Assembly: GCA_002295635.1 (NCBI GenBank) | Contig: DBHK01000027.1 | Span: 5,920-69,919 of the forward strand | Reading direction: 5' to 3' | DNA length: 64,000 nucleotides | Source of the DNA: Alphaproteobacteria bacterium UBA830 | Lineage (GTDB): Bacteria; Pseudomonadota; Alphaproteobacteria; MPNO01; UBA830 | In this document: in pieces, positions 1-64,000 of the stretch | Layout: every line of letters starts with the position of its first letter | Position numbering within the stretch: position 1 is the first letter of the stretch | Made by a program: the position numbers and the translations under genes | Notes under the pieces: model-generated | What the model saw: only the letters and a program-made list of their open reading frames with translations | Database searches by the model: none | Told to the model about the DNA's origin: nothing

Positions 1-1699
1 CTTTTGAAAATAGTTGGGGATCGGCCAGTATGCTACGGTGAGTGTCAATTTGTGACTGTAATTCATCAATTTTCCCGGGTAGGTTTTCGAGTTCATGCTT
101 GTCCTTGAAGGTCAGTTTTTTGGCCGTTGACGCTGTGGGATTTAGGCAGGTCGATGCCACTGGCTTAATTTTTTTTCGTGGCGATTCACTATCAGGTTTC
201 TCAGCTGTTAGATCACTACCCCGCTGGCTTAGCATGTCGCTGTAGCCACCAGCATATTCCGTCCATTTCCCGTTTCCTTCTCCGGCGATGATCGACGTGA
301 CTACCCGGTCAAGAAAATCACGGTCATGGCTCACTAGTAAAACTGTACCTGTATACTCTGCTAGAAGTTCCTGAAGCAGGTCCAAGGTTTCGAGATCAAG
401 GTCGTTGGTCGGTTCATCCAGGACCAGTAGGTTGGACGGTCTGGCAAAGGCCCGGGCCAACATAATTCGACCGCGTTCTCCACCTGATAGAACGGAAACC
501 GGTGACCGCGCCTGGTTTGGCGTGAAAAGAAAATCCTTCATATAACCGATTACGTGGCGCGATTGACCATTAATGGTAACCTTGTCGCCACCCCCGGTCA
601 TCGCATATGCCAATGTGTCAGTCGGGTTGAGTTTTTTTCGTTGCTGATCGAGATTTTCGATTTCGAGGTTCTTACCCAGTCGAATATTCCCTGCATCCGG
701 CTCCAGCTCACCCGTTAGAAGTTTTAGTAACGTAGTCTTTCCTGCTCCATTAGGGCCAACTATTCCAACCCGGTCGCCTCGGGCTATCAGTGTAGAAAAG
801 CGGTCAACAATGACTCGGTCACCGAAAGATTTAGAGACTTCTTTAGCTTGGCCAACCCGTTTCCCCGAAATCTCTGCTTCTGATACAACCATGTTGCCAA
901 CACCAGTCGGGCCATGATCGCTGCGGCGTTTGGTGCGCAGGTCGATTAGCGCGCGCAGGCGTCCCATATTTCGCTTCCGCCTTGCCGTAACGCCCTTATG
1001 CAGCCAATCGGTTTCAGCCGCGATCTTTCGGTCAAGTTTATGTCGTTCTAGCGCTTCGCTTTCGAGAAATTTTTCGCGCCAGGATTCGAAATCTCTAAAC
1101 CCCCTATCAATCCGGTGTGTCCGGCCCTGATTGATCCATAACGTGGAGTTGGAGAGTTTTTCGAGGAACCGTCTATCATGGCTGATTAGGACTAATGCGG
1201 ATCGGATTCTTGAAAGTTCCTCTTCTAACCATTCAATGACTGGCAGATCTAGATGGTTGGTTGGTTCATCCAGAAGCAGTATATCGGGTTGCGGTGCAAG
1301 CGCGCGCGCCAGTGCTGCCCGACGCACTTCGCCGCCTGACAGGTTGGCGGTGTTGGCAGAGCGCAAAAGCCCGAGCCGGTCGACCAACATATTTGCGCGA
1401 TTCGGATCGTCACCACCTTCTAATCCGCTACGAACATAATCGGCGATGGTCTCGAAACCGGATGGGTCTGGTTCCTGCGGCAGGTAACGCAGGGTTGCAC
1501 CTGGCTGAACGAATCGTTCTCCATCGTCTGCCTCTATCTCGCCGGTGGCTATTTTCAGTAGCGTCGACTTACCCGAGCCGTTTCGTCCGACCAGGCACAG
1601 CCGTTCCCCGTCTGAGATGGATAATTCCGCGCCCTCAAGCAGCGGTGTTCCGCCGAAAGTTAGGTGAATATCGCGTAGTAGTAGAAGCGGTGGCGCCAA
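1..1699 (-). CDS. ABC-F family ATPase (Uup/EttA-like, two ABC domains plus C-terminal coiled-coil); C-terminus runs off the window start
   Basis: The minus-strand translation has two Walker A motifs (GRNGSGKST and GPNGAGKTT) and two ABC signatures (LSGGEVRR and LSGGERGRI). It also has a linker and a coiled-coil tail. The open frame contains no ATG or GTG; the only usable start is TTG at 1697-1699, just after an in-frame TAA. The gene is absent from the ORF track because it is truncated by the window edge. Confidence 0.85.
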   Translation of the reverse strand, partial: MAPPLLLLRDIHLTFGGTPLLEGAELSISDGERLCLVGRNGSGKSTLLKIATGEIEADDGERFVQPGATLRYLPQEPDPSGFETIADYVRSGLEGGDDPNRANMLVDRLGLLRSANTANLSGGEVRRAALARALAPQPDILLLDEPTNHLDLPVIEWLEEELSRIRSALVLISHDRRFLEKLSNSTLWINQGRTHRIDRGFRDFESWREKFLESEALERHKLDRKIAAETDWLHKGVTARRKRNMGRLRALIDLRTKRRSDHGPTGVGNMVVSEAEISGKRVGQAKEVSKSFGDRVIVDRFSTLIARGDRVGIVGPNGAGKTTLLKLLTGELEPDAGNIRLGKNLEIENLDQQRKKLNPTDTLAYAMTGGGDKVTINGQSRHVIGYMKDFLFTPNQARSPVSVLSGGERGRIMLARAFARPSNLLVLDEPTNDLDLETLDLLQELLAEYTGTVLLVSHDRDFLDRVVTSIIAGEGNGKWTEYAGGYSDMLSQRGSDLTAEKPDSESPRKKIKPVASTCLNPTASTAKKLTFKDKHELENLPGKIDELQSQIDTHRSILADPQLFSK

Positions 1700-1781
1700 T
1701 TGGACAAATCCAGTCGTTTACAGCTATGCACTATTATAAATTCACCGCAGCAAGATATTGCCTATGAGCGGGATAAGAACT

Positions 1782-3260
1782 CTACCGATACTTTTCCGGC
1801 AGGTGCTTTGCATACTTGGCACGGATACGATCGTCGAGTTCTTGCGAAGATCGCGCAACAGCCGGGAAATCATCGCGTTTTCGGAAAGGGATGCAAGCAT
1901 CAACGACGACACGTGAATTACGGCGGTCGTGATCATCGTCGTAGCACATCGGATCCAGGTGGGTGCTCCAGCAACCGTTTATAATATCTATTCCTTCTCG
2001 CGGGTCATGGCGTGTGCACATTGCCCAGACCACGTCATTCATATTCGCTGGATCTATATCGTCATCCACCACCACTACCCAGCGGTTTGCGTAGGCGCCA
2101 GCGTGGCATTGCGATGCGACTAGTCCTACCTGTTTCGAATGGCCACCATACATCTGTTTGATCGAAACTGTTAGCCACATACGGCTACCGCCTGCTTCAT
2201 GCGCGTAGACACCCTGGACGCCGGGAATACCGGCGGCTTCCAGCTGGTTCCAGACGGCGGCAGCACGGTATGCTCCCATATAGTAAGTGTTGTCATTAGG
2301 TGGAACTGCCGGAATCGCGCCGGTAATAACCGGATTGTCCCGGTGCATAAGTGTTTCGATTCGGATCGCTGGTTCTGGTCGCTGACCGCCAGCATAATAT
2401 CCAGTCCATTCGCCAAGCGGGCCTTCAAGAATCTCGTCATCGACGTCGATGAAGCCCTCGAACGCGATCTCGGCACTGGCGGGAACCGGAAGCCCTGTAG
2501 TTGGCATGTTTATAACTTCTACGCTCTCTCCGAAGATGCCGCCCACTACATCCAATTCGTTAGTTTCATAGGGTACTTCAAACCCCCCGATCATAAACAT
2601 CACTGGGTGGACACCCGCCACCACAGCGACCGGACATTTCTCGCCTCTATCATGATATTTTTTCATGAGGAGACGGGCATGTTTACCGGGAGACATCATC
2701 ACGGTAGCGACGCGAGGTTCATGCGCCTGAACTCGATAAGTACCGTAATTTACCCATCCAGTATCTGGGTCTCGCATAGCCACTATGCAGCCAGTACCAA
2801 TGAAGTTTCCGCCATCGTGTTCATGCCATTTGGGCGACGGTAGGCTCTGGATATTAACAGCTTCTCCTTCTGTGACGTTCTCGACGAGCGGTCCTCCGTT
2901 AACTTCTACCGGCCGATGAGCTGGCGCCTCACCTAGGTAGTGGCGCCACCACCTGATCAAGTCTTCTTCGGTTGCTTCAGGAGGAAGGCCCAGCGCTATC
3001 GCACAACGCGGGCGAGACATGATGATATTGGCAAGGACACGGTGGCCATTGGGGAAGCCGGGAACGTCGTCGAATAACAGCGCCGGATTATCAAGGTCGC
3101 GCATAAAAATATCAACGAGGCCGCCAATATCCTCTTCGGTTTCGGCACCACTTATTCTCTCTAACTCGCCAATTTTATCGATTTCATCGAGAAAATTACG
3201 AAGATCTTTATTTGCCACGTCTAGTCTCCCTACGCTTAGCGCTGTCATCTTACCAGACAA
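1782..3260 (-). CDS. UbiD-family (prFMN-dependent) aromatic acid decarboxylase
   Basis: 492 aa. The N-terminus has the NKDLRNFLDEIDKIGEL motif typical of UbiD/VdcC-like decarboxylases, and length and overall layout fit the family. Confidence 0.85.
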   Translation of the reverse strand: MSGKMTALSVGRLDVANKDLRNFLDEIDKIGELERISGAETEEDIGGLVDIFMRDLDNPALLFDDVPGFPNGHRVLANIIMSRPRCAIALGLPPEATEEDLIRWWRHYLGEAPAHRPVEVNGGPLVENVTEGEAVNIQSLPSPKWHEHDGGNFIGTGCIVAMRDPDTGWVNYGTYRVQAHEPRVATVMMSPGKHARLLMKKYHDRGEKCPVAVVAGVHPVMFMIGGFEVPYETNELDVVGGIFGESVEVINMPTTGLPVPASAEIAFEGFIDVDDEILEGPLGEWTGYYAGGQRPEPAIRIETLMHRDNPVITGAIPAVPPNDNTYYMGAYRAAAVWNQLEAAGIPGVQGVYAHEAGGSRMWLTVSIKQMYGGHSKQVGLVASQCHAGAYANRWVVVVDDDIDPANMNDVVWAMCTRHDPREGIDIINGCWSTHLDPMCYDDDHDRRNSRVVVDACIPFRKRDDFPAVARSSQELDDRIRAKYAKHLPEKYR

Positions 3261-3295
3261 TTGAATCTTCAGAGCCTGCGGTCAAGGCGTGTTAA

Positions 3296-4144
3296 TCAGG
3301 TATGCCAATCGGTTATGGTAAGACGACGCAAAAGCCTCTCCTCTCCCTCTGGAAAATCTGTGCGAGCATGGTTCAGGCATCGATTATCCCAGATTAAGAG
3401 ATCTCGGGCTTTCCATTTGTGGGAGTATACAAAATCAGGATTTTCAGCGTGATCGAACAAAATGTTAAGTAGATCATCGCTCTCATCTCGCTTCATACCG
3501 ATGACGTGGCGCGTCATTAAACGGCTCAGATATAATGATTTACGGTTGGTCACCGGGTGCAACTTAACAAGGCCGTGGGTCGCAGCAGATGTGTCTGGTT
3601 CAGTTTCCTCGGTGGTTTCCTCGCGAAAGGTGTCGTCGTAGCCGTAGAGGTTTCTGACCTGTAATTGGTCAATACGGCTTTTTAGATCTTCATCTAACGC
3701 GTCGTAAGCCATGGCTAGGTTGGCAAACAATGTATCCCCGCCGCGGGATGGCAATTTTATTGCGTAAAGTGTGGTCGCGGCATAGGGCGTATCCCTGTGT
3801 GCGCCATCGGAATGAAATTGCATTTCGCCGTCCGGCAAAGACCCGATAGGCTCACCGTTTTTCCGGATATTACTGACCAGCATTACACCACGATTTCTGA
3901 CTTCTCCCCCCCCATAACCGGATCGAACTCGATATCCTGAATCTACCGGCCCGAAAAGGTCACCAAACCTGATCTGATCGGACGCCGTCAGCTTTTGACC
4001 TCGAATGCATAGAATTGAGTTCTTGTAGAAAGTTTCTCTAATCAATCCCGCAGTGTCATCATCCACTGGTCTTGTTAGATCCACGCCTTCTACCACCGAA
4101 CCGACTATGTTACTCAGAGGTTTAATATTTATCGTTGAAGACAT
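3296..4144 (-). CDS. TauD/TfdA-family Fe(II)/2-oxoglutarate-dependent dioxygenase
   Basis: 282 aa. Putative HxD...H iron-binding residues (HSDGAH...) and overall similarity to taurine dioxygenase-like proteins. Confidence 0.8.
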   Translation of the reverse strand: MSSTINIKPLSNIVGSVVEGVDLTRPVDDDTAGLIRETFYKNSILCIRGQKLTASDQIRFGDLFGPVDSGYRVRSGYGGGEVRNRGVMLVSNIRKNGEPIGSLPDGEMQFHSDGAHRDTPYAATTLYAIKLPSRGGDTLFANLAMAYDALDEDLKSRIDQLQVRNLYGYDDTFREETTEETEPDTSAATHGLVKLHPVTNRKSLYLSRLMTRHVIGMKRDESDDLLNILFDHAENPDFVYSHKWKARDLLIWDNRCLNHARTDFPEGEERLLRRLTITDWHT

Positions 4145-4228
4145 TGTAGAAAACTATGTACCGGCAAGATGATCCCTGTCAAAAGGGAATTTGAAGACAA
4201 ACCGAATACACACAAAGGGATCAAGCCT

Positions 4229-5122
4229 ATGACGAGTTTCAGGTTGCTGAATTATGCGGGTATTGAGGGTGAGCCTCGCCCCGGGATTGTAGTCGGCGAT
4301 TCAGTCATCGATCTTAGTTCCGCAGGTATGAGTGGATCCACATATGAAATGCTTCAGAATTGGGATGCCAATCACGAGAAATTGGTGAAAATCGCTGGTG
4401 ATGCCGAGTTGCACGAGCAGTATCCTCTATCGGATACTGACCTTCTTGCCCCCATTCTATATCCGCCGATCGTATACAATGCCGCTGCCAATTACATTGA
4501 TCACCAAAAGGAAATGTCAGGCGGGAAGCAGCTCGTAAAGGAAGATACCCATCCCTATTTTTTTCTTAAAGCCGGGCCGCATTGCATTATAGGCCCAGGA
4601 GCCGATATCCGATTGCCGGCTGTATCAGATTTTATTGATTGGGAGGCGGAACTAGCGGTCGTGATTGGAAAGCCCGCCCGGAATATTAAGGCGAAAAATG
4701 CCTCACAATACATTGCCGGTTATACCATCTTCAACGACCTGTCGGCGCGTGACATGAAACCCGTTGGGCGGACATTCAACGTGCACTGGTTTGCCCACAA
4801 GAATTTTGATGGTTCTGGTCCGATGGGTCCATGGATGGTGCCCGCCTCGGATATTCCCGATCCACATAATTTAGATATCAAGCTTTGGTTGAACGATGAA
4901 CTGAAGCAGGACTCAAACTCAAAATACTTGTTCTTCAATATCTTCGAGCAGATCGAATACATTTCTGCTCGTATGACTATGCGCCCTGGCGATATAATTG
5001 CCACTGGAACGCCATCCGGTGTAGGGGCCCCCTATGGGGGGCGTTTGAAACCAGGCGATACGGTGACGATAGAAATTGGCGGAATCGGAAAGTTGGTCAA
5101 TCCGGTAGTGCAGGGGGACTGA
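4229..5122 (+). CDS. Fumarylacetoacetate hydrolase (FAH) family protein (hydratase/decarboxylase type)
   Basis: The C-terminal FAH-domain region is recognisable (GTPSGVGAPYGGRLKPGDTVTIEIGGIG). Start chosen at MTSFRLLNY (AAGGGA SD upstream) rather than the upstream ATG at 4169. Confidence 0.75.
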   Translation: MTSFRLLNYAGIEGEPRPGIVVGDSVIDLSSAGMSGSTYEMLQNWDANHEKLVKIAGDAELHEQYPLSDTDLLAPILYPPIVYNAAANYIDHQKEMSGGKQLVKEDTHPYFFLKAGPHCIIGPGADIRLPAVSDFIDWEAELAVVIGKPARNIKAKNASQYIAGYTIFNDLSARDMKPVGRTFNVHWFAHKNFDGSGPMGPWMVPASDIPDPHNLDIKLWLNDELKQDSNSKYLFFNIFEQIEYISARMTMRPGDIIATGTPSGVGAPYGGRLKPGDTVTIEIGGIGKLVNPVVQGD

Positions 5123-5131
5123 ACCTCACTT

Positions 5132-5503
5132 CTAAATAATCGTAGCGGATTGATCCGAATAGTTTATCCTGACATTAAAGCTTCCTTCGTTCATAGACCA
5201 ATTCCAAATGTCGAATTCGCGTAGGCCGGCGGCATGGAGGGGATCCTTCATCGCGATTTCATGCGCGTGTTCGAACGAGTCCGCACGAACTATGATCATG
5301 CCGGTACGCACCTTATCTTCATCCTGCGTTTCCATTGGCCCAGCGGCAAACAGGATTCCTTGTCGTTCTAGTTCCACCTGACGTTCTAGATGTTGTGGCA
5401 AAAGCTCCATTATTTTGTCTTTTGGCGCGGTCGGCCGAGTGAAGATGACATATAAACCTTTCAGCGGTATATCCTTGGTTTTTGGTGTTTTTGTGATCGC
5501 CAT
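5132..5503 (-). CDS. YciI-like / Dabb-type small protein
   Basis: 123 aa. YciI-like ferredoxin-like fold signature (LLPQHLERQVELERQGILFAAGP). Confidence 0.6.
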   Translation of the reverse strand: MAITKTPKTKDIPLKGLYVIFTRPTAPKDKIMELLPQHLERQVELERQGILFAAGPMETQDEDKVRTGMIIVRADSFEHAHEIAMKDPLHAAGLREFDIWNWSMNEGSFNVRINYSDQSATII

Positions 5504-5685
5504 TTAGGACCTTTCTTTTTGTTGGTGGCCTAGACTATTAATGCCATTCAAGGGAATGCATCTGGTGAAGCTGGGTGCCTTAGTCGAACTTGGACCGGTG
5601 ACGTAAACACCGGTACCGACTTCCAAAGCAATTGTTACTGTGCAGCAGATGGCGCGGGTGCGAGGATTGACCTAAGCCTGTGGTA

Positions 5686-6729
5686 TTATCTATCCAATGT
5701 GTTTGGTGAGAATACTTCGCTGAGATCAAGTTTCCGCGGAGTTAGACCCTGTTCATAAGAATAAAGTGTAATGGCTTCGAGTTCTTCGCGGTTGGCAATA
5801 ACACCCTGCCGGACCAACGGGGTACGCAAGGCGGCCTCCGCCTCCCGAGGCAAGAGCCCAGTTTCAAGGTGGTCCATAACCATGGACATGCGCTGATTCT
5901 CCACATATTCAGTTGCTTCCTCGAACGCCTTGAATATGTTTAGGATTACCCAAGGATGTTCCTCCGCAAATTTTCGCTTAATCACCATTCCGTGATTTAT
6001 GGGATAAAGGTTATTTTTAGCGTAGTAGCGTTTTCCTTCGGCATAAGGGTCAGGGAAGAGTGGTGCGAAATCCGGGTGATTGTGGAGATCGGCGGTACTC
6101 CGGTCGACAAGGTTTCCACCTGGTAGATAGAGCAGTGTCGCATCTAGTTCTTTGGCAAGAAGCATCTCGCCCATGTTAGTCTCAGCGGGTATGCGGTGCA
6201 CCTTGACGCCATCGGGCGGCTCGAAACCTGTAGAACCTCCGTGACTTATATCTGGTGTACGTTCCATCCAGAATTCCATGTCCTTCGGAGCAACCCCAAA
6301 TTCATGTTCGAGAATACCGCGAGACCAAAGCGCTGCAGTCTGCTGGTACTCCGGTACGCCAACTCTTTTGCCGGCGAGATCTTCAGGTCTTTGGATCCCG
6401 GAATCCTTCCGGATCAAAATCCAATTCTGGAAAAAATAATGCGTCGAGAAGATCGGCAGGCCAATGAAACGGTCGTCGCCGCTCGCAATTGCCATCAGAA
6501 GCGACGACATCGACATTTCCGATATGTCGAATTCAGAGAACTTAAGCTGCCGCCAAAAAAGTTCAGACGGGTGAAGTTCCACGGGTGCTAGATCGATCCC
6601 CTCGGCATTAAACATTCCGTCGAGTATCGGCCGTGTTCGGAGATTTGGTGTTAGGGCAATACTTAATGACAACCCTTGTCCACTACCACCGCGAGTTCGC
6701 GCCTTAATTGTCTCGGGTCCCATTGATGA
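5686..6729 (-). CDS. NMT1/THI5-like (SsuA/DszB-type periplasmic-binding-fold) cytoplasmic protein
   Basis: Start trimmed to MSSMGPETIK. The longer ORF start at 6870 would overlap the upstream aldolase gene. No signal peptide, so an enzyme role (desulfinase/THI5-like) is more likely than a transport binding protein. Confidence 0.6.
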   Translation of the reverse strand, partial: SSMGPETIKARTRGGSGQGLSLSIALTPNLRTRPILDGMFNAEGIDLAPVELHPSELFWRQLKFSEFDISEMSMSSLLMAIASGDDRFIGLPIFSTHYFFQNWILIRKDSGIQRPEDLAGKRVGVPEYQQTAALWSRGILEHEFGVAPKDMEFWMERTPDISHGGSTGFEPPDGVKVHRIPAETNMGEMLLAKELDATLLYLPGGNLVDRSTADLHNHPDFAPLFPDPYAEGKRYYAKNNLYPINHGMVIKRKFAEEHPWVILNIFKAFEEATEYVENQRMSMVMDHLETGLLPREAEAALRTPLVRQGVIANREELEAITLYSYEQGLTPRKLDLSEVFSPNTLDR

Positions 6730-6748
6730 CATCTTCTTGCTCTCCAAA

Positions 6749-7462
6749 TTACGAATTCTTAGTAGCGCGACGGCACCAGACTTCCCAAGCCCGATCAAGA
6801 CTAATCGGCGCCTGCTGCATACTCGTACACTCCTCGATTTCGATATCCGTAAGGAAGTCAGGCTCGCCAATCATCATGGTTTGAAGTTGTAGTTTAGCGT
6901 TTACCTGCAGATAAATTGCCTTCATCACTGTCTCTTCTACAGTGGCTCCCGTCACGACACAGCCGTGGCGTTTCATCAATGCGATCATACCGCTTCCTAG
7001 TGAAGCCGCCAGGTCTCGGCCCTGTTCCATGGTTACGACAAGATGGTTGGTTTCACCGAATTTATCGCGCATATCCCATACCGGGATGTTCTTTCCGATG
7101 GGGGCGCAAGTGTGTGTGACCGGGCGGAGCGGCGTGCCAGTTGAGGCAAAGGGGATCACTTCGTACGAATGATTATGAATTACCACGTTTACATCTGGCC
7201 GCTGCTCATAAATTGCCCCATGGATCATTCGCTCGCTATAAGGCCGTCGGTCGCCGGCATCGATGGCTTCGCCGTCTAGCCGATAAGTGACTATATCGTC
7301 TGTCTCTATTAGTTCCGGCGCCCGGGCACGCGACAGGAGATATTTCTCCCGATCGCCGGGGTGTCGAAAGCTAATGTGGCCGTATGCGTCAACTACTTCT
7401 TCGTGCGCAAGTATGTGATTGGCGACGACGATATTGTTTAACGTTCCGGCGTCTACATTCAT
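6749..7462 (-). CDS. Class II aldolase/adducin-family protein
   Basis: Start at MNVDAGTLNN. HNHS motif and overall fuculose-phosphate-aldolase-like layout. Confidence 0.8.
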   Translation of the reverse strand: MNVDAGTLNNIVVANHILAHEEVVDAYGHISFRHPGDREKYLLSRARAPELIETDDIVTYRLDGEAIDAGDRRPYSERMIHGAIYEQRPDVNVVIHNHSYEVIPFASTGTPLRPVTHTCAPIGKNIPVWDMRDKFGETNHLVVTMEQGRDLAASLGSGMIALMKRHGCVVTGATVEETVMKAIYLQVNAKLQLQTMMIGEPDFLTDIEIEECTSMQQAPISLDRAWEVWCRRATKNS

Positions 7463-7542
7463 GCGTTGTCCTTTGTTCACACTTGGGCCTTTATGGCCAA
7501 GAAGAGAAATTACAGCGATCGAAATCCCGGTATGGCCCAATA

Positions 7543-7573
7543 CGGCGGGCTGGCATTTTTATGCCGCCCGCCG
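7543..7573 (-). terminator. GC-rich hairpin downstream of the peroxiredoxin-like selenoprotein gene (candidate terminator, weak U-tract)
   Basis: On the minus-strand transcript: CGGCGGGCGGCAU-AAAAA-UGCCAGCCCGCCG, followed only by UAUU. Confidence 0.35.
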
Positions 7574-7581
7574 GATCAGAA

Positions 7582-8049
7582 TCAGCGGGATTCGTAGAAA
7601 TTGATAAGTTTGACCACGTCTTCAGCCTGCATACGACCCAATGGGCCGTCACAGTAGCTAGATGCGATAACATTGTTATCAGGGCCGAGTATAAATTCGG
7701 ACGGCTGGATGATCTGACGGCGGTCCTCCCACCAAGATCCCAAAGCGTCCGCCATATCACGACTTACACCTTCGCCAACAGGGAAGTTAACTTCGTCAGC
7801 GACCTGACTCGATTCTTCTCCCGTGTCGATACTTGCTGCGACGACAGATACACCAATCTTATCTAGTTCTGCCTTTTGGTCTGAAAAGCCGACTAACTGT
7901 CGGCGACAGTAGGGTCACCAATGACCCCGGTAAAATAGAATAACCTTATATTTTGTATCGAGGCCTCTTGGAAGGTCCATCGAACCACCCCCGACAAGAC
8001 CGAGCGTCATGTCGGGGAATGCGTCGCCTATACCAAGTTTATCGGGCAT
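7582..8049 (-). CDS. Peroxiredoxin-like (AhpC/TSA/redoxin thioredoxin-fold) SELENOPROTEIN; in-frame UGA (7915-7917) decoded as Sec in a GHW-U-PYC redox motif
   Basis: AAGGAGG lies 5 nt upstream of the ATG at 8047-8049. The translation is MPDKLGIGDAFPDMTLGLVGGGSMDLPRGLDTKYKVILFYRGHW[U]PYCRRQLVGFSDQKAELDKIGVSVVAASIDTGEESSQVADEVNFPVGEGVSRDMADALGSWWEDRRQIIQPSEFILGPDNNVIASSYCDGPLGRMQAEDVVKLINFYESR, ending at the stop at 7582-7584. The UGA sits at the position of the N-terminal Cys of the W-C-P-x-C motif in Cys homologues. A hairpin follows 10 nt downstream. Confidence 0.8.
7888..7904 (-). promoter_or_regulatory. Candidate bacterial SECIS hairpin for the peroxiredoxin-like selenoprotein
   Basis: GCCGAC-AGUUA-GUCGGC (6-bp stem, G/U-containing loop) starts 10 nt 3' of the UGA. 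The palindrome CUGUCGCCGACAG overlaps it. Confidence 0.5.
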
Positions 8050-8175
8050 ACGTCCTCCTTTTTGTCAAATAATCGCGGCAAGTTTATACTTTAATAGCCA
8101 AACTATGCATGGTGGTGTTTTCCAAAGCAACGACATAGCTGGATGTCGCCAGTTAATTTTTCTTAATGCGGGATA

Positions 8176-9315
8176 TTACTCAGCTGCCGAGTTTATCCCA
8201 ATACTGTCCAGTATCTCCTTCTGCCGGCCAAATTCATCAATACCAATTTCTTTTCGAAGATCGGCACTCATCTCCGCTTTGTCGGCTTCCAATGGCGCAC
8301 CTGTAGCATCGGCCACACGATCGATGGCGTTGAAAAGAGCGGCTACGCCCGCAGAGTCAACTACTGCGTCGGGACCAAGGGCCTTAAGGATTTCCTGCCG
8401 GGCATTGGTAAGGCGAGGCCTATCTTCGCCGAGGATGGCCTCGGCGAATTCAATCATAAGTTCGCCGTATTCAATTCCGGTATTTCCCGCATCGGCGCCG
8501 CCGGTGATGGCATTATAGTCGAGATTGTTTCCAGAGTATTCGCTGCCCGCACGGAGCAGTACCGAGTGGCTAGTCGTTCAATAAGTACATTGATTGAGCG
8601 CCGATACTCGCGCTGCCAGCAATTCGATCTGCAGATGTGTGATTGCGCGAAACTCCTGAGTAAAATCTCGCATCTCGGGGCCGCTTAGATACTGCGCTGC
8701 GACCACGTCAAAGAACCCACGCGCCTCATCAGGTACTAAGGTAAGGGCTCGACGAATATTAGACTCCGGCCCTACAAAGTAATCTGCCTCATTCGGGCCA
8801 TATTCGTCCCAAGCTATGTTAGGTGACCACGCTTGGTGCTGACGTGCCTCAGCCGGGCGATAGTACGAAGGTTCACCGCTCTGGGCTTCTGGCAAAGCGC
8901 GGACTGGCACACCGATCCCATTAGCGAAGGTATCGATCGCGGTAGTATGAGCCACTATGCTGACGATTTCGACGAAGTGCGTTTCCAGAATACCGCTATC
9001 GATGGTTTTCTTGTACCACGTTTGTGTCAAACGACCTGGGTCCGCAACGATCAGATGGATCATATTTACCCAATTTTGGGGTAGGTCAGTCCCGGAATCG
9101 AAGGGTTCGGTAATAGAAAATGGTGATAGTGCTTCCCTGATTTTTGCGTAGCCGGGACAGTCCCGAGCGTGGCGCGCCTCCGCCATCACTTTGAGACGCT
9201 CCTCGCCTGTTAGCCAATTTCCCGCTTTAGATAATCTATCCCAAGCGCGTTGATGGGCTTCGACAATGTCTTCTCGAACGGAATAAGGCGAGTCATCGTA
9301 ATTGATGTTTGACAT
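8176..9315 (-). CDS. AhpD-like / carboxymuconolactone-decarboxylase-family SELENOPROTEIN; UGA at 8578-8580 read as Sec joins ORFs 8578..9315 and 8176..8457
   Basis: The upstream ORF ends ...RVSALNQCTY-TGA. Downstream the same frame is open with no stop for 134 codons, through the track ORF 8176..8457. The motif spanning the UGA is C-T-Y-U-T-T-S-H, which matches the AhpD catalytic C-x-x-C-x-x-x-H exactly. The downstream part carries the CMD C-terminal helix AALFNAIDRVADATG. Confidence 0.65.
8543..8559 (-). promoter_or_regulatory. Possible SECIS-like hairpin for the AhpD-like selenoprotein
   Basis: CUGCUC-CGUGC-GGGCAG (6-bp stem including one G-U pair, GU-containing loop) starts 18 nt 3' of the UGA. 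Confidence 0.3.
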
Positions 9316-9386
9316 GACGTATCTCCACTTCGGAAACGTACCTTATTTTGGTCGACCTCTAGGGTCAAACGTGATCCTAAGATACT

Positions 9387-10382
9387 CTATAGCCCGAATA
9401 ACGCACTTGGGTTTTTCTCGACGATAATTTCTATATCTCTATTACTGAAGCCTGCATCGCGCAGGGTCTTCATCGGATGTGGGTCGCCGGGTGGGAAGGG
9501 GAGGTCGCTACCGAGGAGGATGCGGTCTAAACCCACTAAATCACCTAGATAGTTAAGCGCTCGTCCATCATGCAAGATGGTGTCGTAGTGGAAATGCTTC
9601 AGGTATTGAGAAGGTGGTTTAATCGCTACATTGCCGGTGATCCGTCCGTCTGACGCATGATGCATGCGATCAAAACGGCCGATAAGAAATGGTATTGAGC
9701 CGCCCCCATGTGACAGGATAATTTCTAGTTCTGGAAAACGATCTAATACGCCTGCGGCTATCATTGAGCCAACGGTAAGTGTCGTATCATTGGTGTATGC
9801 GACAATTTGATTAAGGGCAAATTTCCCTGCTCGCGCAGGTGCGATTGGCTGGGCAGGGTGGATAAAAACCGGAGCCTTAAGCTCGACGCAAGTAGCCCAA
9901 TATTCATCAAGTTCGCACTCGCCTAAGTTTTTTCCATCAACATGGGCTGCGATAATCGCACCGACCGCGCCGGCTTTAATACCGCGTTCTAACTCGCGTG
10001 AGGCTGCGGCTGCATCCTGTAGCGCGCCGGAAGCCAGCCAAGAGAAATGGTCTGGATAAGTATTGCAAAGCCGTGTCATGCTATCATTTAACGCGGCGTG
10101 CCAGAGTATGCCCTTTTCGGCAGGTAAATCGTATCCAAAGATGTCTGTCCAGATACTGAGTATCTCACGATCTACGCCCTGTAGGTCCATTTCTTCGAGC
10201 CGGTGATCTGCGTTCGTCAGAGTATCGAAGAAAGGACGGACCTGCATACCACTTTCGAAACGACAACAATGGCACCCGGGTTCTGTCTCAAGCAGATCAA
10301 TACCGAAGTCTTTTCCTCGGGCGGAGAGCGTCTCTATCACGTCCGGGGGGACTAAGTGCGCGTGTACGTCAATTACGTTCAT
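9387..10382 (-). CDS. Amidohydrolase_2 (ACMSD/LigW-like metal-dependent hydrolase/decarboxylase)
   Basis: Start at MNVIDVHAHLVPP (HxH metal motif), 20 bp after the stop of the molybdenum hydroxylase large subunit. Confidence 0.8.
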   Translation of the reverse strand: MNVIDVHAHLVPPDVIETLSARGKDFGIDLLETEPGCHCCRFESGMQVRPFFDTLTNADHRLEEMDLQGVDREILSIWTDIFGYDLPAEKGILWHAALNDSMTRLCNTYPDHFSWLASGALQDAAAASRELERGIKAGAVGAIIAAHVDGKNLGECELDEYWATCVELKAPVFIHPAQPIAPARAGKFALNQIVAYTNDTTLTVGSMIAAGVLDRFPELEIILSHGGGSIPFLIGRFDRMHHASDGRITGNVAIKPPSQYLKHFHYDTILHDGRALNYLGDLVGLDRILLGSDLPFPPGDPHPMKTLRDAGFSNRDIEIIVEKNPSALFGL

Positions 10383-10401
10383 GATCGGACGTCTCCTAGT
10401 T

Positions 10402-12690
10402 TCAATTTCCGTTATCCCGCAATGCATTGCGGAGTCGATCAGGTGTAATAGGCAACTCTTTTATGGAGATACCGTGCGGACGAAGCGCCCGGGAAACCGC
10501 ATTGCTAACGGCGGCGGCAACGGCGACGATCCCGCCTTCACCTGCTCCCTTGAACCCCATCGGATTGAACTCTGATGGTGAATCCTCTAGCGCGATAGCT
10601 GTGATCTCCGGTAATTCAGACGTGGTTGGCAATAGGTAGTCTGCAAAGCTACCGGTCAGAAGCTGACCGTCAGTGTCATAGATAAAATGATCGAGGAACG
10701 TACCACCCAAGCCCTGGACTACGCCGCCAACCGCCTGACCCTGCACCAAAGCGGGATTGAGTGCCCGTCCAATCTCTTCAGTTAGCCAGTACCGTTCGAC
10801 CTCAACGACACCGGTTTCAATATCTACCGCGACCTGTGCCGCATGGGCGCCGTATGAATATGAGATACGTTTTTCATTATCAAAAATAGCATCGGCGGCC
10901 AGGGTTTCGCCCCGGTGTTCCGAGAAAGACGCTAGTTCCTGCAAGCTCAGTCTTTCGTTATATCTATACACTGCACCATCGCTATAACGCAGGTTTTCCG
11001 GGTCGCAGTTCCAGCGCAGCGCTGCAATGCCTACAGCATGGTCTTTCAGTAAATCGGCAGCGATACGCGTTGCATTGCCGGCCATTACAGTATTACGGCT
11101 GTGGAAAGTGCCACCGCCTGTTTTCACCAGCGTCGTGCTGCCGTGGAGAACCTGAACACGGGCGATATCAATATCTAGGTAATCAGCGCAAATCTGTGCA
11201 AGCCCTGTCTCGGTTCCCTGACCAACTGATGAAGCACCGGTACGAATGGTCACTGTGCCGTCTGACGTTGCGGTTATGTTTGCTGACTCCGGTGGTCCGG
11301 CGGCACTACTTTCGATAAAACATGCAATACCGAGGGCGCGAGCCCGACCATCCGAGTCTGGGACGTTGGTGGGCCAGTCCGTGTATCGGCATTCCTTCAA
11401 AAGCCGGTCTAGAGCAGCAGGATAATCGCCCTTATCCAACGTTGCCTCAGTGTCTCCCGGAACGAGCTCACCTATTTTGTATGGCAGATCCGCCGGGGTC
11501 ATCAGATTGCGTCGGCGCAGTTCTGCTGGATCGAGGTCTAGATCATCCGCCATCAGGTCTAAGAGACGTTCGCGGCAGAAATTAGCTTCAAAGCGACCCG
11601 GACCGCGGAATGTGCCCACTGGGGTTTTGTTGGTGATCAAAAACTGCACATCGCAGCTAAAAGAAGGTACCCGATATGGGCCTGGAAGAAACTGTGCGGC
11701 CTTCGACGGTACTACACCGCCATTGGTTCGAACATAGGCTCCCATGTCGCCCCGAACTGTTCCCCGCATACCGAGGATTTCGCCTGTCGCCGTCGCGGCT
11801 ATTTCAAGATCGCAGATGATATCGCGCGAATGGTTGGTTGCGGTCAGGTTTTCTCGCCGATCCTCGATCCATTTTACTGGACGTTCTGTACGCCTACTTG
11901 CAAGAGGAACCAGATAGTCCTCCGGATACAGTTCGCCGCGAGCACCGAAGCCGCCGCCTACATCCGTCTCGATTAGCTCGACGGAACTTTCAGGCATGTC
12001 AAACGCTTCTGCCAGATGCCGGCGATTGAAGAAATTAACCTTTGTGGCACCATGCAATCGTAATAAGGGTTTAGAGATATCGAATTCCGCGATCAGGCCG
12101 CGTGTCTCCATCGGTACGGCGCCGTGACGGTTGGTGATGAAGCGTTCATGCCGGGTATAGGCAGCCCCGTCGAACGCCTCTTTGGTGTTGCCGCGGCTAA
12201 CGGTGTAACGGGTTCCCATATTTTCGCCCGCTGCTTCGTGGATCAATATTTGTCCATCGAAAGCTTGATCAACGGTGGTCACAGCTGACAGCGGGTCAAA
12301 CTCGATCTCGATCAGTTCTAGAGCATCTTCTGCAACATAGCGGTCCTCAGCAATTACGACGGCAATTGGCTCACCTACATATCGCACTTTGTTGACCGCA
12401 ATCGGACATTGCAGAAATCTCTCGAAGCCGTCAAATGGAGCTAGCCTAAGAGGAATAGTCGGCAAATCATTCTCCATATCCGCAGCGCAGAATACGTCGA
12501 TTACCCCTTCAAGCGCACGCGCCGTATCGAGATTGATAGTCTTTATAAGAGCGTGAGCATGGGGACTGCGTAACACTGCCATAATTGCCATACCAGGCAG
12601 TTTGACGTCGTCAATATAGATACCCTCTCCAGTTAGTAAGCGTTGATCTTCCAGCCGCGAAACGGACTTTCCTATATATCTCCGGCTCAA
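10402..12690 (-). CDS. Xanthine dehydrogenase-family molybdopterin-binding large subunit (CoxL/CutL homologue, not a bona fide CO dehydrogenase)
   Basis: 762 aa. N-terminal a/b hammerhead and molybdopterin-binding domains. The active-site loop reads GTFRGPGRFEANF rather than the CoxL form I/II signatures. Confidence 0.85.
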   Translation of the reverse strand: MSRRYIGKSVSRLEDQRLLTGEGIYIDDVKLPGMAIMAVLRSPHAHALIKTINLDTARALEGVIDVFCAADMENDLPTIPLRLAPFDGFERFLQCPIAVNKVRYVGEPIAVVIAEDRYVAEDALELIEIEFDPLSAVTTVDQAFDGQILIHEAAGENMGTRYTVSRGNTKEAFDGAAYTRHERFITNRHGAVPMETRGLIAEFDISKPLLRLHGATKVNFFNRRHLAEAFDMPESSVELIETDVGGGFGARGELYPEDYLVPLASRRTERPVKWIEDRRENLTATNHSRDIICDLEIAATATGEILGMRGTVRGDMGAYVRTNGGVVPSKAAQFLPGPYRVPSFSCDVQFLITNKTPVGTFRGPGRFEANFCRERLLDLMADDLDLDPAELRRRNLMTPADLPYKIGELVPGDTEATLDKGDYPAALDRLLKECRYTDWPTNVPDSDGRARALGIACFIESSAAGPPESANITATSDGTVTIRTGASSVGQGTETGLAQICADYLDIDIARVQVLHGSTTLVKTGGGTFHSRNTVMAGNATRIAADLLKDHAVGIAALRWNCDPENLRYSDGAVYRYNERLSLQELASFSEHRGETLAADAIFDNEKRISYSYGAHAAQVAVDIETGVVEVERYWLTEEIGRALNPALVQGQAVGGVVQGLGGTFLDHFIYDTDGQLLTGSFADYLLPTTSELPEITAIALEDSPSEFNPMGFKGAGEGGIVAVAAAVSNAVSRALRPHGISIKELPITPDRLRNALRDNGN

Positions 12691-13175
12691 ATTGATACCC
12701 CGCCGCTGCGGCGTGCCGCCGCGTCCATAATTGCGTCAACAATTGATACGTACCCCGTACATCGGCAAATATTCCCAGAAATCGCACTTTCGACTTCGGC
12801 ACGGGTTGGTGTCGGGTTCTCGCCTAGGAAAGCTTCCGCAGTCGTTAACATCCCTGGAGTGCAGAAACCGCACTGCAGCGCATGGTTGTCGCGAAACGCC
12901 TCTTGAAGTGGAGACAGGTTCTCACCTTCGGCGAGACCTTCTACTGTTGTGATATCCATTTTGTGGGCTTGGACCGCAAAAATCAGACAAGACCGTATTG
13001 CCGCTCCATCAGCTATTACGGTGCAGGCGCCACACACGCCGTGTTCGCATCCCAGGTGTGTGCCCGTAAGATCTAGTTGTTCGCGCAGGCAATCGGCCAG
13101 TGACATGCGGGCGTCGACATCGCAGCTATACGAGGTGCCGTTTACTTTTAGAGATATGGCATGGCGGTTTGTCAC
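12687..13175 (-). CDS. (2Fe-2S)-binding small subunit of the molybdenum hydroxylase
   Basis: 162 aa. CEHGVCGACTV and CGFCTPGM cluster motifs. 4-bp overlap with the large subunit. Confidence 0.9.
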   Translation of the reverse strand: MTNRHAISLKVNGTSYSCDVDARMSLADCLREQLDLTGTHLGCEHGVCGACTVIADGAAIRSCLIFAVQAHKMDITTVEGLAEGENLSPLQEAFRDNHALQCGFCTPGMLTTAEAFLGENPTPTRAEVESAISGNICRCTGYVSIVDAIMDAAARRSGGVSI

Positions 13176-14041
13176 AGATTACGTTTCCAGGCTTCAGAGA
13201 GAGTTCGCTTTAGGAGGACTGCGGAAACTTCGCGCCGATATGCGATAGAGGCATGGATATCGTCGAATGGATCAATATCGGCATCAATGGTATCTGCGGA
13301 TTCTTTGAATAGGCCGAGGGAGGGTTCAGATCCCATTAGGGTGTTTTCCGCTCTGTGAAGACGAAGCGGTGTATCACCTGCCCCTATTGCTACGCATGCG
13401 CAGTTGGATATGGCGCCGCCGTCATTGATGTCAAACCAAGCTGCGACGCCCACTAGGGCAAAGTCGCCTTCCCGGCGGGAGATTTCTTTGAATCCCCAGT
13501 GACGTTGTGTCGGCCAGGGTGGAAAACAGATTTTTTCGATCAACTCACTACTGTCAGCGGCTGTCGTAAAAACGCCTTGAAAAAAGTCGACTGCAGGAAC
13601 AACCCGAGGGCCGGCCGGTCCGCGTAGGTGAATTTTTGCTTCACAAACTAAAGTAATTCCCGGCAATTCGGCTGCTGGATCCGCGTGAGCGACACTGCCA
13701 CCCAATGTGCCTCGGTTTCGGATTTGGAAATGAGCAATATGGGCTGCGGCTGCGGCCAGCAAGGGATTGTTCTTTTCGATGTCAGGATCTGTTTCAAGCC
13801 GGCGGGTACGTACCATGGGGCCGATTTCTAGGCCGCCATCTGGGCTTATCCGGATATCTGCGAGCTCGGAAACACCGTTAAGGTCAATAAGCGCGGACGG
13901 TGAAGCGACACGAAAGTTCATCATCGGTACGAGGCTTTGTCCGCCCGCAAGATATCGGGCGTCCTCACCATTCTCCCGCATCATAGCGATTGCGCCATCG
14001 ACACTATCTGCAGCAAAGTAGTTGAACTTAGATGGTTTCAT
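13172..14041 (-). CDS. FAD-binding medium subunit of the molybdenum hydroxylase (CoxM-like)
   Basis: 289 aa. FAD-binding region (YLAGGQSLVPMMNFRVASP). 4-bp overlap with the small subunit. Confidence 0.85.
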   Translation of the reverse strand: MKPSKFNYFAADSVDGAIAMMRENGEDARYLAGGQSLVPMMNFRVASPSALIDLNGVSELADIRISPDGGLEIGPMVRTRRLETDPDIEKNNPLLAAAAAHIAHFQIRNRGTLGGSVAHADPAAELPGITLVCEAKIHLRGPAGPRVVPAVDFFQGVFTTAADSSELIEKICFPPWPTQRHWGFKEISRREGDFALVGVAAWFDINDGGAISNCACVAIGAGDTPLRLHRAENTLMGSEPSLGLFKESADTIDADIDPFDDIHASIAYRREVSAVLLKRTLSEAWKRNL

Positions 14042-14268
14042 TACCGGTCACCGGCCATCAGGTGTACGCCCAGTGTAGCTAAAAGAGATGTAAAAGTCCT
14101 CTGGTCACCTCTGATCGGCGAGGCAAGGTTTCCTCGCTTGATTGCTGCGCCGGCCCAATAGCGGTTTCTATCTTTTCTAGCCCCAAAATGGTCGGGCTCA
14201 CTATTCGTGGCCATTTATCTGTTCGCCGAGAAAAATTTTGGAAGCAGACTTTGTTTTGATGTGGGCAC

Positions 14269-15468
14269 TCACCTCTTCTCTCCAGTGGTGGTTATGAGGG
14301 CGCGCTCGATTTGAGCAGCCTGCTTCAAAAGAATCTCATCTCCGTCAGGTGAGCCCATTAATTGAACCCCCGTTGGGATCGTAAAGTGCGACAAGGGATT
14401 TGGTATGCTGACAACTGGATTTCCGGTAATATTTGCAAGGCATGTCAGGATAGTCATCGCAACAACGACTGGTACTTCTTGACCACCGAGCAGGGCTCTA
14501 CGAGCCTCACGATGTGGTGGAGCGATCGGCAGGGTGGGCGACAACAATAGGTCGATTGTCTCTAGGGTTTTTTGTAAGTGGTCGGAGGCAGCGCGGGCCC
14601 ATTCCCAAGCTGCATCGACGCTTTCTACCGACAGATTCTCAGCATGACGAAGGCCCGCAATAGCAGCCGTACCGAGACGGTTACGCTCGGCTTCCGTCAA
14701 TTCCATATATATTTTCCCCGCTTCTGATAGAACGATAACGGCATGCGCCTCTGCGATCTGTTGCCTGGCAGGTATGGTTACTCTCGTAATGTTGTGTCCC
14801 GAGATCTTTAACTGGTGAGCTATCTCATCAAGTTCGGTTGCGATTGATTCAGTGAACAGACCGGCTCGGTCTTCTTCGATAGCGATGCAAAGCCCCTCTG
14901 TGATCTCGGCCGATTCTTCAATTCCGTCGATAAGAACGATGCTGGCCCGGGTCAAAATTTCCAAATTTCGCGCAATCAGACCTACATGGTCGAACTGGGG
15001 TGTCAACGGCCATACACCGTCGTTGGAAACACGCCCGTATGTCGGTTTGAATGAAGTAAGACCAGTACAGGCAGCAGGTATGCGCACGCTACCGCCGGTA
15101 TCCGTACCCACGGCAAAGTCGCAAAACCCTGCTGCCACGGCGGCCGCCGATCCACCAGAGGATCCGCCGATAATAAGATCGGGGGCGATTGGGTTGGAAG
15201 TCTGCTGCGTTGATGCGCCGAAGCCCCCCGCGTCAGTTTGTGTCATGCCGACAAAGTCAGCGCCGGCTGCAAAAAGAGATGCCACGCTTGGTGCCGTTGC
15301 CGAGGCTCGTCTGTCCGCTAGTAATGGGTGGCCGGCGGTGAATGCTCGACCATCAATCGCTACGTTATCCTTTACCGCAAAAGTCAGTCCATCAAGCTCG
15401 CCCGCAGCAGTGGGCTCAATACGCGTCTTTTCAACGAACGCGTTCCAACGGTCTTCCTTTGGAGGCAT
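14269..15468 (-). CDS. Amidase (amidase-signature family)
   Basis: Amidase-signature glycine/serine-rich stretch GGSSGGSAAAVAAG, with a candidate catalytic Lys in FAVKDN. Confidence 0.85.
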   Translation of the reverse strand: MPPKEDRWNAFVEKTRIEPTAAGELDGLTFAVKDNVAIDGRAFTAGHPLLADRRASATAPSVASLFAAGADFVGMTQTDAGGFGASTQQTSNPIAPDLIIGGSSGGSAAAVAAGFCDFAVGTDTGGSVRIPAACTGLTSFKPTYGRVSNDGVWPLTPQFDHVGLIARNLEILTRASIVLIDGIEESAEITEGLCIAIEEDRAGLFTESIATELDEIAHQLKISGHNITRVTIPARQQIAEAHAVIVLSEAGKIYMELTEAERNRLGTAAIAGLRHAENLSVESVDAAWEWARAASDHLQKTLETIDLLLSPTLPIAPPHREARRALLGGQEVPVVVAMTILTCLANITGNPVVSIPNPLSHFTIPTGVQLMGSPDGDEILLKQAAQIERALITTTGEKR

Positions 15469-15490
15469 GATGAGGAACGTACCGACCCCG

Positions 15491-16300
15491 CTATTGGTCT
15501 CGCAGCCTATCCATCAAAGACTTTTCTTGACCACCATCGATCTCGATCTGAGTACCATTGACGAAATGCATCAGCGGCGATGCAAGCATTACGCATAAAT
15601 TAGAAACCTCTTCTGTCTCGGCGATACGTCCCAAAGGAATGGAGGACGGTGCGAGCTTGTCAGCTTCCTCAAATGATAGGTCCATGTCCCGCGCCATCGC
15701 GTTCACGAGGCCGGTCCAACGTTCGGTACGGACAGGCCCCGGATTAACAGCGACAAAGCTGATATTGTTTTTGCCGTATTGTCCCGAAAGCGACATAGTC
15801 AGATTTTGCCCGGCGGCATTGGCGGCACCCGGCGCTATTTCCCAATAAGATGGTTTTACACCGTCATTACCTATCAAGTTTACGACGCGCCCCCCCCCCT
15901 GTTCAACCATGATTGGTAAAACGTAGCGCAAGCAACGGACGTACCCCATGAACTTAAGTTGTAGGGACTGTTCCCAATCATCTTCAGAGAGATGCTCTAT
16001 TACTCCACCCGGCGATGAGCCGGCATTGTTGACCATAATATCGACCCGACCGAGCTGTTTCGCACTTTCTTCGATAAATTTTTTAGCCTGGTCATTATTA
16101 GTTAGATCAGTCGGAATTGCGACGACCTTAACGCTGGTTGCGTCGCGAATTTCTTGTGCTGTCGTTTCCAAAGGCTCAGGGCGCCGAGCGCAGATCGCTA
16201 TGTCGACGCCCTCTTTTGCAAGGCCCCAGGCTATACCTTTGCCGATGCCTTCGCTTCCGCCGGTGATGAGCGCGGTTTTTCCACTCAGTTGTAAATCCAT
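15491..16300 (-). CDS. SDR-family oxidoreductase
   Basis: TGGSEGIGKG Rossmann motif and YxxxK region. Confidence 0.85.
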   Translation of the reverse strand: MDLQLSGKTALITGGSEGIGKGIAWGLAKEGVDIAICARRPEPLETTAQEIRDATSVKVVAIPTDLTNNDQAKKFIEESAKQLGRVDIMVNNAGSSPGGVIEHLSEDDWEQSLQLKFMGYVRCLRYVLPIMVEQGGGRVVNLIGNDGVKPSYWEIAPGAANAAGQNLTMSLSGQYGKNNISFVAVNPGPVRTERWTGLVNAMARDMDLSFEEADKLAPSSIPLGRIAETEEVSNLCVMLASPLMHFVNGTQIEIDGGQEKSLMDRLRDQ

Positions 16301-16329
16301 TTTGTCTCTTCCATTTCTGTTTTTCTAAT

Positions 16330-17187
16330 TCAATGTCTAGGGCTTTTGTGGTTCATCCAATTTCCGTCGGTTGTCGCAGAAAAATATTCTCGAAGCGCCG
16401 TGTTAACGATGTCCGGTTCCTCCATTATGATGGTATGTCCGGTCCGCGGCACAGTCTGAAGGGCCGCAGAGGGGACTGTCCGTTTGAGAAAAAGGCTGCC
16501 ATCCAAACAAGGCTGATCCTCGTCCCCGACAATTACTAGCAGGGGCAGGCTAAAGCTACGGAGGTCTGCCTCCATATCCCACAAGGTGGGGCGGTCTCGC
16601 TGAAGTTTCCGCATTGTGTGAGCGGCACCTTTTGGTGATAGCCCAGCGAGGATTTTTTCAAACGCGGTAAATCCCTCAGGGTCTTTTACTTCGAAAGTGT
16701 GACGCATGGGAAATCGAGCGTATTTGGCTGCGGACTCCGAGATCGGTAATTCTATAAACATTTTCGCAATGTCTTCGCACAACTGACGCGAGGTCTGACG
16801 CTCGTCGGGATGCGACCCCCAGCCACAACCAAGAGCGGAGACTGAAAGGCAACGGTCAGGATACCTGATACCCACATGGAGCGCAGTATATGCACCCATT
16901 GAATGGCCGACGATGTGTGCCTTCTCGATATCAAGCGTATTCATAACTGCGATTGCATCGTCGAGAGCAACATACTGACCATAGCTCTCTTCGCTTTCAG
17001 GTACATCGGACGGGGGGTAGCCGCGCGCGGCGTATGTAATACATCGGTAGACATCGCTCAGTGCAGCGACCTGCTTCGACCAAGTTCGATGATTGCCCGC
17101 GAATTCGTGCATGAAAAGGACGGCGTCGCCCGACCCGACATCCTCATAATACAGTGATGTTCCGTCGATGCTTTCAAGCCTAGGCAA
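16330..17187 (-). CDS. Alpha/beta-fold hydrolase
   Basis: GHSMG nucleophile elbow. 285 aa. Confidence 0.8.
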   Translation of the reverse strand: MPRLESIDGTSLYYEDVGSGDAVLFMHEFAGNHRTWSKQVAALSDVYRCITYAARGYPPSDVPESEESYGQYVALDDAIAVMNTLDIEKAHIVGHSMGAYTALHVGIRYPDRCLSVSALGCGWGSHPDERQTSRQLCEDIAKMFIELPISESAAKYARFPMRHTFEVKDPEGFTAFEKILAGLSPKGAAHTMRKLQRDRPTLWDMEADLRSFSLPLLVIVGDEDQPCLDGSLFLKRTVPSAALQTVPRTGHTIIMEEPDIVNTALREYFSATTDGNWMNHKSPRH

Positions 17188-17332
17188 ACTCGTGCACTCC
17201 TATTTTTGTTGTATGAGCGTACCCGACTAATACGCTTGTATACAGACTTTATGATTGGAAGACTGACGTCCAGAGCTGTCTCCAAAGTGAATTTCTTCTA
17301 TGAATTTTCGTATTCGAAAACAGCCTGATTTA

Positions 17333-17428
17333 TGGCGGAAAAGAGTGGGAGTCGAACCCACCAGGGACGTCTAACGCCCCTCACCGGTTTTGAAGACCGG
17401 GCGCCCCACCGGGGAACGAATCTCTTCC
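17333..17428 (-). tRNA. selC: tRNA-Sec (anticodon UCA)
   Basis: 96 nt: GGAAGAGAUUCGUUCCCCGGUGGGGCGCCCGGUCUUCAAAACCGGUGAGGGGCGUUAGACGUCCCUGGUGGGUUCGACUCCCACUCUUUUCCGCCA. It has an 8-bp acceptor stem, a UCA anticodon in a CUUCAAA loop, a long variable arm and a GGUUCGACUCC T-arm. Its architecture is near-identical to E. coli selC. Confidence 0.85.
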
Positions 17429-17533
17429 GACGGTATACATGCATAGCAAATTCCTATGTTGGGTGACATGCCTATTGTACCAAATTCATTTTCTTCTAAA
17501 GAAACGACTTTTACCAATCTCTGAAGTTTGGCT

Positions 17534-19459
17534 TCAGTCTTTGTTGAAAGCCTCCTCTGCAGGACGGATTATCTCATGCCCGTCGCCTACGCGGCGGGTG
17601 AATTTGACCTTGTCAAAGAATTCTAAAACCTCGATAGATAGGTTCCGGCCTATTCCCGACGCGTCGCGAAAATTTGCTGCGGTCACCATGCCTTCGTCTG
17701 CGGATGCTGCCACTTTTTCCGCGATCTCGCCTAGCTGGCGCAGGGCATCTGGCTGATAAAATCGGTTTTTTGCTATTCGAATAACGAGACCGTGACGTCC
17801 TGCTCGAACCAGCAGAGACTCGATTTTACTAGGCTCTTTGTCGATTGCTTGCGCGATCTCAACAATAACTGGCGGTCGCAGTCCCCCATTGACTAGAAGC
17901 GGTTTTATTTTATTCCAATTCGAGGCGTCGGCCCCTTGCAGTTTTGGCTTATGCGACAGTAGCCGCACGCCCATACCTTCTTTGACTATGACACCTTCAC
18001 GCACCAGCTCAGCACAAATAGAAGCCGTCGCGTTGCCGGGTAGACGAAGACCTGTGCCCACCAGGATACGGTTCTCGCCAGGTCCAACCGTGTCGGGAGA
18101 TTTTTTATGCCAGGCGCCAAGAGCCTCTAAAACCGCGGTACGGAGGATGTCCCAGCGGTTATGGGAGAAACCTAGCAAGCCTTTCTCGGTTGATATCGAT
18201 TTAATTGGAACAAGCTCTTGTAGAGCCTCCATGTCGGAGTCGGTTAGATTGCGTGCTGAAGCGAAGCGGTCGAGGAAGAGACCTTCGGGTGAGGTTTCCA
18301 GCAAGGCAGTCAGTGCGATACCATCGTCTCCCTCCTCCATCGCTTTTAAGAAAGCTATACGCTCAGGTCTGGCCCGTCCTCGCGCAGGTGGGTAGACGTC
18401 TATGACGCGGCCGCCACCTATCGTTCGTTGCGCAGACTGATCACGAATTATTAACCCGTCACTATGAACCGCGGCCATAGGATGATCGAGTACAAGTTGC
18501 GCGAGCTTATTTTCGCCCGCCGCTATACTTTGCTCTCCAAGAATAGCGACCCGTCCGGTGGACTCTGATGCGCCGAGATGGACATGAACCGGGGTCCAGT
18601 GAGCAAGCGGCCGAGCTTCTGACTGAAGAACCTGAAGCCTTACATCTATTTTTCTTACTGCCGGAGGCGGATGGCCGGTAACGATCCAGTCGCCGCGCTG
18701 TATCAGCCGACTGTCGAGATCCGGCCCTGTAAGATTTAGCGCACAGCGTTGACCTGCGTGTCCGGCGTCGGTTTTTGCATTTTGCGCATGAAGGCCGCGC
18801 ACTCTAACGTCGATCTCTGCACCCAAGACCCGGGCGCCTGCGCCGGTTTTCAGATGACCGGAAAAGGCGGTGCCAGTAACCACAAGCCCTGCGCCGGTAA
18901 CCGCAAAGCATCGGTCGATGGCGAGCCGGAAATTTCCTGTCGACGCGCGTGGTGGCATCTGGGCTGCTGCATCGATGAGGTGTTGTTTTAAATCACTGAT
19001 CCCTTCGCCAGTTAGTCCAGATAGCGGGAAAACGGGAGCTCCATCTAGCGATGTACCGAGTAAAAGCTCGTCAATCTGCTCGGATACCTCGACGGCGCGC
19101 ATATCATCAACCCGGTCGATTTTGGTTAGGGCTACCGCGCCATCTGAAACGCCGAGCAAGTCGAGGATTGCTAGGTGTTCTCTGGTTTGCGGCATCGGTC
19201 CGTCGTCAGCGGCGACAGTGAGTAACGCGAAGTCGATACCGACTACGCCACATAACATATTACGAATAAATTTTTCGTGTCCGGGGACGTCTATAAACCC
19301 GATAGTTTCCGCTCCATCTATCGGAAGATAGGCGAAGCCAAGATCGATGGTCAGATTACGTTTCTTTTCTTCAGGCAGCCGATCGGTATCAACCCCGGTC
19401 AACGATTTTATTAGGAGGGTTTTACCGTGATCAACGTGGCCGGCTGTAGCAACAATCAT
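17534..19459 (-). CDS. selB: Selenocysteine-specific translation elongation factor SelB
   Basis: 641 aa. N-terminal MIVATAGHVDHGKTLLIKSLTGVDTDRLPEEKKRNLTIDLGFAY with GTPase G motifs. Long C-terminal winged-helix region. ATGA overlap with selA. Confidence 0.9.
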   Translation of the reverse strand: MIVATAGHVDHGKTLLIKSLTGVDTDRLPEEKKRNLTIDLGFAYLPIDGAETIGFIDVPGHEKFIRNMLCGVVGIDFALLTVAADDGPMPQTREHLAILDLLGVSDGAVALTKIDRVDDMRAVEVSEQIDELLLGTSLDGAPVFPLSGLTGEGISDLKQHLIDAAAQMPPRASTGNFRLAIDRCFAVTGAGLVVTGTAFSGHLKTGAGARVLGAEIDVRVRGLHAQNAKTDAGHAGQRCALNLTGPDLDSRLIQRGDWIVTGHPPPAVRKIDVRLQVLQSEARPLAHWTPVHVHLGASESTGRVAILGEQSIAAGENKLAQLVLDHPMAAVHSDGLIIRDQSAQRTIGGGRVIDVYPPARGRARPERIAFLKAMEEGDDGIALTALLETSPEGLFLDRFASARNLTDSDMEALQELVPIKSISTEKGLLGFSHNRWDILRTAVLEALGAWHKKSPDTVGPGENRILVGTGLRLPGNATASICAELVREGVIVKEGMGVRLLSHKPKLQGADASNWNKIKPLLVNGGLRPPVIVEIAQAIDKEPSKIESLLVRAGRHGLVIRIAKNRFYQPDALRQLGEIAEKVAASADEGMVTAANFRDASGIGRNLSIEVLEFFDKVKFTRRVGDGHEIIRPAEEAFNKD

Positions 19460-20859
19460 TCGAGAATTTCAAGAGTTGAAAGTTGTGAAAGGAATCCGGG
19501 TTCATCTGCCATACAGCGTAGATCAACGATGAAGGCACCTCCCTGAACGCGTCCAATAACTGGCACTGGCAGACCGCGAAAGGCCCGTACGAGTCGTTCA
19601 ACTGCCGCACCGTTCTTAGTTTCAGGAGTGATTGCGAGGCCCGCGCTAGGAAGTTTGCGGGTCGGTAATGTACCCGAACCGACTTGGCTGTCGCAGTCCA
19701 CCTCTTCGACTTTGGCAAACCCTTTTACGGCTCTAGAGATTGCAGGCCGAATCCGGGAGGCTGTTTCCTGAATATCAGTCACTGACCGGGTAAGCGCACG
19801 CAGCGTGGGCAATCGGTCGGATAGACTATCTGGATCGGAATAAAGACGAAGCACGGCGGATAACGCTGCGATAGTCATTTTGTCACAGCGTAGTGCTCGT
19901 TTTATGGGGTTGCTCTTTAAACGAGTGATGCAGTCTTTGGTACCAACGATGATACCTGCCTGCGGTCCACCCAATAGCTTGTCACCCGAAAATGATACCA
20001 TATCGGCACCGTGCTTTAGGGCTTCCATTGGAGTTGGTTCATGTGGAAGTCCAAGCCGCTTTAGTTCCGTCAGAGTGCCGCTGCCCAGATCGATGGCAAA
20101 TGGAATTCCAGTCTCATGACACAGCTTGGCGAGATCAGTTTCCGGCACCTCCGCGGTGAATCCTTCTACTACATAGTTACTGGTATGGACCTTCATGATC
20201 ATTCCGGTATTCGGTCCGATAGCTGCGGCATAATCCTTTAAATGGGTCCGGTTGGTGGTGCCAACCTCGACCAGTTCACATCCTGACTGTGCCATAATAT
20301 CCGGCATACGGAACGAACCCCCGATCTCTATTAACTCTCCTCGAGATGTAGGTGTTTCCTTACCAAGTGCGAAGGTATTGAGGATCAACATAACTGCCGC
20401 GGCATTATTATTGACGACGGTTGCCGCCTCAGCACCGGTGATTTCACAAAGCTGTGCCTCGACATGGTCATCCCGGTCTCCGCGCTTTCCTTCTTCCAAA
20501 CTATACTCGAGGTTGGTTGCGCTGCGCGCCGCCCGGGAGATGGCTTCAATAGCTTCCTCCGGAAGCGCCGCGCGACCCAAGTTCGTATGAATGACCGTTC
20601 CTGTTAGATTATAGACTGGTCGGAGAGACGGCAAATTCTCCTGCGCCAGACACTCCGCCACTGCATACAATATCTCTGTTTCGTGCGGTATCTTGTTACC
20701 GGAAAGCACAGAACCGCGAATTTCTTCTAGCGTCTTTCGGATGCAATCCGTTACTAATTTGCGGCCATATTCCGAAATCAGCTTCACGGCATTATCCGAA
20801 TTCAACAGGCGATCAACAGACGACAGGCCCGCAAGAGGCGAAGAGGTTTTCTTTGGCAT
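19456..20859 (-). CDS. selA: L-seryl-tRNA(Sec) selenium transferase SelA
   Basis: PLP-dependent. LAGLSSVDRLLNSDNAVKLISEYGRKLVTD aligns with the E. coli SelA N-terminus. Start placed at MPKKTSS. An alternative upstream start at 20937 would abut the prfC stop. Confidence 0.85.
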   Translation of the reverse strand: MPKKTSSPLAGLSSVDRLLNSDNAVKLISEYGRKLVTDCIRKTLEEIRGSVLSGNKIPHETEILYAVAECLAQENLPSLRPVYNLTGTVIHTNLGRAALPEEAIEAISRAARSATNLEYSLEEGKRGDRDDHVEAQLCEITGAEAATVVNNNAAAVMLILNTFALGKETPTSRGELIEIGGSFRMPDIMAQSGCELVEVGTTNRTHLKDYAAAIGPNTGMIMKVHTSNYVVEGFTAEVPETDLAKLCHETGIPFAIDLGSGTLTELKRLGLPHEPTPMEALKHGADMVSFSGDKLLGGPQAGIIVGTKDCITRLKSNPIKRALRCDKMTIAALSAVLRLYSDPDSLSDRLPTLRALTRSVTDIQETASRIRPAISRAVKGFAKVEEVDCDSQVGSGTLPTRKLPSAGLAITPETKNGAAVERLVRAFRGLPVPVIGRVQGGAFIVDLRCMADEPGFLSQLSTLEILE

Positions 20860-20938
20860 GACCGTGAGACAATACTGCTTGAAACGGTGTTGGGAAATGT
20901 CTTGTTGAAACGTGGTAGCAGGGAGAATACCAAACACC

Positions 20939-22543
20939 CTATTGTGTCTGTTCCTTGGTCTTCAGAAATTTGATGTCAGGCCACTCTTTCACAGCGTTGT
21001 CTAAATGCCACGTGTTTCGGGCGAGGAAAACCGGCATTGAGTCATGATCATCTGCGATGGAACTGCCATTGTTATCTAGGAATTTTTTCAGAAGACTGGT
21101 ATCGTTTGCTTCAACCCAGCGCGCAGTATGGAGAGAGGTTGCCTCAAACTTTACCGGTACATCGTATTCCGAACGTATACGGTCTGCCATAACATCAAAT
21201 TGAAGCGCTCCTAAGACACCGACGATCCAGTCCGTTCCGATGCGTGGCTTAAATACCCGGGCCACGCCTTCTTCTGCCAATTGTTGTAGCGCTCGGCCAA
21301 GATGTTTGGCACGCATCGGATCCGCCGGATGTACCGAGCGCAGTATTTCAGGTGCGAAGCTTGGGATGCCTGTGAAGCGCAATTCTTCACCATCTGTCAA
21401 AGCATCACCGATCCGCAGATTTCCATGATTTGGGATGCCAATGATGTCACCTGCATATGCATCTTCAGCGGTCTCCCGATCCTGCGCGAGGAATAACATC
21501 GGGTTGTGCAAATTTATTTGTTTACCACTTCGAATATGACGCAGCTTCATGCCTCTCTTGAAATGTCCCGATGATAGTCGAAAGAATGCAATTCGGTCGC
21601 GATGCTTTGGATCCATGTTCGCCTGAATCTTGAATACGAAACCACTGACTTTGTTTTCCTCAGGGTCGACGACACGCTCTTTTGCATTTTGTGGACGTGG
21701 GGGTGGTGCGAGGGACACAAGACCTTTCAGCAATTCTCGGACACCAAAATTATTAATAGCACTGCCGAAGAATACTGGGCTGAGCGAGCCGTCACGATAG
21801 GACTGTAAATCGAGTGGTGGGCAAAGGCCGGTCGCCATCGGTACCTCTTCGCGAAGCTTTTCTACTGCATGACCGGGTAATAGAGCGTCGAGTTTTGGAT
21901 CGTCGACGCCCTCACATATAATATCCTCACCAGGATCATTCGAGATCTTGCCGCTAGCGTGACCTTTTTTCATCAGCACCACCCTGCCGTCAATCACGTC
22001 GTAACAGCCGAGAAAATCCCGTCCCATACCGATCGGCCAGCTTGCAGGCGTTACATCAAGGGCGAGTGTTTCCTCGATTTCTTGTAACAGTTCGAATGGT
22101 TCCTGTGCCTCTCGATCCATCTTATTAATAAAGGTGATGATCGGCATATCCCTCAAGCGACAGACTTCGAACAGTTTCCGAGTCTGTGCTTCGATCCCAC
22201 GTGCTGCATCTATCACCATTACTGCCGAGTCGACAGCTGAAAGTGTCCGGTATGTATCTTCCGAAAAGTCTTCGTGACCAGGTGTATCCAGTAGGTTGAA
22301 GGTGCAGCCGCCAAATTCATATGTCATAACAGATGATGCTACCGAGATGCCCCTTTCTGCCTCGACTTTCATCCAGTCGGAATGTGCGCGCCTAGCCTCG
22401 CCCCGCGCCTTAACGGCACCGGCAGTCTGAATTGCTCCACCGAACAACAAAAGTTTCTCGGTCAGAGTCGTTTTACCCGCATCCGGGTGGGAGATAATGG
22501 CGAATGTTCGCCGGGCGGCAATTTCGCCGCTGTTTATGCCCAT
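20939..22543 (-). CDS. prfC: Peptide chain release factor 3 (RF3)
   Basis: RRTFAIISHPDAGKTTLTEKLLLFGGAIQTAG ... FKIQANMDPKHRDRIAFFR, closely matching E. coli RF3. Start trimmed to MGINSGEIAARR. Confidence 0.9.
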   Translation of the reverse strand: MGINSGEIAARRTFAIISHPDAGKTTLTEKLLLFGGAIQTAGAVKARGEARRAHSDWMKVEAERGISVASSVMTYEFGGCTFNLLDTPGHEDFSEDTYRTLSAVDSAVMVIDAARGIEAQTRKLFEVCRLRDMPIITFINKMDREAQEPFELLQEIEETLALDVTPASWPIGMGRDFLGCYDVIDGRVVLMKKGHASGKISNDPGEDIICEGVDDPKLDALLPGHAVEKLREEVPMATGLCPPLDLQSYRDGSLSPVFFGSAINNFGVRELLKGLVSLAPPPRPQNAKERVVDPEENKVSGFVFKIQANMDPKHRDRIAFFRLSSGHFKRGMKLRHIRSGKQINLHNPMLFLAQDRETAEDAYAGDIIGIPNHGNLRIGDALTDGEELRFTGIPSFAPEILRSVHPADPMRAKHLGRALQQLAEEGVARVFKPRIGTDWIVGVLGALQFDVMADRIRSEYDVPVKFEATSLHTARWVEANDTSLLKKFLDNNGSSIADDHDSMPVFLARNTWHLDNAVKEWPDIKFLKTKEQTQ

Positions 22544-22698
22544 TGATGAGTCCAAAAAACTTTTTAGCACTATCCGCGCCGACTCGATGCAATATAAGGC
22601 TGTTTTATCGTAATTCCAGTACAGCTTGCCTGTCGCCATGCTAATCTCTGGCGTTTAGGATAGGTGGGAAGGATGGCAAAAATAGGGAGGGCGGGTCG

Positions 22699-24009
22699 AT
22701 GGAAATGCAGACCGCCACCAAGGTTGGTTACCAGTCTGGTTTCGGAAATGAATTTGCGACCGAAGCACTACCCGGTGCATTACCGGAGGGTCGGAATTCT
22801 CCACAGAAAACGCCGTACGGCCTTTATACGGAACTGATCAGCGGTACAGCCTTTACACAGCCTCGTAACGATAATCTACGGACTTGGCTCTACCGGATAC
22901 GGCCATCGTCTCAGCACGGAAAATTCAAGAAGATTGATAAAAAATTATGGCGCACCCCTACCTTTGATGAAGGAGTGTTGACGCCACAGCAAATACGTTG
23001 GGATCCAATACCTATCCCGGCGGAAGCAACAGATTTGATCGCCGGCATAAAGACCTTGGCGGGTAATGGAGATTCTAAAATCCAATCGGGGATCGGTATC
23101 CACGTTTATTGCGCAAACGTCTCGATGAGTGATCGCTATTTCTACAATGCCGATGGGGAGATGCTGTTCGTTCCCCAGCAGGGCTGCTTGCGACTCGTAA
23201 CAGAAATGGGTGTAGTTGAGGTGGTGCCAGGCCAGATTGCAGTGGTGCCCCGAGGGATAAGATTCTGCGTCGGCCTACCAAATGGGCCATCGCGCGGTTA
23301 TGTATGCGAAAACTTTGGAGCGCCCCTACGACTACCCGATCTCGGACCTATCGGATCTAATGGTCTTGCCAATCCCCGGGATTTTCTTGCACCGGTAGCG
23401 TCGTTTGAAGATCTTGATGGTGATTTTGAACTTGTCGTAAAATTTGGGGGAGATCTCTGGGCTTCTGATATCGACCATTCGCCTTTAGATGTCGTTGCAT
23501 GGCACGGAAATTTGACACCATATAAGTATGATCTCGATAATTTCATGTCTATCGGGTCTATATCCTTCGATCACCCAGACCCGTCTATCTTCACTGTGCT
23601 TACGTCTCCATCTGGCCCGGCAGGGCTGGCCAATGTAGACTTCGTCATTTTTCCGCCACGGTGGCTGGTTGCGGAAAATACCTTCCGGCCACCCTGGTAT
23701 CACCGCAACTTTATGTCGGAATTCATGGGATTGGTGCACGGTCATTACGACGCCAAAGAGGAGGGCTTTGTGCCTGGGGGGGCCAGCTTACACAATATGC
23801 ATTCCGCTCACGGACCTGATCGAGAGACCTATGAAAAGGCGACAAAGTCTGATTTGAAACCGATGCATTTAGCAGACACGATGGCTTTTATGTTTGAGAC
23901 CCGCTATCCGATCAAGTTGACGGAATGGGGTGCGAATGTCCCCCAGATCCAACCGGATTATCAAGATTGCTGGCAAGGACTAAGTAAAAACTTCGACGGG
24001 AAAAGATAA
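22699..24009 (+). CDS. hmgA: Homogentisate 1,2-dioxygenase
   Basis: 436 aa. The N-terminal [19 protein letters not shown] motif is diagnostic of homogentisate 1,2-dioxygenase. Confidence 0.9.
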
Positions 24010-24011
24010 TA

Positions 24012-25334
24012 ATGACGATTCTTAATGAAACCCACGACCCTGCGCTTAATAGCTGGGTTAATAGCGCAAATGAGAATGGCTCCGACTTTCCAGTACAGAA
24101 TCTACCCTTTGGCGTGTACACGGACCCTCAAACTGATGCGGGCAAAATAGGTATTGCCATTGGCGATATGATTTTAGATGTAACGGCCGCCCGGATAGAG
24201 GGCCTAATCAGCGGCGCTGCAGATGATGCTGCGGGGGCCTGTGCCGGCGATACCCTTAACCATTTGATGGCGCTGGGTGGTCGGCACTGGTCGGCGCTGC
24301 GCGCGGCCGCATCTAAAGTATTGCGAAACGATACGGATGAGGGCGAGATCGCTAGAACGGTCGCCGAGGATATTCTTGTTTCTCAGTCCGATGTTGCAAT
24401 GCAACTACCGGCTCGGATAGGAGATTATACCGATTTCTATTCATCGATCTTTCATGCGACTAATGTCGGAAAAATGCTCCGGCCGGATAATCCGTTAATG
24501 CCGAATTATAAATATATCCCTGTTGCTTACCATAGCCGGGCGTCGTCGATTGTTCCAAGCGGCGAAGTATGTAAGCGCCCAGTAGGTCAAACCAAGGCGG
24601 CGGATTTGGATGCACCTTCCTTTGGCCCTTCGAGGGCGATCGATTACGAGACTGAGATCGGGTTTTTCATCGGCCCTGGCAATCCGCTGGGCCAGCCTAT
24701 CGATATATCCGAGGCAGAAGATCATATTTTCGGCCTATGTATCTTGAACGATTGGTCCGCTCGAGACATACAAGCATGGGAATACCAGCCTCTAGGGCCA
24801 TTTCTTGCCAAAAGCTTCTCGTCGCATATATCGCCTTGGGTGGTGACGATGGAGGCCTTATCGCCGTTCCGTTGTGCTGCTTATGAGCGTCCGGAATCCG
24901 ACCCCAACCCGTTACCTTACCTATCGTCAGCAGAGAATGAGACTAAAGGTGGATTCGATGTCCACATCGAAGTATCGATCGCATCGGAACAGATGCGGGA
25001 TGCCGGCATGAGTCCCCATCTTTTGGCGAAGACCAACATGCGTCATCTTTATTGGAATGTTTTCCAAATGTTAGTTCACCATACCTCTAACGGATGCAAC
25101 ACGCGGCCCGGTGACATGATGGGGACCGGAACGATATCGGGGCCGAATAAGGATTCTCTTGGATCGATCTTGGAAATCACCAAGCGTGGTTCTGAGCCGG
25201 TGCCTTTACCATCCGGCGAGGAGCGCAAATTCCTTGCCGATGGCGATGAGGTGATCATGCGGGCCTGGTGCGAGGCCGAGGGGTCGCGGCGAATCGGATT
25301 CGGCGATTGCCGCGGATTAATTGAGGGTGCTTAG
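24012..25334 (+). CDS. fahA: Fumarylacetoacetase
   Basis: 440 aa. N-terminal FAA-hydrolase domain (FPVQNLPFGVY) followed by the catalytic FAH domain. Placed immediately downstream of hmgA. Confidence 0.9.
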   Translation: MTILNETHDPALNSWVNSANENGSDFPVQNLPFGVYTDPQTDAGKIGIAIGDMILDVTAARIEGLISGAADDAAGACAGDTLNHLMALGGRHWSALRAAASKVLRNDTDEGEIARTVAEDILVSQSDVAMQLPARIGDYTDFYSSIFHATNVGKMLRPDNPLMPNYKYIPVAYHSRASSIVPSGEVCKRPVGQTKAADLDAPSFGPSRAIDYETEIGFFIGPGNPLGQPIDISEAEDHIFGLCILNDWSARDIQAWEYQPLGPFLAKSFSSHISPWVVTMEALSPFRCAAYERPESDPNPLPYLSSAENETKGGFDVHIEVSIASEQMRDAGMSPHLLAKTNMRHLYWNVFQMLVHHTSNGCNTRPGDMMGTGTISGPNKDSLGSILEITKRGSEPVPLPSGEERKFLADGDEVIMRAWCEAEGSRRIGFGDCRGLIEGA

Positions 25335-25530
25335 ATTTTTTATTGTACACTCGGATGAGTTGTCCCACGCTGGAACAATCTTCCTCGGTTTTTAACCCGG
25401 CGGCGTGCATAATTTGAGCAGTCATATCTTCGTCGACATTCTGTCGGCTCCCGGTGACACCCACCGCGACAATCACCCCATCTCTTTGGTTTCGTATGCT
25501 CCGCACTTCACCTTCCGAAGACACCTGGTG

Positions 25531-25806
25531 TTAGGAAACGTCGTCGATGACTTTCGTGAACACCGGGCGCTCGTTGTCTTGAGCCGAAGATCGACTGGAC
25601 GAATGGCCTACCGGTAGCGCAGCGTATGTTTTCCCTAACGGGATCTTGAAGCGTAGCGCCGCGGCGCGGTTTTCCTTGCCGAAAACCTTGACGATATTTC
25701 TCGGCCCGACGACGGAGAAACTTATGGGGTACGATTTTATTTTCTGACTCCTCTCGAATTTGGCGGTTTGGGTGATATTCGCATGTTCAAACAAGATGAT
25801 GTTCAT
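25531..25806 (-). CDS. Hypothetical small protein (weak)
   Basis: 91-aa ORF in the 536-bp gap after fahA. No recognisable family, so it may be non-coding. Confidence 0.2.
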   Translation of the reverse strand: MNIILFEHANITQTAKFERSQKIKSYPISFSVVGPRNIVKVFGKENRAAALRFKIPLGKTYAALPVGHSSSRSSAQDNERPVFTKVIDDVS

Positions 25807-25898
25807 GGATGAGCCCTTAGGAAAATTCTTATCTACCGGTTATGGGGTAGTGCTCACCTGTATGTTAGTCTTTGCGCCATCGAACAATGGGGATCTAT

Positions 25899-28211
25899 AT
25901 GATCGGAGAACGGATAAAACGCATCGAAGATCCAGCGCTATTGCGCGGTGCAGCTATTTTCGTGGACGACATACATTTACCGGGAATGCTGCACGTAGCA
26001 TTCCTGCGTAGCCCCCATCCGCATGCAAAGATCCAATCGATCGATGCAAGGGCGGCGAATGCAATGTCCGGTGTTAAAGCAGTATATACGCTGGCCGACT
26101 TATCGCCGCATTTGCAAATGGATCGTCTTCCCCTCCAATTCCCAACAACAGCATTCCGCCCTGATGTAACCCCCTGGGTACTGGCGGGTGAAGAGGTGTG
26201 CCATGTTGGAGAGGCCATCGCTATGGTTGTTGCCGATACACGTTACATTGCGGAAGACGCGGTAACAGTGATTGAGGTGGACTACGACCCGCTACCGTCC
26301 GTCGCAGGCTGTGCAGCGGCGTTCTTGGAAGATGCCCCACGGGTGCATGATGATCAGGATGACAATGTTTTGCTGCGGTTCGGGCAATCCTACGGTAATG
26401 CTAGCGCGGCATTCGCAAATGCACCTCATGTCTTTTGCGAACGCTTTATACAGCACCGGGGCGCTGCTCATCCGATAGAGGGACGCGGCGCGGTGGCGCG
26501 CTACGATGTCTTGAATGATTCCACAACATTGTGGTCGTCAACCCAGATGTCGCATGAAGTAAGGTCGGCAATAGTCCAAATGTTTGGGGTAGATGAAGGG
26601 CGTATCCGAGTTGTTGCACCGGATGTCGGCGGTGGTTTCGGGTCAAAATTTATTGCTTATTCGGAAGAAGTCTTGATTGCGCTGGCCGCTCGCCTTCTGG
26701 ACACCCCAATAAAATGGATTGAGGACAGGCGTGAACATTTTACATCAGCGATCCAAGAGCGTGAACAGGACTGGACGATGGAAATCGCCGTTGATGATGA
26801 AGGCCGTATTCTCGGCGTACGCGGTTCCATGCTGTCAGACCAAGGCGCGTATACCCCACAAGGTGTAAATATGGCGTATAATGCGTCGACTGGGGTGCCT
26901 GGCCCCTACATAGTGCCAAACTACGAAATTGATGTGCATGTTATTGAGACTAACGCGGTCGCGGCGGCGCCGGTAAGAGGCGCTGGCTATCCTGAGGGTA
27001 ATTATACGATGGAGCGCCTTCTGGACCGTGTAGCACAAGGGCTTGACCTTGATCGAGCAGAAATCAGGCGGCGTAATCTAATCCCTGCGGAGAAGATGCC
27101 TTACGAAACACCTCTAAAGACCCGTGCCGGGTCGCCGGTGATGGCTGACAGTGGCGATTTTTTGAAATGCCAACAGATCGCGTTAGATCGCATTGACTAT
27201 GCTGGATTTTCAAAACGCCAGATAGCGGCGCGTATGGAGGGAAGGTATCTCGGTATTGGTCTTGCAAACAGCCTGAAAGGAACAGGGCGCGGACCTTTCG
27301 AGTCCGGAGCTGTCCGGATTGAGCGGTCTGGAAAAGTGCGGGTATTTACCGGCGCGCTTGCGATGGGGCAGGGGCTAAAAACCATGCTTGCGCAGGTGAC
27401 ATCTGAGCAGCTCGGTATTCCGGCAGACGAAATAGAAGTTATAGCCGGAGATACCGGCACGATTGCACTTGGGCTTGGCGGATTTGCTAGCCGCCAGACC
27501 GTCACGGCTGGATCATCAGTCCATGGTGCAGCTAAAGAGGTCCGCGGAAAGCTACTAAAAATGGCAGCGCATTTATTGGAAGCTGCCGAAGAAGATCTAG
27601 AGATTTCCGACAGCGTTGTTCGGGTAATCGGCTCAGATGTAAATATATCGGTCCGGGAAATAGCGGAAGCTAGCTCTGGTGCACCAGGATATTCTATGCC
27701 TGGCGGTATCGAACCAGGTCTTGAGGCATCGGAAAACTTCAAGCCGCCAGCTTTGACCTATAGTAACGGAGTACAGGCGGTCGAGGTTGAAGTGGACATT
27801 GGTACCGGCGAGGTCAGGTTTTTGAATTACGTCGTAGTTAGCGATTGCGGGACGTTGATCAACCCCATGATAGTTGATGGACAGATCGCCGGCGGGGTGG
27901 TCCATGGAATAGGTAACGCGTTGTTCGAATGGATGGGTTATGATGATAGTGGGCAACCGCTTACCACAAATTTTGGTGAGTACACCATGCCTACCGCTAC
28001 TGAGCTTATCGAACTAGATTTACAGTATCAGCATTCGCCGACACCGTTGAACCCGCTTGGCGTGAAGGGTGTGGGAGAGACTGGGACGGTGCCGGCTGCT
28101 GCTGCCATCGTGTCAGCTGTTGAAAATGCGCTAGAGCCATTTGGAGCACGGATTACCGATTATCCGGTTATGCCCTCATCGATCGTGAACATCGTGCGAG
28201 CGGCCGGATGA
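25899..28211 (+). CDS. Xanthine dehydrogenase-family molybdopterin-binding large subunit (orphan; no adjacent small/medium subunits)
   Basis: Start at MIGERIKRIEDPALLRG, by alignment with the first large-subunit gene. Molybdopterin-binding domains are present, including the PVRGAGYPEG loop. Confidence 0.85.
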   Translation: MIGERIKRIEDPALLRGAAIFVDDIHLPGMLHVAFLRSPHPHAKIQSIDARAANAMSGVKAVYTLADLSPHLQMDRLPLQFPTTAFRPDVTPWVLAGEEVCHVGEAIAMVVADTRYIAEDAVTVIEVDYDPLPSVAGCAAAFLEDAPRVHDDQDDNVLLRFGQSYGNASAAFANAPHVFCERFIQHRGAAHPIEGRGAVARYDVLNDSTTLWSSTQMSHEVRSAIVQMFGVDEGRIRVVAPDVGGGFGSKFIAYSEEVLIALAARLLDTPIKWIEDRREHFTSAIQEREQDWTMEIAVDDEGRILGVRGSMLSDQGAYTPQGVNMAYNASTGVPGPYIVPNYEIDVHVIETNAVAAAPVRGAGYPEGNYTMERLLDRVAQGLDLDRAEIRRRNLIPAEKMPYETPLKTRAGSPVMADSGDFLKCQQIALDRIDYAGFSKRQIAARMEGRYLGIGLANSLKGTGRGPFESGAVRIERSGKVRVFTGALAMGQGLKTMLAQVTSEQLGIPADEIEVIAGDTGTIALGLGGFASRQTVTAGSSVHGAAKEVRGKLLKMAAHLLEAAEEDLEISDSVVRVIGSDVNISVREIAEASSGAPGYSMPGGIEPGLEASENFKPPALTYSNGVQAVEVEVDIGTGEVRFLNYVVVSDCGTLINPMIVDGQIAGGVVHGIGNALFEWMGYDDSGQPLTTNFGEYTMPTATELIELDLQYQHSPTPLNPLGVKGVGETGTVPAAAAIVSAVENALEPFGARITDYPVMPSSIVNIVRAAG

Positions 28212-28608
28212 ATTATTTAGCGGACGCGCTTATTTCCAAATTCGGCACCTTCAGATAAGTGGAGGAATATCCAATTATTTTGCGAGGCTTTTAAGATTTT
28301 CTAGTAGGCTAGCATTTACTAGTGCTCCGTTGGCCTCAGAATCTGAGATGTTTATGGTTCTCCCATCGTCTGGGATGCAAACTGCATCACCGCTTTACAT
28401 CGGCGTTTCTCTCATCTTTGTATTGGCCACCTCGCCGACCCGAGAAGCCAATTCCAGCGCTTCACCGAACCTAGCTATTTATATCGAAGAGCATAACGTC
28501 CTGGTGCCGGATAGGGATAGTACTATGAAGAAACCGGATCTTTTGAGGTGAATAACCTTATCTAAACCCTTTTATCTGTCGGCCGTGGTGCGTATTCTTA
28601 GTGTCAAC

Positions 28609-28695
28609 GCGGACGTGGTGGAATTGGTATACACAACAGACTTAAAATCTGTCGGTCGCAAGGCCATGCGGGTTCAAGTCCCGCCGTCCGCACCA
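28609..28695 (+). tRNA. tRNA-Leu (anticodon UAA)
   Basis: GCGGACGUGGUGGAAUUGGUAUACACAACAGACUUAAAAUCUGUCGGUCGCAAGGCCAUGCGGGUUCAAGUCCCGCCGUCCGCACCA. Long variable arm, 7-bp acceptor stem, GGUUCAAGUCC T-arm, encoded CCA. Confidence 0.9.
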
Positions 28696-28743
28696 ATTGA
28701 CGGAGATTAATTCCCAGGCTGGTAAGCTGGCTCAATCTCCTTC

Positions 28744-29166
28744 TTAAAAGTAGTTTCTCTTAAATCTACCGGCCTCATCTCGTATCTTCTGCCGAATTTC
28801 TAGAGAAAGCAGCCCTATAAAAATAGCAACCAGTGACAGGTGGTACAATTTTTCTACTTCAATATTTTCTCTATAACCGATTATCAATCCACCGATCAGG
28901 TAAAATATGCCGTAGTAGAGGACGATACCTAGGGATGATATTGCCTTAAAAACAAAAAGATATCTGAATACCGCGTATGCTAAGAGGCATCCGACTGCTA
29001 ACCGACAAGTTTTAAATCTGAATAGCTGCTCATCTTGGTCTATTCGCATGTCAAAAGGAAAAAATAACTCTGTGCCAAAGACCGTCATGATTACGGCAAT
29101 ACAGAACCATATAAATAGGAGAAATATGCAAACCTTTCGAAAAATACCCAAGTCTACTCCTCCCAA
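28744..29166 (-). CDS. Small multi-pass membrane protein, hypothetical, in a low-GC (about 38%) insert next to tRNA-Leu
   Basis: 140 aa with about 4 hydrophobic helices. The composition is distinctly more AT-rich than the flanking sequence. Confidence 0.45.
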   Translation of the reverse strand: MGGVDLGIFRKVCIFLLFIWFCIAVIMTVFGTELFFPFDMRIDQDEQLFRFKTCRLAVGCLLAYAVFRYLFVFKAISSLGIVLYYGIFYLIGGLIIGYRENIEVEKLYHLSLVAIFIGLLSLEIRQKIRDEAGRFKRNYF

Positions 29167-29212
29167 TCTCTCTTGATCAAAGCGTCAGATTTTAGTGATA
29201 GAATAATTCGAA

Positions 29213-30694
29213 TTAATCGATCGGTACAAGCTTGTCTTCTAACTCCTTTTTGAGGATCTTGCCCACGCCACTCTTCGGCAATTTTTCAACTGGGAAAATC
29301 TCACGGGGCAACTTGTATTTGGTAAGCTGTTGGGCGCACCAGTCCTTAATGTCATCCAAATCCACATTCTCATCGCGGAGGATAATAAAGGCGGCGACCT
29401 CCTCTCCAAACTCCCGAGACGGCCACGCAACTACTGCAGCCTCTCTAATACCACTGTGCTGGCTAAGAACGTATTCGATCTCTGCCGGATAAATGTTCAC
29501 GCCGCCGCGGATAATCATATCCTTCGCGCGCCCCGCGATAAATAAATACCCCGCTTCATCACGCCAACCTAGGTCGCCAGGGTAGTACCAACCGTCTCGA
29601 AACGCCTCGCGGCTTGCCTTCGGATCATTATAATAGCCAGTAGCCGTGCCAGGGTGCTTGTAACGGATGTTTCCGATTTCTCCTGGCGGGAGTAAACAGC
29701 CGTCGTCATCGGCAATTTCAATTTCTGCTCCAAACACCGGTCGACCCACGGAACCAGATACTTCCGGTGGGTCGTGCCAAAATAGCGCCGTCGCTCCCCC
29801 ACCATCAGTCGATCCGTAAAAGTTTAGATACCGAGGGCACACGTTGCGCATTACCGCTTTCCGCTCCTCTGGATGCAGTATTGATCCAGTTGAAAAAAGC
29901 ATATCTAGGCTTGGCATCAGGAGCTGGTCATCGTTGCGTGGCGGTATTTCCAAAATGCGGCGCAGAAGCGTCGGAACTAAGAACATCTTTGTAGCGCCAT
30001 GACGATCTGCAAACTCTAACAGGTCCGACATTTCATATGGTGGCGGAAAAAGTAAAGCGGCTCCCCCTGCAAATACCGAGCACATCGAGTATCCTCTAGA
30101 GCCCCCAAAATATAAAGGTGTCGCGCATAGATATTTAGTTCGTTCGGTAAACCCGAGGGTCGCGAAATAGATCATGAAACGGGCGAAGAACTGTTTGTGA
30201 GTTATTAGAGGCCCCTTCGGGATACCTGTGGTACCCGATGAAAGTGCCAAAAGTAGTGGAGGATCACCTTCCTCGAGGGAGGTGAAATCGGGATCGGAAT
30301 CATTGACTTTGTGCTGCCAAGCCTCATCGATTTTGATCGATTGCCAGTTACCGTGTACATCCGCGAAAAGGTCTTTAGGCTCTGAAAGAACCAACTTGGG
30401 GGAGAAAAAGTCCGTCAAACGCGATTTTTCCTCAATTGTCCAGCGCCAGTCCATTGGTAACGCCGCGGCACCAATTCTAGCAAGCGCGAAGAGGGCCGCT
30501 AGATGCTCGGGATTGTCCTTTAAATTAATGCCAACGATATCTCCTCGGGTGACCCCAATTTCGGCGAGATGAGTTGCCCGGCGACATACAATTTCGCGAA
30601 ATTCTTTATGCGAGATGACAATTTCGTGAGTAATGACGGCGGGCTGATCCGGCCGTCTTAAGGCATTAGTATCGAGTGCTTTTGCAAGGTTCAT
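29213..30694 (-). CDS. AMP-dependent synthetase/ligase (acyl-CoA synthetase family)
   Basis: LSSGTTGIPKG AMP-binding motif and the C-terminal GKILK lysine. Confidence 0.85.
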   Translation of the reverse strand: MNLAKALDTNALRRPDQPAVITHEIVISHKEFREIVCRRATHLAEIGVTRGDIVGINLKDNPEHLAALFALARIGAAALPMDWRWTIEEKSRLTDFFSPKLVLSEPKDLFADVHGNWQSIKIDEAWQHKVNDSDPDFTSLEEGDPPLLLALSSGTTGIPKGPLITHKQFFARFMIYFATLGFTERTKYLCATPLYFGGSRGYSMCSVFAGGAALLFPPPYEMSDLLEFADRHGATKMFLVPTLLRRILEIPPRNDDQLLMPSLDMLFSTGSILHPEERKAVMRNVCPRYLNFYGSTDGGGATALFWHDPPEVSGSVGRPVFGAEIEIADDDGCLLPPGEIGNIRYKHPGTATGYYNDPKASREAFRDGWYYPGDLGWRDEAGYLFIAGRAKDMIIRGGVNIYPAEIEYVLSQHSGIREAAVVAWPSREFGEEVAAFIILRDENVDLDDIKDWCAQQLTKYKLPREIFPVEKLPKSGVGKILKKELEDKLVPID

Positions 30695-31012
30695 GATAAA
30701 ATCATAGACATTTTTATCTCGACTTGTGAGGGAGCGGAGGAGACGGACCTCATCTTAAGCGTACCGGTCGTTTCGATGTCTTGGAACCGACCGGTATTGG
30801 GTCACAGATAAGTCCATAGGTCAGTATTATAGTTGAATCCTGTCGACGTCGTCGTATGAAATTTTCAACCGATTTGGCTCTTTGTACCCATCAGCTTAGA
30901 GGTCCTAATACTCACGTCATCACGCCCGGATTCTTTACTAAAGAAAGTACCCGATAGTTTTCAACCTGACGGAATGAGAAATTTTAGAATCTTCGCCACT
31001 GTATGCGAAACA

Positions 31013-32503
31013 TCAATTACCTGATGCGCGCCGACCCGCCGCTGTTCCTGCTTGCTTCCCGAAAACCGATCCTGAAGTAAGCCCAGATCCGCCCGGATAG
31101 TTAAAGTAAAAGATACCACCGACGAGTTCACCGGCCGCGAACAAGCCCCTAATGGGTTTCATATCATTGTTTAAAACTTCGCCTTCGTCGTTGATGCGCA
31201 ATCCGCCAAACGTGAATGTGACACCGCAGGTAACCGCATAACCTTCATACGGAGGCTCATCGATGGTATTCGCCCAGTTGGTCTTATCAACCGCAAGGCC
31301 CTCGGTGCAGCGTCCATCCTTTATGTTCGGATTAAATTCGGTATCTTGATTAACCGCAGCATTATAATCCTCAATTTCGGCGATGAACGCATCAGGGTCT
31401 ACCCCCTCAAGCTTGCCGGCTAGTTCCTCAATTGTATTCGCGGTTACCTTCGTGATCTGGCGGATATTATACTCATCCCGCTGCAGGTGCTTTGTTTTTT
31501 GATCGAATATTTGCCACGCAAATTGACCGGGCTGTTCGAGTATTACTCGGCCATACTTGGCATAAGTATAGTTCCGGAAGTCTGCTCCTTCATCGACAAA
31601 ACGTCGTCCGGTAGAGTTGACCATTATGGCGAATGGATAAGAGTGTTTCTGAAATTGGTCCCCGACGGCAAGGTCGCCGAATTCCGGAGCATTCATCTCC
31701 CATCCGACAGCGTGGCAGCCGGACCAATTTCCGTAGGGGCTAGCACCGATATTCATGGCCATACGAATACCCTCGCCCGTATTGAATCGGGTGCCGCGCA
31801 CCTTCGCAAGGTCCCAACTCGGGCCCAAGTACCGGGTTCGCATTTCTGAGTTAGCCTGGAATCCCCCGCAAGCGAGGATAACCGTTTTTCCGGCTAACTC
31901 ATATTCTCCGTCATTATCTCTAACTTTAACGCCAGTAATACGGTTATTTTCTGCGATCAGGTCCAGCGCACGGGTCTCATATCGTACTTCAATTCCTTCG
32001 CGCTTAGCGATTTCTGTCCACATTTCAATTAAGCCGGGGCCTCCACCAACAGTTTCCAGTGTTAGACCGCCCCAGAATTTGAATTTCCCGTCAATTTTGA
32101 ATGCTTGTCGACCATATATTGGAACGAACCGGACACCCTTTTCTCTCATCCAAACCAATGTATCCAAGCTCTGTGTTACCAGAGTTTCTACCAAATCAGG
32201 ATCCGCTCGATATTGGGTAACGCGCGCCATATCGTCGAAAAACTGCTCCTCCGTATACGTACCAAAATCCGTCGTTTCAATTTCTGTCTCTGATAGATCT
32301 GGAACCAGCCTCTTAATATCCTCAACTCCATTATAGGCTACCCGCATAGCTCCTGCAGTGAACGCACTATTCCCACCGGCTTCATCCTCTGGTGCTGCTT
32401 CCAACATTACTACAGATGCGCCTTGCTCCTGTGCGGCTAACGCGGCGCAGAACGCTGCGTTTCCGCCGCCTACTACAACTACATCCCAGTTCGACTGGCT
32501 CAT
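31013..32503 (-). CDS. FAD-dependent tricarballylate dehydrogenase-like flavoprotein (TcuA / fumarate-reductase flavoprotein family)
   Basis: N-terminal WDVVVVGGGNAAFCAALAA dinucleotide fold. About 500 aa, with a TcuA-like overall layout. Confidence 0.75.
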   Translation of the reverse strand: MSQSNWDVVVVGGGNAAFCAALAAQEQGASVVMLEAAPEDEAGGNSAFTAGAMRVAYNGVEDIKRLVPDLSETEIETTDFGTYTEEQFFDDMARVTQYRADPDLVETLVTQSLDTLVWMREKGVRFVPIYGRQAFKIDGKFKFWGGLTLETVGGGPGLIEMWTEIAKREGIEVRYETRALDLIAENNRITGVKVRDNDGEYELAGKTVILACGGFQANSEMRTRYLGPSWDLAKVRGTRFNTGEGIRMAMNIGASPYGNWSGCHAVGWEMNAPEFGDLAVGDQFQKHSYPFAIMVNSTGRRFVDEGADFRNYTYAKYGRVILEQPGQFAWQIFDQKTKHLQRDEYNIRQITKVTANTIEELAGKLEGVDPDAFIAEIEDYNAAVNQDTEFNPNIKDGRCTEGLAVDKTNWANTIDEPPYEGYAVTCGVTFTFGGLRINDEGEVLNNDMKPIRGLFAAGELVGGIFYFNYPGGSGLTSGSVFGKQAGTAAGRRASGN

Positions 32504-32640
32504 GATTACCGTCCCGTTCTATGAATATTTCTACACGTTTTATCAGCTTGAAATTCACTTGGCGATATTAAGAACTAATCAAGTGTGACTTAATCTCCAT
32601 ATCAATGGTATCCATTAGAAAAACTCGAGAGATAAATTCT

Positions 32641-33750
32641 ATGCAAACATCTATTCCCGCGATTCTCATGCGCGGGGGCACGTCGCGCGGCCTGTATTTT
32701 AACCGCACTGATTTACCAGACGATCAAAGTCTGTGGGACGATATTTTGCTGAAGGCATTCGGTTCGCCCGATCCGCGACAAGTAGACGGGGTTGGCGGCA
32801 CGACGTCTGTCACAAGTAAAAGTTGTATCTTGTCTCTATCAGACCGCGAAGATTGTGATATCGACTATTTCTTTGCCCAGCTTTCAGTTGAAGAGGCAAA
32901 AGTAGATTATACCCCGTCTTGCGGAAATATGCTAGCGGGCGTCGGGCCTTATGCCATCGAGACGGGAATGATTACTGCTCAGGTTGGTGAGACCCGGGTA
33001 CGTATTCACCAGGTCAATACGGGCGGTTTAGTAGAGGCCGTAGTTCCTACGCCGGCTGGGCAGGTCGAGTACGAAGGTGAGGTTGCGATTGATGGTGTGC
33101 CAGGGGTAGCAGCACCCATTCTTCTTAATTTCATGAATGTTGTGGGGGCTCGGACAGGACAGTTATTCCCGACTGGAAAGAAAATAGAAACCATCGACGA
33201 CGTTGAAGCGACTATTATCGATGCGGCTATGCCTTGCCTGATCATGCGTGCTTCCGATGTTGGAAAAACTGGCTACGAGTCCGCCGCGGAACTCGACGCC
33301 GACACCTCGTTCTTCGAATTCATCGAGGACAAGCGGATTAAAGCAGGCCGCCGGATGGGCCTGGGTGATGTGACGGGACAGGTTCAACCCAAGATAATTA
33401 TTCTCTCCCCACCGCGCGACGGCGGCGCTATCACCTCACGATATTTTGTACCCGACAAAACACACCAAACCCACGCGATTACTGGCGGCATCGCAGTGGC
33501 TTATGCGTCGATCACCCCCGGTACGATCGCCGAACCTATGGTCAATATGTCTCCAGATAAACCCGGTCCGCATTTTTCAATTGAACATCCGGCGGGTCAG
33601 TTACATCTGTCACTGACACTGAAGCGAACCGATGAAGGCGTCAAACTGGAGGCAGCGGGTATCGTCCGCACGGCTCGTTTGATCATGCAGGGGTCTGTGA
33701 TGGTTCCTAAGAGGCTACTTTCCCCCAATACTTCGGAAGATAAGGGATAA
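32641..33750 (+). CDS. PrpF/AcnD-accessory (methylaconitate isomerase-like) family protein
   Basis: Start at MQTSIPAILMRGGTSRG, the canonical PrpF N-terminus. About 370 aa. Confidence 0.8.
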   Translation: MQTSIPAILMRGGTSRGLYFNRTDLPDDQSLWDDILLKAFGSPDPRQVDGVGGTTSVTSKSCILSLSDREDCDIDYFFAQLSVEEAKVDYTPSCGNMLAGVGPYAIETGMITAQVGETRVRIHQVNTGGLVEAVVPTPAGQVEYEGEVAIDGVPGVAAPILLNFMNVVGARTGQLFPTGKKIETIDDVEATIIDAAMPCLIMRASDVGKTGYESAAELDADTSFFEFIEDKRIKAGRRMGLGDVTGQVQPKIIILSPPRDGGAITSRYFVPDKTHQTHAITGGIAVAYASITPGTIAEPMVNMSPDKPGPHFSIEHPAGQLHLSLTLKRTDEGVKLEAAGIVRTARLIMQGSVMVPKRLLSPNTSEDKG

Positions 33751-34040
33751 GATGTGGTTTCTGATAAAAGGAAAACCCGGTGGCCGGTAAGTTAGTCTTC
33801 CCCGTCAGGCGAGCAACCGCCTTTTGACCCCAACTCCTATCCGATCCGTTCGAACATATTCGTGTGCTTTCTCACACCAGCGCTAACGTGACGTAAATTC
33901 TGGTCCCCCGTTAAAAGCACGAAGCAACGCGCGTTTGCCATCAAGTCCGAGGGCCAAAATTATCTTGTCGGAATAAGTTCGGGCGGTCTCCAACTGACGA
34001 CCGCCCTTATGCAGATCTTTTTAAAAATTCTCTGGCATAG

Positions 34041-34775
34041 CTATTTTAACGGAGAAAATGGTGCGGCCAGAATAATCTTGTTCGCTTGGGTCTGGAGCGT
34101 CTCCTTACGTCCCTTCGGAGGCCAAAGTCCCTTGTTTACCGCCTCCGCCCGGACCTCGGCGCGGTGCTGAAGGCTCTCGTATGACCAGATATGGACGAAC
34201 TTGTTCAAATCACCCGCATCTGTATGCATTGCCATAACCAGCTCTGACATTTCAGTGCGCTTGCCTATCGCTTTTTCCCAGCTTTTGTATAGTTCCGGGA
34301 TCATTCCTGGAATAATTTGGTATTCCCGCCATTCAAAGATAGGCCCTTTGTTACCCTTTGCAAAAGTCGGTGTAAAAGGTGACGGAACAAAAAGCTCCGA
34401 CTGCATATATTCCTGAAGGTGGGCTACTTTCGGCGGCCAAGTGTATTTCTTTTCTTTGACCGATCGTACACGTTTCTTGTCACGTTCGTCGGCATTTTTG
34501 TATGGCCATATATGGATAACTTCGTTCAGTGGCCCGATTTCGGTATGAAAAAAAGCGGCAATCTTCGAGAGGTTCTGGCGGTTCTTATAAGCTTTTCCAA
34601 ACTTATCAATAAACTCCGGGACGCCACGTGGTATTAGTCGGTAGGTTCTTACTTCATAAATCATGGGATTCTCCCTAAACATCATAGTTTTATCCGAAAT
34701 TTCTTTCAGTGTGCAGTAGAAAAGCTTTTGTGTCACGTTACAGTATGTTGCCTTGGTGAGGGTCCCGTCCTTCAT
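34041..34775 (-). CDS. NIPSNAP-family protein (tandem NIPSNAP domains)
   Basis: Two repeats of the hIW.Y.sleeR/EYqI-type motif (IYEVRTYRL...IHIWPYKNADER and IFEWREYQI...VHIWSYESLQHR). The true start may be the internal MIYEV. Confidence 0.7.
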   Translation of the reverse strand: MKDGTLTKATYCNVTQKLFYCTLKEISDKTMMFRENPMIYEVRTYRLIPRGVPEFIDKFGKAYKNRQNLSKIAAFFHTEIGPLNEVIHIWPYKNADERDKKRVRSVKEKKYTWPPKVAHLQEYMQSELFVPSPFTPTFAKGNKGPIFEWREYQIIPGMIPELYKSWEKAIGKRTEMSELVMAMHTDAGDLNKFVHIWSYESLQHRAEVRAEAVNKGLWPPKGRKETLQTQANKIILAAPFSPLK

Positions 34776-34830
34776 AATTCACGTTTCTTCATGAAAGTGA
34801 TAAAAAGTTTCCAATATAGGGAGGGATCAA

Positions 34831-35442
34831 ATGCCGGATACAGGAACCAAGCCCGTTACTCGGTCCACTGCGACAGCCTTGCCGTTGCGCGGTATTCATC
34901 ATCTCGCTCTAACCACTGAAGACATGCAGATGACAACTGATTTTCTGGTCAATGTGGTAGGCATGCCGCTCATTCATGCAATGAAGGTACCGCCGGGCGT
35001 TGGGACGGGGCCAGGAAATCGCGGTAATCCACCTTATGAGGAAATTCGCCATTATTTCTTCGACATGGGTAATGACAGTCTCCTCGCCTACTTCGAAATA
35101 CCAAAAGGGAAGAAAAATCAATCGGACCGAGATGATATTGGCGGCATGCAACATTGCGCATTTTCAGTAACGCCCAAGCAACTCGAATCTCTGCGGCAAC
35201 GACTGGGTGCTGCTGGCGTAGAATACGATGGGCCTGTAGACATTTTGCCGGGGCTGGTATCAATGTATTTCAAAGACCCGAACGGTGTCCGAATGGAAGC
35301 TTGTTGCCAGCCGGAAGAGGGCGATAGCCCCAACGTTGTGGGTTCCGTCCTCCAAACTAAAACAGAGGCGGAAGCCGAACTAAAAACTACCGGTGCTTCC
35401 GATGAATGGGTACGGCAGGTCACTGCTTGTCTCCCCGATTAG
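34831..35442 (+). CDS. VOC (glyoxalase/bleomycin-resistance/extradiol dioxygenase) family protein
   Basis: GIHHLALTTEDMQMTTDFLVNVVGM and a second repeat HCAFSV...MYFKDPNGVRME. Confidence 0.7.
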   Translation: MPDTGTKPVTRSTATALPLRGIHHLALTTEDMQMTTDFLVNVVGMPLIHAMKVPPGVGTGPGNRGNPPYEEIRHYFFDMGNDSLLAYFEIPKGKKNQSDRDDIGGMQHCAFSVTPKQLESLRQRLGAAGVEYDGPVDILPGLVSMYFKDPNGVRMEACCQPEEGDSPNVVGSVLQTKTEAEAELKTTGASDEWVRQVTACLPD

Positions 35443-35543
35443 GGATAGAGATTTTCCATTTGTGATTTCTGATTTGAGCTCGGATACACCGTGTTATCTA
35501 TATTCGTAATTTTGCCGTCTCAAATCGGCTACTCGAGCCTCTC

Positions 35544-36122
35544 CTAGGCGCCCACCGTTTCTTTTCTGAACCGATAGAATTCGGTTGGTGGGGCTGGCCG
35601 GGTGTCGGTCCAAGACTTTAACGCGGCATGCGCATCGTTCCGATGCTCTTGGCGTTTCGATTCGCCGATTGTCTCACAGGTAATTTCAAGGCGAATGCCG
35701 TTTGGATCAAAGAAATATATCGATTTGACGAAACCGTGATCTGTGACACCTACGACTTTGATATCTGCATCTTCAAGTCTCACCTTCCAGGTCTCTACCT
35801 CGTCAACCGTATCCACATGCATAGCGAAGTGGTTGACCCAAGACGGGGTCTGCGGGTCCGGGATAGATGCGGTTTCGTCGCCAAGATCGAAAAACGCTAT
35901 ATAGCTACCGTTAGCGAATTCGAAAAACAGATGCACATACGGGTCGGACGCCCCTGTGGATGGCACCTCGTTAGCTTGGATCACATGAGCAAGAGGGAGG
36001 CAAAGAAGGTCTTCGTAAAAGCTTCGCGTTTCTTCGGCGTTGCGGCAACGATAAGCGTAATGGTGCAGCCCACTGATCCGATTCAGTGCTGTCATTTGAT
36101 CCTCTCTTTCATAATGCGGCAT
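35544..36122 (-). CDS. VOC family protein
   Basis: ISGLHHYAYRCRNAEETRSFYEDLL ... IYFFDPNGIRLEI. Confidence 0.7.
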   Translation of the reverse strand: MPHYEREDQMTALNRISGLHHYAYRCRNAEETRSFYEDLLCLPLAHVIQANEVPSTGASDPYVHLFFEFANGSYIAFFDLGDETASIPDPQTPSWVNHFAMHVDTVDEVETWKVRLEDADIKVVGVTDHGFVKSIYFFDPNGIRLEITCETIGESKRQEHRNDAHAALKSWTDTRPAPPTEFYRFRKETVGA

Positions 36123-36628
36123 GCAGTTCCGCGGTGGAGACTCTTAGGCGATTTCCGGCCAGTTTGGATCCTGACCTCTGAGAGTAGTTTTCAAAAATTC
36201 AGTCGATTGACGCCTTTTCCTCTGGACTTCCATCTTCAAGAACCTTCACATCCAAACAGAATGTATAACGGGGCCAATATCCCTTTTTTTATATTAACAA
36301 TTTCATTCGGTCCTGCATATTCACGCACCGTAGCGTGAAATCACCTTAAAACTTGTTAGCGCCGCTATCGTGCATGTTGCAAGCCCCCATCGAAGCTGGA
36401 AAAGGGACAGGATCCTATGCTTTTAGTATTAGGCCTTGAAAAACTATGGTTTTGTACAAGCTCGGTTCGTTATCGTTTATGAAGACCGTTTGGTTTACAG
36501 CGAACATAGCCCGTGCAAAAAAAACACAATGTTGTTCACCGGTTCAAGGCACTGCAAGAGGCAAGGAATTGGAGCGCATCATCCGCAGCGTCCTCAGTTG
36601 CTTTAAAATCGGGTATCCTGAAAATATC

Positions 36629-37858
36629 TTATTTGATAGCTTCTTCCTTTCGGACACTATCGAGTAGGGAAGACCGCATGAGCCAAGCCTTGGCTTTAAC
36701 TGGGTCTTCCGCGGCAGCCCGTAGCTGTATTTGGTTGGAGCGGATGGCTTCTGGGTCTTTTTCCTCGATGCGTTTTTTGTTTTCAATAGTCACGCTTTGA
36801 AGAAACTCGGTAGCTAGCTGATGCCGCTGACGATGGTAGCGTTCGAAAATATCGTCGTTTGCGCGTCCGAACCACACGTCTCCTATTTTTTTTGTAATAT
36901 TCATGCAGTCGTGGATGCCGGTATTCAGGCCAAGACCGCCGAGCGGGTTATTCAGATGCGCCGCGTCGCCGGCCAGGAAGATGCGTTCAACCCGGAATCT
37001 GTCGGCCACTCTTTGGTTTACCGTGTAAAGATTGCGATGCAGGATGTCATTGTAATCCATGTCTTCTCGTAGTCCGCGAATACGCTTAGTGACACCATTA
37101 TCAGAGAGCAGGTCTTCATCCTCTTCGTGTCCCTCCGTCGGGAACAGCGTTCGCCATATTCCCTCGTCTTCGTCGCCCGGAACTTTAAAAACAGCAAACC
37201 ACTCATCTGGATCCATAACGTAATTTCTATGTAGGTATCCATCACTTGTAGCGAAATCATGTTCCGAGGTCAGAACTAGGAAACGTTCGTCCCATGTGAA
37301 CCCTGACATGAACACACCCAATCCAATACGGATGGTGGACCGGCCACCATCGCAGGCCAAAAGGTAACGGCCTTCGACCTTTTGTATGTCGCTCTCTGGG
37401 TCCTTGTAGATGACAGTGACGCCGTCGTAGTCTTGAGAAAATGCGATTACTTCCGACCCTAAGCGCACGTCAGCGATATCATGGGTCTTTACCGCTACTA
37501 GCGCGTCGCGGGTCAGCTTCCACTGTTCATACTGAATCGCGAAAGGGAAATCGGTTTCGTCACTGATGTGTTTCATATCAAAAACTGCGATGATTTCTTG
37601 AGAATTGCGGTCACGAAACTGGAAGGCAGGTGCCATTAAACCCCGACTTTTAAGTCCATCAGCAAGATCCAGGGAGTCGAGCATTTCTAGCGTTGACGCG
37701 TGAATCGTTGCGGCTCGAGGGTCCCGGGGGGGCTCTTTGAAAGCCTCTAACACAGTTACGGGAACGCCTTGGCGGACGAGGGAAAGGGCCGCAACCATAC
37801 CGACCGGCCCACCACCGCAAATGATCACACGTTCATTCTTGCTCATACTATGCAACAT
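36629..37858 (-). CDS. FAD-dependent aromatic-ring monooxygenase (PHBH-like, PF01494 type)
   Basis: VIICGGGPVGMVAALSL GxGxxG motif, internal DG fingerprint (LLACDGGRS) and C-terminal GD motif (FLAGDAAH). Confidence 0.85.
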   Translation of the reverse strand: MLHSMSKNERVIICGGGPVGMVAALSLVRQGVPVTVLEAFKEPPRDPRAATIHASTLEMLDSLDLADGLKSRGLMAPAFQFRDRNSQEIIAVFDMKHISDETDFPFAIQYEQWKLTRDALVAVKTHDIADVRLGSEVIAFSQDYDGVTVIYKDPESDIQKVEGRYLLACDGGRSTIRIGLGVFMSGFTWDERFLVLTSEHDFATSDGYLHRNYVMDPDEWFAVFKVPGDEDEGIWRTLFPTEGHEEDEDLLSDNGVTKRIRGLREDMDYNDILHRNLYTVNQRVADRFRVERIFLAGDAAHLNNPLGGLGLNTGIHDCMNITKKIGDVWFGRANDDIFERYHRQRHQLATEFLQSVTIENKKRIEEKDPEAIRSNQIQLRAAAEDPVKAKAWLMRSSLLDSVRKEEAIK

Positions 37859-37910
37859 AACGAACCGGCCGTGTCATTAATAGGAAATGGTTCTTACGCT
37901 TGAGAAGATT

Positions 37911-38555
37911 TTATTTGGTGCCGAACATCCTGTCGCCGGCATCTCCCAGACCAGGTCGAATATATGAATCATCATCTAACTCTCGGTCGATCGCGCTGGT
38001 GATTACCTGAACATCAGGATGCGCCTGGGTAAACGCCTTCAAACCCTCAGGGGCCGCCACGACGCAAACGAATTTTATTCGCTCCGCTCCGCACTGTTTG
38101 AGACGGTGGACTGCAGCTATAGCGGAACCCCCGGTTGCGAGCATTGGATCCACGACGATACATCGTCTCTCGTTCAGATTATCTGGTAATTTTAAGTAGT
38201 ATTCCACCGGTACTTTCGTATCTGGATCACGATACAACCCGATATGCCCTACCCGAGCCGCCGGGATTAGATCCAACATGCCATCGAGCAAACCGTTACC
38301 CGCACGGAGAATCGAAATGATGCAGAGTTTTCGCCCTTCCAGCTTTGGACCGGTGGTAACCTCCAGCGGAGTTTCGATTGTGACTGTTTCGGTTTCAAAG
38401 TCACGGCAAACTTCGTAAGCGAGTAGATGGCTTATCTCGCGAAGGAGCTGACGAAAGTCAGCTGCACCGGTTCCTTGATCGCGTATCATCGTCAGCTTGT
38501 GCTGTATTAGCGGGTGATCAACTACCTCTACAGAGGCATTTGTTTTTTTTTCCAA
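37911..38555 (-). CDS. upp: Uracil phosphoribosyltransferase (URC6 equivalent)
   Basis: 214 aa. [13 protein letters not shown] ... ILRAGNGL ... PRPP-binding [11 protein letters not shown]. Confidence 0.9.
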
Positions 38556-38567
38556 GTTGATTCCTCC

Positions 38568-39800
38568 TTAAAAAACTGTAGCGTCGCTATCTAAGCGGAT
38601 CGGGGGACTGCCATCCGACCTAAGTTCCCATGCGATTTTGCGTCCGGCCGACCATGTACCCCCCTGCAGAATATGACCGAGTGTTAGACCCCCGATGTCC
38701 AAATTCAGTGACTTTCGAACCTCTTCCGCTAGTAAGTCTAAAAGTGCAACAGTCAAAGCTCTCCACTCAACGATTAGTTCGCTTTCAGGCTTATGCGCTA
38801 CAGAGAGTAGGGATTCATCTTTTAGACGCAAAACCCCAGTATCGATAAAAAGCCCACCATTTCGATATTCTGCGAGGCCAGTCAGCCCATCCAAGTTTGA
38901 GACTGTTGCTTCCATCTGTTCAAGAGGTTCGACTAGGGAATAAGAGAGCCATTGTGACAACTTATGGAACGGCACAATACAATCTGTCTCATCCTCGCGC
39001 GATAACGCACGGTGATGACCGACATCACCAAGCGCGTTGCCAGCTATCCTCACTGGCGATGGCCAGATATCCATAAGAGATCCAAGTACGGCGACGAGTA
39101 TATCGCGAGCCTCTAGATTCGGACGTGCGGCCAATTTCAGTATCAGGTTGCCGGGACGGATCTCATTGTCACGGGCATAAAAAGAAGAATGTTTTTCTAT
39201 CGCGTACCCGAGTTTTTGAAGTAACCCAGCCCGCTGTTGGAGACCAACAAGGGGATTAGTACCAGTTACTTGAAATGCGTCAGCTAGCATTCGTGCCGAT
39301 ATCTTCGTGAGCGCCGCCGCGTCCGCTCGAAGCGGGTCATCTCCATAATCGCTGAGCATACCAGATTCAAACAACCTTAGACTGGCTAACGCCAGCCCTT
39401 CTGACCTGCCGATTTTCAGGCCGGTAGAGTCATCGGCATAAACCCAATCCGGACCGGCTCCGGCATCCAGCAATACTGAGACGACAGCAAGATCGCCGGC
39501 AGCGATTGCTAAACGGTCTCCTGACAACCCAAACGACATTGAAAGGTCTTCCCAAAGATCAGTCCCGCCGAGTTCGAAGTGCCGCCAGCGGCTATGAAGG
39601 GGGATTTCGAGGGTTGGATAATTTGACTCTATTTCTCCGACAACACGGGATGTTGGATTATGTAAGTTCGCTATGTCCACCTGGAACCAGGGCAGGCCGC
39701 CATCTAACCCGATACGGAATAGATCATTACAGCGCTCACGCACGGCCTCCGGCGTCAGTAGTCCGTTTACAGGATTAGGGGTAGGTACCGCCAACGTCAA
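38568..39800 (-). CDS. DUF1688 / URC4-like protein of the URC uracil-catabolism pathway
   Basis: 410 aa of unknown biochemistry. Operonic (overlapping start and stop) with the URC1-like gene and upp. Family assignment is from recalled architecture, not a search. Confidence 0.55.
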   Translation of the reverse strand: MTLAVPTPNPVNGLLTPEAVRERCNDLFRIGLDGGLPWFQVDIANLHNPTSRVVGEIESNYPTLEIPLHSRWRHFELGGTDLWEDLSMSFGLSGDRLAIAAGDLAVVSVLLDAGAGPDWVYADDSTGLKIGRSEGLALASLRLFESGMLSDYGDDPLRADAAALTKISARMLADAFQVTGTNPLVGLQQRAGLLQKLGYAIEKHSSFYARDNEIRPGNLILKLAARPNLEARDILVAVLGSLMDIWPSPVRIAGNALGDVGHHRALSREDETDCIVPFHKLSQWLSYSLVEPLEQMEATVSNLDGLTGLAEYRNGGLFIDTGVLRLKDESLLSVAHKPESELIVEWRALTVALLDLLAEEVRKSLNLDIGGLTLGHILQGGTWSAGRKIAWELRSDGSPPIRLDSDATVF

Positions 39801-41041
39801 AACAACGCGCGTCCTTTTGTGGCTTTCAGCCCCTTTTCGTCCTTTATTTTGGTGCTCGTGAAATAGCCCGCCGCTTTTTTGGCCTCCATCTCCACTTTCG
39901 CGTCGTCGGGGATCAGCTCCTCGGGCAGATCTATGCGCTCACCGATCTCGATCCCTTGTCCGGCAAGAGCGTCATGTTTCATGTCGCTCATTGAGGCGAA
40001 CCGGTCAATTCGTTCGACTCCTAGCCAGTGGAATATATCGGGCATCAGTTCCTGGAATCGCGCATCCTGAACCCCAGCGACGCATTCTGTGCGTTCAAAA
40101 TATTTTGCCGCGTTGTCACCCTCTTCTTGCCGTTTTCGGGCATTGTAGACCAAAAACTTGGTGACCTCGCCGAGAGCCCGACCTTCCTTACGATTGTAAA
40201 TGACGAGGCCGTTACCGCCTGCCTGCGCCATCTCGACACAAATCTCGATACCGTGTGTTAGATAGGGTCGGCAAGTACAGATGTCGGATCCGAAAACATC
40301 CGAACCATTACATTCATCGTGGACCCGACAGGCTAACGGAATGGATCTATCCGATAGCGTGGTGGGAATACCGAAAATATAGGCCGACAGACCGCCTATG
40401 GGGGGTAGGAAAACCTCAAGGTCGCTTCGGGTAACGAGTTCTGGGTACATGCCACCCGTGTATGTGAATAAAGCCTGGCGCAGGGTCGCTATATCGCAAC
40501 CCAGGCGTGTAGCCATTCCAGGCAGGTGCCATACCGGATCGACCGCTATCTTAGTAACATGTACGTCCCCATTTCCCATCAGAATTTTGCCATCGGCCTT
40601 GAGTCGCCCGAGCTCAATAGCTTCGCGAAGCTCAAGCATTGAGAGACGTGCCTGCGTGACTGCAATGGTAGGTCTAATATTAAGTCCCGCCTCTAGCTGT
40701 TCGCTAAAGCACTCGGTAATCATGTGTCCGAACGGATCTAACGAGACGATCTTTCCATGATCCGACCATTGTGGATAGGGACCAATTTTTGCGACCGGCA
40801 TAGTGTTGTGTAAATCGGGTCGGAAATCAGGGTCTAGCCGTCCCGCGGCGACGGAAGCCGCGAGATAGACTGAGTAACTACCCGAATGGGTGCCGATGGT
40901 ATTCCGCATCGCCGGGTCTGTTACAGTGCCGATAACCGGGCCGCGTTTGGTCGGATCGGTGGCACCCCAATTAATTACGGGTTGGTCGTTACCGCGCGTG
41001 GAAGGGTGCGATGTAAGTACGATATGCTCGTGAGCGCTCAT
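39797..41041 (-). CDS. URC1-like GTP cyclohydrolase II homologue (N-terminal GTP_CH_N domain plus GCH II domain)
   Basis: The zinc-binding motif CRVHDECNGSDVFGSDICTCRPYL matches RibA [20 protein letters not shown]. The 414-aa length with an about 200-aa N-terminal extension is typical of URC1, not RibA. Confidence 0.8.
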   Translation of the reverse strand: MSAHEHIVLTSHPSTRGNDQPVINWGATDPTKRGPVIGTVTDPAMRNTIGTHSGSYSVYLAASVAAGRLDPDFRPDLHNTMPVAKIGPYPQWSDHGKIVSLDPFGHMITECFSEQLEAGLNIRPTIAVTQARLSMLELREAIELGRLKADGKILMGNGDVHVTKIAVDPVWHLPGMATRLGCDIATLRQALFTYTGGMYPELVTRSDLEVFLPPIGGLSAYIFGIPTTLSDRSIPLACRVHDECNGSDVFGSDICTCRPYLTHGIEICVEMAQAGGNGLVIYNRKEGRALGEVTKFLVYNARKRQEEGDNAAKYFERTECVAGVQDARFQELMPDIFHWLGVERIDRFASMSDMKHDALAGQGIEIGERIDLPEELIPDDAKVEMEAKKAAGYFTSTKIKDEKGLKATKGRALF

Positions 41042-41204
41042 TACGACAACTCATTTTTCAAAATAAGCTAACTATAATAGTCTAAAAAATAAGTTTTTTG
41101 GCTAAATTTTATTGGCACAGCGGAAATAGTACCCATTGAAGAGGTTTCGCTCTTCGAACAGCACGCTATAATTATTAGTAACCAAACAGAAATGGGGAAC
41201 GGCA

Positions 41205-42377
41205 ATGCAGTGCTTCCTATTCCATCTAATGCCCTACGCCAGCTTGGATCTGGACTACGACAAGGAATACAAAGCCTCTTGGGTAGTCTATCCCAATTCT
41301 AATTTTGACCCGAAGGTTGGGCACTATCTCTATAATACTTACCTTGATGAGCTAGAGATGGGCGATGAGCTGGGCTTTGATGGGCTCGTAGTCAATGAAC
41401 ATCATCAAAATGCTTATGGGTTGATGCCATCACCGATTGTGCCGGCTGCCGCATTAGCACGACGAACGTCAAAAGCGAAAATAGCAGTTCTTGGTAACGC
41501 ATTTGGTATACGCGAACACCCTCTGACCCTTGCGGAGGAACACGCGATGATTGATTGCATTACCGGCGGCCGCCTGATCAGCGGCATGGTTCGGGGCATT
41601 GGGGCGGAATATTATTCTATGGGCGCTAACCCAGCCTTTAGTCATGAGAGATTTAACGAAGCCCATGATTTAGTTGTTCGGGCTTGGACTGACGAAGGTC
41701 CCTTTGCTTTTGAAGGCAAACATTATCACTTTGAGTATGTGAACGTGTGGCCACGTCCGTTCCAGAAACCGCATCCACCTATTTGGTGTCCCTCTCAGGG
41801 ATCTCTGGAAACCATTGAATGGGCATCACACGCCGATCGCAAGTATACCTATCTGCAAACTTATAGCCCTTTCGAGGCAGTAAAGAAGTTTCTGAATCTT
41901 TATCGAGAGATTGCGCGAGACATGCACGGTTATGAGGCGGCTGATTCTCAAGTAGGATGGGCCGCTCCTATTTATGTCGGCGAGACTGACAAAAAGGCTA
42001 TAGAAGAGGCGGGTCCGCATATGGAAGCGTTCTTCAACAAATTTCTGCGAATGACACCGGAAATGTTGTTACCGCCGGGTTACTTAAGTCTCCGTTCCTA
42101 CAAGAATGTGATGAAGCATAAAGGCGGTTTGTCTAAGGTGCGCTCAATAGAAGAACTGATGGAAACGGGGATTGTTATTTGCGGCGGTCCAGACACCGTT
42201 CGTGAGCGTCTGGAATACTGCCACCGCGAAGCGGGTTTCGGCACTTTCCTCGGGATGTTCCAGATAGCATCTATGCCGCATGAGATGACGGTTAACAGCA
42301 TGAGACGTTTCGCAGAAGATGTAATGCCGGCCGCAAAGCAATTTGGAGCGGTTGGTGACAGGATTGCGGCTGAGTAA
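41205..42377 (+). CDS. LLM-class (luciferase-like) flavin-dependent oxidoreductase, paralogue 1
   Basis: 390 aa. LFHLMPY...GFDGLVVNEHHQNAYGLMPSP TIM-barrel LLM signature. Confidence 0.8.
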   Translation: MQCFLFHLMPYASLDLDYDKEYKASWVVYPNSNFDPKVGHYLYNTYLDELEMGDELGFDGLVVNEHHQNAYGLMPSPIVPAAALARRTSKAKIAVLGNAFGIREHPLTLAEEHAMIDCITGGRLISGMVRGIGAEYYSMGANPAFSHERFNEAHDLVVRAWTDEGPFAFEGKHYHFEYVNVWPRPFQKPHPPIWCPSQGSLETIEWASHADRKYTYLQTYSPFEAVKKFLNLYREIARDMHGYEAADSQVGWAAPIYVGETDKKAIEEAGPHMEAFFNKFLRMTPEMLLPPGYLSLRSYKNVMKHKGGLSKVRSIEELMETGIVICGGPDTVRERLEYCHREAGFGTFLGMFQIASMPHEMTVNSMRRFAEDVMPAAKQFGAVGDRIAAE

Positions 42378-42403
42378 AGGCATTATACCCGGCAGGAGAA
42401 CCC

Positions 42404-43600
42404 ATGAAAATCTTTCTTTTTCACCTTATGCCCTATGCTTATGTCGACCCAGAATACGACAAGGAATACGATACCTGCTGGGTAACTTACCCGAATAGTA
42501 AATTTGACCCTGAAAAAGGTCACGAGCTCTATAATAGGTATTTGGACGAACTGGAATACGCCGAAGAACTTGGCTTCGACGGCGTTTGCGTTAACGAGCA
42601 TCATCAGAATGCATACGGACTGATGCCGTCGCCCGTTGTGATGGCGTCTGCGCTGGCGACCAAGACAGAGCGAGTAAAAATAGCAATCCTCGGTAATGCG
42701 TTCGGGATCCGGGACCATCCTCAGACCTTGGCTGAAGAACACGCGATGATTGACTGTATCACCGGTGGCCGGCTGATAAGCGGCATGGTACGAGGCTTGG
42801 GAGCGGAATATTATTCGCTTGGTTCCAACCCTGCATTTAGCCATGAGCGATTTCATGAGGCTCACGATCTAGTTATCCGCGCATGGACCGAGGAGGGACC
42901 ATTCCCATTTGAAGGTAAGCATTATCACTTCGATTATGTAAACACCTGGCCGCGTCCATTCCAAGACCCGCATCCACCGATTTGGGTACCCAGCCAAGGG
43001 TCCACCGAGACGATCGAATGGTCAGCCCATCCCGACCGTAAATACACCTACCTGCAAACGTATTCGCCGTTTCAAAACGTTGTGCGTTTTCATAACGCTT
43101 ATCGAGACGTAGCGCACAGGCATGGGTACGCCGCAAATTCTGAACAGCTCGGATGGGCGGCACCGGTCTATGTTGGTGAGACAGATAAAAAGGCTATTGA
43201 AGAAGTCAGGCCACACGTGGAGCTTTTTTTCAATAAGCTACTGCGGTACTCAATCTCAATGCTCTTGCCGCCAGGCTACATGTCTGTTGAGTCATATAAA
43301 CGTGTTCTGAAAACAAAATCGAGTTTGGTCTCCACCCACACAGTGGAGTCTCTGATGGAGCGGGGAGTTATCATTGTTGGTAGCCCGGATACTGTCCGCA
43401 AAAAACTTTCAGAATGTCACGAACAGGTTGGCCTTGGATATTTCCTTGGGATGTTCCAGATTGCAAGCATGTCTCATGATTTGGCTACGGCTTCTATGAG
43501 ACGTTTTGCCGAGGAAGTTATGCCGGCCGCTATGGATTTGGAAGGTGCCGGCCAGTGGGAGCCTAATTCAGAAGAGGTGCCGAGCCAGGCGGCGGAATGA
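42404..43600 (+). CDS. LLM-class flavin-dependent oxidoreductase, paralogue 2
   Basis: 398 aa. Roughly 60-65% identical by eye to the upstream paralogue and co-linear with it. Confidence 0.8.
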   Translation: MKIFLFHLMPYAYVDPEYDKEYDTCWVTYPNSKFDPEKGHELYNRYLDELEYAEELGFDGVCVNEHHQNAYGLMPSPVVMASALATKTERVKIAILGNAFGIRDHPQTLAEEHAMIDCITGGRLISGMVRGLGAEYYSLGSNPAFSHERFHEAHDLVIRAWTEEGPFPFEGKHYHFDYVNTWPRPFQDPHPPIWVPSQGSTETIEWSAHPDRKYTYLQTYSPFQNVVRFHNAYRDVAHRHGYAANSEQLGWAAPVYVGETDKKAIEEVRPHVELFFNKLLRYSISMLLPPGYMSVESYKRVLKTKSSLVSTHTVESLMERGVIIVGSPDTVRKKLSECHEQVGLGYFLGMFQIASMSHDLATASMRRFAEEVMPAAMDLEGAGQWEPNSEEVPSQAAE

Positions 43601-43681
43601 TCGTGGGTAATGATTCTGTATTTTCCGCTCACCTTTTTTGCGTTGGAAAACAGCCTTCTCAGGTGAAGGGTATTTCAGATA

Positions 43682-44596
43682 TTAGCGCGTCGGGAGCGGT
43701 GTTTCGCCCGAGTAGTCGTAGAACCCTTTGCCGGCCTTGCGACCTAACCAGCCCGCTTCGACGTATTTTACTAGCAGCGGGCAGGGCCGGTACTTGGTGT
43801 CGGCAAGACCGTCATACAGCACCTGCATGACGGCGAGGCAGGTATCTAATCCAATGAAGTCAGCTAGCTCGAGTGGACCCATAGGGTGATTGGCGCCTAG
43901 CTTCATGGCGGTATCGATGTCATTCACTGATCCGATACCTTCGTGTAGCGTGTATACAGCTTCATTGATCATTGGGAGTAAAATTCGGTTAACAATGAAC
44001 GCCGGGAAATCCTCCGAGATTACGGGCGTTTTCCCCATGCGATAGGTCAGGCCCTCGACCACCCTATGGGTGGCATCGTCGGTCGCAATCCCCGGGATAA
44101 GTTCAACCAGCTGCATAATCGGAACAGGGTTCATAAAGTGCATGCCCATGAACTTTTCCGGCCTATCAGTGGTTGCGCCGAGCCGGGTGATCGAAATCGA
44201 TGAAGTATTCGACGCGATAATGGCATCCGGGCGAAGACAAGGAATAACGACCTTGTAAATTTGCCGTTTGATATCTTCGTCTTCTGTCGCAGCTTCTATA
44301 ACGATGTCACAATCGCCCAACGCAGCATGGTCTGTTGACGTGGTTAGCCGGTCCAGCGCACCCTGTCTGTCAGTTGTGCTTATTTTCTCGCGGTTTACCT
44401 GACGCTCCAGATTCTTGTCGATTGAGGTTATAGCTTTATTAAGCTGCTCTTGGCCGATATCGTTGAGTACTACGCTGATACCTGTTGTAGCGGCAACGTG
44501 GGCAATCCCTGATCCCATTTGTCCTGCGCCAATAACCCCAATTTTCTTTATACCTAGTGCTTCGGGGGTCGCGCCCGGATCTTGGATGTCAGTCAC
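43682..44596 (-). CDS. 3-hydroxyacyl-CoA / 3-hydroxybutyryl-CoA dehydrogenase
   Basis: [21 protein letters not shown]-binding motif. 304 aa. Confidence 0.85.
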
Positions 44597-44650
44597 TCAA
44601 AAACTCCTTAAAAATATCGACTTGGCCCGTAGCGCCGCGCCGAGTCGCGA

Positions 44651-45604
44651 TCAACGCGGCTTGATTTCCTGTTGTTCCAATTCCTCGTCGAGTTCCGGAA
44701 TAATTTTAAATAGATCCCCGACGATGCCGTAGTCGGCAACCGAAAAGATTGGAGCTTCTTCATCCTTATTGATCGCAACTATAACCTTGGAATCTTTCAT
44801 GCCGGCGAGATGTTGGATTGCGCCTGAAATGCCGACTGCAATGTATAATTCGGGGGCTACCACCTTACCGGTTTGTCCGACCTGGTAGTCGTTGGGTTTA
44901 TAGCCGGCGTCGACGGCCGCGCGAGATGCTCCAACGGCAGCACCGAGCTTGTCTGCGATTTTCTCAATCATCTCAAAGTTTTCACCGGACTGCATTCCTC
45001 GTCCACCAGAAATGATGACCCGTGCGGCTGTGAGTTCAGGGCGTTCGGATTTGGTTAGCTCATCGCCGACAAAGGCGGAAATACTGGGGTTTTCGGCTGT
45101 TTCTACGGATTCGACTATACCCGATACGTCTTGGGTCTCTGCGGCGGCAAACGCAGTGCCGCGAACTGTAATTACCTTAACCGGGTCAGATGACTGAACT
45201 GTAGCTATTGCATTACCGGCGTATATAGGTCGCACGAACGTGTTATCAGAGACGACTTCGACGATGTCGGAAATCTGTGCCACATCCAAAAGGGCCGCTA
45301 CTCGTGGTGCGACGTTTTTCCCGGTGGTATTTGAAGGAAAGAGAATATGGCTGTAATTTTTGCCTTGGGCAATGACGACTGGCGCGAGCGCTTCTGCAAG
45401 CTGATGTTCGTACGCCGCACCCTCCGCATGTAGTACTTTGGCGACGCCAGAAATCATACTTGCGGCCTCCGCAACACCAGCGGAATTATTACCGGCAACT
45501 AAGACGTGTACATCTGCGGTGATCTCGGCCGCAGCGGTAACCGTGTTGAAGGTGATGGGGGCAAGAGCCGAATTGTCGTGATCGGCAACGACGAGAACAG
45601 GCAT
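44651..45604 (-). CDS. etfA: Electron transfer flavoprotein alpha subunit
   Basis: C-terminal FAD-binding region [30 protein letters not shown]. Confidence 0.9.
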
Positions 45605-46353
45605 CAGATGACCCCCGCTTCGCTTTTAAGTTTGGAGATAAGTTCTGTAACGGTTTCTACCTTTATGCCCCCTTCGCGTTTTGCTGGCTCAGATACCTTC
45701 AGAGTAGTAAGACGAGGCGTAATATCGACGTCAAGTTCCTCTGGCGTCATCTCAACGATTTCTTTCTTTTTTGCCTTCATTATGTTTGGAAGTGATGCGT
45801 AGCGTGGCTCGTTCAGGCGAAGGTCAGTGGTGATGATCGCAGGGAGGTCTATAGCGATAGTCTGCAGCCCGCCGTCGATTTCTCGGGTGACGTTTACTTT
45901 ACCTTCGGCCAGAGCAATTTCCGAGGCAAATGTGCCCTGTGACCAACCCAACAGGCCCGCCAACATTTGACCGGTCTGATTCGAGTCGTCATCAATGGCC
46001 TGTTTCCCTAAAATAACCATATCAGGTGATTCTTTTTTTACGATCTTGGCTAAGAGTTTTGCGACCGCAAGCGGCTGGAGTTCTTCATCAGATTTTATGT
46101 GGATGCCCCGGTCCACCCCCATGGCCAGAGCGGTGCGAATTGTTTCTTGGCACTGCTGAACGCCAAGCGATACGGCGACAACCTCGGTCGCTGTACCAGC
46201 TTCTAAAAGGCGCACTGCCTCTTCAACGGCAATTTCGTCAAATGGGTTCATAGACATCTTGACGTTGGCAGTTTCGACGCCAGTTTCATCTCCCTTGACG
46301 CGAACCTTGACGTTATAATCTATCACCCTTTTGACGGCGACGAGTAGCTTCAT
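45604..46353 (-). CDS. etfB: Electron transfer flavoprotein beta subunit
   Basis: Start at [19 protein letters not shown]. About 250 aa. Confidence 0.9.
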
Positions 46354-46617
46354 CGGTCGGACTCTCTCATTCTGGGGGCAGCCACATGATGTAAATCCTC
46401 TCCGAGCACGCGAGGCTGCCATTCTGGATGCTTTGGGAGAGAACAAATCTTGCGGTTGCGAAACCTACCCGAGTCACGCCCGATGTCAAGTTTCGGGCAG
46501 GTATGTTGCAACGCGAAGAGCTTTTCCACCTCGGACCTTGTAACGAATACTTGAGGCCACTTGTAACGCAAATCGCTCGGAAAACGAGAAAGTGCAGAAA
46601 ATAGATGCATGGCGTAT

Positions 46618-46815
46618 TTATTTCGATGAGAACAGGAACAAAAGAGCCAGAAAAATAATAGCAGCGAATTGCAAGATCACCCTCGCCCGCATAAATTTAT
46701 TTGAATGTTTGGCATTGAAGTCTCCGCCACGGACCATCGCGAACAGCCCCAGCGCTAGGGCGAAAAGGGTGGCTATCATCGCGACGACGATAAGGATTGG
46801 TAATACAGTGCTCAC
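46618..46815 (-). CDS. Twin-transmembrane-helix small protein (HIG1-like)
   Basis: 65 aa with two hydrophobic helices separated by RGGDFNAKHSNKFMRARV. Confidence 0.45.
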   Translation of the reverse strand: MSTVLPILIVVAMIATLFALALGLFAMVRGGDFNAKHSNKFMRARVILQFAAIIFLALLFLFSSK

Positions 46816-47171
46816 TTGGCGAATATGGTACCAATGACTTGGAGTGGCAATGTAAGTTTTTAATGGGCTGGTTCGTCAGTGTTTGCCATATCTGGTCCAC
46901 TACCAAACTGTCTTGTGAGGCAAATCAAGTTTTTGTGGTCCTTGTCTATTATTCTGCCGACTACAGTATCTTTTTTCGATGGGTATTAAGTCACCCCTCT
47001 CTTGAGACGTGAGGGGATGAAAATATCCTAGAGGTTGAGGCTAAGTATATTTTTAGCTCTTCCTTCCCACACATCGGTTGTTGGAATTCTCTCTCGAAAA
47101 CGTTTAGATATTGGTTTTGGGATTCCAAATCGTTTCATATTAGAGTCCCATAATTTGATATTTTACTATCC

Positions 47172-48032
47172 ATGGCGCATATCAGTTTGAGTTTTCTCGA
47201 TCATATTGCCCGCTGTAACAACCACGACATGAAAAAATTTCTGCCGTTTGTTGTTGATAACGAAACGGTAGGAAATATCCGCAGAGATCACATCAGCCTT
47301 TTAGAAAAATTCCCTGACGTTTTTGATCTTTCCGATACGTTTATTGGCCTCGCTAAAGGGCTTAATTCCTATTCGGATCGTACTGATGCCTTTAGCCTAG
47401 TGATCCATAAGTTGTTCGAGAATGGAGTGCTGAATGGCTGGAGGGGTGAACCTTATCCCGTCGGAGGACCGTGGGGCGGGCCTCACGCTTTCGAAATCGA
47501 ACGTGCGGCGGCACCATTCTTTGGTAGTCGGGCCTACGGAGTGCACATCAACGGATTTGTTCACAAGGAAGATGGGATCTACATGTGGATCGGCCGCCGC
47601 GCTGAAGATAGGCCAGTCTGTCCAGGTGAACTGGACAACATGATAGCCGGCGGACAACCGGTAACGCTGAGCTTGCAGGATAATGTCATCAAAGAAGCGG
47701 GTGAAGAGGCAGGCGTGCCATCTGATTTGGCCGCAACCGCCATTTCTACAGGTGCCATAACCTATCGTATGGAAAACGAAACTGGCTTGAAGCAGGACAC
47801 TATATTCTGCTGGGACCTTGAATTGCCGACTGACTTTATCCCCTCGAGTGTCGATGGCGAGATCTCTGAATTTTTCCTCCTACCCGCGGCGGAGGTTATG
47901 GAGATCGTAGACGTTAGTTTCGACTTCAAATTTAACTGCAACCTAGTCAATATCGACTTCTTTATTCGCCATGGTCTTCTACCACCATCGCATCCCGACT
48001 ATGAAAAATTAATAAAAGGCCTAGGGCAATAA
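47172..48032 (+). CDS. NUDIX hydrolase with N-terminal DUF4743-like domain
   Basis: Nudix-box-like GGQPVTLSLQDNVIKEAGEEAGV. Confidence 0.65.
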   Translation: MAHISLSFLDHIARCNNHDMKKFLPFVVDNETVGNIRRDHISLLEKFPDVFDLSDTFIGLAKGLNSYSDRTDAFSLVIHKLFENGVLNGWRGEPYPVGGPWGGPHAFEIERAAAPFFGSRAYGVHINGFVHKEDGIYMWIGRRAEDRPVCPGELDNMIAGGQPVTLSLQDNVIKEAGEEAGVPSDLAATAISTGAITYRMENETGLKQDTIFCWDLELPTDFIPSSVDGEISEFFLLPAAEVMEIVDVSFDFKFNCNLVNIDFFIRHGLLPPSHPDYEKLIKGLGQ

Positions 48033-48285
48033 AGCCTCGATATTCGAGACGGCCAAGACCAGAAAATATAAGTATTTTATTGACCTCGCTTTTGTGGAGG
48101 CCCATACACCCGTTTATAATTGTCTCGCGATTGCGCGAAAGGCCGATTATTAGGCGGCATTTTCCCGGGAACAAATAATTAAGAACACCCCCGTGTCGGC
48201 CGCGCCCGATACCCGGAAACAGCCTGTGTCGAGAGGCGGGTGAGATGCCCAATGTATTTTACGCACAGCAGAAAGAAGTAACTTA

Positions 48286-49578
48286 GTGATCACTAATAAA
48301 TTCATGGACCTCGGCCTAGCCGACCCGATCCTACGTGCGCTGGAGGCCCGCAACCACGTGACACCCACCCCGGTTCAAGCCCAAGCAATTCCCGGCCTGA
48401 TGAAGGGAAATGACATGTTAGGTATAGCCCAGACCGGCACTGGAAAGACCGGTGCATTCGCTCTGCCTATCCTCCAAAGATTTTGCAATTCCGGCGATAC
48501 GTTGAAGAGGGGGAGGCCACAGGCGTTGGTTCTGGCACCCACGCGAGAACTTGCAATTCAGATTGGCGAGGAATTCACCGCCTATGCCGCACAAATGAAA
48601 CTTCGCCAAACCGTTATCTTCGGCGGTGTGAAAGAGAACCGCCAGATCAGTGCTCTGAAACGAGGGCTGGATGTCGTAATTGCGACGCCTGGCCGCCTGC
48701 TCGATCTTTATGGGCGTAAGTTTGTTGATCTATCGGGCATAGAGTATTTCGTCCTTGATGAGGCCGACCGCATGCTCGATATGGGGTTTGTACGCGATGT
48801 TAGAAAAATCGTCGCCGCTCTACCGGCAGATCGTCAGTCCTTATTGTTCTCTGCTACGATGCCTGACCAGATAGCGAATTTGGCAGAGGAGATACTGAAA
48901 AAACCGCTCCGCGTGGAAGTAACACCCCGGGCAACCCCGGTAAAACGGGTCCAACAAAGCGTGCGCCACGTCACTGCCGGAGGCGGTAAGACGAATGCGC
49001 TTCGCGACATATTCGCTGATCCCGATTTGTCCAAGGTGATTGTATTCACCCGGACCAAGCACCGAGCTAACCGCGTAGCCGAGCAGCTTGAAAGAATGGG
49101 CATCGCTGCAGCTGCTATTCATGGAAATAAATCTCAACCTGCGCGCCAAAGGGCGTTGAGGCAGTTTCGGGCTGGTGAATGCCGTGTTCTAGTGGCGACC
49201 GATATTGCGGCACGTGGCATCGATATCGAGGCTGTCACACACGTCATTAACTACGAACTGCCTGACGAGGCCGAAAGCTACGTACATCGGATCGGACGCA
49301 CGGCGAGGGCTGGTGCCAGCGGAATAGCTATCGCCCTCTGTGATCCCTCTGAACGCAAAAAACTACGTGACATAGAGCGGCTTTTAAAAATGTCGCTCAC
49401 GATTGTGGGCGATGGCCCAAAGGGCGAGGAGACAGCCCCAAAAAAGCGTCAAGGCGGTAAAGGTCGAAGTGATAACCAGGGCAGAAACCGGCAAGGTCGC
49501 AAACCTGCTAACGCCAACGGTAAACCTCGTCGACGTGGTGGCAAGCGGGGCGGCAGAAATCGCAAGAGGGCGGCTTAA
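48286..49578 (+). CDS. DEAD-box ATP-dependent RNA helicase (RhlE-like) with Arg/Gly/Lys-rich C-terminal tail
   Basis: Q-motif, AQTGTGKT, DEAD, SAT and HRIGRTAR motifs are all present. Confidence 0.9.
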   Translation: MITNKFMDLGLADPILRALEARNHVTPTPVQAQAIPGLMKGNDMLGIAQTGTGKTGAFALPILQRFCNSGDTLKRGRPQALVLAPTRELAIQIGEEFTAYAAQMKLRQTVIFGGVKENRQISALKRGLDVVIATPGRLLDLYGRKFVDLSGIEYFVLDEADRMLDMGFVRDVRKIVAALPADRQSLLFSATMPDQIANLAEEILKKPLRVEVTPRATPVKRVQQSVRHVTAGGGKTNALRDIFADPDLSKVIVFTRTKHRANRVAEQLERMGIAAAAIHGNKSQPARQRALRQFRAGECRVLVATDIAARGIDIEAVTHVINYELPDEAESYVHRIGRTARAGASGIAIALCDPSERKKLRDIERLLKMSLTIVGDGPKGEETAPKKRQGGKGRSDNQGRNRQGRKPANANGKPRRRGGKRGGRNRKRAA

Positions 49579-49593
49579 AGAAACCTAAAAACT

Positions 49594-50454
49594 CTATATC
49601 CCCTCAAATCCGGTTAGGGCGATCACGTCTTCCGGACTGTAGCCGCGCTCGCGAAGTGAACGGATAGTCATGTCTTGGTCGCGTTTTGCCAGGCGACGCC
49701 CCTTCATATCGCGAATTAAGTGATGATGGTTATATGTCGGAGAACTGTAGCCGAGTAGCTCTTGTAACAGGCGGTGTATGTCCGTAGAGGGTGCCAGATC
49801 TACACCGCGAGTTACCATCGTGATGCCTTGTATATGATCGTCCACCGTGACCGCGAGGTGATAGCTGGTCCTTATATCTTTCCGCGCCAAGACGATATCA
49901 CCAAAAAGCTCGGGCTTTGCGTTTACGAGGCTCTGATTTTCATCATTCCAATCTATTGGACCAGCGTTTGTAGCCGCGCCGTGCATATCGAGGCGATATA
50001 CATGGGGATCGCCTAATTGCATGCGGTTTAGGCGGTTTTCGTTGGATAGATGTCTACAGGTGCCGGGGTAAATTGGTCCGTCGGGGCCGTGCGGCGCACA
50101 GCTAGATTTTTCAATCTCGGTCTTTATTTCAGAGCGAGTGCAAAAGCAAGGATACAGCAGCCCCTGCATTTCAATTCTGTGCAGGGCGTTATCATAATCG
50201 CCCATGTGTTCAGATTGTTTTCGGACTGGCGTTTCCCAGCCGAGTCCCAGCCATTTTAGGTCTTCAAAAATGGCGTCAGTGAACTCCGGTTTGCATCGCA
50301 ATGGATCAATGTCTTCGATCCGCAGGTGAAAGGTGCCGTTTATTCCCCGCGCATTAAATGCCGTCAGGGCAGAAAAAGCATGCCCCACATGAAGGTACCC
50401 CGTGGGGCTTGGTGCAAATCGAGTGATCTGCCCACCTGTTCTAGACTTTACCAT
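49594..50454 (-). CDS. gluQ: Glutamyl-Q tRNA(Asp) synthetase (truncated GluRS paralogue)
   Basis: 286 aa. RFAPSPTGYLHVGHAFSAL class-I HIGH region. No anticodon-binding domain. Confidence 0.8.
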   Translation of the reverse strand: MVKSRTGGQITRFAPSPTGYLHVGHAFSALTAFNARGINGTFHLRIEDIDPLRCKPEFTDAIFEDLKWLGLGWETPVRKQSEHMGDYDNALHRIEMQGLLYPCFCTRSEIKTEIEKSSCAPHGPDGPIYPGTCRHLSNENRLNRMQLGDPHVYRLDMHGAATNAGPIDWNDENQSLVNAKPELFGDIVLARKDIRTSYHLAVTVDDHIQGITMVTRGVDLAPSTDIHRLLQELLGYSSPTYNHHHLIRDMKGRRLAKRDQDMTIRSLRERGYSPEDVIALTGFEGI

Positions 50455-50543
50455 GCAATCACTCCTGTGAGATAGAGACAGGGTTTCAAACCAGCTGACG
50501 TGCTAATCGATAAATTTACGTTGGCTGTTCCGATAGGGCTCCT

Positions 50544-51203
50544 ATGACGAAACGACTTACAACCGAGGCCTTTAATGAAGCGTTGATTATACTTGCACAG
50601 CGTGACGCAGATCTTGGAAAGATTATCAAAGAATTTGATAATCCACCAATGTTGCGTCGGTCCGGTGGTTTCCGAACGCTGGTTTTATTGATCCTCGAGC
50701 AGCAGGTTTCGGTATCATCTGCCCGCGCTACTTTTGATCGATTAATTATGATTGCTGGCAAGTTGACACCTCGTCGGGCGATAGAACTGAGTGATGAGGA
50801 GTTTCGTGGATCCGGGATTAGTCGCCAGAAAACTCGGTATATTCGGCACCTTTCACATTGCCTTCTTGATAAGACTTTACGCATCCAGAGACTGCCCTAT
50901 CTAGACGATGATAGCGTTCGCGAACAACTCACGCAGGTAAAAGGGATCGGGTCTTGGACTGCCGAAGTTTATCTACTTATGTGCCTACAACGTCCAGACG
51001 TGTGGCCGGTCGGTGATATAGCTTTACAGGCTGCGGCACATGAAATCAAAGGCCTTCAGATGCGGCCTGGTCCTCAAGAGTTGATGAATATAGGTGACCG
51101 TTGGCGTCCTTGGCGTGGCGTAGCTGCAAGAATTCTCTGGCATCACTATCTGAATTCTCCGAGACTGAGTAAACCGCGTACTAAGCGATATCGAGACTTA
51201 TAG
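50544..51203 (+). CDS. HhH-GPD DNA glycosylase (AlkA / 3-methyladenine glycosylase II-like)
   Basis: GIGSWTAEVYLLMCL helix-hairpin-helix and a downstream catalytic Asp (PVGD). Confidence 0.8.
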   Translation: MTKRLTTEAFNEALIILAQRDADLGKIIKEFDNPPMLRRSGGFRTLVLLILEQQVSVSSARATFDRLIMIAGKLTPRRAIELSDEEFRGSGISRQKTRYIRHLSHCLLDKTLRIQRLPYLDDDSVREQLTQVKGIGSWTAEVYLLMCLQRPDVWPVGDIALQAAAHEIKGLQMRPGPQELMNIGDRWRPWRGVAARILWHHYLNSPRLSKPRTKRYRDL

Positions 51204-51225
51204 TGAAATAGATACGGAATTCGTT

Positions 51226-51888
51226 ATGACCAAACTTCCTGAGCTTTCTGGCCCTGAAACCCCACCCCTCTCCGGCGGCTCCGCAAAAAAGCTAATTATA
51301 TTTGTTCACGGTTATGGCGCCGACGGAAATGATTTGATTGCGCTTAGCCAACATTTTGGCCATGTCGTGCCCGACGCGGCGTTCATCTCACCAAACGCTC
51401 CTTATCGCTGTGATGGGTCACCTTTCGGATATCAATGGTATGACGTTTGGATGCAAGACAGCGATGAGAGACTAAGGGCAATCCGGTCGACTGCTGCGAT
51501 TTTTGATAATTTTATCGATGAGCAACTCAAGCGACACGAACTTGCGGAAAAAGACCTTGTGCTGATCGGTTTTTCGCAGGGTACGATGATTTCGCTGTTC
51601 ACAGCGCCACGCCGTGCAAACCCAGTGGCGGGTTTGATTGGCTACTCGGGGCGAATGGAAGCACCGGAGCTAATGGAGGCTGAGATCTGTTCAAAACCGC
51701 CGGTGGTTATGGTGCACGGTGACTCCGACGAACTACTAGCGGTCTCGGAAATGGAAACCGCGGCGGCGACGCTCCGGGAGAATGGCGTGTCGATTGATAC
51801 ATATGTGCGGCCCGGTCTCGGCCACGGGATCGACGAGGAGGGTATTCAGATTGGTGTGGAATTTGTGAAGAATGTGTTAGGTAGTTGA
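51226..51888 (+). CDS. Phospholipase/carboxylesterase-family alpha/beta hydrolase
   Basis: FVHGYGADGND ... GFSQGTM nucleophile elbow ... GHGI. Confidence 0.8.
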   Translation: MTKLPELSGPETPPLSGGSAKKLIIFVHGYGADGNDLIALSQHFGHVVPDAAFISPNAPYRCDGSPFGYQWYDVWMQDSDERLRAIRSTAAIFDNFIDEQLKRHELAEKDLVLIGFSQGTMISLFTAPRRANPVAGLIGYSGRMEAPELMEAEICSKPPVVMVHGDSDELLAVSEMETAAATLRENGVSIDTYVRPGLGHGIDEEGIQIGVEFVKNVLGS

Positions 51889-52018
51889 TATACAAGGACT
51901 ACAAACATTTGGGCCATAATCAGATTTCACAAAACCTTTACATTATGCCGGTTGCTCCGAGAATCATGGAGGGATAGGCTATTCTGATTGTGAGCGATTA
52001 TCGAACTTCTAGTGCACA

Positions 52019-52603
52019 ATGCAGGCTGGACCGGTGGAGAAAAGCCGCGTGAGGGGGGAGTCGCCCGCCCTAGTTCTTAACGCTGATTTCCGGCCACTCA
52101 GTTATTTTCCTCTTTCAATTTGGTGCTGGCAGGACACTATAAAGGCAGTCTTTCTTGATCGAGTAAATATCGTTTCAGAATATGAAGACGAAGTTCATTC
52201 TCCGACACTTTCAATTCGTCTTCCAAGTGTGATCGCACTGAAGCAATATGTACCGCTGTCGCGGCGACCAGCGTTCACCCGGTTCAATGTCTTTCTACGC
52301 GACCATTTTTTGTGCCAGTACTGTGGTTATGCTCCGGGCACATCTGAGCTAACATTCGATCACGTGATACCGAAGTCACGTGGCGGTCATACTGCGTGGG
52401 ATAACGTAGTCGCTGCATGTTCCGAATGTAATTTAGTAAAGGGAAATAAGATGCCGAGAGACTGCGGGATGACTCCGGCGGCCCCGCCAATGGAGCCAAC
52501 CAATTATCAACTCCAGACTAATGGTCGGTCATTTCCTCCGAATTACCTGCATGAAAGCTGGCGTGATTTCCTTTATTGGGACAGCGAATTAGACCAGAAC
52601 TGA
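52019..52603 (+). CDS. HNH endonuclease family protein (standalone)
   Basis: CQYCGY...FDHVIPKSRGG...NVVAACSECNLVKGN. Confidence 0.8.
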   Translation: MQAGPVEKSRVRGESPALVLNADFRPLSYFPLSIWCWQDTIKAVFLDRVNIVSEYEDEVHSPTLSIRLPSVIALKQYVPLSRRPAFTRFNVFLRDHFLCQYCGYAPGTSELTFDHVIPKSRGGHTAWDNVVAACSECNLVKGNKMPRDCGMTPAAPPMEPTNYQLQTNGRSFPPNYLHESWRDFLYWDSELDQN

Positions 52604-52720
52604 ACCTTCTCTTCGGAACCGGTATTCAAGATTAAGAATTTGTAACCTTGCGGACATTAGGCCGTAACGCTGTCATCCATATATTGGACACATAAGGTAA
52701 CCGCCTACAGGAGTTTAGAG

Positions 52721-53932
52721 ATGCCGCAATCCAGAAGACTTATATCCTTAAAATCACTAATTATAATATTTGCTGTGGCAATGACCGCAGCTGCTATTGG
52801 TGTGTTTGCGAGTAAAGGCCTGTCCGCCTCAAATACGGTTAAAGAGCGCACAAACAATATCTCAACGATTGCCCTACCGGGCAGCTTCTCTGTGATAATC
52901 GACAGGGTCGGCCCGGCGGTCGTTTCTATCCGAGTAACCCGTAAGGTGCCTCAGACTACAGAGATACCGGAGCCATTTAAACGCTTTTTTGGTGACAATT
53001 TCGGTTTCCAATTCGGTAAACCTGGGCAGCTCAGGCCGCATCCGTTACCTAGCGTCCAAGGCATAGGATCGGGATTTTTTATCGATGATGACGGACATAT
53101 TGTGACAAATAATCATGTTGTCGGAGATGCTGAGAAAATTGAAGTCACTCTAAAAGACGGTAAAACCTACCAAGCAAAACTTGTAGGCCGCGATCGCAAG
53201 ACCGACCTTGCTTTATTAAAAGTTGATGCACGAAAAAAGTTTCCGTTTGTCAGGTTTGGAATATCGGCAAAAACAAAGGTTGGGGATTGGGTAATTGCTC
53301 TTGGTAGCCCGTTCGGACTTGGCCACACGGCGACGACTGGTATTGTCTCAGCGAGAGGGCGTGATATTGGTTCTGGCCCCTATGACGACTTCCTTCAGAT
53401 TGATGCTCCAATAAACAGGGGAAATTCCGGAGGCCCTACCTTTAATGTTAGCGGTGAGGTGATTGGTGTGAATACCGCGATTATTTCGCCCACCGGGGTG
53501 AGTGCGGGGATCGGTTTTGCGGTACCTTCGGACATGGCTAAATCAGTGATTGCGCAGCTGAGGGAAAAAGGCGCTGTTTCGCGCGGCTGGCTGGGTGTGG
53601 AAATCCAACAGGTCACAGAAGATCTGGCCGCAGGCCTCAGAATGAAAAAGCCTGAAGGTGCTCTCATTTCTAATGTGAGTAAGGGAAGCCCGGCCGAGCG
53701 TGCTGGGTTGAACGTCGGGGACGTGATAGTCGCGGTGAATGACGAGCGGATCGAAAAAATGCGCGAGCTACCGAGGCGGATTGCCGGCCTGATAAATGGG
53801 AGGATCACCAAATTCGGGATATTTCGCGATGGTAAAGAACGCATAATAAAGGTGATCATTGGCAGAATGCCTACCACCAAAAAGATTGCATCCGTCAACC
53901 GGGGGAATCTGGAAAGCCGGAGCTTGGTATGA
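52721..53932 (+). CDS. DegP/HtrA-family periplasmic serine protease (protease domain plus PDZ1), interrupted by a frameshift before PDZ2
   Basis: N-terminal signal/TM segment. Catalytic residues in HVVGDAE (His), DLALLKV (Asp) and GNSGGP (Ser). PDZ1 follows. Confidence 0.8.
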   Translation: MPQSRRLISLKSLIIIFAVAMTAAAIGVFASKGLSASNTVKERTNNISTIALPGSFSVIIDRVGPAVVSIRVTRKVPQTTEIPEPFKRFFGDNFGFQFGKPGQLRPHPLPSVQGIGSGFFIDDDGHIVTNNHVVGDAEKIEVTLKDGKTYQAKLVGRDRKTDLALLKVDARKKFPFVRFGISAKTKVGDWVIALGSPFGLGHTATTGIVSARGRDIGSGPYDDFLQIDAPINRGNSGGPTFNVSGEVIGVNTAIISPTGVSAGIGFAVPSDMAKSVIAQLREKGAVSRGWLGVEIQQVTEDLAAGLRMKKPEGALISNVSKGSPAERAGLNVGDVIVAVNDERIEKMRELPRRIAGLINGRITKFGIFRDGKERIIKVIIGRMPTTKKIASVNRGNLESRSLV

Positions 53933-54225
53933 CGCTTACGGCGATCAGTGAGAGCCTGCGAGCACGCCGTAATGTCGGTCAGGACGTAGATAGCGTCATC
54001 GTTAACGTGGATGATTCAGACAGCTTTACAGCAGCGACTGGTATCCGACCGGGTGATGTATTACGCCGCATTGATGGCGACGAGTCCTCTGTCCCTTCAG
54101 AATCATACGGTCTACTTGATGCGCCGATTGCAGAGGCACAGAAACGACAAACAACAATGATTCTTCTTCTCGTTCAACGTATGGAAAAGGACCGCTATTT
54201 CGCGCCCCCACTGCAAGACACCTGA
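53929..54225 (+). CDS. PDZ2-domain fragment of the same DegP-like gene (shifted frame)
   Basis: LGMTLTAISESLRARRNV...GIRPGDVLRRIDGD is a typical second PDZ domain. Its frame is open back to 53836. Confidence 0.6.
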   Translation: MTLTAISESLRARRNVGQDVDSVIVNVDDSDSFTAATGIRPGDVLRRIDGDESSVPSESYGLLDAPIAEAQKRQTTMILLLVQRMEKDRYFAPPLQDT

Positions 54226-54369
54226 TTTGATCTGTTAACCCGTACGTGGTGAAACCAATGCTCAAGATCCCCAACGTAACTTTTTTCCAGGGAGATTTAA
54301 CCTTGAACCATTAAAATAGCCCTCACGGTATTTTATAAGTAATTTTTGGGCCCAAAAAGGGGAGAAGAT

Positions 54370-55266
54370 ATGTCATTGAAAACGGTTGCTATCCTCAGTC
54401 CCGGCGATATGGGTGAAGGTGTAGGGGCTTCGATTAAAGAACAAAATGTAAATGTCATTACCGTCCTGACTGGGCGTAGCGAGGAAACTCGTAAGAGGTC
54501 AGCGAGGGCTGGCTTCCAGGATATTGTCGATCTAGACGCCCTTGTAACGGCAGCGGATCTGGTGATGTCTATAATGCCGCCAGAATATGCGGAGGCGACT
54601 GCGTCCGATGTGGCTTCTGCAATGAGGCGGACCAGAAAAACACCTCCTTTTGCCGACATGAACGCTATTGCCCCGACGACATCGAAGCGCATCGCTGCCG
54701 CTATGAAAAATGTGGGCGCTAACTTCATAGACGGCGGTATTATAGGTTTGCCACCGCTAAAGAGTGGCACACCCACTAAATTATATGTATCCGGCCCCGA
54801 AGCGTCGCTGCTCGATGAACTCGATGGAAACGGCAAGGCCGTGATACAGCTTGGAGATAAGATTGGTCACGCCTCGGCGGTTAAGATGGTCTACGCGTCC
54901 ATCACGAAAGGTACGGACTCTTTGTTGACAGCCGCATACACAGCGGCAGAGGCGCTGGGTGTCCGAGAAATTTTGGAGGACGAATGGGAAAAAAGTCAGC
55001 CGGATGCTCTTGCTCGGATGGGTCGCCGAATTCCTGTTTTACCGGCTGATGCTGCGCGCTGGATAGGTGAAATGGAACAGATTTCAGAGACCTTTGCCTC
55101 TGTTGGGGTAACGCCAAATTACCACAAGGGAGCGGCGGAAATGTATCGTTTGCTGGACTTAACGCCGTTTGCCCGGGAGAGCCGGGAGACAATAGATAAA
55201 ACACGGACCATGCAGGAGGCGGTGAGGGTCTATGTTGAGTATCTCAATAAAAACAAATCCCAGTAA
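54370..55266 (+). CDS. NAD(P)-binding 6-phosphogluconate-dehydrogenase-like protein (DUF1932 type)
   Basis: Start at MSLKTVAILSPGDMG (GGGAGA SD upstream). Rossmann fold followed by a helical C-terminal domain. Confidence 0.6.
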   Translation: MSLKTVAILSPGDMGEGVGASIKEQNVNVITVLTGRSEETRKRSARAGFQDIVDLDALVTAADLVMSIMPPEYAEATASDVASAMRRTRKTPPFADMNAIAPTTSKRIAAAMKNVGANFIDGGIIGLPPLKSGTPTKLYVSGPEASLLDELDGNGKAVIQLGDKIGHASAVKMVYASITKGTDSLLTAAYTAAEALGVREILEDEWEKSQPDALARMGRRIPVLPADAARWIGEMEQISETFASVGVTPNYHKGAAEMYRLLDLTPFARESRETIDKTRTMQEAVRVYVEYLNKNKSQ

Positions 55267-55342
55267 TAGAAAATCTGTTCTAGGTCGGGCACCGTATTCG
55301 CTTCTATAAATCGTCATAATTGTATAACGGGGAGAGGAGGCT

Positions 55343-56125
55343 ATGGCCGCCGATCTATATGTCGGCGAAGTAATGCATCGGCGATCACGGCCGAAGGCAT
55401 ACACCTTCGTCTATCGAGTCTTTAATATTTTAGTGGATATAGACACCTTGGAAAAGGACGCGCGAGCGCGGCGCCTCTTTTCATATAATCGGTTCAACCT
55501 ATTTTCTTTCTTCGACCGTGATCATGGCGCCCGAGACGGATCGACACTACGCCCTTGGGTAGAGAATCATCTGGCTGCCGCAGGTTTGAGCCACGCATCT
55601 GCAAATATCAGATTGCTGTGCATGCCCCGGGTGCTCGGTTACGGGTTCGACCCTCTCTCAATCTACTACTGCAGCGATGATGCCGGTCAACTCGCGGCCA
55701 TTTTGTATGAGGTAAAAAATACGTTCGGCGACCAGCACGGATATCTGTTTGGGGTGGATAACAGTATCAAGGTTCCTCAGAAACATGTCGCTAATAAGGT
55801 TTTGCACGTGTCGCCATTAATCTCCATGAACGCACGTTATCAGCTTCGAACACAGTTGCCAGATGATAAGCTTGCTGTACTTATCCAGGAGTCGGATGAG
55901 GCGGGTGAATTTCTGGTGGCCTCCCTGACAGGGGAACGGCGGGATATGACCGACGGAGCTATGCTGAGTTGGTTTTTCAAAATTCCTTTGCTGACATTCA
56001 AGATAATTCTTGCGATTCATTTCGAGGCTATTCGGCTGATGTTGCGGGGTGTGAAGTATACAAAAAGGCCAGAACCGCCAGCACAGGATGTATCTCTGCC
56101 ACCCTCCCGAAGAGATATTGTTTAA
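55343..56125 (+). CDS. DUF1365-family protein (companion of cyclopropane-fatty-acyl-phospholipid-synthase-like methyltransferases)
   Basis: LYVGEVMHRRSRPKAYTFVYRVFNILVDIDTLEK matches the family N-terminus as recalled. TAATG overlap with the next gene. Confidence 0.7.
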   Translation: MAADLYVGEVMHRRSRPKAYTFVYRVFNILVDIDTLEKDARARRLFSYNRFNLFSFFDRDHGARDGSTLRPWVENHLAAAGLSHASANIRLLCMPRVLGYGFDPLSIYYCSDDAGQLAAILYEVKNTFGDQHGYLFGVDNSIKVPQKHVANKVLHVSPLISMNARYQLRTQLPDDKLAVLIQESDEAGEFLVASLTGERRDMTDGAMLSWFFKIPLLTFKIILAIHFEAIRLMLRGVKYTKRPEPPAQDVSLPPSRRDIV

Positions 56126-57306
56126 TGGGGACAAGTATCCGACTGGACGGCCGGTTGCGTGTGGGTTCTCTTGAGATTGAGCTCCCGAACAGTATATTTG
56201 TCTGCTTGACCGGTAAGGAAGATGGTCCGATAGCACGTCTTAAGCTAAATCGTTGGCGTGCCCTGACTAGGTTTCTCAGTGGTGGGACGGTTTCATTCGG
56301 CGAAGCCTTTATGGACGGTGACTGGGAATCTCCGAATCTGGCTAATGTGATCGAACTCGCAGCGCGCAATCTTCCGAGCAAACCAATGATGTTTCGTTCT
56401 CTATCACCGTGGCGCATAGGGGATCGAATTAAACACGTGGTACGACCAAATACCCCGGAGGGATCTCGAGAAAACGTCGCCGCGCATTACGACCTCGGCA
56501 ATGATTTCTATGCCGAATGGCTCGATCCCAGTATGACCTATTCATCTGCAATTTTTAAAGATGAGAATGCAGATCTGGAGAATGCCCAGACAGAAAAGAA
56601 CCGGCGACTGCTCGATCTCGCGATGGTAAAATCAGGAGATCGGGTGCTTGAACTCGGCTGTGGGTGGGGTGGTTTTGCTATTCAGGCGGCCCGGGATCGG
56701 GGAGTGCACGTCACTGGAATCACTGCTAGCAGGGCCCAGTTTGAAGAGGCCCGTCGGCGCGTTCAGATTGCAGGTTTGACCGAGCGTATTGATATTCAGC
56801 TGTGTGACTATCGTGATCTTAATGGCGAATGGGACCACGCGGTTTCCATCGAAATGATCGAAGCCGTTGGCGAAAAATATTGGGATACATACTTTGAGCG
56901 GGTAGCCGCCAGCGTTAAACTTGGCGGGACCTTTGCTCTACAGGCAATCGTGATTGATCACAACCGTTTTGATGCCTATCGTAAAAGCGCGGATTTTTTA
57001 CAGAAGCATATATTTCCGGGCGGGGCTTTGTTGAGCCCTGATGTGATGAAGGATAGGGCTACTTCCGCAGGGTTCTCGTGGAGAACCTCTAGAGGGTATG
57101 GATTAGATTACGCTACTACCCTGAGCCACTGGCGAAGACGCTTCGAGGATGCCTCAGAAAAAGTTGCAGCTCTCGGATTTGATGACAGGTTCCAGCGTTG
57201 TTGGTCATTTTATTTGTCCTATTGTGAAGGCGGGTTCCGGGCTGGAAATATAGATGTACTCCAAGTAGCCTTGGTTAGGGGTTCCAAAATTATTGGCTCT
57301 CATTAG
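56126..57306 (+). CDS. Cyclopropane-fatty-acyl-phospholipid synthase-family SAM-dependent methyltransferase
   Basis: VLELGCGWGGFA SAM motif and a CFA-synthase-like C-terminus (SFYLSYCEGGF). Confidence 0.85.
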
Positions 57307-58079
57307 CTTTTCTTTTTTGTAAGCCGATCCATTAAGGGCAAGTACAAGGCGTAGGGAAGGTGGCGTAATAACTTAACCGCCCAAGTGAACCGCTTGGGAA
57401 ATGTTACTTCAAAACGTCCACTTTTGAGGCCTTGGTAAAATGCCTCTGCAGCTTTGTCGACAGGCATTAGCGCCGGCATTCGGAAATCGTTCTTGTCTGT
57501 TAGAGGCGTTTCGATGAAGCCCGGATTAACGACCTGAACTTTCACACCGTAATCTCCGAGTTCCATGTGGAGCGCTTCGCACATATTGATCAGCGCCGCC
57601 TTGGTCGCGCCATATGCTGACGCAGTCCTCAAGCCTCGATACCCGGAAACGGATCCGACGACTGCAATATGCCCTGATCCACGGTCTACCATACTGGGAA
57701 TCACGGCATCTAGAACACGAATCACACCCATCCAGTTAATGTCGATCTGTTTCGAAAATACTTCCTTGGAAAAGATAGAGCCGTCTATCGGAATGTAGGT
57801 ACCAGCATTAAGAACGCAAAGATCAGGCTCGCCTTTATTGGCGACTAAATTTTTGTACGCCTTATTAACCCCGGCGGTATCGGTGACGTCGAGAGGAAGC
57901 GGAATGATGCTACCGGGATAGTCCTTCACCTCATTTGCTAGAGTGGCTAATTTTCTTTCCCCCCGGGCACTAGCGAAAACGACGGACCCTGACTTGGCTA
58001 GACGAAGCGCCAAGGCGCGACCAATCCCCGTGCTCGCGCCCGTGATCCATACTACGTTAAAATCAGCGTCTCCAACCAT
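57303..58079 (-). CDS. SDR-family oxidoreductase
   Basis: ITGASTGIGRALA ... YGATKAA. Confidence 0.85.
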   Translation of the reverse strand: MVGDADFNVVWITGASTGIGRALALRLAKSGSVVFASARGERKLATLANEVKDYPGSIIPLPLDVTDTAGVNKAYKNLVANKGEPDLCVLNAGTYIPIDGSIFSKEVFSKQIDINWMGVIRVLDAVIPSMVDRGSGHIAVVGSVSGYRGLRTASAYGATKAALINMCEALHMELGDYGVKVQVVNPGFIETPLTDKNDFRMPALMPVDKAAEAFYQGLKSGRFEVTFPKRFTWAVKLLRHLPYALYLPLMDRLTKKKS

Positions 58080-58143
58080 GTCCGATCATACGCTATAAGC
58101 CTAGGAATAGATCAACCCTCGCCTGCTTACTCTGTGATATCTT

Positions 58144-58494
58144 ATGTTCATGATGAGCGAGCCGCGTCTTAAGACCGATATATGGATACGAGCGCAAATT
58201 CGCTTGTGTGATATCAATTTTATTCCTGCGGTTGTAACTCGTCGGGGAGACAGCGACGCAGGGCAGGTTTTGATAAATCTTAACCGTCTCAACGGTACGT
58301 TTGAGCTATTTGCCAGAACTTCGACTCTCGACGGTACGCCGGCTTGGCGAAGCGTAACTGGCGGAAACCCCATGGATGAAAAAGCCGCTCTCACATTTAT
58401 CGAGCGCGAAGCGAACGTCGATCCTGATATATGGGTCCTTGAGATTGAGGATAGGGACCGGAAATACCAGCTCGATGGACCGGTTATCGTCTGA
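58144..58494 (+). CDS. DUF1491-family protein
   Basis: EPRLKTDIWIRAQIRLCDINFIPAVVTRRGDSDAGQVLINL is a conserved alphaproteobacterial family. Confidence 0.6.
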   Translation: MFMMSEPRLKTDIWIRAQIRLCDINFIPAVVTRRGDSDAGQVLINLNRLNGTFELFARTSTLDGTPAWRSVTGGNPMDEKAALTFIEREANVDPDIWVLEIEDRDRKYQLDGPVIV

Positions 58495-58571
58495 AGTTTC
58501 GTCAGTCTCTGTATTGGGCCCAACCCGCCTATGCTGTTTCCCTCATATCATGGTAGCAGATTTGAGTTTTC

Positions 58572-60014
58572 TTAATCCGGCTCTATGTCGGGGGACGCGA
58601 CCGGGGATCCTGTTCTGATTGCTATCGTCTTATTTGCGGTCATTTCCCACAGCGTGCATGGAACATTTCCCATTCCCAGACCTGACTGTCGCAATCCCGC
58701 GAGAGGCATCCAGTCAGCACGGAACGCTGAGTGGTCGTTTATCATCACCGCCGATGCATCGAGTTGATTACTTATCTCCATCGCCAATTTGACGTCTCGA
58801 GTAAATACAGCGGCCTGAAATGCTGTTGGAAGGGCATTAGCCCGGTTAACAGCATCTTCAGTATTAAACCATGGGTCGATACAGACAACGGGCCCGAATG
58901 CCTCTTCGGTCATGAGACGGCAATCGCTTGGAGGGTTGAAGATTACGGTCGGTGCATAAATTGTCTCCGATAATTGCTCGCCACCGGTCAATAGCTGTCC
59001 GCCTCCGTTGACCGCCTCCGTTACCCATTCATGTATTCTGCTCACCTCCTCCGGGTGGATCAGTGGGCCGACCTCCGTTTCCGGGTTCATCGGATTGCCG
59101 AGCCGAAGTCCCGCCGCTTTCATTGCGAGCTGGGTAGAAAATCGTGTGGCGACGTTGGTATGAGCGAATATACGCTGAACGGATTCACCCGCCTGACCGG
59201 CATGGTAAAAGCATCCCTTCAAGATTGCCTCACTAACCTCGTAAATGTCGGTGTCGCCGGTCATAATAACTGGGGCCGCACCGCCGTGTTTTAGCGCACA
59301 TCGGGCGCCAGGCGTGAGTTTGGAACGTAGAGACCAGCCCACACCAGCGCTGCCAACAAAGCTAAGGAAGCCGACGCGATGGTCCGTCGCTAGCCTTTCC
59401 GTCAATCCGTGGTCTGAAGTTACGATTGCTTGTGCCCAATCTTTTGGCAATCCGGCGTCATACAGTATTTCTAAAAAGGCTAGGCATGATAGCGGTGTCG
59501 AGGCTGCTGGTTTGACGATTACCGGACATCCCGCGGCCACCGCCGGTGCGACCTGATGCACGATAAGATTAATTGGGTGATTAAATGCACTGATCGCAAC
59601 CACGACTCCAAGGGGTTCCGTCCGGGTAAATGCTGTATGATGCTCTGTAGCCGGAGTCAGGCCGGCCGGCATTGATTGGCCATGATGACTACGTAGCGCG
59701 GCGATAACGCTTTTTATCGTATCAATCGAGCGAACTACTTCGACCCTTGTATCGATCAAGGGCTTACCCCCCTCAAGCACGGCAACTTTAGTAAGTTGAT
59801 CGAACCGTTTTTCCATAAGCAGGGCACAATGTTCCAGAATATCAATGCGTTGGTGTAGTGGTAACCAAGTATCACGCTGCCGGAATAACGCGTACGACGC
59901 CTCGAGGAGGGCGTCGATATCATCGGCAGTTTGTTCTGAAATGCTATCGACTGGGGTCAAATCGAAAGGGTTTAGGACAGTCAAAGTTTGTGGAGCCATA
60001 TCGGAGTATGTCAT
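58572..60014 (-). CDS. Aldehyde dehydrogenase-superfamily protein with both catalytic residues substituted (Glu to Lys, Cys to Gly)
   Basis: Overall ALDH fold motifs are present. The Glu signature reads ALKHGGAAP where xELGGKSP is expected. The Cys signature reads FYHAGQAGESVQR where xxxxGQxCxAxxR is expected. Confidence 0.75.
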   Translation of the reverse strand: MTYSDMAPQTLTVLNPFDLTPVDSISEQTADDIDALLEASYALFRQRDTWLPLHQRIDILEHCALLMEKRFDQLTKVAVLEGGKPLIDTRVEVVRSIDTIKSVIAALRSHHGQSMPAGLTPATEHHTAFTRTEPLGVVVAISAFNHPINLIVHQVAPAVAAGCPVIVKPAASTPLSCLAFLEILYDAGLPKDWAQAIVTSDHGLTERLATDHRVGFLSFVGSAGVGWSLRSKLTPGARCALKHGGAAPVIMTGDTDIYEVSEAILKGCFYHAGQAGESVQRIFAHTNVATRFSTQLAMKAAGLRLGNPMNPETEVGPLIHPEEVSRIHEWVTEAVNGGGQLLTGGEQLSETIYAPTVIFNPPSDCRLMTEEAFGPVVCIDPWFNTEDAVNRANALPTAFQAAVFTRDVKLAMEISNQLDASAVMINDHSAFRADWMPLAGLRQSGLGMGNVPCTLWEMTANKTIAIRTGSPVASPDIEPD

Positions 60015-60427
60015 TCTCTATCGAACCTGGGTGAGGTCGGTCACGTATCGGACCAACAACGCTTTAGTCAAATGCCGCGCGACAAGTATAGCGTTGGTTC
60101 CCGATATACGGAAAAGGTTAGGTTGTTGGCGGAAAGAGTGGGGTGTGCGTGCATACTAAATTGCGATTGCGGTATATATTCGGACGAAAAAAAAGTCTGG
60201 ACACTTCAGTTCAGCCGAGTTCTGAAAAGCCTGAGTGAGGGTCGCTCTCGAAACGACTTCCGCGATTTATGTCTAGGAAGTCGAGGGTCTTGATCACTTG
60301 TTTGAGCAATCCACCAAGCGCAGGCCTTTTTTGGTGAATTCATACTAGTCCCGCAGAGAAAGGTGGGTTTCCCCATTGCCCGAAATTGCTCTAAACTCAG
60401 AAGAAGCTTGAGGAGTTTTAATTTGCC

Positions 60428-61450
60428 ATGACTGGCATCGATCGCGCGAACGGCCATAAACCGGCCAGTATTTCTCCATTATATCATCCTGCGTTGGCAG
60501 ATGCGCCGCGTCCAGATCCCGCCGAACTTGCCTATGATTTGAACGAAGCGCTTTCAGCGGTAGTACCGTTGCAGGCGCGAGCGCCGGACGACGCTTTCTC
60601 CGCTTCCTATCTGGGAACTGAGAGAGAAGGTAATGCGGTCCTGATTTCCGAGGACGGGTTGCTTCTTACGATTGGTTACCTGATCAATGAGTGTGATTTG
60701 ATCACCGTCGGAACCCGCATTGGTGGTGTAGCCCAAGCGCATATTGTCGCATATGACTATGAAACTGGCTTCGGCCTGATTCGCACATATGAAGATCTTG
60801 GTGTTAAGCCGCTTGAGCTTGGTCATTCGGCGGCCGTTCGAGAGGGCGACAACCTAACCGTGGGCGCACATGGCGGAGCGGCACAAGCACTAGCCGCCAA
60901 AGTGTCGTCGGTTCGCGAATTTGCAGGATACTGGGAATATTTGATTTCTGGAGCGATTTTTACTGAACCACCACATCCAATTTGGTCTGGTGCCGCACTA
61001 CTCGACGTCCACGGCAAGTTGGTCGGGATAGGTTCCCTATTCGTACAAGATGCGGAGGAAGAAAACATCGATAAACAGCCGGGGAATATGTTCGTGCCGG
61101 TTGATTTGCTGAGACCGATATTCGAGATTCTCATCGAAAAAGGTAAGCCGGAGCATCCCCCGCGCCCATGGTTGGGAATTTATACAGTAGAGGCGATGGG
61201 CCACCTGCTAATTACGTCGGTCTCGGAGCAAGGTCCTGCGGTTGATGCGGGGGTAGAACCCGGAGACGTTTTACTATCAGTGAATGGGCAGGAAGTGAAA
61301 ACCTTGGCTGGTTTATACCGAGAAATCTGGGGATCCGGCGAAGCCGGAGTACCTATAGATTTGGCGGTACTACGTGACCGGAAGATGATCGAGTTGTCTA
61401 TTATAACCGTTGACCGCGGAAAAATTATGCGGCGGAGTGCCCGCCACTAA
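60428..61450 (+). CDS. Trypsin-like serine protease with C-terminal PDZ domain
   Basis: His (HIVAYD), Asp and Ser (IWSGAAL) regions, then a PDZ domain (GVEPGDVLLSVNGQEV). Confidence 0.65.
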   Translation: MTGIDRANGHKPASISPLYHPALADAPRPDPAELAYDLNEALSAVVPLQARAPDDAFSASYLGTEREGNAVLISEDGLLLTIGYLINECDLITVGTRIGGVAQAHIVAYDYETGFGLIRTYEDLGVKPLELGHSAAVREGDNLTVGAHGGAAQALAAKVSSVREFAGYWEYLISGAIFTEPPHPIWSGAALLDVHGKLVGIGSLFVQDAEEENIDKQPGNMFVPVDLLRPIFEILIEKGKPEHPPRPWLGIYTVEAMGHLLITSVSEQGPAVDAGVEPGDVLLSVNGQEVKTLAGLYREIWGSGEAGVPIDLAVLRDRKMIELSIITVDRGKIMRRSARH

Positions 61451-61529
61451 CGCCTTACTTGTTCGATTTTATGCCTATCCGGTCCCTGATCGGTTTCTAA
61501 CGGCCGATACGAAGGTTTAGAGCGCAGTT

Positions 61530-62405
61530 ATGATTCAAAATCACGATATTCCCTCGTATGATGGTATGCAGGCGATTGCTGATCTCTACGATGCGTTTAT
61601 CCTTGATGTCTGGGGTGTCCTTCACGACGGGGTCACGTTGTACCCTGGAGTAGTCGATGTCCTCGAAAGGCTGACCGCGGCGGGTAAACCATTTGTAATG
61701 CTGACTAATGCACCGCGCAGGAGCAGCGCCGTTGCCGATTCTATGATCTCTATGGGGATGCCTAGCGAATTTTGCGGGAAAATCCTTTCTTCGGGGGAAG
61801 CCACCTTCTTAGATTTAAAAGAGCGTGTAGACGCATTCTATGACCCCCTTGGGAGTCGATTCTTGCATGTCGGCCCTGATCGTGACCGTAATTTATTTGT
61901 CGGGTTAGACTGGGAAGAGGTAATGCGGGTCGGAGATTGCGATCTAATTATAAATACCGGTCCCTGGGAGGACGGTGAGATAGTGGCTGATTATGAAGAC
62001 CTGCTGCAACAGGGCGCTTCATTAGGCCTGCCGATGATCTGTGCCAATCCGGACCTCGTTGTAGTCCGCGGTGGACGAGAGATCATCTGCGCTGGTTCTC
62101 TCGCGCTCCGCTACGAGGAACTCGGTGGCACTGTACGTTGGTTCGGAAAACCGCGGTTGGAAATCTATGATTATTGTTTTCGGGAATTAAAAAAGTTCGA
62201 TAAATCGCAGATTGCGGCGATAGGAGATTCTTTCCGAACTGATCTCGCAGGTGCAACTAAGGCCGGGATTTCACCTGTTTTTGTAGCCGGTGGCATTCAT
62301 GCCGAAGAACTTGGCGGCTACCCTCCTGACCCGAGCGCGCTGGCGCTGCTTGTCGAAAAATGGCAAGTGCGACCCGTCGGCTCTATTCCCGGTTTTTCCT
62401 GGTAG
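61530..62405 (+). CDS. HAD-superfamily class IIA hydrolase (TIGR01459-like)
   Basis: ILDVWGVLHDG motif I ... MLTNAPR ... GDSFRTDLAGA. Confidence 0.75.
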   Translation: MIQNHDIPSYDGMQAIADLYDAFILDVWGVLHDGVTLYPGVVDVLERLTAAGKPFVMLTNAPRRSSAVADSMISMGMPSEFCGKILSSGEATFLDLKERVDAFYDPLGSRFLHVGPDRDRNLFVGLDWEEVMRVGDCDLIINTGPWEDGEIVADYEDLLQQGASLGLPMICANPDLVVVRGGREIICAGSLALRYEELGGTVRWFGKPRLEIYDYCFRELKKFDKSQIAAIGDSFRTDLAGATKAGISPVFVAGGIHAEELGGYPPDPSALALLVEKWQVRPVGSIPGFSW

Positions 62406-62502
62406 TACACTGTGAAGAAACGCGAGAAACGAATTCTAGCAATCGCTTTGCCATCCTAAGAAGCCGTCTAAGACGGTCGCTGTAAATAAGGGGATAAAGT
62501 TT

Positions 62503-63687
62503 TTGTACGCCCTAATATTGATCGTCTTCGTCGATACGGTTGGCTTTGGTATCGTGCTGCCATTACTACCGCTTTATGCTCAAAAATTTGGCGCATCACC
62601 AGAGATGGTTACTTTGGTGGCTGTCAGTTTCACGTTCGGTCAGGCTGTCTTCGGACCTTTCTGGGGTTGGATTAGCGATCGTCTGGGGCGGAAGCCGGTG
62701 CTATTGCTGACTATAACTGGCACGTTGTGCGCTTATATTCTTTTGGCATTCTCAAGCTCACTCGTGATTCTTTTCATCGTCCGATTCCTAGCCGGTGCTA
62801 TGGCGGCAAATATGAGTGTGGCTCATGCGTTAGTCGCAGACATAACCCGCGCAGAGGACCGCACCCGTAATATCGCACGACTGAGTGGGGCGGCTGGTCT
62901 CGGCTTTGTAGCTGGACCGGCGATTGGCGGGTTGCTGGCGGGTGTAGACGCCGGCGGGTCAGTGTTTCTACTGCCATATCTGGCTGCTGCAGTTTTCTCA
63001 GCTATCGCACTTATCCTTACCCTGATCCTGATTCGTGAGTCGGTTACGTCGGACCGAAAAGAAAGGGCTCGAGTATCTTATGGCCTCGACACGTGGCGAA
63101 GCGCACTTGCGCATGGGCAGACGCGGCTGATTCTTTTTCTAAGTTTGTTACCGCCCTTCGTCTTCGCCGGAATAGAAGTGATAATCGTTCTTTGGTCTGA
63201 GCGAGCTTGGGGCTGGGGCCCACTGCAGAATGGATATTTCTACGCTTGGATGGGCGCCTGCCACGTGGTTATCCAATGGGTATTAATTGGACCGTTGGCG
63301 CGATGGATGGGAGAAAAAATCTTGATCACGTTTGGCGCCTTTTCCTTGGGAATGGGCGTTCTTTTGATGCCTTTGGCAGGAGACCAAATCCTTTTGTACT
63401 TTGCCGCCTTTCTCATGATCTTCGGGACATCTAGCTGCGCTTCGCCTCTCAGCAGCTTACTGTCGCAATATGCGGACCCGGCCAGCCGCGGCAGTGTATT
63501 AGGACTAGGTCAGGCCTTCGCCGGATCCGGCCGCATTGTTGGTCCTGCGCTGGCGGGCTTCGTTTTCGCGTCGGTTGGAATCGATTGGCCCTTCTATTTT
63601 GGAGCGGCTACTATGGTGATTATGGCACTAGGTAGCCGTTTTATTCTTGTTAAGCGCGCCTCCGATATTGCGTCTGAGGATCCTTGA
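62503..63687 (+). CDS. MFS transporter
   Basis: About 12 TM helices. GRKPVLL and LSDRLGRKP MFS loop motifs. TTG start. Confidence 0.85.
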   Translation: MYALILIVFVDTVGFGIVLPLLPLYAQKFGASPEMVTLVAVSFTFGQAVFGPFWGWISDRLGRKPVLLLTITGTLCAYILLAFSSSLVILFIVRFLAGAMAANMSVAHALVADITRAEDRTRNIARLSGAAGLGFVAGPAIGGLLAGVDAGGSVFLLPYLAAAVFSAIALILTLILIRESVTSDRKERARVSYGLDTWRSALAHGQTRLILFLSLLPPFVFAGIEVIIVLWSERAWGWGPLQNGYFYAWMGACHVVIQWVLIGPLARWMGEKILITFGAFSLGMGVLLMPLAGDQILLYFAAFLMIFGTSSCASPLSSLLSQYADPASRGSVLGLGQAFAGSGRIVGPALAGFVFASVGIDWPFYFGAATMVIMALGSRFILVKRASDIASEDP

Positions 63688-63723
63688 CTTCAGATTTATG
63701 GGAGATTAGTTATTCGCGCCTTA

Positions 63724-63752
63724 CGGGTAGCAGTCTGCCCGTTTTGTGTTTT
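63724..63752 (+). terminator. Rho-independent terminator after the MFS gene
   Basis: CGGGUAG-CAGU-CUGCCCG stem followed by UUUUGUGUUUU. Confidence 0.5.
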
Positions 63753-63775
63753 ATATGGTGCCTAGGAGCCAGACG

Positions 63776-64000
63776 ATGTCCAGACGATGCGCTATGACCG
63801 GGAAGGGTGTGCAAGCCGGAAACAATGTAAGTCACGCCCATAATAAAACACGCCGGCGGTTCCTTCCCAATCTCCAAGATACGTCGCTGCTCTCCGACGT
63901 ACTTGGCAAGACCGTGCGACTGCGCTTATCGGCTCGCGCAATCCGCACCATTGAACATAAAGGGGGCCTCGACGCGTTTCTGCTCGGAACCGCTAACTCA
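63776..64000 (+). CDS. rpmB: 50S ribosomal protein L28 (3' end beyond window)
   Basis: [34 protein letters not shown], with an AGGAG SD upstream. Confidence 0.85.

Follow-up and report, generated by a model that had tools for sequence, protein, structure and literature searches.

A gene with an in-frame UGA, missed by annotation on an alphaproteobacterial contig, belongs to the predicted Prx-like 1 selenoprotein family

No annotated gene accounts for positions 7582 to 8049 of the window, the 64-kb stretch of Alphaproteobacteria bacterium UBA830 DNA analyzed here. On the minus strand, this segment holds a frame of 155 sense codons closed by a TGA stop (7584-7582), with a sole internal TGA at codon 45 (7915..7917), exactly as described in the original prediction of a peroxiredoxin-like selenoprotein. 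Is this frame decoded through its UGA, and what would its product do? The gene is real but was missed by annotation, and it encodes a predicted selenoprotein. Very probably, 8049..7582(-) specifies a 155-residue cytoplasmic Prx-like 1 selenoprotein that would be decoded and would catalyze as described below.

The ATG at 8049-8047 follows a Shine-Dalgarno sequence, AAGGAGG (8054..8060, minus strand), read directly in the DNA and separated from it by a 4-nt spacer (ACGT) instead of the 5 nt first reported. Homologues, all opening with M-x-[DE]-K-L-G-I-G, support this start. The translation reads KVILFYRGHW before the UGA and PYCRRQLVGF after it, so that the UGA sits in a GHW-U-PYC motif, and inspection of the sequence finds no hydrophobic N-terminal segment. 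Just past the stop codon, a GC-rich hairpin (7536..7580, minus strand) folds at -29.6 kcal/mol (z = -4.9, 0 of 200 shuffles equally stable). It is devoid of a U tract and drew no call from a consensus terminator scan of the minus strand; possibly, it marks the transcript end or acts as a stabilizer.

The gene was compared with 80 related genomic loci (62-89% identity, aligning over residues 1-155) from Alphaproteobacteria, Burkholderiales and one Gemmatimonadaceae MAG. In these loci, variation is highest at the third codon positions of the Prx-like frame, before as well as after the UGA, with entropies by codon position of 0.42/0.13/1.20 for codons 1-44 and 0.41/0.25/1.28 for codons 57-155. 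This periodicity, together with a protein domain that continues through the UGA (see below), bears out the claim that the frame is maintained. Since third-position variation follows the Prx-like frame, the overlapping ORFs at 7384..7866(+) and 7491..7760(-) are not coding frames. They had rightly been taken for artefacts, although not both are ATG ORFs as described, 7491..7760 opening with GTG.

All 80 related loci carry TGA at the Sec column, and the protein is conserved on both flanks, on the 3' side up to residue 155. Together with the unbroken domain, this agreement lies well outside what coincidence would give. Cys forms at this column are encoded by TGC (P0009/L081) or TGT (P0003/L084), in line with the expectation that homologues would have Sec or Cys there, and L087 is a Gln form. 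Natural Gln and Arg variants at position 45 retain Cys48, the C of UxxC, whose TGT codon (7906..7908, minus strand) specifies a residue invariant in the alignments.

The stem of a predicted bacterial SECIS hairpin starts 10 nt past the UGA, where the original prediction had placed it (7888..7904, minus strand; 6-bp stem GCCGAC/GUCGGC, 5-nt loop AGUUA), and its loop starts 16 nt past the UGA. Bacterial SECIS elements are described by an apical loop of 3-9 nt on an upper stem of 4-16 bp, a G as first or second loop nucleotide, with G or U as the usual next base, a UGA-to-apical-loop spacing of 16-37 nt and an MFE <= -7.5 kcal/mol (PMC13188914). The hairpin at 7904-7888 agrees with all four bSECIS criteria, its 16-nt spacing lying at the lower bound. 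Alone, it folds at -9.5 kcal/mol, and at -12.4 kcal/mol in its 40-nt context, while variants with a U.U mismatch reach -7.8 kcal/mol.

Folded as a single sequence, this region does not stand out (z-scores -1.2 to -1.5), and the hairpin is absent from its 61-nt MFE structure; therefore, comparative analysis was needed. The RNAalifold consensus independently yields the same hairpin, with no lower helix predicted. Across the alignment 96.5% of cells are paired, versus 5-54% when the hairpin position is slid, and the loop AGUUR, with G at position 2 and then U, is invariant in 81 of 81 sequences (80 loci and the window). Third-position entropy falls to 0.54 in codons 49-56, as compared to the 1.20 and 1.28 of the flanks, with codons CGC-49, CAG-51, TTR-52 and GNC-53 frozen; the Cys form L081 departs at frozen codons, with CGT and CTA. 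Compensatory changes are found at pair 24-32 (G-C, U-A, U.G, A-U), at pair 23-33 (L082) and at pair 21-35 (L087). This covariation rests on very few pairs, because four of the six stem pairs are invariant and one varies one-sidedly, and pair 24-32 is a U.U mismatch in 12 of the 62 distinct sequences. The hairpin is also retained in the Cys form L084 and the Gln form L087, so that its conservation could partly reflect the encoded CRRQLVG peptide. Overall, the proposed SECIS is conserved in relatives and fits the bSECIS model. An alternative hairpin, CUGUC-GCC-GACAG, was passed over by RNAalifold and is mismatched in L001 and in CGT-containing loci.

Like the E. coli fdhF SECIS, the element is an intracoding hairpin just 3' of the UGA, with G-U in a small apical loop and a spacing within the 16-37 nt of fdhF-type bacterial SECIS. 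Unlike the fdhF stem, that of the element is short, with a mere 6 bp, and has neither a bulged U nor a predicted lower helix. By analogy with fdhF, SelB-GTP carrying Sec-tRNA(Sec) would bind the 6-bp/AGUUA hairpin at UGA-45, and Sec would then be inserted instead of termination taking place.

Domain searches run with U read as C gave the expected AhpC-TSA/Redoxin match. A single Pfam AhpC-TSA domain (PF00578; E = 2.9e-19, 69.7 bits versus a cutoff of 26) covers residues 7-128 and spans the UGA unbroken (profile positions 1-122 of 124). The corresponding selenoprotein family was reported as "Prx-like" in the Sargasso Sea supplement of Zhang et al. 2005 (PMC1088965), and Zhang & Gladyshev 2008 (PMC2398784) list the same subfamily in their GOS supplement under the name "Prx-like 1". 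It is defined by UxxC, distinct from the TxxU of Sec-Prx (PMC1088965; PMC2398784 Table 2), and a 2026 review rates it "predicted with high confidence" (PMC13188914). With one published "Prx-like" member from the Sargasso Sea, AACY01221093, the window protein shares 56% identity (E = 2e-51), and the "Prx-like 1" section of the GOS supplement contains GHWUP 30 times. Published members share with it the PF00578 domain, a TGA-encoded UxxC, a bSECIS directly downstream, rare Cys homologues and the motif FYRGHWUPYCRRQL...IQPSEF...SSYS.GP.GR, and they are likewise of marine or aquatic bacterial origin; no essential difference sets the window gene, a further orthologue, apart from them. Because the FYRGHWUPYCRRQL... 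subfamily was already present in the 2005 and 2008 supplements (PMC1088965, PMC2398784), the window gene is a new orthologue in a known, computationally predicted family. Beyond the short 2005/2008 reads, it adds a full-length sequence and a genomic context (an AhpD-related partner and sel genes).

The fold was modeled with AF2 on P0003, a natural Cys homologue standing in for the window protein. This model (pLDDT 91.5) has its helix beginning at residue 46, and Foldseek ranks BCP/Prx structures highest among PDB matches (Bcp4 3hjp, TM 0.82). The fold therefore resembles that of the canonical peroxiredoxins BCP/PrxQ, AhpC/Prx1 and Prx6 (Foldseek TM 0.77-0.84 for the Cys homologue), whose peroxidatic Cys likewise lies in the first helical turn. 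In phmmer alignments to 2cx3 (BCP) and 7e4u (Prx1), U45 corresponds to the Thr/Ser of PxxxT/SxxC and Cys48 to the peroxidatic Cys. In the alignment to 3c71 (ResA), U45 corresponds to the first Cys of CxxC, which agrees with the placement of the UGA at the first Cys of a thioredoxin-fold CxxC, and Pro116 to the cis-Pro that precedes a β-strand.

Unlike in canonical peroxiredoxins, where the motif is PxxxTxxC, the active-site stretch R41-G-H-W-U45-P-Y-C48 reads RxxxUxxC, and only the Cys of the PxxxT/SxxC residues is retained. In addition, the position of the catalytic Arg (RxxF[IV][IV]) is taken by Pro116 of the invariant QPSEF, an assignment by sequence alignment only that R110/R111 might offset by substituting in three dimensions. 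None of the NCBIfam peroxiredoxin models reaches its cutoff, the best scoring 31 bits versus 211. PrxU (NF040737) is also a selenoprotein of the AhpC/TSA superfamily, yet its Sec replaces the peroxidatic Cys (TxxU), whereas that of the Prx-like protein lies three residues upstream (UxxC); against the PrxU model, the protein scores 23.8 bits, the cutoff being 270. ResA and TlpA are membrane-anchored, extracytoplasmic proteins. The Prx-like protein, on the other hand, has no such hydrophobic N-terminal segment, and its nearest structural matches are peroxiredoxins. Because Sec replaces the Thr of TxxC while Cys48 holds the peroxidatic position, the protein is, as judged from its sequence, a predicted UxxC thiol/selenol oxidoreductase on a peroxiredoxin scaffold and not a canonical peroxiredoxin.

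From the fold and the alignments, Sec45 would cap the N-terminus of helix α1 in a peroxiredoxin/BCP-like thioredoxin fold, with Cys48 one turn into the helix, at the position of the peroxidatic Cys. The two residues would cycle between selenol/thiol and selenenylsulfide, thereby reducing a peroxide or disulfide substrate. The same Sec enzyme could also act as a true peroxiredoxin, Cys48 attacking the peroxide with Sec45 as a resolving or activating residue. Cys48 does share its alignment column with the peroxidatic Cys of BCP and Prx1. Peroxiredoxins, and not ResA or TlpA, make up all of the best structural matches, and the neighboring gene is AhpD-related. The Gln/Arg-45 variants that keep Cys48 are, moreover, what would be expected if Cys48 acted alone, as in a 1-Cys-Prx-like enzyme. 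Such a peroxiredoxin would however have to operate with Arg41 for the Pro of the motif, Sec for its Thr and, by sequence alignment, Pro116 for the catalytic Arg, and it would have escaped the NCBIfam peroxiredoxin models by a wide gap in score. It would also give a secondary role to Sec45, although the nucleophile of thioredoxin-fold CxxC enzymes is as a rule the N-terminal residue, which caps the helix. We regard this mechanism as possible but rather doubtful.

Directly upstream of the Prx-like gene lies a second predicted selenoprotein gene, overlooked in the original prediction. It is AhpD-related and occupies 8176..9315 on the minus strand, as one frame of 379 codons with one TGA (8578..8580, minus strand) in the motif C-T-Y-U; this TGA is kept in all syntenic loci. 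The 379-aa protein scores 437 bits against NCBIfam NF041238 (AhpD_rel_CFYUT; cutoff 175, profile positions 1-356 of 357), and Pfam returned nothing for it at E<=0.001. A candidate SECIS hairpin, CUGCUC-CGUGC-GGGCAG (8543..8559, minus strand), has its loop 24 nt past the UGA. It is conserved in syntenic loci, with a compensatory variant GUGCUC...GAGCGC in L013/L014/L045, and folds alone at only -6.6 kcal/mol. A gathering-threshold Rfam scan of the window returned two tRNAs only, no family matching either this hairpin or that of the Prx-like gene.

The two genes are separated by 126 nt and probably share one operon. Of the 80 loci, only 17 have the AhpD-related gene immediately before the Prx-like gene, and clustering of Prx-like and AhpD-like genes has been noted in the literature (PMC2398784, PMC13188914). 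The mycobacterial AhpC/AhpD pair likewise places an AhpC/TSA-fold gene beside an AhpD/CMD-family gene with a CxxC-type motif. Unlike in that pair, both partners in the window carry a predicted Sec (UxxC and CxxU), and the AhpD-related protein, with its 379 aa, has a large N-terminal extension. By analogy with mycobacterial AhpC/AhpD, the CxxU selenoprotein would most likely be the redox partner of the Prx-like protein.

Genes for Sec decoding are found 9.3-12.9 kb upstream of the Prx-like gene on the same strand, consistent with the roughly 9 kb first estimated. They comprise tRNA-Sec (selC, anticodon UCA; 17333..17428, minus strand; ARAGORN, and Rfam RF01852 with 75.7 bits versus 47), selB for the Sec-specific elongation factor (17534..19459, minus strand; Pfam GTP_EFTU, Beta-barrel_SelB and SelB-wing_3) and selA for selenocysteine synthase (19456..20937, minus strand; Pfam SelA, E = 5.5e-159). 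selD was looked for with a SelD motif regex and by tblastn with an Ndh-SelD fusion as query, and neither located it within the 64-kb window. In the related loci, neighbors were counted only from clusters confirmed by Pfam or tblastn, since stop-to-stop ORF clustering is noisy owing to spurious high-GC ORFs. Within 6 kb of the Prx-like gene, selB is present in 35 of the 80 loci, selA in 29 and ndh-selD in 20, and at least one of them in 44. The ndh-selD start often lies ~100 nt past the Prx-like stop, and tRNA-Sec is 70-190 nt from the gene in several loci; no prfC-selA adjacency was found in the related loci.

This linkage could mean that the protein serves selenium metabolism, delivering selenide or perselenide to SelD or reducing Ndh-SelD, and not general redox defense. 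Both the 44 loci and the close spacing to ndh-selD and tRNA-Sec would fit such a role. However, the linkage needs no functional role because horizontal transfer of whole Sec-utilization pathways has been reported (PMC5029168), so that selenoprotein genes would be expected to move along with sel genes. In the window itself, 9 kb of unrelated catabolic genes intervene, and a role of this kind has no biochemical precedent in the Prx-like family. We therefore consider it unlikely.

Two further readings deny the selenoprotein altogether. If the gene were a pseudogene, or its TGA an assembly error, the product would be a 44-residue N-terminal peptide or nothing. Gene callers do give only a 44-aa stub on a 99.97%-identical public contig, and decay does happen in the family, since L083 has CGA at the Sec column and an aberrant C-terminal tail. 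Against this, the independent assembly L085 carries the same TGA, which is shared by all 80 related loci, and purifying selection is strong on codons 46-155, where relatives vary at third positions only. As the first possible start codon in the frame after the UGA is Met98, codons 46-97 can be translated by read-through only. Decay or error is thus highly improbable. Reading of the UGA as Trp or Gly through an alternative genetic code, without selenium, is scarcely credible: W is printed at the Sec column in 31 of the 120 best database homologues, but the one such entry examined has TGA in its DNA and a stored protein that code 11 translation does not reproduce, TGA is the ordinary stop of 20 of the 50 long ORFs in the window, the Prx-like gene included, tRNA-Sec, SelA and SelB are encoded nearby, and only two in-frame TGAs occur in a coding context in the 64-kb window, both in CxxU/UxxC redox motifs, in the Prx-like gene and its neighbor.

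The predicted decoding of UGA-45 as Sec bears on annotation. The gene was missed because the UGA ends the frame for gene callers and NCBIfam offers no model of its own for the Prx-like family. On the 99.97%-identical contig, the AhpD-related gene is likewise broken, into pieces of 245 and 93 aa, and 84 of the 120 best database relatives of the Prx-like protein are stored as C-terminal fragments. Standard gene callers thus split or lose both selenoprotein genes, and the practical value of the present result lies in annotation: as no NCBIfam model captures the Prx-like family, hundreds of genes would come to light with an HMM built for it. Since this family of predicted bacterial selenoproteins was published in 2005, an annotation gap is corrected and no discovery is made, and neither the gene pair nor the embedding in sel clusters changes the current understanding of Sec decoding.

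A bolder proposal, which we hold to be improbable, is that the Prx-like protein would be a working part of selenium utilization, for example supplying or recycling reduced selenium for Ndh-SelD, and would in the window's lineage form an all-selenium relay with the AhpD-related protein. If true, this would explain why, in many Alphaproteobacteria and Burkholderiales, the Prx-like gene has selB/tRNA-Sec on one side and ndh-selD on the other. More generally, the conserved pairing of a UxxC with a CxxU gene and the frequent embedding in selA-selB-selC/ndh-selD clusters suggest testable hypotheses on the function of an abundant, predicted marine selenoprotein.

Direct reading of 8060-7582 on the minus strand bore out the predicted frame of 155 sense codons, which runs from the ATG at 8049 to the stop TGA at 7584-7582 (CDS 8049..7582) with a sole internal in-frame TGA at 7917-7915, corresponding to codon 45. 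The Shine-Dalgarno AAGGAGG is present at 8060-8054, but its spacer to the ATG is 4 nt and not 5 nt as originally given. Around the UGA, the translation reads ...KVILFYRGHW*PYCRRQLVGF.... Taken with Cys in place of U, the 155-residue product aligns to profile positions 1-122 of 124 in the Pfam AhpC-TSA model (E=2.9e-19); it matches the Redoxin model too, and both folds had been anticipated. This one AhpC-TSA match covers both halves, showing that a single domain spans the UGA. In related genes, entropy at the three codon positions is 0.42/0.13/1.20 bits before the UGA and 0.41/0.25/1.28 bits after it. The third-position peak on both sides argues that both halves are translated in this frame, as proposed in the original prediction, and that the overlapping ORFs 7384..7866 (+) and 7491..7760 (-), suspected there to be artefacts, are not coding. 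In addition, the frame in this window offers no start codon between the UGA and Met98, so that codons 46-97 could be expressed only by read-through.

Homologues were expected to carry Cys or UGA at the Sec column. Searching 5.8 billion proteins yielded 506 relatives, the best 120 of which were inspected. Eighty-four of these start just past the UGA and are only fragments, 91-108 aa long (104-105 in most cases), and 31 are full length with W printed at the Sec column; the others have Cys (3), Arg (1) or Gln (1). In P0001, the 'W' homologue checked in DNA, the codon is TGA, and the W entries presumably arise from gene callers applying code 4 to short contigs. The W residues and the post-UGA fragments are a systematic annotation artefact for this family. 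Scanning one genome per GTDB species located 335 stretches that code for relatives. In the top 80, which are 62-89% identical across residues 1-155, the codon at the aligned column is TGA without exception; they originate from Rhodospirillaceae, Hyphomicrobiaceae, Devosia, Defluviicoccus, Filomicrobium, Burkholderiales and one Gemmatimonadaceae MAG. DNA look-up of natural non-Sec variants showed two Cys forms, with codons TGC (L081:6001-6480) and TGT (L084:5483-5959), an Arg form with CGA and an aberrant C-terminal tail (L083:1187-1867), and a Gln form with CAA from a 28-sequence cluster (L087:250-720). All four retain Cys48.

The candidate SECIS hairpin, GCCGAC-AGUUA-GUCGGC, lies at 7904-7888 on the minus strand, its stem starting 10 nt past the UGA, exactly where it had been placed. 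Published bSECIS criteria comprise a loop of 3-9 nt on a stem of 4-16 bp, a G in loop positions 1-2, 16-37 nt from UGA to loop, and an MFE <= -7.5 kcal/mol (2026 review, PMC13188914). The window hairpin agrees with all four (5-nt loop A-G-U-U-A, 6-bp stem, 16 nt, -9.5 kcal/mol). In an alignment of 65 UGA-downstream segments, most positions are invariant from the UGA through column 37, and synonymous sites are frozen: Arg49 is always CGC, Gln51 CAG, Leu52 TTR and never CTN, and residue 53 GNC. Beyond this region third positions vary freely; their entropy is 0.54 bits over codons 49-56 versus 1.20 and 1.28 bits on the flanks. RNAalifold, given no hint, returned the very same hairpin, and paired cells amount to 96.5% over the alignment; shifting the 3' arm by 1-3 columns lowers the figure to 5-54%.

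Covariation support for the hairpin is thin. Four stem pairs are invariant and one changes on a single side only, while pair 24-32 (alignment columns) is G.U in 33 cases, A-U in 8, G-C in 5, U.G in 3, U-A in 1 and a U.U mismatch in 12. In the G-C, U.G and U-A cases, residue 53 changes from Val to Ala, Gly or Asp, matching the Arg50 wobble base. Compensatory changes are observed in the distant member L082 (pair 23-33, GCCAAC/GUUGGC) and in the Gln form L087, where pair 21-35 goes from C-G to U-A and the hairpin is kept. The hairpin also survives in the Cys form L084, whereas the corresponding codons of the Cys form L081 are relaxed to CGT/CTA. Hence, the CRRQLVG peptide, or recent conversion of the non-Sec forms, may account for part of the conservation. 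A genetic code reading UGA as sense is effectively excluded, since TGA is the ordinary stop of 20 of the 50 long ORFs in the window; a pseudogene is effectively excluded as well. Overall, the unannotated Prx-like gene is confirmed as an observation and, with these qualifications, its interpretation as a selenoprotein gene is supported.

Phmmer alignments with PDB sequences combine features of two enzyme types. As predicted from the CxxC motif of thioredoxin folds, U45 aligns with the first CxxC Cys of ResA (3c71), and Pro116 of the invariant QPSEF matches the ResA cis-Pro. In peroxiredoxins (A. pernix BCP 2cx3, Prx1 7e4u), U45 aligns with the Ser/Thr of the PxxxT/SxxC motif and Cys48 with the peroxidatic Cys, whereas the motif Pro is replaced by Arg41 and the catalytic Arg position by Pro116. 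A confident AlphaFold2 model (pLDDT 91.5, pTM 0.88) of the natural Cys homologue P0003 (68% identical, 34-sequence alignment) has a helix, 46-57, beginning directly after residue 45, and is closest to BCP/PrxQ and other peroxiredoxins (3hjp, TM 0.82; 5epf). The alignments and the model together point to a Prx-fold scaffold in which the helix N-terminus bears a thioredoxin-type UxxC centre. Sec45 and Cys48 would cycle between selenol/thiol and selenenylsulfide. Either residue could attack the substrate; that the Gln and Arg variants keep Cys48 is a hint that this residue may suffice by itself.

Directly upstream, an AhpD-related selenoprotein gene (9315..8176, minus strand) comprises 379 codons in one frame, whose only TGA (8580-8578) falls in a CxxU-type C-T-Y-U motif. 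Its product matches NCBIfam NF041238, 'alkylhydroperoxidase-related (seleno)protein', with 437 bits versus a cutoff of 175; the 2026 review (PMC13188914) identifies this family with the Sargasso Sea 'hypothetical protein 1'. A candidate hairpin, CUGCUC-CGUGC-GRGCAG (8559-8543, minus strand), has its loop 24 nt past the UGA and by itself reaches only -6.6 kcal/mol. Both TGA and hairpin are kept in syntenic loci, three of which (L013, L014, L045) show a compensatory variant of the hairpin. In a near-identical public contig, callers split this gene into ORFs of 245 and 93 aa. In 17/80 loci it likewise sits directly upstream of the Prx-like gene. Mycobacterial AhpC and AhpD are a redox couple, and by analogy the Prx-like and AhpD-related proteins may form one.

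As predicted, tRNA-Sec (17333-17428), selB (17534-19459) and selA (19456-20937) lie 9.3-12.9 kb upstream on the same, minus strand. Of the 80 loci, 35 have selB within 6 kb of the Prx-like gene, 29 have selA and 20 have an Ndh-SelD fusion (Pyr_redox_2, AIRS and AIRS_C domains); 44 have at least one of the three. The fusion often begins about 100 nt downstream of the Prx-like gene, and tRNA-Sec lies 70-190 nt from the Prx-like gene in several loci (L027, L048, L051, L052). Catabolic genes spanning 9 kb intervene in the window. A non-exhaustive literature search did not bring up any mention of this linkage. Most simply, it would reflect the joint inheritance of a compact Sec island; linkage is also what would suggest direct involvement of the protein in selenium handling, which we regard as improbable. 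The prfC gene (release factor RF3; 20939-22639, minus strand) stops 2 nt short of the selA start, giving the order prfC-selA-selB-tRNA-Sec, an adjacency not found among related loci containing selA.

The surroundings (1782-7540, 14269-17187, 22699-25334) hold aromatic and amide catabolism genes (UbiD-family decarboxylase, TauD dioxygenase, FAA hydrolases, homogentisate dioxygenase, amidase, SDR, alpha/beta hydrolase, amidohydrolase, class II aldolase), none of which is obviously linked to the selenoprotein pair through redox defence. Two xanthine-dehydrogenase-family molybdenum hydroxylase sets occur in this selenium-using genome, one at 10402-14041 (minus strand; large, 2Fe-2S and FAD subunits) and one with its large subunit at 25872-28211 (plus strand). 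A GC-rich hairpin at 7536-7580 (minus strand; -29.6 kcal/mol, z=-4.9), starting 2 nt past the Prx-like stop and followed by no U tract, may mark a transcript end or act as a stabiliser between the Prx-like gene and the class II aldolase gene.

The family has been described. Among the sequences in the Sargasso Sea supplement (2005, PMC1088965) is VLFYRGHWuPYCRRQLVAFEE...IQPSEF...SSYSSGPLGR, which shares 56% identity with the window protein (E=2e-51). The GOS paper (2008, PMC2398784) names it 'Prx-like 1' (pfam00578, UxxC, 225 Sec sequences), with at least 30 GHWUP sequences in its supplement. Reviews of 2022 and 2026 (PMC13188914) place a 'Prx-like thiol:disulfide oxidoreductase' among computationally predicted selenoproteins. 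No NCBIfam model scores the protein above its cutoff (31 bits versus 211 at best), so that pipelines miss the gene; in a 99.97%-identical public metagenome contig, callers leave a 44-aa stub. Given its match to Prx-like 1, the window gene is a further member of a known, computationally predicted family, and the call, unsurprising to a specialist, is correct and useful for annotation.

Follow-up and report, generated by a model that had tools for sequence, protein, structure and literature searches.

The window, by which we mean the whole 64,000-nucleotide stretch of DNA analyzed here, comes from a metagenome-assembled genome (Alphaproteobacteria bacterium UBA830). On its minus strand it contains a reading frame of 380 codons (9315..8176) whose sole interruption is a TGA at codon 246 (8580..8578). 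The frame opens with an ATG at 9315 that follows a GGAG Shine-Dalgarno-like motif; the ORF 9315..8578 terminates with ...NQCTY ahead of the TGA, after which 133 further codons are open in frame up to a TAA at 8178..8176. The ORF lister divided this frame into ORFs of 245 aa (8578..9315) and 93 aa (8176..8457), and public gene calls for the same DNA make the identical division, with both parts described as 'hypothetical proteins'. The sequence-only reading had taken the two ORFs for one gene split at the TGA, with 40 stop-free codons between them, and we found this to be correct on both counts. Its length of 380 for the read-through product is right for the codons, but the product itself has 379 aa. 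The gene and its parts are as follows.

8176..9315, minus strand: complete gene for an AhpD-related protein of 379 aa, predicted to be a selenoprotein, from the ATG at 9315 to the TAA at 8178..8176 (open frame, NF041238 match, orthologues conserved over the full length)
8578..8580, minus strand: UGA codon 246, predicted to be read as selenocysteine (TGA in 29/29 sequences, Cys in six full-length homologues)
8566..8625, minus strand: active-site segment with E231 (8625..8623), C243 (8589..8587), Y245, U246 and H250 (8568..8566), which corresponds to the AhpD proton-relay pattern Glu-x11-Cys-x-x-Cys-x3-His
8543..8559, minus strand: SECIS-like hairpin that starts 18 nt past the UGA, with a 6-bp stem of CUGCUC (8559..8554) and GGGCAG (8548..8543) and a 5-nt loop CGUGC (8553..8549)

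The local sequence is ...ALNQ-C243-T-Y-[UGA]-T-T-S-H250-SVLLRAGS..., and the proposed C-x-x-U-x-x-x-H spacing is thus present as C243-T-Y-U246-T-T-S-H250.

For profile searches, the UGA was replaced by Cys in the 379-aa product. The family was identified with NF041238 (the NCBIfam equivalog model AhpD_rel_CFYUT, 'alkylhydroperoxidase-related (seleno)protein'). It matched with 437.1 bits against a cutoff of 175 (E=5e-131), and residues 13-363 aligned to model positions 1-356 of 357 in a single stretch across the TGA. Generic AhpD/CMD models matched only the region around the UGA and stayed below their cutoffs (PF02627 with 18.9 versus 23 bits, TIGR00778 with 24.1 versus 27.8 bits, TIGR01926 with 37.8 versus 81.8 bits). 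The curated NCBIfam model, a PDB search and a fold comparison were therefore needed to establish the AhpD relationship.

In the PDB sequence search, AhpD of D. radiodurans (6k40) aligned with query residues 224-339 (E=1e-7), with LNRCVYCAVSH placed over LNQCTY[U]TTSH, and was followed by three more structures of the 'peroxidase-related / antioxidant defence' kind. Only about 22 residues of the 6k40-aligned stretch lie ahead of the UGA, so that the AhpD domain cannot be complete before the 'stop'. This agrees with the earlier suggestion that the domain is completed only after read-through, as most of the alignment lies beyond the UGA. A single domain across the UGA had also been anticipated, and is seen in the unbroken NF041238 match (437 bits) as well as in the 6k40 alignment, which likewise crosses the TGA.

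The in-frame TGA is conserved among orthologues. A GTDB scan with one genome per species gave 35 loci, 28 of them usable orthologues with protein identities from ~40% to 89%. TGA was present at the aligned codon in 29/29 sequences (the window and the 28 orthologous loci). Termination of orthologues by TAA or TAG at this column, named beforehand as an argument against recoding, was seen in none of the 29. The true terminators are mixed (TAA 13, TGA 12, TAG 3, one sequence being cut by a contig end), and conservation of the in-frame TGA is therefore far beyond chance. In every usable locus the frame stays open for ~120-140 more codons past the TGA, and the downstream part contains the conserved blocks UTTSH, LLRAS, GDTG, LIEFAEAVL and VD-AGVAGLFNAIDRVADATG-PLE. 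Pairwise differences at the three codon positions were 0.27/0.23/0.56 beyond the UGA and 0.26/0.20/0.57 ahead of it, which indicates the same coding signature on both sides. The 40-codon 'intergenic' region 8458..8577, for which a lack of codon-level conservation had been mentioned as a possible objection, is in fact conserved at the codon level in the manner of coding DNA (0.28/0.23/0.48).

One locus, L020 (CAZOHS010000250.1, 2..988), has extra in-frame TAA stops in both gene halves and was left out of the counts. The extra stops reflect either decay of this copy or a poor assembly.

Homologues at the protein level have either the truncated form expected from a split gene or a cysteine at the UGA position. 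A search of 5.8 billion proteins found 807 relatives, and among the 120 of them listed nearly all have a length of ~245 aa and end at the same place as the upstream ORF. One entry is 100% identical ('hypothetical protein CFH41_00294' of Alphaproteobacteria bacterium MarineAlpha11_Bin1). In a second search, the 133 residues downstream of the UGA were used as a query against 1.84 billion cluster representatives. The matches were mostly fragments of 95-155 aa that start ~7 residues past the UGA, the second halves left over from split selenocysteine forms. At the UGA position, Cys is found in six full-length homologues, of which P0012 (CHYCT) came from the first search and P0203 (CHYCS), P0215 (CFYCT), P0263 (CFYCC), P0267 (CVYCA) and P0176 (CAYCA) from the second. 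P0012 (384 aa, NQCHYCTTRH) aligns with the window protein without gaps and with 54% identity over 371 aa. The family motif is C-x-Y-U/C-T, which takes the form C-T-Y-U-T in the window and C-[TLHF]-Y-U-T in the 28 orthologous loci. The question put earlier, whether orthologues have Cys or TGA at this codon, is thus answered by both: TGA throughout the 29 sequences and Cys in the six full-length homologues.

The N-terminal half of the homologues has a cysteine motif of its own, RHAxxCxxC, in which C53 is invariant and C56 conserved in at least 90%. The window protein reads C53-P-G-Y56 at this place (residues 53-56, 9148..9159, minus strand) and has thus lost the second cysteine of the conserved CxxC.

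The hairpin 18 nt past the UGA is under selection at the RNA level. A 6-bp hairpin with a CGUGC loop had been described 18 nt 3' of the UGA, and it was found exactly so. We aligned the 63 nt from the UGA onward without gaps, for sequences down to ~40% protein identity. Columns 24-31, 33 and 35 are invariant, and the RNAalifold consensus consists of precisely the 6-bp stem and the 5-nt loop. Pairing is maintained despite base changes in pair 22-38 (C-G in 21 sequences, G-C in 5, A-U in 1) and in pair 23-37 (U-A in 18, U-G in 10, G-C in 1). When the stem was taken as 8 pairs, 85% of the cells were paired, and paired cells, pair types and covariation score exceeded those of all 500 shuffles. Slid controls, with the partner strand moved by 1-3 columns, had 21-49% paired cells, in all cases below the real stem.

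Synonymous sites lead to the same conclusion. Over the 153 alignment columns with a conserved 4- or 6-fold degenerate residue, the commonest codon had a mean share of 0.56. Only 4/153 columns reached a share of at least 0.95. They follow one another as codons +7 to +10 past the UGA (CUG-CUC-CGU-GCG) and extend from the 5' arm through the loop to the first base of the 3' arm. Codon fixation at these positions indicates selection on the RNA, as expected of a bacterial SECIS. The CGUGC loop also has the G/U that is typical of the apical loop in such elements. Thermodynamic stability of the window hairpin alone was not exceptional (z = +0.6 versus shuffles) and hence uninformative, which is why comparative evidence was used for the hairpin. 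An Rfam scan of the window at the gathering threshold matched no SECIS family, only tRNA-Sec and tRNA-Leu. The SECIS prediction that had been proposed for this region is therefore supported by the consensus fold, the covariation and the fixed codons, and not by the stability or by an Rfam match.

The C-terminal half of the protein has the all-helical AhpD/CMD fold, with a catalytic relay (E231...C243-x-Y-U246-x3-H250) that spans the UGA. The structure was modeled for the Cys homologue P0012 in place of the window protein (pLDDT 91.9, pTM 0.91). In fold comparisons, the P0012 model scored highest with Sestrin-2 (5cuf; 17.0, 229 residues aligned), followed by the debrominase Bmp8 (12.8), the peroxidase-related 2pfx (12.7), the CMD-family structures 3lvy (11.9), 2q0t (11.6) and 2gmy (10.9), M. 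tuberculosis AhpD (1gu9; 8.6) and a 4-carboxymuconolactone decarboxylase (4g9q; 7.9). In this model, residue 246 is located near the start of a helix (244-260).

The proton relay of M. tuberculosis AhpD consists of Glu118, Cys130, His132, Cys133 and His137, and PA0269 of P. aeruginosa has a Tyr at the His132 position (PMC3141380). The relay maps with identical spacing to E231, C243, Y245, U246 and H250, all five of which are invariant in the alignments. In M. tuberculosis AhpD it is the second cysteine, Cys133, that cross-links to Cys61 of AhpC, with Cys130 being partly buried (PMC6626918). As Cys133 is the residue that attacks AhpC, selenocysteine would replace the attacking and not the resolving cysteine; the sequence-only reading was right in placing it at the second cysteine, but wrong in calling this cysteine resolving. 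Selenocysteine generally takes the place of a catalytic residue, and the assignment to the attacking cysteine fits this pattern.

Most of the machinery for selenocysteine incorporation is encoded in the window itself, ~9 kb from the AhpD-related gene.

17333..17428, minus strand: tRNA-Sec with anticodon UCA (found by ARAGORN; Rfam RF01852, 75.7 bits versus a gathering score of 47)
17534..19459, minus strand: selB, selenocysteine-specific elongation factor (TIGR00475, 425.5 bits, cutoff 242)
19456..20937, minus strand: selA, L-seryl-tRNA(Sec) selenium transferase (TIGR00474, 580.5 bits, cutoff 268)

No selD was found by an HMM scan of 18 window ORFs or by a regex/motif search, and this gene is presumably located elsewhere in the genome. 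The genes prfC (release factor 3), selA and selB and the tRNA-Sec are arranged head to tail on one strand (17333..22639, minus strand); selA begins 2 nt after the end of prfC, and selB and selA overlap by 4 nt. The presence of an RF3 gene directly upstream of the selenocysteine-decoding genes is an intriguing juxtaposition for a system that recodes UGA. A crude six-frame scan of the window for other in-frame TGAs, which demanded at least 40 codons on each side and would miss selenoproteins with the selenocysteine near a terminus, gave only the AhpD-related gene and its downstream neighbor as convincing cases.

This neighbor, on the same strand, is a second gene with an in-frame TGA.

7582..8049, minus strand: gene for a Prx-like (AhpC/TSA-fold) protein, predicted to be a selenoprotein, with a UxxC motif (GHW-U-PYC) and the UGA at 7917..7915, 126 nt downstream of the AhpD-related gene (Pfam AhpC-TSA, 69.7 bits)
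7888..7904, minus strand: SECIS-like hairpin of the Prx-like gene, GCCGAC-AGUUA-GUCGGC, 10 nt past its UGA and conserved in 21 sequences

The Pfam AhpC-TSA match extends over aa 7-128 in one stretch across the TGA. The TGA is present in 21/21 sequences (the window and 20 orthologues), with TAA (9), TGA (8) and TAG (4) as terminators. The hairpin was read from the sequence, and one of its pairs varies between A-U, G-U and G-C across the 21 sequences. In the public gene calls, the Prx-like gene is kept solely as a 44-aa stub. The Prx-like gene is directly downstream on the same strand in 20/28 orthologous loci, including relatives down to 57-61% identity. A Prx-like selenoprotein gene as a same-strand neighbor had been claimed from the sequence, and both its TGA and its adjacency are thus supported by comparison; the spacer, given as 125 bp, measures 126 nt. 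No terminator-like site on the minus strand was found in this spacer, so that the pair may be co-transcribed.

The selenoprotein pair is set between neighbors at 9387..14041 and 6749..7540 (both minus strand). Encoded there are the FAD, 2Fe-2S and MoCo subunits of a molybdenum hydroxylase of the CoxM/S/L type, an Amidohydro_2 enzyme and a protein resembling class II aldolases and 3,4-dihydroxyphthalate decarboxylases. Among closer relatives only, the genes for the Amidohydro_2 enzyme and the aldolase-like protein hold their position (12 and 9 loci, respectively). Such a neighborhood may indicate aromatic catabolism no less than oxidative stress. The wider window contains a 4-oxalomesaconate tautomerase gene (463 bits), an FAD aromatic hydroxylase gene and two tandem luciferase-like monooxygenase genes (32572..33750, plus strand; 36629..37873, minus strand; 41172..43600, plus strand), which together give this region the appearance of a catabolic island for aromatics or gallate/protocatechuate.

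Together, the comparative data support the conclusion that the internal TGA is read as an active-site selenocysteine of a redox protein with the AhpD fold. The best explanation, which we consider very probably correct, is that 9315..8176 forms one gene, that its product is a selenoprotein of 379 residues in the NF041238 family, and that UGA 246 stands for selenocysteine, with the following putative mechanism. As in the established bacterial mechanism, SelB-GTP-Sec-tRNA(Sec) would be bound to the hairpin when the ribosome arrives at the UGA, and would deliver selenocysteine there. U246, equivalent to Cys133 of M. tuberculosis AhpD, would then be the attacking selenolate, activated via H250 and E231, and C243 would resolve the intermediate as a selenenylsulfide. 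More tentatively, the AhpD-related protein might be the reductant (redox partner) of the Prx-like UxxC selenoprotein. The pair would then parallel AhpD/AhpC as a hydroperoxide- or disulfide-reducing module of two selenoproteins. Peroxide detoxification, which had been proposed from the sequence, is a putative function of the AhpD-related protein.

The gene callers' annotation suggests a different reading, in which the TGA is a true stop and the 245-aa and 93-aa ORFs, the second of which has an ATG, are two genes. We consider this very unlikely and reject it. The stop codon would have to be TGA in 29/29 sequences, and never TAA or TAG; conservation of the coding type runs through the downstream part and even the 40 'intergenic' codons; the stop is crossed by an HMM match and by a PDB alignment, and it would cut the AhpD-fold region ~22 residues into the 6k40-aligned stretch; and full-length Cys homologues exist. 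For a metagenome-assembled source, in which such errors occur, the TGA might also stem from pseudogene formation, misassembly or a reassigned code (TGA read as Trp or Gly). However, the same TGA is found in 28 independent genomes and 24 contigs from different samples, and the homologues have Cys at this position and not Trp or Gly. Moreover, TGA serves as the terminator in 12/28 genes and also in Prx-like genes, and the code is therefore not reassigned. We regard all three variants as having almost no chance of being correct, and they were likewise rejected.

The substrate is a different matter. A genuine selenoprotein at this locus could act on something other than peroxides, for example in reductive dehalogenation as carried out by the CMD-fold debrominase Bmp8, or it could serve the adjacent catabolic genes. 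The molybdenum hydroxylase, Amidohydro_2 and aldolase-like neighbors may hint at a catabolic role, and the structural likeness to Bmp8 (12.8) recalls that CMD-fold thiol enzymes are not limited to peroxide reduction. Against this, the Amidohydro_2 and aldolase-like neighbors are kept only in close relatives, the most deeply conserved neighbor is the Prx-like selenoprotein (20/28 loci, to 57-61% identity), and the full AhpD proton-relay set is invariant. We therefore view another substrate as possible, though rather unlikely. For the preferred reading, an AhpD-related selenoprotein that acts in peroxide reduction, a functional link with the Prx-like protein is plausible, and a pair of reductant and peroxidase is the obvious model. 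We know of no activity for either family. A more far-reaching idea, which we put forward with considerable doubt, is that the CxxU and UxxC genes form an obligate, co-inherited two-selenoprotein relay in marine Alphaproteobacteria, perhaps for by-products of the Mo-hydroxylase or of aromatic catabolism. If this were true, selenium would be used both at the peroxidatic/acceptor site and at the recycling site.

Much of this is already known. From the Sargasso Sea selenoproteome, Zhang et al. (2005, PMC1088965) reported 27 sequences of CxxU AhpD-like selenoproteins and 4 of a 'hypothetical protein 1' in which a CXXU motif is conserved. The NF041238 family is this 'hypothetical protein 1' and is listed in PMC13188914 (see also PMC2398784). 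The family, the selenocysteine position, the existence of a SECIS and the neighbor relationship are thus already on record. In the literature that we examined, a gene pair of this type is represented by one single-read observation, without biochemistry. As a curated selenoprotein family known since 2005 is involved, the finding is an ordinary one, and its main value lies in annotation: the public calls for this genome break both selenoprotein genes, and hundreds of database entries are truncated in the same way. What we add to the published record is the quantification of the adjacency of Prx-like and AhpD-related genes (20/28 species-level genomes) and the definition of the family SECIS by four fixed codons (CUG-CUC-CGU-GCG). 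Our understanding of selenoproteins is not altered by either addition.

Compared to AhpD of M. tuberculosis (1gu9) and D. radiodurans (6k40), which have Cys at the second position, the window protein has a predicted selenocysteine at this place and is twice as long. The partner of AhpD is a typical AhpC, whereas the gene adjacent to that of the window protein encodes a small UxxC Prx-like protein. Sestrin-2 (5cuf) is a eukaryotic, leucine-sensing protein with 13% identity and no selenocysteine, so that its resemblance to the P0012 model is architectural only. The AhpD-like 1 and AhpD-like 2 selenoproteins, marine proteins with a CMD domain (COG2128/TIGR01926, PF02627), share the fold, the CxxU placement of selenocysteine and the marine setting. 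However, they have a single domain and score above the cutoffs of the generic models, whereas the window protein is below the thresholds of these models and has an extra N-terminal half of ~220 aa. The earlier assignment to a common marine AhpD-like family therefore holds as far as the AhpD relationship is concerned, but the protein belongs to the separate NF041238 family and not to the abundant 'AhpD-like 1'. It resembles NF041238 in its length class (~360-385 aa), in having CxxU followed by T and in its marine alphaproteobacterial hosts, and differs from it in reading C-T-Y-U-T in place of the C-F-Y-U-T of the family name and in lacking the second cysteine of the N-terminal CxxC.

Follow-up and report, generated by a model that had tools for sequence, protein, structure and literature searches.

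Seven co-directional, tightly spaced genes occupy positions 9387 to 17187 of the window, the 64,000-nucleotide stretch which we analysed, part of the MAG MarineAlpha11_Bin1 from an uncultured marine bacterium. All seven lie on the minus strand, and the span given by the initial annotation was confirmed. In gene order they encode an alpha/beta hydrolase (17187-16330, 285 aa, with a TTG start preceded by AGGAG), an SDR (16300-15491, 269 aa), an amidase of the amidase-signature type (15468-14269, 399 aa), a CoxM-type FAD medium subunit (14041-13172, 289 aa), a CoxS-type 2Fe-2S small subunit (13175-12687, 162 aa), a CoxL-like Mo large subunit of the Kdh/Qor branch (12690-10402, 762 aa) and an ACMSD-like Amidohydro_2 protein (10382-9387, 331 aa). 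The successive spacers are 29, 22, 227, -4, -4 and 19 nt, the FAD/FeS and FeS/Mo junctions each being a 4-bp overlap. The Amidohydro_2 gene starts at the ATG at 10382, which is preceded by AGGAG and lies 19 nt beyond the stop of the large subunit; a longer mechanical open reading frame begins at 10427, within the large-subunit gene. The 227-nt spacer (14042-14268, minus strand) divides the cluster into two sub-operons, alpha/beta hydrolase-SDR-amidase and FAD-FeS-Mo-Amidohydro_2. An Rfam search of this spacer gave no match, and promoter-like matches around it were not commoner than in shuffled sequence. In the relatives L002 and L003 a gene for a MarR-family regulator sits in its place.

The FAD, 2Fe-2S and Mo genes encode a complete CoxMSL-type enzyme. 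The FAD subunit contains the Pfam domains FAD_binding_5 and CO_deh_flav_C and the glycine motifs AGGQS and TLGGS, of a type described for Kdh and Qor (PMC8305194). The small subunit contains Fer2_2 and Fer2, with the motifs C-x4-C-x2-C-x11-C and C-x2-C...C-x-C for two [2Fe-2S] clusters, and the large subunit contains Ald_Xan_dh_C, MoCoBD_1 and MoCoBD_2. We compared the large subunit to solved structures and found KdhL (7dqx) to be the best match at 511 bits, followed by an archaeal glyceraldehyde oxidoreductase (4zoh, 397 bits), Qor (392 bits), CoxL (372 and 300 bits) and XDH (154 bits). KdhL, a hydroxylase of the nicotine pathway, is also its closest characterised relative (~37-40% identity); E. 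barkeri nicotinate dehydrogenase matches it only distantly (125 bits). In a neighbour-joining tree the large subunit fell into a separate clade together with SDR-linked soil copies and Variovorax. The top NCBIfam models for all three subunits were those of archaeal glyceraldehyde dehydrogenase (594, 241 and 205 bits), all below cut-off and from a library which holds no Kdh/Qor-type model; the large subunit reached the cut-off of no model. The active-site loop AYRCSFR of form I CO dehydrogenases is replaced in it by PVGTFRGPG, and the catalytic Glu is retained (KGAGEGG). It is not a CO dehydrogenase, in agreement with the earlier view of a substrate hydroxylase. Since the Mo subunit is nearest to KdhL and Qor and has no CO dehydrogenase loop, we propose that the enzyme hydroxylates, using water, a carbon beside a ring nitrogen.

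The Amidohydro_2 protein scored 147 bits against ACMSD, 84 against LigW and 61 against uracil-5-carboxylate decarboxylase, in keeping with its earlier assignment to the ACMSD/LigW decarboxylase type; this subgroup also holds the gamma-resorcylate and dihydroxybenzoate decarboxylases. The HxH, His, His and Asp metal and catalytic residues and both ACMSD arginines (RPFF, GRFD) are kept in nearly all of its 120 best homologues. Genuine ACMSDs, adjoining 3-hydroxyanthranilate dioxygenase, share only 31-34% identity with it. Because it lies in the ACMSD subgroup with all catalytic residues kept, we propose a non-oxidative decarboxylase, the alternative being a ring-amide hydrolase.

The SDR (Pfam adh_short, 5e-49) is conserved better than any other member of the set, with 78-93% identity from ocean to soil. 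It lacks the canonical Ser and Tyr-x3-Lys, having NLIGNDG...PGAAN instead, and this replacement was found in 120 of its 120 best homologues as well as in the copies from soil, Binatia and Paraburkholderia. Among proteins of solved structure AerF (6jh7) matches it best, at 161 bits; sorbose reductase and BacG come next, and BacG reduces conjugated C=C bonds. AerF is described as an alkenal double-bond reductase (PMC13256417) and, like the cluster SDR, has lost Ser and YxxxK. It is not a generic dehydrogenase but an enzyme of the AerF/BacG type, a putative NAD(P)H-dependent reductase of a conjugated (ring) C=C bond; this role is proposed from ~40% similarity and from the loss of one motif in both proteins.

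The alpha/beta hydrolase (Pfam Abhydrolase_1, 1.9e-21) has the serine nucleophile elbow GHSMGA. Its top NCBIfam model is PcaD (3-oxoadipate enol-lactonase), far below cut-off, it also matches models of meta-cleavage C-C hydrolases, and its best solved homologue is the esterase 5egn; we propose a lactam/lactone or ester hydrolase. The amidase (Pfam Amidase, 8e-66) is of the Ser-cisSer-Lys type with the motifs KDN and GGSSGGS...GTDTGGS, and its top NCBIfam model is PRK08310 (236 bits, cut-off 391), then AtzE and allophanate hydrolase. Its homologues occur in type-1 marine loci (51-77% identity), in Paraburkholderia (38%) and in some soil loci (41-47%), and the amidase is accessory to the conserved core. 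We propose that it frees ammonia by hydrolysis of a carboxamide or an open-chain amide.

A synteny search, which had been suggested as a check, recovered the identical gene order in no fewer than 20 independent loci from marine genomes and metagenomes and portions of it in more than 60 others, an arrangement far beyond chance. The most constant members are the SDR and Amidohydro_2, often with the alpha/beta hydrolase. In most marine type-1 loci the hydrolase gene lies directly 5' of the SDR gene, and 11 of the 14 soil loci with good flanks contain it. In marine Alphaproteobacteria and the majority of soil loci these members are accompanied by Mo hydroxylases: the trio of SDR, Mo subunit and Amidohydro_2 was found in ~31 of 37 marine loci, the other six being short or truncated contigs, and 10 of the 14 well-flanked soil loci have a Mo large subunit within reach of the SDR. 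Wherever an Amidohydro_2 gene is present in a locus it is directly behind the large subunit or the SDR, with SDR-Amidohydro_2 adjacency in Binatia, one 9-Mb genome and seven soil contigs. The layout is a divergent SDR | Mo-Amidohydro_2 in all marine type-2 loci, where no FAD or FeS gene adjoins the large subunit, and Mo | SDR-Amidohydro_2 in soil. Among cultured bacteria, Paraburkholderia combines alpha/beta hydrolase-SDR-amidase with genes for a CoA ligase and an enoyl-CoA hydratase, Variovorax carries only the Mo enzyme, and Neorhizobium carries the Mo enzyme with Amidohydro_2, the most distant such pair found, beside genes for GTP cyclohydrolase I and for an Amidohydro_1 protein. The cluster is real, catabolic and conserved both vertically and horizontally, with a complete Mo hydroxylase in it. 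That it is built around this enzyme, as first described, does not hold, since a Ca. Binatia MAG has only the alpha/beta hydrolase, SDR and Amidohydro_2, with no Mo enzyme. Companion genes across the loci were those of amide-bond hydrolases, MarR regulators and ABC transporters, and not oxygenases.

Two selenoprotein genes lie immediately downstream and are real, as are the flanking selenocysteine genes: an AhpD-related CxxU selenoprotein (9315-8176, TGA 8580-8578; NCBIfam NF041238, 282 bits, above cut-off) and a peroxiredoxin-like GHWUPYC selenoprotein (8049-7585, TGA 7917-7915). Their suggested role in protection from ROS has nothing in its favour but their synteny in a single marine subclade, and they are absent from the similarly diverged relatives L002, L003 and L020 and from all soil loci. 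The window also contains a UbiD gene (1782-3260), 6 kb downstream of the cluster, and URC-type uracil genes 20 kb from it; UbiD is likewise found near the trio in type-2b loci.

From the gene content, catalytic motifs, family placement and linkage described above we infer the substrate class, the order of reactions and the exact reaction of each enzyme. We put forward, tentatively and as a reading whose chance falls a little short of even, that the seven genes serve the oxygenase-free breakdown of a nitrogen-containing aromatic ring with a carboxyl or carboxamide group. The amidase, where needed, would turn a carboxamide into the acid, and the Mo hydroxylase would add a water-derived hydroxyl beside the ring nitrogen to give a pyridone-type lactam. 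The ACMSD-like enzyme, encoded directly behind the Mo subunit, would then strip the activated carboxyl group, and the AerF-like SDR, with NAD(P)H as donor, would saturate the conjugated C=C of this lactam, a step suggested by the motif loss shared with AerF and by the action of its best characterised homologues on such bonds. The alpha/beta hydrolase and amidase would finally open the ring at C-N, with release of ammonia and formation of an aliphatic dicarboxylate or semialdehyde. This reading is favoured by the strong linkage of SDR, Mo subunit and Amidohydro_2 and by companions which are not oxygenases, whereas the missing FAD and FeS neighbours of the type-2 marine large subunit count against it. 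The earlier choice of an N-heterocycle, or an amide of one, is supported as the most probable kind of substrate, and we favour a pyridine mono- or dicarboxylate, or a related diazine, above other classes.

The analogy first drawn was with the aerobic picolinate/nicotinate route, in which 2,5-dihydroxypyridine and maleamate are intermediates; the alpha/beta hydrolase would then serve as N-formylmaleamate deformylase and the amidase would hydrolyse maleamate. In its favour, the cluster does contain a Mo hydroxylase, a PicC-like Amidohydro_2 decarboxylase, a hydrolase of the alpha/beta type and an amidase. However, these pathways are defined by 2,5-dihydroxypyridine dioxygenase, a hydroxylating monooxygenase and maleate isomerase, and we found no ring-cleaving dioxygenase, 6-hydroxypicolinate or 6-hydroxynicotinate monooxygenase or maleate isomerase in the cluster or conserved beside it in more than 100 related loci, so that a deformylase would have no N-formylmaleamate to act on. 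Nor do those pathways include a step for the SDR, the most strongly conserved member of the set; E. barkeri nicotinate dehydrogenase is distant, and we regard this route as very improbable. We give equally little credence to a nitrogen-free substrate, in which decarboxylase, dearomatising SDR and C-C hydrolase would degrade a polyhydroxybenzoate by a reductive route of the resorcinol/phloroglucinol type. The three-gene Binatia locus, the gamma-resorcylate and dihydroxybenzoate decarboxylases of the subgroup and the meta-cleavage matches of the hydrolase would suit it, and phloroglucinol reductase is an SDR; however, no hydroxylase of the xanthine-oxidase family is known to hydroxylate a carbocyclic ring, and the amidase, cyclase-family and further amidohydrolases lie repeatedly beside the core.

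The glyceraldehyde dehydrogenase models and the 397 bits of 4zoh make an aldehyde substrate possible: the Mo enzyme would oxidise a formyl group or ring-cleavage semialdehyde to a carboxylate for the ACMSD-like enzyme to remove, and the SDR, hydrolase and amidase would process the product, for example from 5-formyluracil through uracil-5-carboxylate to uracil, followed by uracil reduction and ureide hydrolysis. Uracil-5-carboxylate decarboxylase shares the Amidohydro_2 subgroup, the next-best amidase models are ureide hydrolases and the URC-type genes are in the window. This is unlikely, though it deserves some weight, as the NCBIfam scores fall below cut-off in a library with no Kdh/Qor-type model, KdhL and ACMSD outscore the corresponding enzymes and no aldehyde-generating enzyme is conserved in the cluster. 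Slightly less probable is that Amidohydro_2 acts on the lactam product of the Mo enzyme by hydrolysis or rearrangement, like the 6,7-dihydroxylumazine isomerase of Cupriavidus sp. LA-1, with decarboxylation elsewhere, perhaps by UbiD at 1782-3260. In lumazine breakdown a Mo dehydrogenase has beside it an Amidohydro_2 enzyme which is an isomerase that hydrolyses an amide and not a decarboxylase, and the LA-1 order is a three-subunit Mo dehydrogenase, this Zn enzyme and a UbiD decarboxylase (PMC12391406). The UbiD genes in the window and in type-2b loci, and the neighbours of the Neorhizobium pair, would fit. The LA-1 isomerase, however, has two subunits of ~27 kDa per chain, Zn ligands His6, His8 and Asp235 and an ever-present GTP-binding helper, in a cluster with UbiX and a pterin deaminase (PMC12391406), whereas here a single 331-aa ACMSD-like chain has no helper, UbiX or deaminase, and the LA-1 cluster contains neither an SDR nor an alpha/beta hydrolase nor an amidase; the two systems are set apart here on the description of the LA-1 proteins. 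It is quite unlikely that the two halves are merely syntenic modules of different pathways. They are separated by 227 nt or a MarR gene, occur without each other in cultured bacteria and vary in layout by lineage, which speaks against a single pathway, but the SDR stays next to the Mo subunit and Amidohydro_2 in type-2 marine and soil loci while all else changes, and in Binatia Amidohydro_2 directly follows it.

As the initial annotation had anticipated, the set matches no described cluster. We found no cultured or characterised example of it and, for any of the seven families, no characterised member at useful identity, and homology points to no substrate. The proposed oxygenase-free breakdown can be compared with two known routes. 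In E. barkeri and Azorhizobium the tetrahydro-oxonicotinate (THON) route proceeds by hydroxylation, ring reduction and hydrolytic C-N opening (PMC3511419; PMC9304392), and the nicotinate route of Aspergillus employs a Mo hydroxylase, an ene reductase, an SDR, a cyclic imidase and an amidase-signature amidase (PMC9304392). Although the enzymes of our cluster are non-homologous to those of both routes, the chemical logic is similar.

The cluster consists of seven genes at 9387-17187 of the window, all in the same direction on the minus strand, as identified from open reading frames and Pfam domains. In order of transcription they encode an alpha/beta hydrolase (17187-16330), a short-chain dehydrogenase/reductase (SDR; 16300-15491), an amidase-signature amidase (15468-14269), the FAD-binding (14041-13172), 2Fe-2S (13175-12687) and molybdopterin-binding large (12690-10402) subunits of a hydroxylase and, last, an Amidohydro_2 protein, the true start of which is an ATG at 10382 that has AGGAG ahead of it and lies 19 nt past the large-subunit stop. 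The FAD/2Fe-2S and 2Fe-2S/large-subunit gene pairs overlap by 4 bp, and the amidase and FAD-subunit genes are 227 nt apart. The gene-by-gene description in the initial annotation was accurate, with the order, the overlaps and the adjoining selenoprotein genes all found. No riboswitch (Moco or other) was found in the 227-nt spacer or upstream, the only Rfam match being tRNA-Sec, and promoter and terminator scans gave matches no better than those in shuffled sequence. None of the seven proteins matched an NCBIfam equivalog above its cut-off, but sequence matches to solved structures left no doubt about the folds.

The three hydroxylase subunits belong to the xanthine-oxidase family of molybdenum (Mo) hydroxylases, of the three-subunit CoxMSL type. 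The large subunit contains the hammerhead and two molybdopterin-binding domains (PF01315, PF02738 and PF20256), the medium subunit FAD_binding_5 and CO_deh_flav_C domains with AGGQS and TLGGS motifs, and the small subunit Fer2_2 and Fer2 domains with two [2Fe-2S] cysteine motifs. The catalytic Glu of the large subunit is retained and, motif by motif, between 115 and 120 of the 120 best homologues share its GGGFG, PVGTFRGPG and KGAGEGG. By pairwise sequence score against solved structures the large subunit was closest to KdhL (6-hydroxypseudooxynicotine dehydrogenase; 511 bits), followed by archaeal glyceraldehyde oxidoreductase (397 bits), quinoline 2-oxidoreductase (Qor; 392 bits), CoxL (372 and 300 bits), 4-hydroxybenzoyl-CoA reductase (274 bits) and xanthine dehydrogenases (~154 bits), with the nicotinate dehydrogenase of Eubacterium barkeri distant (125 and 118 bits). 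Its active-site loop reads GTFRGPG, compared to AYRAPG in Kdh, AYRGVG in Qor and AYRCSF in CO dehydrogenase. The CO-dehydrogenase active-site signature is missing, as had been noted from the sequence: in place of the form I loop AYRCSFR with its Cu-binding Cys the window subunit has GTFRGPGR, with no Cys, and the NCBIfam model TIGR02416, which has a cut-off of 991 bits, gives a score of 397.

In a rough neighbour-joining distance tree without support values, the window large subunit and its marine relatives formed a clade of their own, to which soil sequences and an uncharacterised protein from a Variovorax plasmid (47% identity to the window subunit) are sister; identity to KdhL was 37.5% and to NdhL 36%. 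The earlier view of the protein as a substrate hydroxylase rather than a CO dehydrogenase is supported; the marine, soil and Variovorax sequences with which it groups are uncharacterised. A second, orphan Mo large-subunit gene lies at 25872-28211 on the plus strand (779 aa, 36% identical to that of the cluster) with no adjoining FAD or 2Fe-2S gene. Since both this orphan and the large subunits of some related loci (type 2, below) are without adjoining partners, one FAD/2Fe-2S pair may serve several large subunits. Selenium-dependent Mo hydroxylases, which have a labile Se cofactor, are recognised by co-occurrence with selD, yqeB and yqeC, and none of these genes was found within the 64-kb window.

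The Amidohydro_2 protein had no NCBIfam match at all. Against solved structures it scored 147 bits with 2-amino-3-carboxymuconate-semialdehyde decarboxylase (ACMSD), 84 with LigW, 67 with gamma-resorcylate decarboxylase and 61 with uracil-5-carboxylate decarboxylase. After alignment to Pseudomonas fluorescens ACMSD and motif counts in homologues, we found that the HxH, His and Asp ligands, the catalytic His and both ACMSD arginines are kept in nearly all of the 120 best homologues. ACMSD proper, as known from the kynurenine and 2-nitrobenzoate pathways, was nevertheless rejected: the residues are present, but linkage to 3-hydroxyanthranilate 3,4-dioxygenase and orthologue-level identity are both lacking. 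No such dioxygenase, kynureninase or aminomuconate-semialdehyde dehydrogenase was linked to the cluster in the window or the related loci. We therefore describe the protein as ACMSD-like rather than as ACMSD, because the ACMSDs which do adjoin the dioxygenase are only 31-34% identical to it. The nearest cultured homologue, from Neorhizobium, is 43% identical and lies beside a Mo enzyme.

Among solved structures the SDR was closest to AerF (161 bits), with sorbose reductase and BacG next. It has NLIGNDG...PGAAN instead of the canonical Ser...YxxxK, the aligned positions reading IIGTSG and SGVVN in AerF and YNVTK in sorbose reductase, and the replacement is invariant in 120 of the 120 best homologues as well as in the Paraburkholderia, Binatia and soil copies. 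With the Rossmann TGxxxGxG (as TGGSEGIG) and NNAG motifs retained and the Ser...YxxxK triad gone, the protein is, by its motifs, a non-canonical SDR of the AerF/BacG type. AerF reduces a conjugated C=C bond with NADPH (PMC13256417). Because the Tyr-Lys pair is missing, we rejected the idea that the SDR is an alcohol dehydrogenase which supplies the Mo enzyme with an aldehyde. It should also be noted that conservation of the SDR (85-93% identity) far exceeds that of the other cluster proteins in the same comparisons (51-84%); the SDR is still 78-83% identical between marine Alphaproteobacteria and soil bacteria, and is matched by more than 3,400 database proteins at E ≤ 1e-60.

The amidase belongs to the amidase-signature family (PF01425, 8e-66), with the Ser-cisSer-Lys triad read in the sequence as K33 and GGSSGGS...GTDTGGS; no NCBIfam equivalog for it reached cut-off. 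The alpha/beta hydrolase has a GHSMGA elbow, and the models nearest to it, none of which came close to its cut-off, were those of enol-lactonases, esterases and C-C hydrolases.

Relatives of the large subunit at 60-84% identity were found only in uncultured marine Alphaproteobacteria, comprising 31 species-level genomes in GTDB plus metagenome contigs. These fall into two layouts. Type 1 (≥ 71% identity) reads abH-SDR-amidase-(MarR)-FAD-FeS-Mo-Amidohydro_2, where abH is the alpha/beta hydrolase gene and FAD, FeS and Mo are the hydroxylase subunit genes. Type 2 (60-67% identity) has a divergent SDR beside Mo-Amidohydro_2, with no adjoining FAD or FeS genes; its neighbours are an ABC transporter, alpha/beta hydrolases, a Rieske oxygenase, a TPP enzyme and a MetE-like protein or, in another subtype, an enoyl-CoA hydratase, a second Amidohydro_2, UbiD and an amidase. 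The MetE-like and Rieske genes suggested homarine or trigonelline breakdown, which was rejected because the published hom operon differs in gene content, encoding a flavin-dependent oxygenase pair along with a peptidase and an aldehyde dehydrogenase.

Beyond these marine relatives, abH (69%), SDR (87%) and Amidohydro_2 (72%) genes are contiguous in a Ca. Binatia MAG, where no Mo enzyme or amidase accompanies them, and in one 9-Mb genome the SDR (64%) and Amidohydro_2 (71%) genes have nine bases between them. Searches of plasmids and chromids for cultured hosts returned partial sets only: Mo and Amidohydro_2 in Neorhizobium EC2-8, as FAD-FeS-Mo (38%)-Amidohydro_2 (43%); Mo only in Variovorax SRS16; the SDR alone, and so uninformative, in Haladaptatus; and, in Paraburkholderia sp. 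22B1P (p22B1P1, about 1.895-1.920 Mb), abH (60%), an enoyl-CoA hydratase, an AMP-forming ligase, SDR (75%), amidase (38%) and TetR, behind a Bmp/PnrA-type ABC transporter and a divergent VanA-like oxygenase. We found neither a cultured organism with the full set nor a characterised protein above ~47% identity for any of the seven genes. The Neorhizobium sp. EC2-8 locus, on a plasmid (L038, 8300-13000), was the only cultured Mo-Amidohydro_2 pair found; its FAD and Mo genes look frameshifted and may be pseudogenes or long-read errors, and immediately upstream is a gene for GTP cyclohydrolase I.

With the SDR as anchor, a metagenome scan found more than 547 stretches at 78-93% identity, many of them from soil. 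Of the 14 soil loci flanked by 6 kb or more on each side, 11 carry the alpha/beta hydrolase and 10 a Mo large subunit. The soil layouts were Mo(-) beside SDR-Amidohydro_2, or Amidohydro_2/cyclase-family hydrolase/ABC-abH-SDR-ABC-MarR-Mo(-), on ORF-based synteny maps in which some antisense ORFs of high-GC soil contigs are spurious. Altogether there are at least 50 marine loci with the cluster, and hundreds of metagenome stretches from soil with its core. Comparing the marine, Binatia, Paraburkholderia and soil loci, we take the SDR plus Amidohydro_2, usually with the alpha/beta hydrolase, as the most constant unit, while Mo hydroxylases (at least two subfamilies), amidases and CoA ligases are, as judged from gene content, exchangeable additions.

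Directly upstream of the cluster on the minus strand are selA (20937-19456), selB (19459-17534) and tRNA-Sec (17428-17333; Rfam 75.7 bits), which make up selenocysteine insertion machinery, with prfC (RF3) before them. Downstream on the same strand lie genes for an AhpD-related selenoprotein of 379 aa (9315-8176; CTYU, a CxxU motif, with an in-frame TGA at 8580-8578) and a peroxiredoxin/thioredoxin-fold selenoprotein of 154 aa (8049-7585; GHWUPYC, in-frame TGA at 7917-7915), both of which automatic gene calls split at the TGA. The sel genes and the AhpD-like selenoprotein flank the cluster in ~12 type-1 genome loci and further metagenome contigs; the order of the sel genes is repeated in ~12 related marine genomes and eight metagenome contigs. 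They are absent from three type-1 marine loci (L002, L003 and L020) and from all type-2 and soil loci, save for one SelB match which was not examined. We read this most simply as synteny inherited within a single clade. The suggestion that the selenoproteins protect against ROS from the Mo enzyme was not borne out, as the synteny is confined to that clade and relatives of similar divergence are without them. A functional tie is conceivable, since the selenoprotein gene starts 71 nt after the Amidohydro_2 gene, but we found nothing in its favour.

Around 40 kb surrounding the cluster (1782-7540 and 22699-37858) is rich in aromatic-catabolism genes. On the downstream side these include YCII, an FAA-family hydrolase, TauD, UbiD, an NMT1-like protein of 394 aa and a class II aldolase-family protein, for the orthologue of which the nearest NCBIfam model is 3,4-dihydroxyphthalate decarboxylase (85 bits, below cut-off); the aldolase-II/NMT1-like/ApbA trio is kept downstream of the cluster in 9-12 type-1 loci. 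The upstream side includes homogentisate dioxygenase and fumarylacetoacetase, an AMP ligase, an FAD_binding_2 oxidoreductase, PrpF, a VOC protein and an FAD_binding_3 hydroxylase. Further along, at 37911-43600, is a URC-type uracil catabolism set, with uracil phosphoribosyltransferase (37911-38555), a DUF1688 protein (38568-39800) and a GTP_CH_N/GTP cyclohydrolase II-like protein (39797-41041) on the minus strand, which we take to be equivalent to yeast URC6, URC4 and URC1, followed by two luciferase-like monooxygenases (41205-43600) on the plus strand.

The kind of system we propose is catabolism of an N-heterocycle initiated by a Mo hydroxylase. The predicted enzyme set fits the breakdown of an N-heteroaromatic acid or amide without oxygenases, because a hydroxylase, a decarboxylase-type enzyme, a conjugate reductase and hydrolases occur with MarR and transporters and with no conserved oxygenase. 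In this scheme the Mo hydroxylase would use water to hydroxylate the position adjoining the ring nitrogen, giving a lactam; the ACMSD-like enzyme would decarboxylate the activated acid; the SDR would reduce a conjugated double bond with NAD(P)H; and the amide/ester hydrolases would open the C-N bond hydrolytically and carry out deamidation. As a wider and tentative proposal, which we regard as possible but rather doubtful, this would be a widespread new oxygenase-independent pathway of N-heteroaromatic ring breaking in aerobic ocean and soil bacteria, in which a signature SDR without Tyr-Lys dearomatises or reduces a pyridone-type ring, together with the ACMSD-like enzyme, the alpha/beta hydrolase and exchangeable front ends (Mo hydroxylase, amidase or CoA ligase).

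Other readings bear on particular steps of this scheme. The picolinate/nicotinate-type operon of the initial annotation would be a maleamate-type pathway, and the genes which define the pic and nic clusters are a hydroxypyridine monooxygenase, a 2,5-dihydroxypyridine 5,6-dioxygenase and a maleate isomerase; none of these is among the seven genes or conserved beside them, which argues against that pathway. The Mo enzyme may oxidise an aldehyde rather than an N-heterocycle, given that the top NCBIfam matches of all three subunits are archaeal glyceraldehyde dehydrogenase subunits, with no model reaching cut-off. The Amidohydro_2 protein may hydrolyse the lactam instead of decarboxylating, as does the Amidohydro_2 isomerase acting after lumazine dehydrogenase in Cupriavidus sp. 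LA-1 (PMC12391406), although the other defining genes of the LA-1 cluster are missing here. It may also be that the two halves of the cluster are independent of each other, against which stands the persistent linkage of the SDR, the Mo subunit and the Amidohydro_2 protein.

Marine and soil genomes hold very many Mo-hydroxylase genes that are labelled "CO dehydrogenase large subunit" or "xanthine dehydrogenase family" and have mostly unassigned substrates; the cluster puts one such group in a testable context. If the order of hydroxylation, decarboxylation, reduction and hydrolysis is correct, it would be a bacterial nitrogen-recycling route for pyridine- or diazine-type metabolites and would give functions to several large uncharacterised protein subfamilies. 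In public annotation of the window's own proteins the SDR is named "bacilysin biosynthesis oxidoreductase YwfH" by the MAG depositors, the Amidohydro_2 protein "hypothetical protein" or "aminocarboxymuconate-semialdehyde decarboxylase", and relatives of the large subunit "carbon-monoxide dehydrogenase large subunit". These names have no support from context, and the Amidohydro_2 gene should not be annotated as ACMSD nor the SDR as a bacilysin biosynthesis enzyme.

The view that the gene set matches no described cluster exactly was upheld, as we found no paper describing the full set, and literature searches for a 6-hydroxyquinolinate decarboxylase or the combined gene set found nothing. The hydroxylase shares with Kdh (KdhLMS of Paenarthrobacter nicotinovorans) and Qor the three-subunit FAD/2x[2Fe-2S]/molybdopterin build, the glycine motifs of the FAD subunit, the x-[YF]-R-x-x-G active-site loop and the catalytic Glu. 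However, identity is only ~37-40%, the Kdh substrate contacts E345 and W551 are Gly and Phe in the window subunit, and nicotine-pathway genes are absent around the cluster. The pic (Alcaligenes faecalis) and nic (Pseudomonas putida) pathways likewise place a Mo hydroxylase first and an alpha/beta hydrolase and amidase late. The pic cluster also carries an Amidohydro_2 decarboxylase, PicC. Neither pathway contains an AerF-like SDR.

With the THON route of Eubacterium barkeri and Azorhizobium caulinodans the cluster would share the logic of Mo hydroxylation, pyridone-ring reduction and hydrolytic C-N opening, and later decarboxylation in that route to a C5 diacid, glutarate, was reportedly described by Kitts et al. 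in 1992. In these organisms 6-hydroxynicotinate is reduced to tetrahydro-6-oxonicotinate, which is opened hydrolytically (PMC3511419; PMC9304392), using the Fe-S flavoprotein reductase Hnr and an enamidase of Amidohydro_1/3 type, homologues of which are carried by Azorhizobium and Bradyrhizobium (PMC3511419). In contrast, the reductase here is an SDR and the hydrolases are of other folds, with no Hnr or enamidase homologue beside the Mo enzyme among the seven genes. The hxn pathway of Aspergillus nidulans is similar in having a Mo hydroxylase, ring saturation by an alkene reductase, an SDR step, opening of a cyclic imide and an NH3-releasing amidase-signature amidase (PMC9304392). It differs in requiring two flavin monooxygenases, an OYE-type reductase and a polysaccharide-deacetylase-type imidase, all absent here, and in having no Amidohydro_2 decarboxylase (PMC9304392). 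Because the enzymes are not homologous to Hnr, enamidase, OYE or imidase, we consider the route analogous to those of THON and Aspergillus rather than the same.

Lumazine/pterin cluster I of Cupriavidus sp. LA-1, which is widespread in soil bacteria (PMC12391406), also combines a three-subunit Mo dehydrogenase with an Amidohydro_2-family enzyme acting on the hydroxylated product. That enzyme is a two-subunit isomerase with a GTP-binding helper, and decarboxylation is by UbiD/UbiX (PMC12391406), whereas the cluster here has a single Amidohydro_2 gene of 331 aa, and LA-1 has no SDR, alpha/beta hydrolase or amidase. Compared by description only, no LA-1-type helper, UbiX or pterin deaminase was found within 10 kb. 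Finally, the SDR resembles AerF (aeruginosin) and BacG/YwfH (bacilysin) in having no Ser and YxxxK at the canonical positions. It is at most ~40% identical to them, and they act in secondary-metabolite biosynthesis beside prephenate decarboxylases, whereas the window SDR stands in a catabolic setting.

Follow-up and report, generated by a model that had tools for sequence, protein, structure and literature searches.

The selC gene of E. coli lies apart from selAB and forms a transcript by itself. Contiguous selA-selB-selC operons occur among Alpha- and Betaproteobacteria as well as Gammaproteobacteria/Pseudomonadales, commonly with selD unlinked, and operons of this kind with a neighbouring selenoprotein gene are known in Alphaproteobacteria (Zhang et al. 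2006, Genome Biol 7:R94, PMC1794560). A tight selB-selC linkage is attributed to some Alphaproteobacteria, where selC is nested in or overlaps selB (Mukai 2021, PMC8124441, as summarised in PMC13188914). Among the products of Sec decoding, AhpD-like and Prx-like 1 proteins belong to the selenoproteins found in greatest abundance in the sea, as catalogued in the GOS selenoproteome (Zhang & Gladyshev 2008, PMC2398784).

Here we describe a 64-kb stretch of DNA from an uncultured marine alphaproteobacterium (hereafter the window) in which selA, selB and a tRNA-Sec gene all lie on the minus strand. Tara-type ocean metagenomes contain identical contigs, as does the NCBI MAG GCA_002937455.1. The sequence shows what each of the three parts is, that all are intact and that their order is conserved, and we hold with high confidence that they make up a standard bacterial Sec-decoding operon in the order selA-selB-selC. 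The arrangement is already known, as this order has been on record in Alphaproteobacteria since 2006 and both selenoprotein families encoded nearby were catalogued in 2008.

The genes selA, selB and selC

The tRNA-Sec gene, selC, occupies 17333..17428 on the minus strand and is 96 nt long, including an encoded G73-CCA. ARAGORN called a tRNA-SeC with anticodon tca at exactly 17333-17428, and the Rfam model RF01852 matched with 75.7 bits (gathering score 47, E 9.8e-14) over its full length (1-91), this being the best of the overlapping matches at the locus within a clan that includes the generic tRNA model. The minimum free energy fold, which ends in a GCCA tail, contains an 8-bp acceptor stem, a 5-bp T stem and an 8-bp variable arm, and the cmscan alignment adds a 6-bp D stem with one bulged U and a 4-nt loop, CGGU. 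The gene thus shows the 13-bp acceptor/T helix (8+5), the long variable arm and the G73 discriminator that characterize RF01852. Covariation across 31 related tRNA-Sec genes supports this fold, with compensatory changes on both sides in 14 of 32 pairs, a covariation score that was reached by none of 500 shuffles, and 97.5% of alignment cells paired versus 47–58% when the partners were slid. The eighth acceptor pair, A-U in the window, is A-U, G-C or G-U in 16 of 28 distinct relatives and mismatched in the other 12. In ten related loci where ARAGORN reported no tRNA-Sec, Rfam at its gathering threshold found none either. We also considered selC as the attachment site of an integrated island and rejected this: a search allowing up to 3 mismatches showed the tRNA 3′ end to be present once only, no integrase was found, and the closest relatives keep synteny downstream of selC.

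The selA gene encodes a 467-aa L-seryl-tRNA(Sec) selenium transferase (19456..20859, minus strand) that scores 580.5 bits against the NCBIfam equivalog TIGR00474 (cut-off 268) and matches the Pfam families SelA and Se-cys_synth_N, the latter an N-terminal tRNA-binding domain. The protein aligns end-to-end with E. coli SelA (8uzw, 474 bits), and in this alignment its PLP-lysine motif, FSGDKLLGGPQAG, is identical to that of the E. coli enzyme. The open frame reaches back to a GTG at 20937 (ORF 19456-20937), and the earlier note had taken selA to extend that far. The GTG is simply the earliest start that this frame allows, 1 nt past the prfC stop, and lies some 78 nt too far upstream. The start in public gene calls on identical contigs is ATG 20859 (giving 467 aa), and from this codon residue 4 aligns with residue 4 of E. 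coli SelA. The selA start is therefore most likely ATG 20859.

The selB gene (17534..19459, minus strand) encodes a 641-aa selenocysteine-specific elongation factor with a score of 425.5 bits against the NCBIfam equivalog TIGR00475 (cut-off 242), whereas the next-best models, among them EF-Tu, IF-2 and eIF2-gamma, reach at most 134 bits and stay far under their own cut-offs. The GTPase motifs GHVDHGKT, DVPGH and TKID are present in the translation. Pfam assigns GTP_EFTU, GTP_EFTU_D2, Beta-barrel_SelB and SelB-wing_3 (48 bits), with SelB-wing_2 slightly below threshold (19.6 bits, cut-off 22.3). The protein aligns over its full length with E. coli SelB (5lzb, 438 bits; query 1-629 against chain 1-604), such that residues ~360-629 fall on the E. 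coli winged-helix domains up to residue 604 of 614, and near the C-terminus the two proteins share a strongly conserved stretch, FRD..G.GR...I..LE.FD...FTRR. SelB thus carries the full C-terminal winged-helix extension and is predicted to bind SECIS elements.

The selA stop codon TGA and the selB start codon ATG overlap as ATGA at 19456..19459 on the minus strand, as can be read in the sequence (...CTCGAATGATTGTT...), and selC follows 105 nt downstream of the selB stop codon (17534-17536). No promoter for selC and no terminator were predicted in the selB-selC interval, and given this short spacing selC is probably co-transcribed with selA and selB, although prediction gave no promoter or terminator evidence that delimits selA-selB-selC as a transcription unit. 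Contiguity on a single strand marks the proteobacterial selA-selB-selC operon (PMC1794560), and the same order is seen in most of 80 related loci from other species. In a table of these loci inspected by eye, selA lies directly upstream of selB in most of them, and a tRNA-Sec gene shortly downstream of selB in approximately two-thirds. The earlier note's description of SelA, SelB and a 96-nt tRNA-Sec as three consecutive minus-strand elements, with selA and selB joined by an ATGA overlap, is borne out by the concordance of ARAGORN, Rfam, NCBIfam and the E. coli alignments and by the overlap seen at 19459-19456.

Two neighbouring selenoprotein genes

Two genes with in-frame UGA codons lie on the same strand as selABC, 8 kb from selC. 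The first (8176..9315, minus strand) encodes, upon read-through of the Sec codon TGA at 8578-8580, a 379-aa AhpD-related selenoprotein with a CTYU motif (CxxU), which scores 437 bits against NF041238, ‘alkylhydroperoxidase-related (seleno)protein’ (cut-off 175). The second (7582..8049, minus strand; Sec codon TGA 7915-7917) reads through into a 155-aa Prx-like 1 protein with the sequence W-U-P-Y-C (UxxC), which with U replaced by C matches Pfam AhpC-TSA with 69.7 bits and also Redoxin. The UGA is in frame in six orthologues of the AhpD-related gene, with the protein sequence conserved on both sides, and is conserved in three orthologues of the Prx-like 1 gene, so that all nine orthologous copies from seven genomes retain it.

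Each UGA is followed by a SECIS-like hairpin with a GU within its loop, and both hairpins are conserved. In the AhpD-related gene the hairpin (8543..8559, minus strand) has a 6-bp stem and a CGUGC loop and starts at the 22nd nucleotide, counting the U of UGA as 1; it is kept in all orthologues, with one compensatory and two one-sided changes and no pair broken. In the Prx-like 1 gene the hairpin (7888..7904, minus strand) follows the UGA after a 10-nt spacer and consists of a 6-bp GCCGAC/GUCGGC stem with an AGUUA loop, in which one pair alternates between A-U, U-A and G-U across orthologues. The Sec trait is recognized by at least one in-frame-UGA gene with a SECIS-type hairpin, and the window contains two. 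The earlier note had judged both genes credible, and the conservation of UGA and hairpin together with the AhpC-TSA and NF041238 matches upholds that judgement. A window-wide scan for TGA codons in a redox-type context with the frame open on both sides returned 96 sites, among which long, homology-supported frames flank the codon on both sides only in these two genes.

By analogy with the well-studied E. coli system, SerRS would load tRNA-Sec with serine, and SelA, a predicted PLP enzyme, would convert Ser-tRNA(Sec) into Sec-tRNA(Sec) with selenophosphate supplied by a SelD encoded elsewhere. SelB-GTP would hold Sec-tRNA(Sec) through its EF-Tu-like domains, while its C-terminal winged-helix domains would bind the hairpin that follows the in-frame UGA immediately on its 3′ side and so deliver Sec to the ribosome. 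The ATGA overlap would couple translation of selA and selB, and the AhpD-related (CxxU) and Prx-like 1 (UxxC) proteins would be the local clients of the operon.

Absent partners and alternative readings

SelD is the component of the complete Sec trait (selA, selB, selC, selD and a selenoprotein) that we did not find in the window or its flanks. A tblastn search of the window with E. coli SelD (E ≤ 10) gave a best E-value of 0.83, Pfam detected no AIRS domain in approximately 50 ORFs of the window that were scanned, and no selD is present among the genes called on a 527-kb metagenome contig up to ~6.7 kb beyond the left end of the window and ~8.5 kb beyond its right end. The same ~50 ORFs contain no formate dehydrogenase-type molybdopterin domain, the only molybdenum enzymes in the window being of the xanthine-dehydrogenase/CoxL type, and no Grd domain of glycine reductase. 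The window thus lacks the neighbouring Sec-formate dehydrogenase gene of the proteobacterial selA-selB-selC plus fdhA operon (PMC1794560). These searches agree with the earlier note, which had reported selD, formate dehydrogenase and glycine reductase as missing from the window. Its further statement that the cluster proves decoding of UGA as Sec is too strongly worded for a sequence analysis in which no selD came to light. Its suggestion that Sec serves mainly small redox proteins goes further than 64 kb of a multi-Mb genome can support, and one of the two clients is 379 aa long. We infer that SelD is encoded elsewhere in the genome.

The missing selD, together with the splitting of both client genes at UGA by public gene callers (one into 245 and 93 aa, the other left as a 44-aa stub), could alternatively indicate a decaying relic, in which selD and Sec insertion have been lost and the genes with in-frame UGA survive as pseudogenes or in truncated form. 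We consider this very improbable. All three of selA, selB and selC are intact and score as full-length equivalogs, the protein downstream of each UGA is conserved (44–65% overall identity) in orthologues that all retain the codon, and an identical SelB sequence occurs on 23 contigs from many samples, which points to a thriving population. Absence of a linked selD is also ordinary: many bacteria that decode Sec carry the gene at a separate place (PMC1794560), and in most of the related loci that we examined none was detected close to selB. Still more remote is a misidentification of the machinery itself, with the tRNA a class II tRNA for Ser or Leu and the GTPase a paralogue of EF-Tu or IF2; we found nothing in its favor, give it next to no weight and reject it. 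The anticodon is UCA, two independent methods call the tRNA Sec and neither Ser nor Leu, and Rfam retained the tRNA-Sec model. The acceptor stem is 8 bp and the T stem 5 bp long; the earlier note had named a Ser or Leu assignment with a 7-bp acceptor stem as the outcome that would refute it. EF-Tu and IF-2 models score 57–126 bits on the GTPase, far under their cut-offs, against 425 bits for SelB, and its last ~280 residues, at the C-terminus, can be aligned to the E. coli SelB winged-helix domains, which also settles the earlier note's claim of a SelB with a C-terminal extension in its favor.

The gene upstream of selA raises a different possibility. This gene, prfC (20939..22639, minus strand; NF001964, 742 bits), encodes release factor 3 and belongs to the context of the cluster, outside the Sec machinery. 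Because it shares the strand of selA, is separated from the selA ATG by 79 nt, and the spacer holds neither a predicted terminator nor a stable hairpin, prfC-selA-selB-selC could form one functional unit in which co-expressed RF3 tunes termination versus Sec insertion at UGA. A SECIS-like or terminator structure in this spacer was considered separately and rejected, as its fold is no better than that of shuffled sequences (z = +0.78). In the closest relatives prfC also lies upstream of selA (L005-L009, L011 and L021 only), with inserts of 0–4 kb between the two genes, but the linkage was detected neither in L010, whose SelB is 66% identical, nor in any more distant locus. The gap widens to ~4 kb in L005, L007, L008 and L021, and in L005 it contains unrelated oxidoreductase genes on the opposite strand. 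In addition, partial conservation of the ~45 nt ahead of the selA ATG suggests a promoter belonging to selA itself. A prfC-containing functional unit is thus improbable, and the standard selA-selB-selC operon remains our preferred reading.

Comparison with known systems and implications

The cluster resembles the proteobacterial operon (PMC1794560) in gene order, strand, the selA/selB overlap, the position of selC just downstream, the presence of a selenoprotein gene nearby and the unlinked selD. It differs in that AhpD-related and Prx-like 1 genes, rather than fdhA, encode the nearby selenoproteins, and in that they are set apart from selC by 8 kb rather than adjacent to it as in L010 and L012. 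Compared with E. coli, homology extends over the full length of both SelA (474 bits against 8uzw) and SelB (438 bits against 5lzb), and tRNA-Sec is of the same 8/5 type, whereas selC follows selB after 105 nt and no SECIS-like hairpin was detectable upstream of selA in the window. With the nested selC genes of some Alphaproteobacteria (PMC8124441, in the summary given by PMC13188914) the window shares its phylum-level group and a tight selB-selC linkage, but its selC is a separate gene past the selB stop and is not nested. The client genes resemble the GOS pair (PMC2398784; NF041238) in both families, in the UxxC and CxxU motifs and in their adjacency to each other. Unlike the GOS pair, they are seen in full genomic context, on the strand of selABC and 8 kb from it, and the AhpD-related protein is of the long (~360–380 aa) NF041238 type.

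Other loci bring the clients closer to the machinery, with selABC(D) adjoining at least one of the two client genes in L010, L012, L028, L029, L040, L045 and L070; such co-localization may mark a functional or mobile unit, or synteny that is drifting. We speculate, with considerable doubt, that some marine Alphaproteobacteria have inherited, and perhaps transferred, selA-selB-selC (selD being included or not) together with the AhpD-related and Prx-like 1 genes as a cassette in which these clients stand in the place of fdhA, and that in the lineage of the window prfC is perhaps co-transcribed with selAB. Were this so, peroxide-defence clients would fill the position of fdhA in the classical proteobacterial cassette. 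The ingredients of such a cassette, selABC operons that include a client gene as well as pairs of Prx-like and AhpD-like genes, are already in the literature, and the cluster opens no new question.

Its main value lies in annotation: judging from sequence, UGA would be dual-purpose in an abundant ocean bacterium, and the two neighbouring genes that callers split should accordingly be annotated as full-length selenoproteins. The locus joins others from aerobic marine bacteria in which peroxide and thiol redox proteins, and not formate dehydrogenase, are the known Sec clients, in agreement with the GOS survey of 2008 (PMC2398784).

The Sec-insertion genes and the search for selD

ARAGORN detects two tRNAs in the window, a tRNA-Leu with a UAA anticodon (28609-28695, plus strand) and a tRNA-SeC with anticodon tca (17333-17428, minus strand), the latter a full-length match to the Rfam tRNA-Sec model RF01852 (75.7 bits, gathering score 47; E = 9.8e-14). 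Folded by itself, this 96-nt sequence has acceptor and T stems of 8 bp (GGAAGAGA/UCUUUUCC, including one G-U pair) and 5 bp, a 5-bp anticodon stem whose loop carries UCA, and an 8-bp variable arm, leaving the GCCA tail unpaired; in the cmscan alignment the D stem comprises 6 bp, with a single bulged U, and closes a 4-nt loop. These features amount to the 8/5 architecture of bacterial tRNA-Sec, and the agreement of ARAGORN, RF01852 and the fold bears out the earlier note, which had recognized tRNA-Sec by its UCA anticodon and 8-bp acceptor stem. The predicted fold is supported by an alignment of 31 tRNA-Sec genes located downstream of selB in related genomes: 97.5% of its cells are paired, as opposed to 47–58% with partners slid, 14 of 32 pairs have changed on both sides, and none of 500 shuffles reached the observed values. 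The eighth acceptor pair (alignment columns 9/87) is A-U in the window and A-U or G-C across the window and its alphaproteobacterial relatives, and is not universal, since 12 of 28 distinct related sequences have a G-G or G-A mismatch there.

SelB (17534-19459, minus strand; 641 aa) clears the cut-off of the NCBIfam equivalog TIGR00475 (425.5 bits, cut-off 242) and lies far under those of the EF-Tu, IF-2 and eIF2-gamma models. Pfam assigns it GTP_EFTU, GTP_EFTU_D2, Beta-barrel_SelB and SelB-wing_3 domains, with SelB-wing_2 slightly under threshold. Residues 1-629 align to chain residues 1-604 of the solved E. coli SelB (5lzb; 438 bits). The alignment runs into the winged-helix extension, where a segment close to the C-terminus is strongly conserved, so the extension that had been claimed for this protein is present. 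The selA ORF (19456-20937, minus strand) scores 580.5 bits on TIGR00474 (cut-off 268), aligns with E. coli SelA (8uzw) at 474 bits with the PLP-lysine motif FSGDKLLGGPQAG conserved, and has an N-terminal Pfam Se-cys_synth_N domain. Its first possible start is a GTG at 20937, one base past the prfC stop codon; from the ATG at 20859, the start in public gene calls on identical contigs, it encodes 467 aa that align with E. coli SelA from residue 4. The previously described ATGA, in which the selA stop overlaps the selB start, is read directly at 19459-19456, implying that the two genes are probably translationally coupled. Promoter prediction found none ahead of selC on its strand, and the selB–selC interval contained no terminator, so the simplest reading is that selC would be co-transcribed with selB.

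The cluster had been called complete, which holds for selA, selB and selC, but the pathway also needs selD, which was not seen. Pfam searches covering ~50 of the window's ORFs detected no AIRS (SelD), formate dehydrogenase-type molybdopterin or Grd domains, and when the entire window was searched by tblastn for E. coli SelD (from NC_000913.3) the best E value was 0.83, consistent with the claimed absence of selD, formate dehydrogenase and glycine reductase. The probe is sensitive enough, since it readily found selD in ~25 related loci. On a 527-kb metagenome contig containing the window, SelD was likewise not found in the ~6.7 kb that flank it on the left or the ~8.5 kb on the right. We infer that selD lies elsewhere in the genome. 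The earlier note's suggestion that Sec serves mainly small redox proteins reaches further than 64 kb of sequence allows, and formate dehydrogenase or other selenoproteins may also be encoded beyond the window. The only two molybdoenzymes in the window are both xanthine-dehydrogenase/CoxL-type hydroxylases, one at 10402-14041 (minus strand), between selC and the selenoprotein genes and with FAD and 2Fe-2S subunits, the other at 25872-28211 (plus strand). Selenium in a labile cofactor is known from some enzymes of this family.

Two selenoprotein clients

Two client genes, with one in-frame TGA each, lie on the minus strand 8–9 kb beyond selC. The Prx-like 1 gene (7582-8049; 155 aa) reads ...FYRGHW-U-PYC... 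and, with U changed to C, matches Pfam AhpC-TSA at 69.7 bits, in agreement with the GOS survey class ‘Prx-like 1, UxxC, pfam00578’ (PMC2398784). The AhpD-related gene (8176-9315; 379 aa) reads ...NQCTY-U-TTSH... and scores 437 bits (cut-off 175) on NCBIfam NF041238, ‘alkylhydroperoxidase-related (seleno)protein’. Orthologues of one or both, at 44–65% identity, adjoin selABC(-selD) in seven other genomes (comparison loci L010, 8262-9347; L012, 8136-8597; L028, 11055-12765; L029, 10642-12352; and L040, L045 and L070, ~10.4–12.7 kb), which suggests a recurrent neighbourhood of Sec machinery and client genes; in the window the two are 8 kb apart, with catabolic genes in between.

All client orthologues retain the TGA, and the protein is conserved on both sides of it. 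Both UGAs are followed by a conserved 6-bp hairpin with a GU-containing 5-nt loop, after a 10-nt spacer in Prx-like 1 and, in the AhpD-related gene, starting at the 22nd nt with the U of UGA taken as the first; in each hairpin one pair has changed in a compensatory way and none is broken. The hairpins are credible bacterial SECIS elements, and the retained TGA, family matches and hairpins together make both genes credible as genuine selenoprotein genes, as the earlier note had judged them. A window-wide scan gave no further convincing Sec candidates. In public calls on identical contigs, the AhpD-related gene is broken at the UGA into 245 + 93 aa, and the only consistent call for the Prx-like gene is a 44-aa N-terminal stub, to which one record, L088, adds a 57-aa fragment. 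Both genes are thus split at the UGA, and the public records are misannotated there (window 7582-9315, minus strand, equivalent to 20145-21545 in L001/L002 and 4830-6230 in L087/L088).

Related loci and the prfC neighbour

Twenty-three contigs read from ocean metagenomes carry the exact SelB sequence, and a contig of NCBI assembly GCA_002937455.1 also includes the window sequence. The closest species representatives, MAGs labelled Alphaproteobacteria, Rhodospirillaceae or similar, have SelB identities of 66–79%. Among 80 loci from other species, tallied by table inspection, selA is directly upstream of selB in most, roughly two thirds have a tRNA-Sec downstream of selB, at ~10–500 nt, and selD is within a few kb in ~25, none of them among the window's closest relatives. 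Ten selA-selB loci (L014, L016, L018, L019, L020, L022, L023, L026, L033 and L067) have no tRNA-Sec within ~6 kb by ARAGORN or at the Rfam gathering threshold; their selC is either elsewhere or non-canonical, for which the selC nested in selB reported from Alphaproteobacteria is a comparison.

The gene for release factor 3, prfC (20939-22639, minus strand), stops 79 nt short of the selA ATG, on its upstream side, a proximity that could be read as one unit with the Sec machinery. We treat it instead as lineage-specific synteny, because prfC precedes selA only in the closest relatives, several of which have ~4 kb between the two genes (filled in L005 by unrelated opposite-strand genes), because the spacer has no significant or stable RNA structure, and because the selA ATG is preceded by ~45 nt that are partly conserved among three relatives (window 20860-20905, minus strand; L006 ~850-888; L009 ~4540-4582), reading …CATTTCCCA..ACG.TT.AAGC.GTATT.T.T…. 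This conservation hints that selA may have its own promoter or leader. Divergent from prfC are homogentisate 1,2-dioxygenase and fumarylacetoacetase genes (22699-25334, plus strand), whose role in tyrosine/phenylalanine catabolism fits an aerobic heterotroph lifestyle.

Known systems and the proposed mechanism

Every part of the cluster passes the curated models that routine annotation uses, and public assemblies already contain the sequence; the selA-selB-selC finding is correct and already known. Sec-decoding Alpha- and Betaproteobacteria and Pseudomonadales have been described as having similar selA-selB-selC operons next to a selenoprotein gene, fdhA, with selD evolving independently (Zhang et al. 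2006, PMC1794560). The most abundant marine selenoprotein families include AhpD-like (CxxU) and Prx-like 1 (UxxC), members of which have also been reported as a neighbouring pair (Zhang & Gladyshev 2008, PMC2398784); a 2026 review (PMC13188914) restates these points and gives NF041238 as a known selenoprotein family. The window differs only in client type, its clients being peroxide/thiol redox proteins rather than fdhA, and in its separate selC, unlike the selC nested in selB as cited in that review (Mukai 2021). Beyond the identity and intactness of the parts, the conserved gene order and the clients' conserved UGA and hairpin, which are shown here, enzyme activities can be proposed by homology with the established E. 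coli system (summarised in PMC1794560): SerRS would serylate tRNA-Sec, SelA would turn the serine into Sec with selenophosphate supplied by SelD, and SelB-GTP would deliver Sec-tRNA(Sec) where ribosomes pause at a UGA followed by a hairpin.
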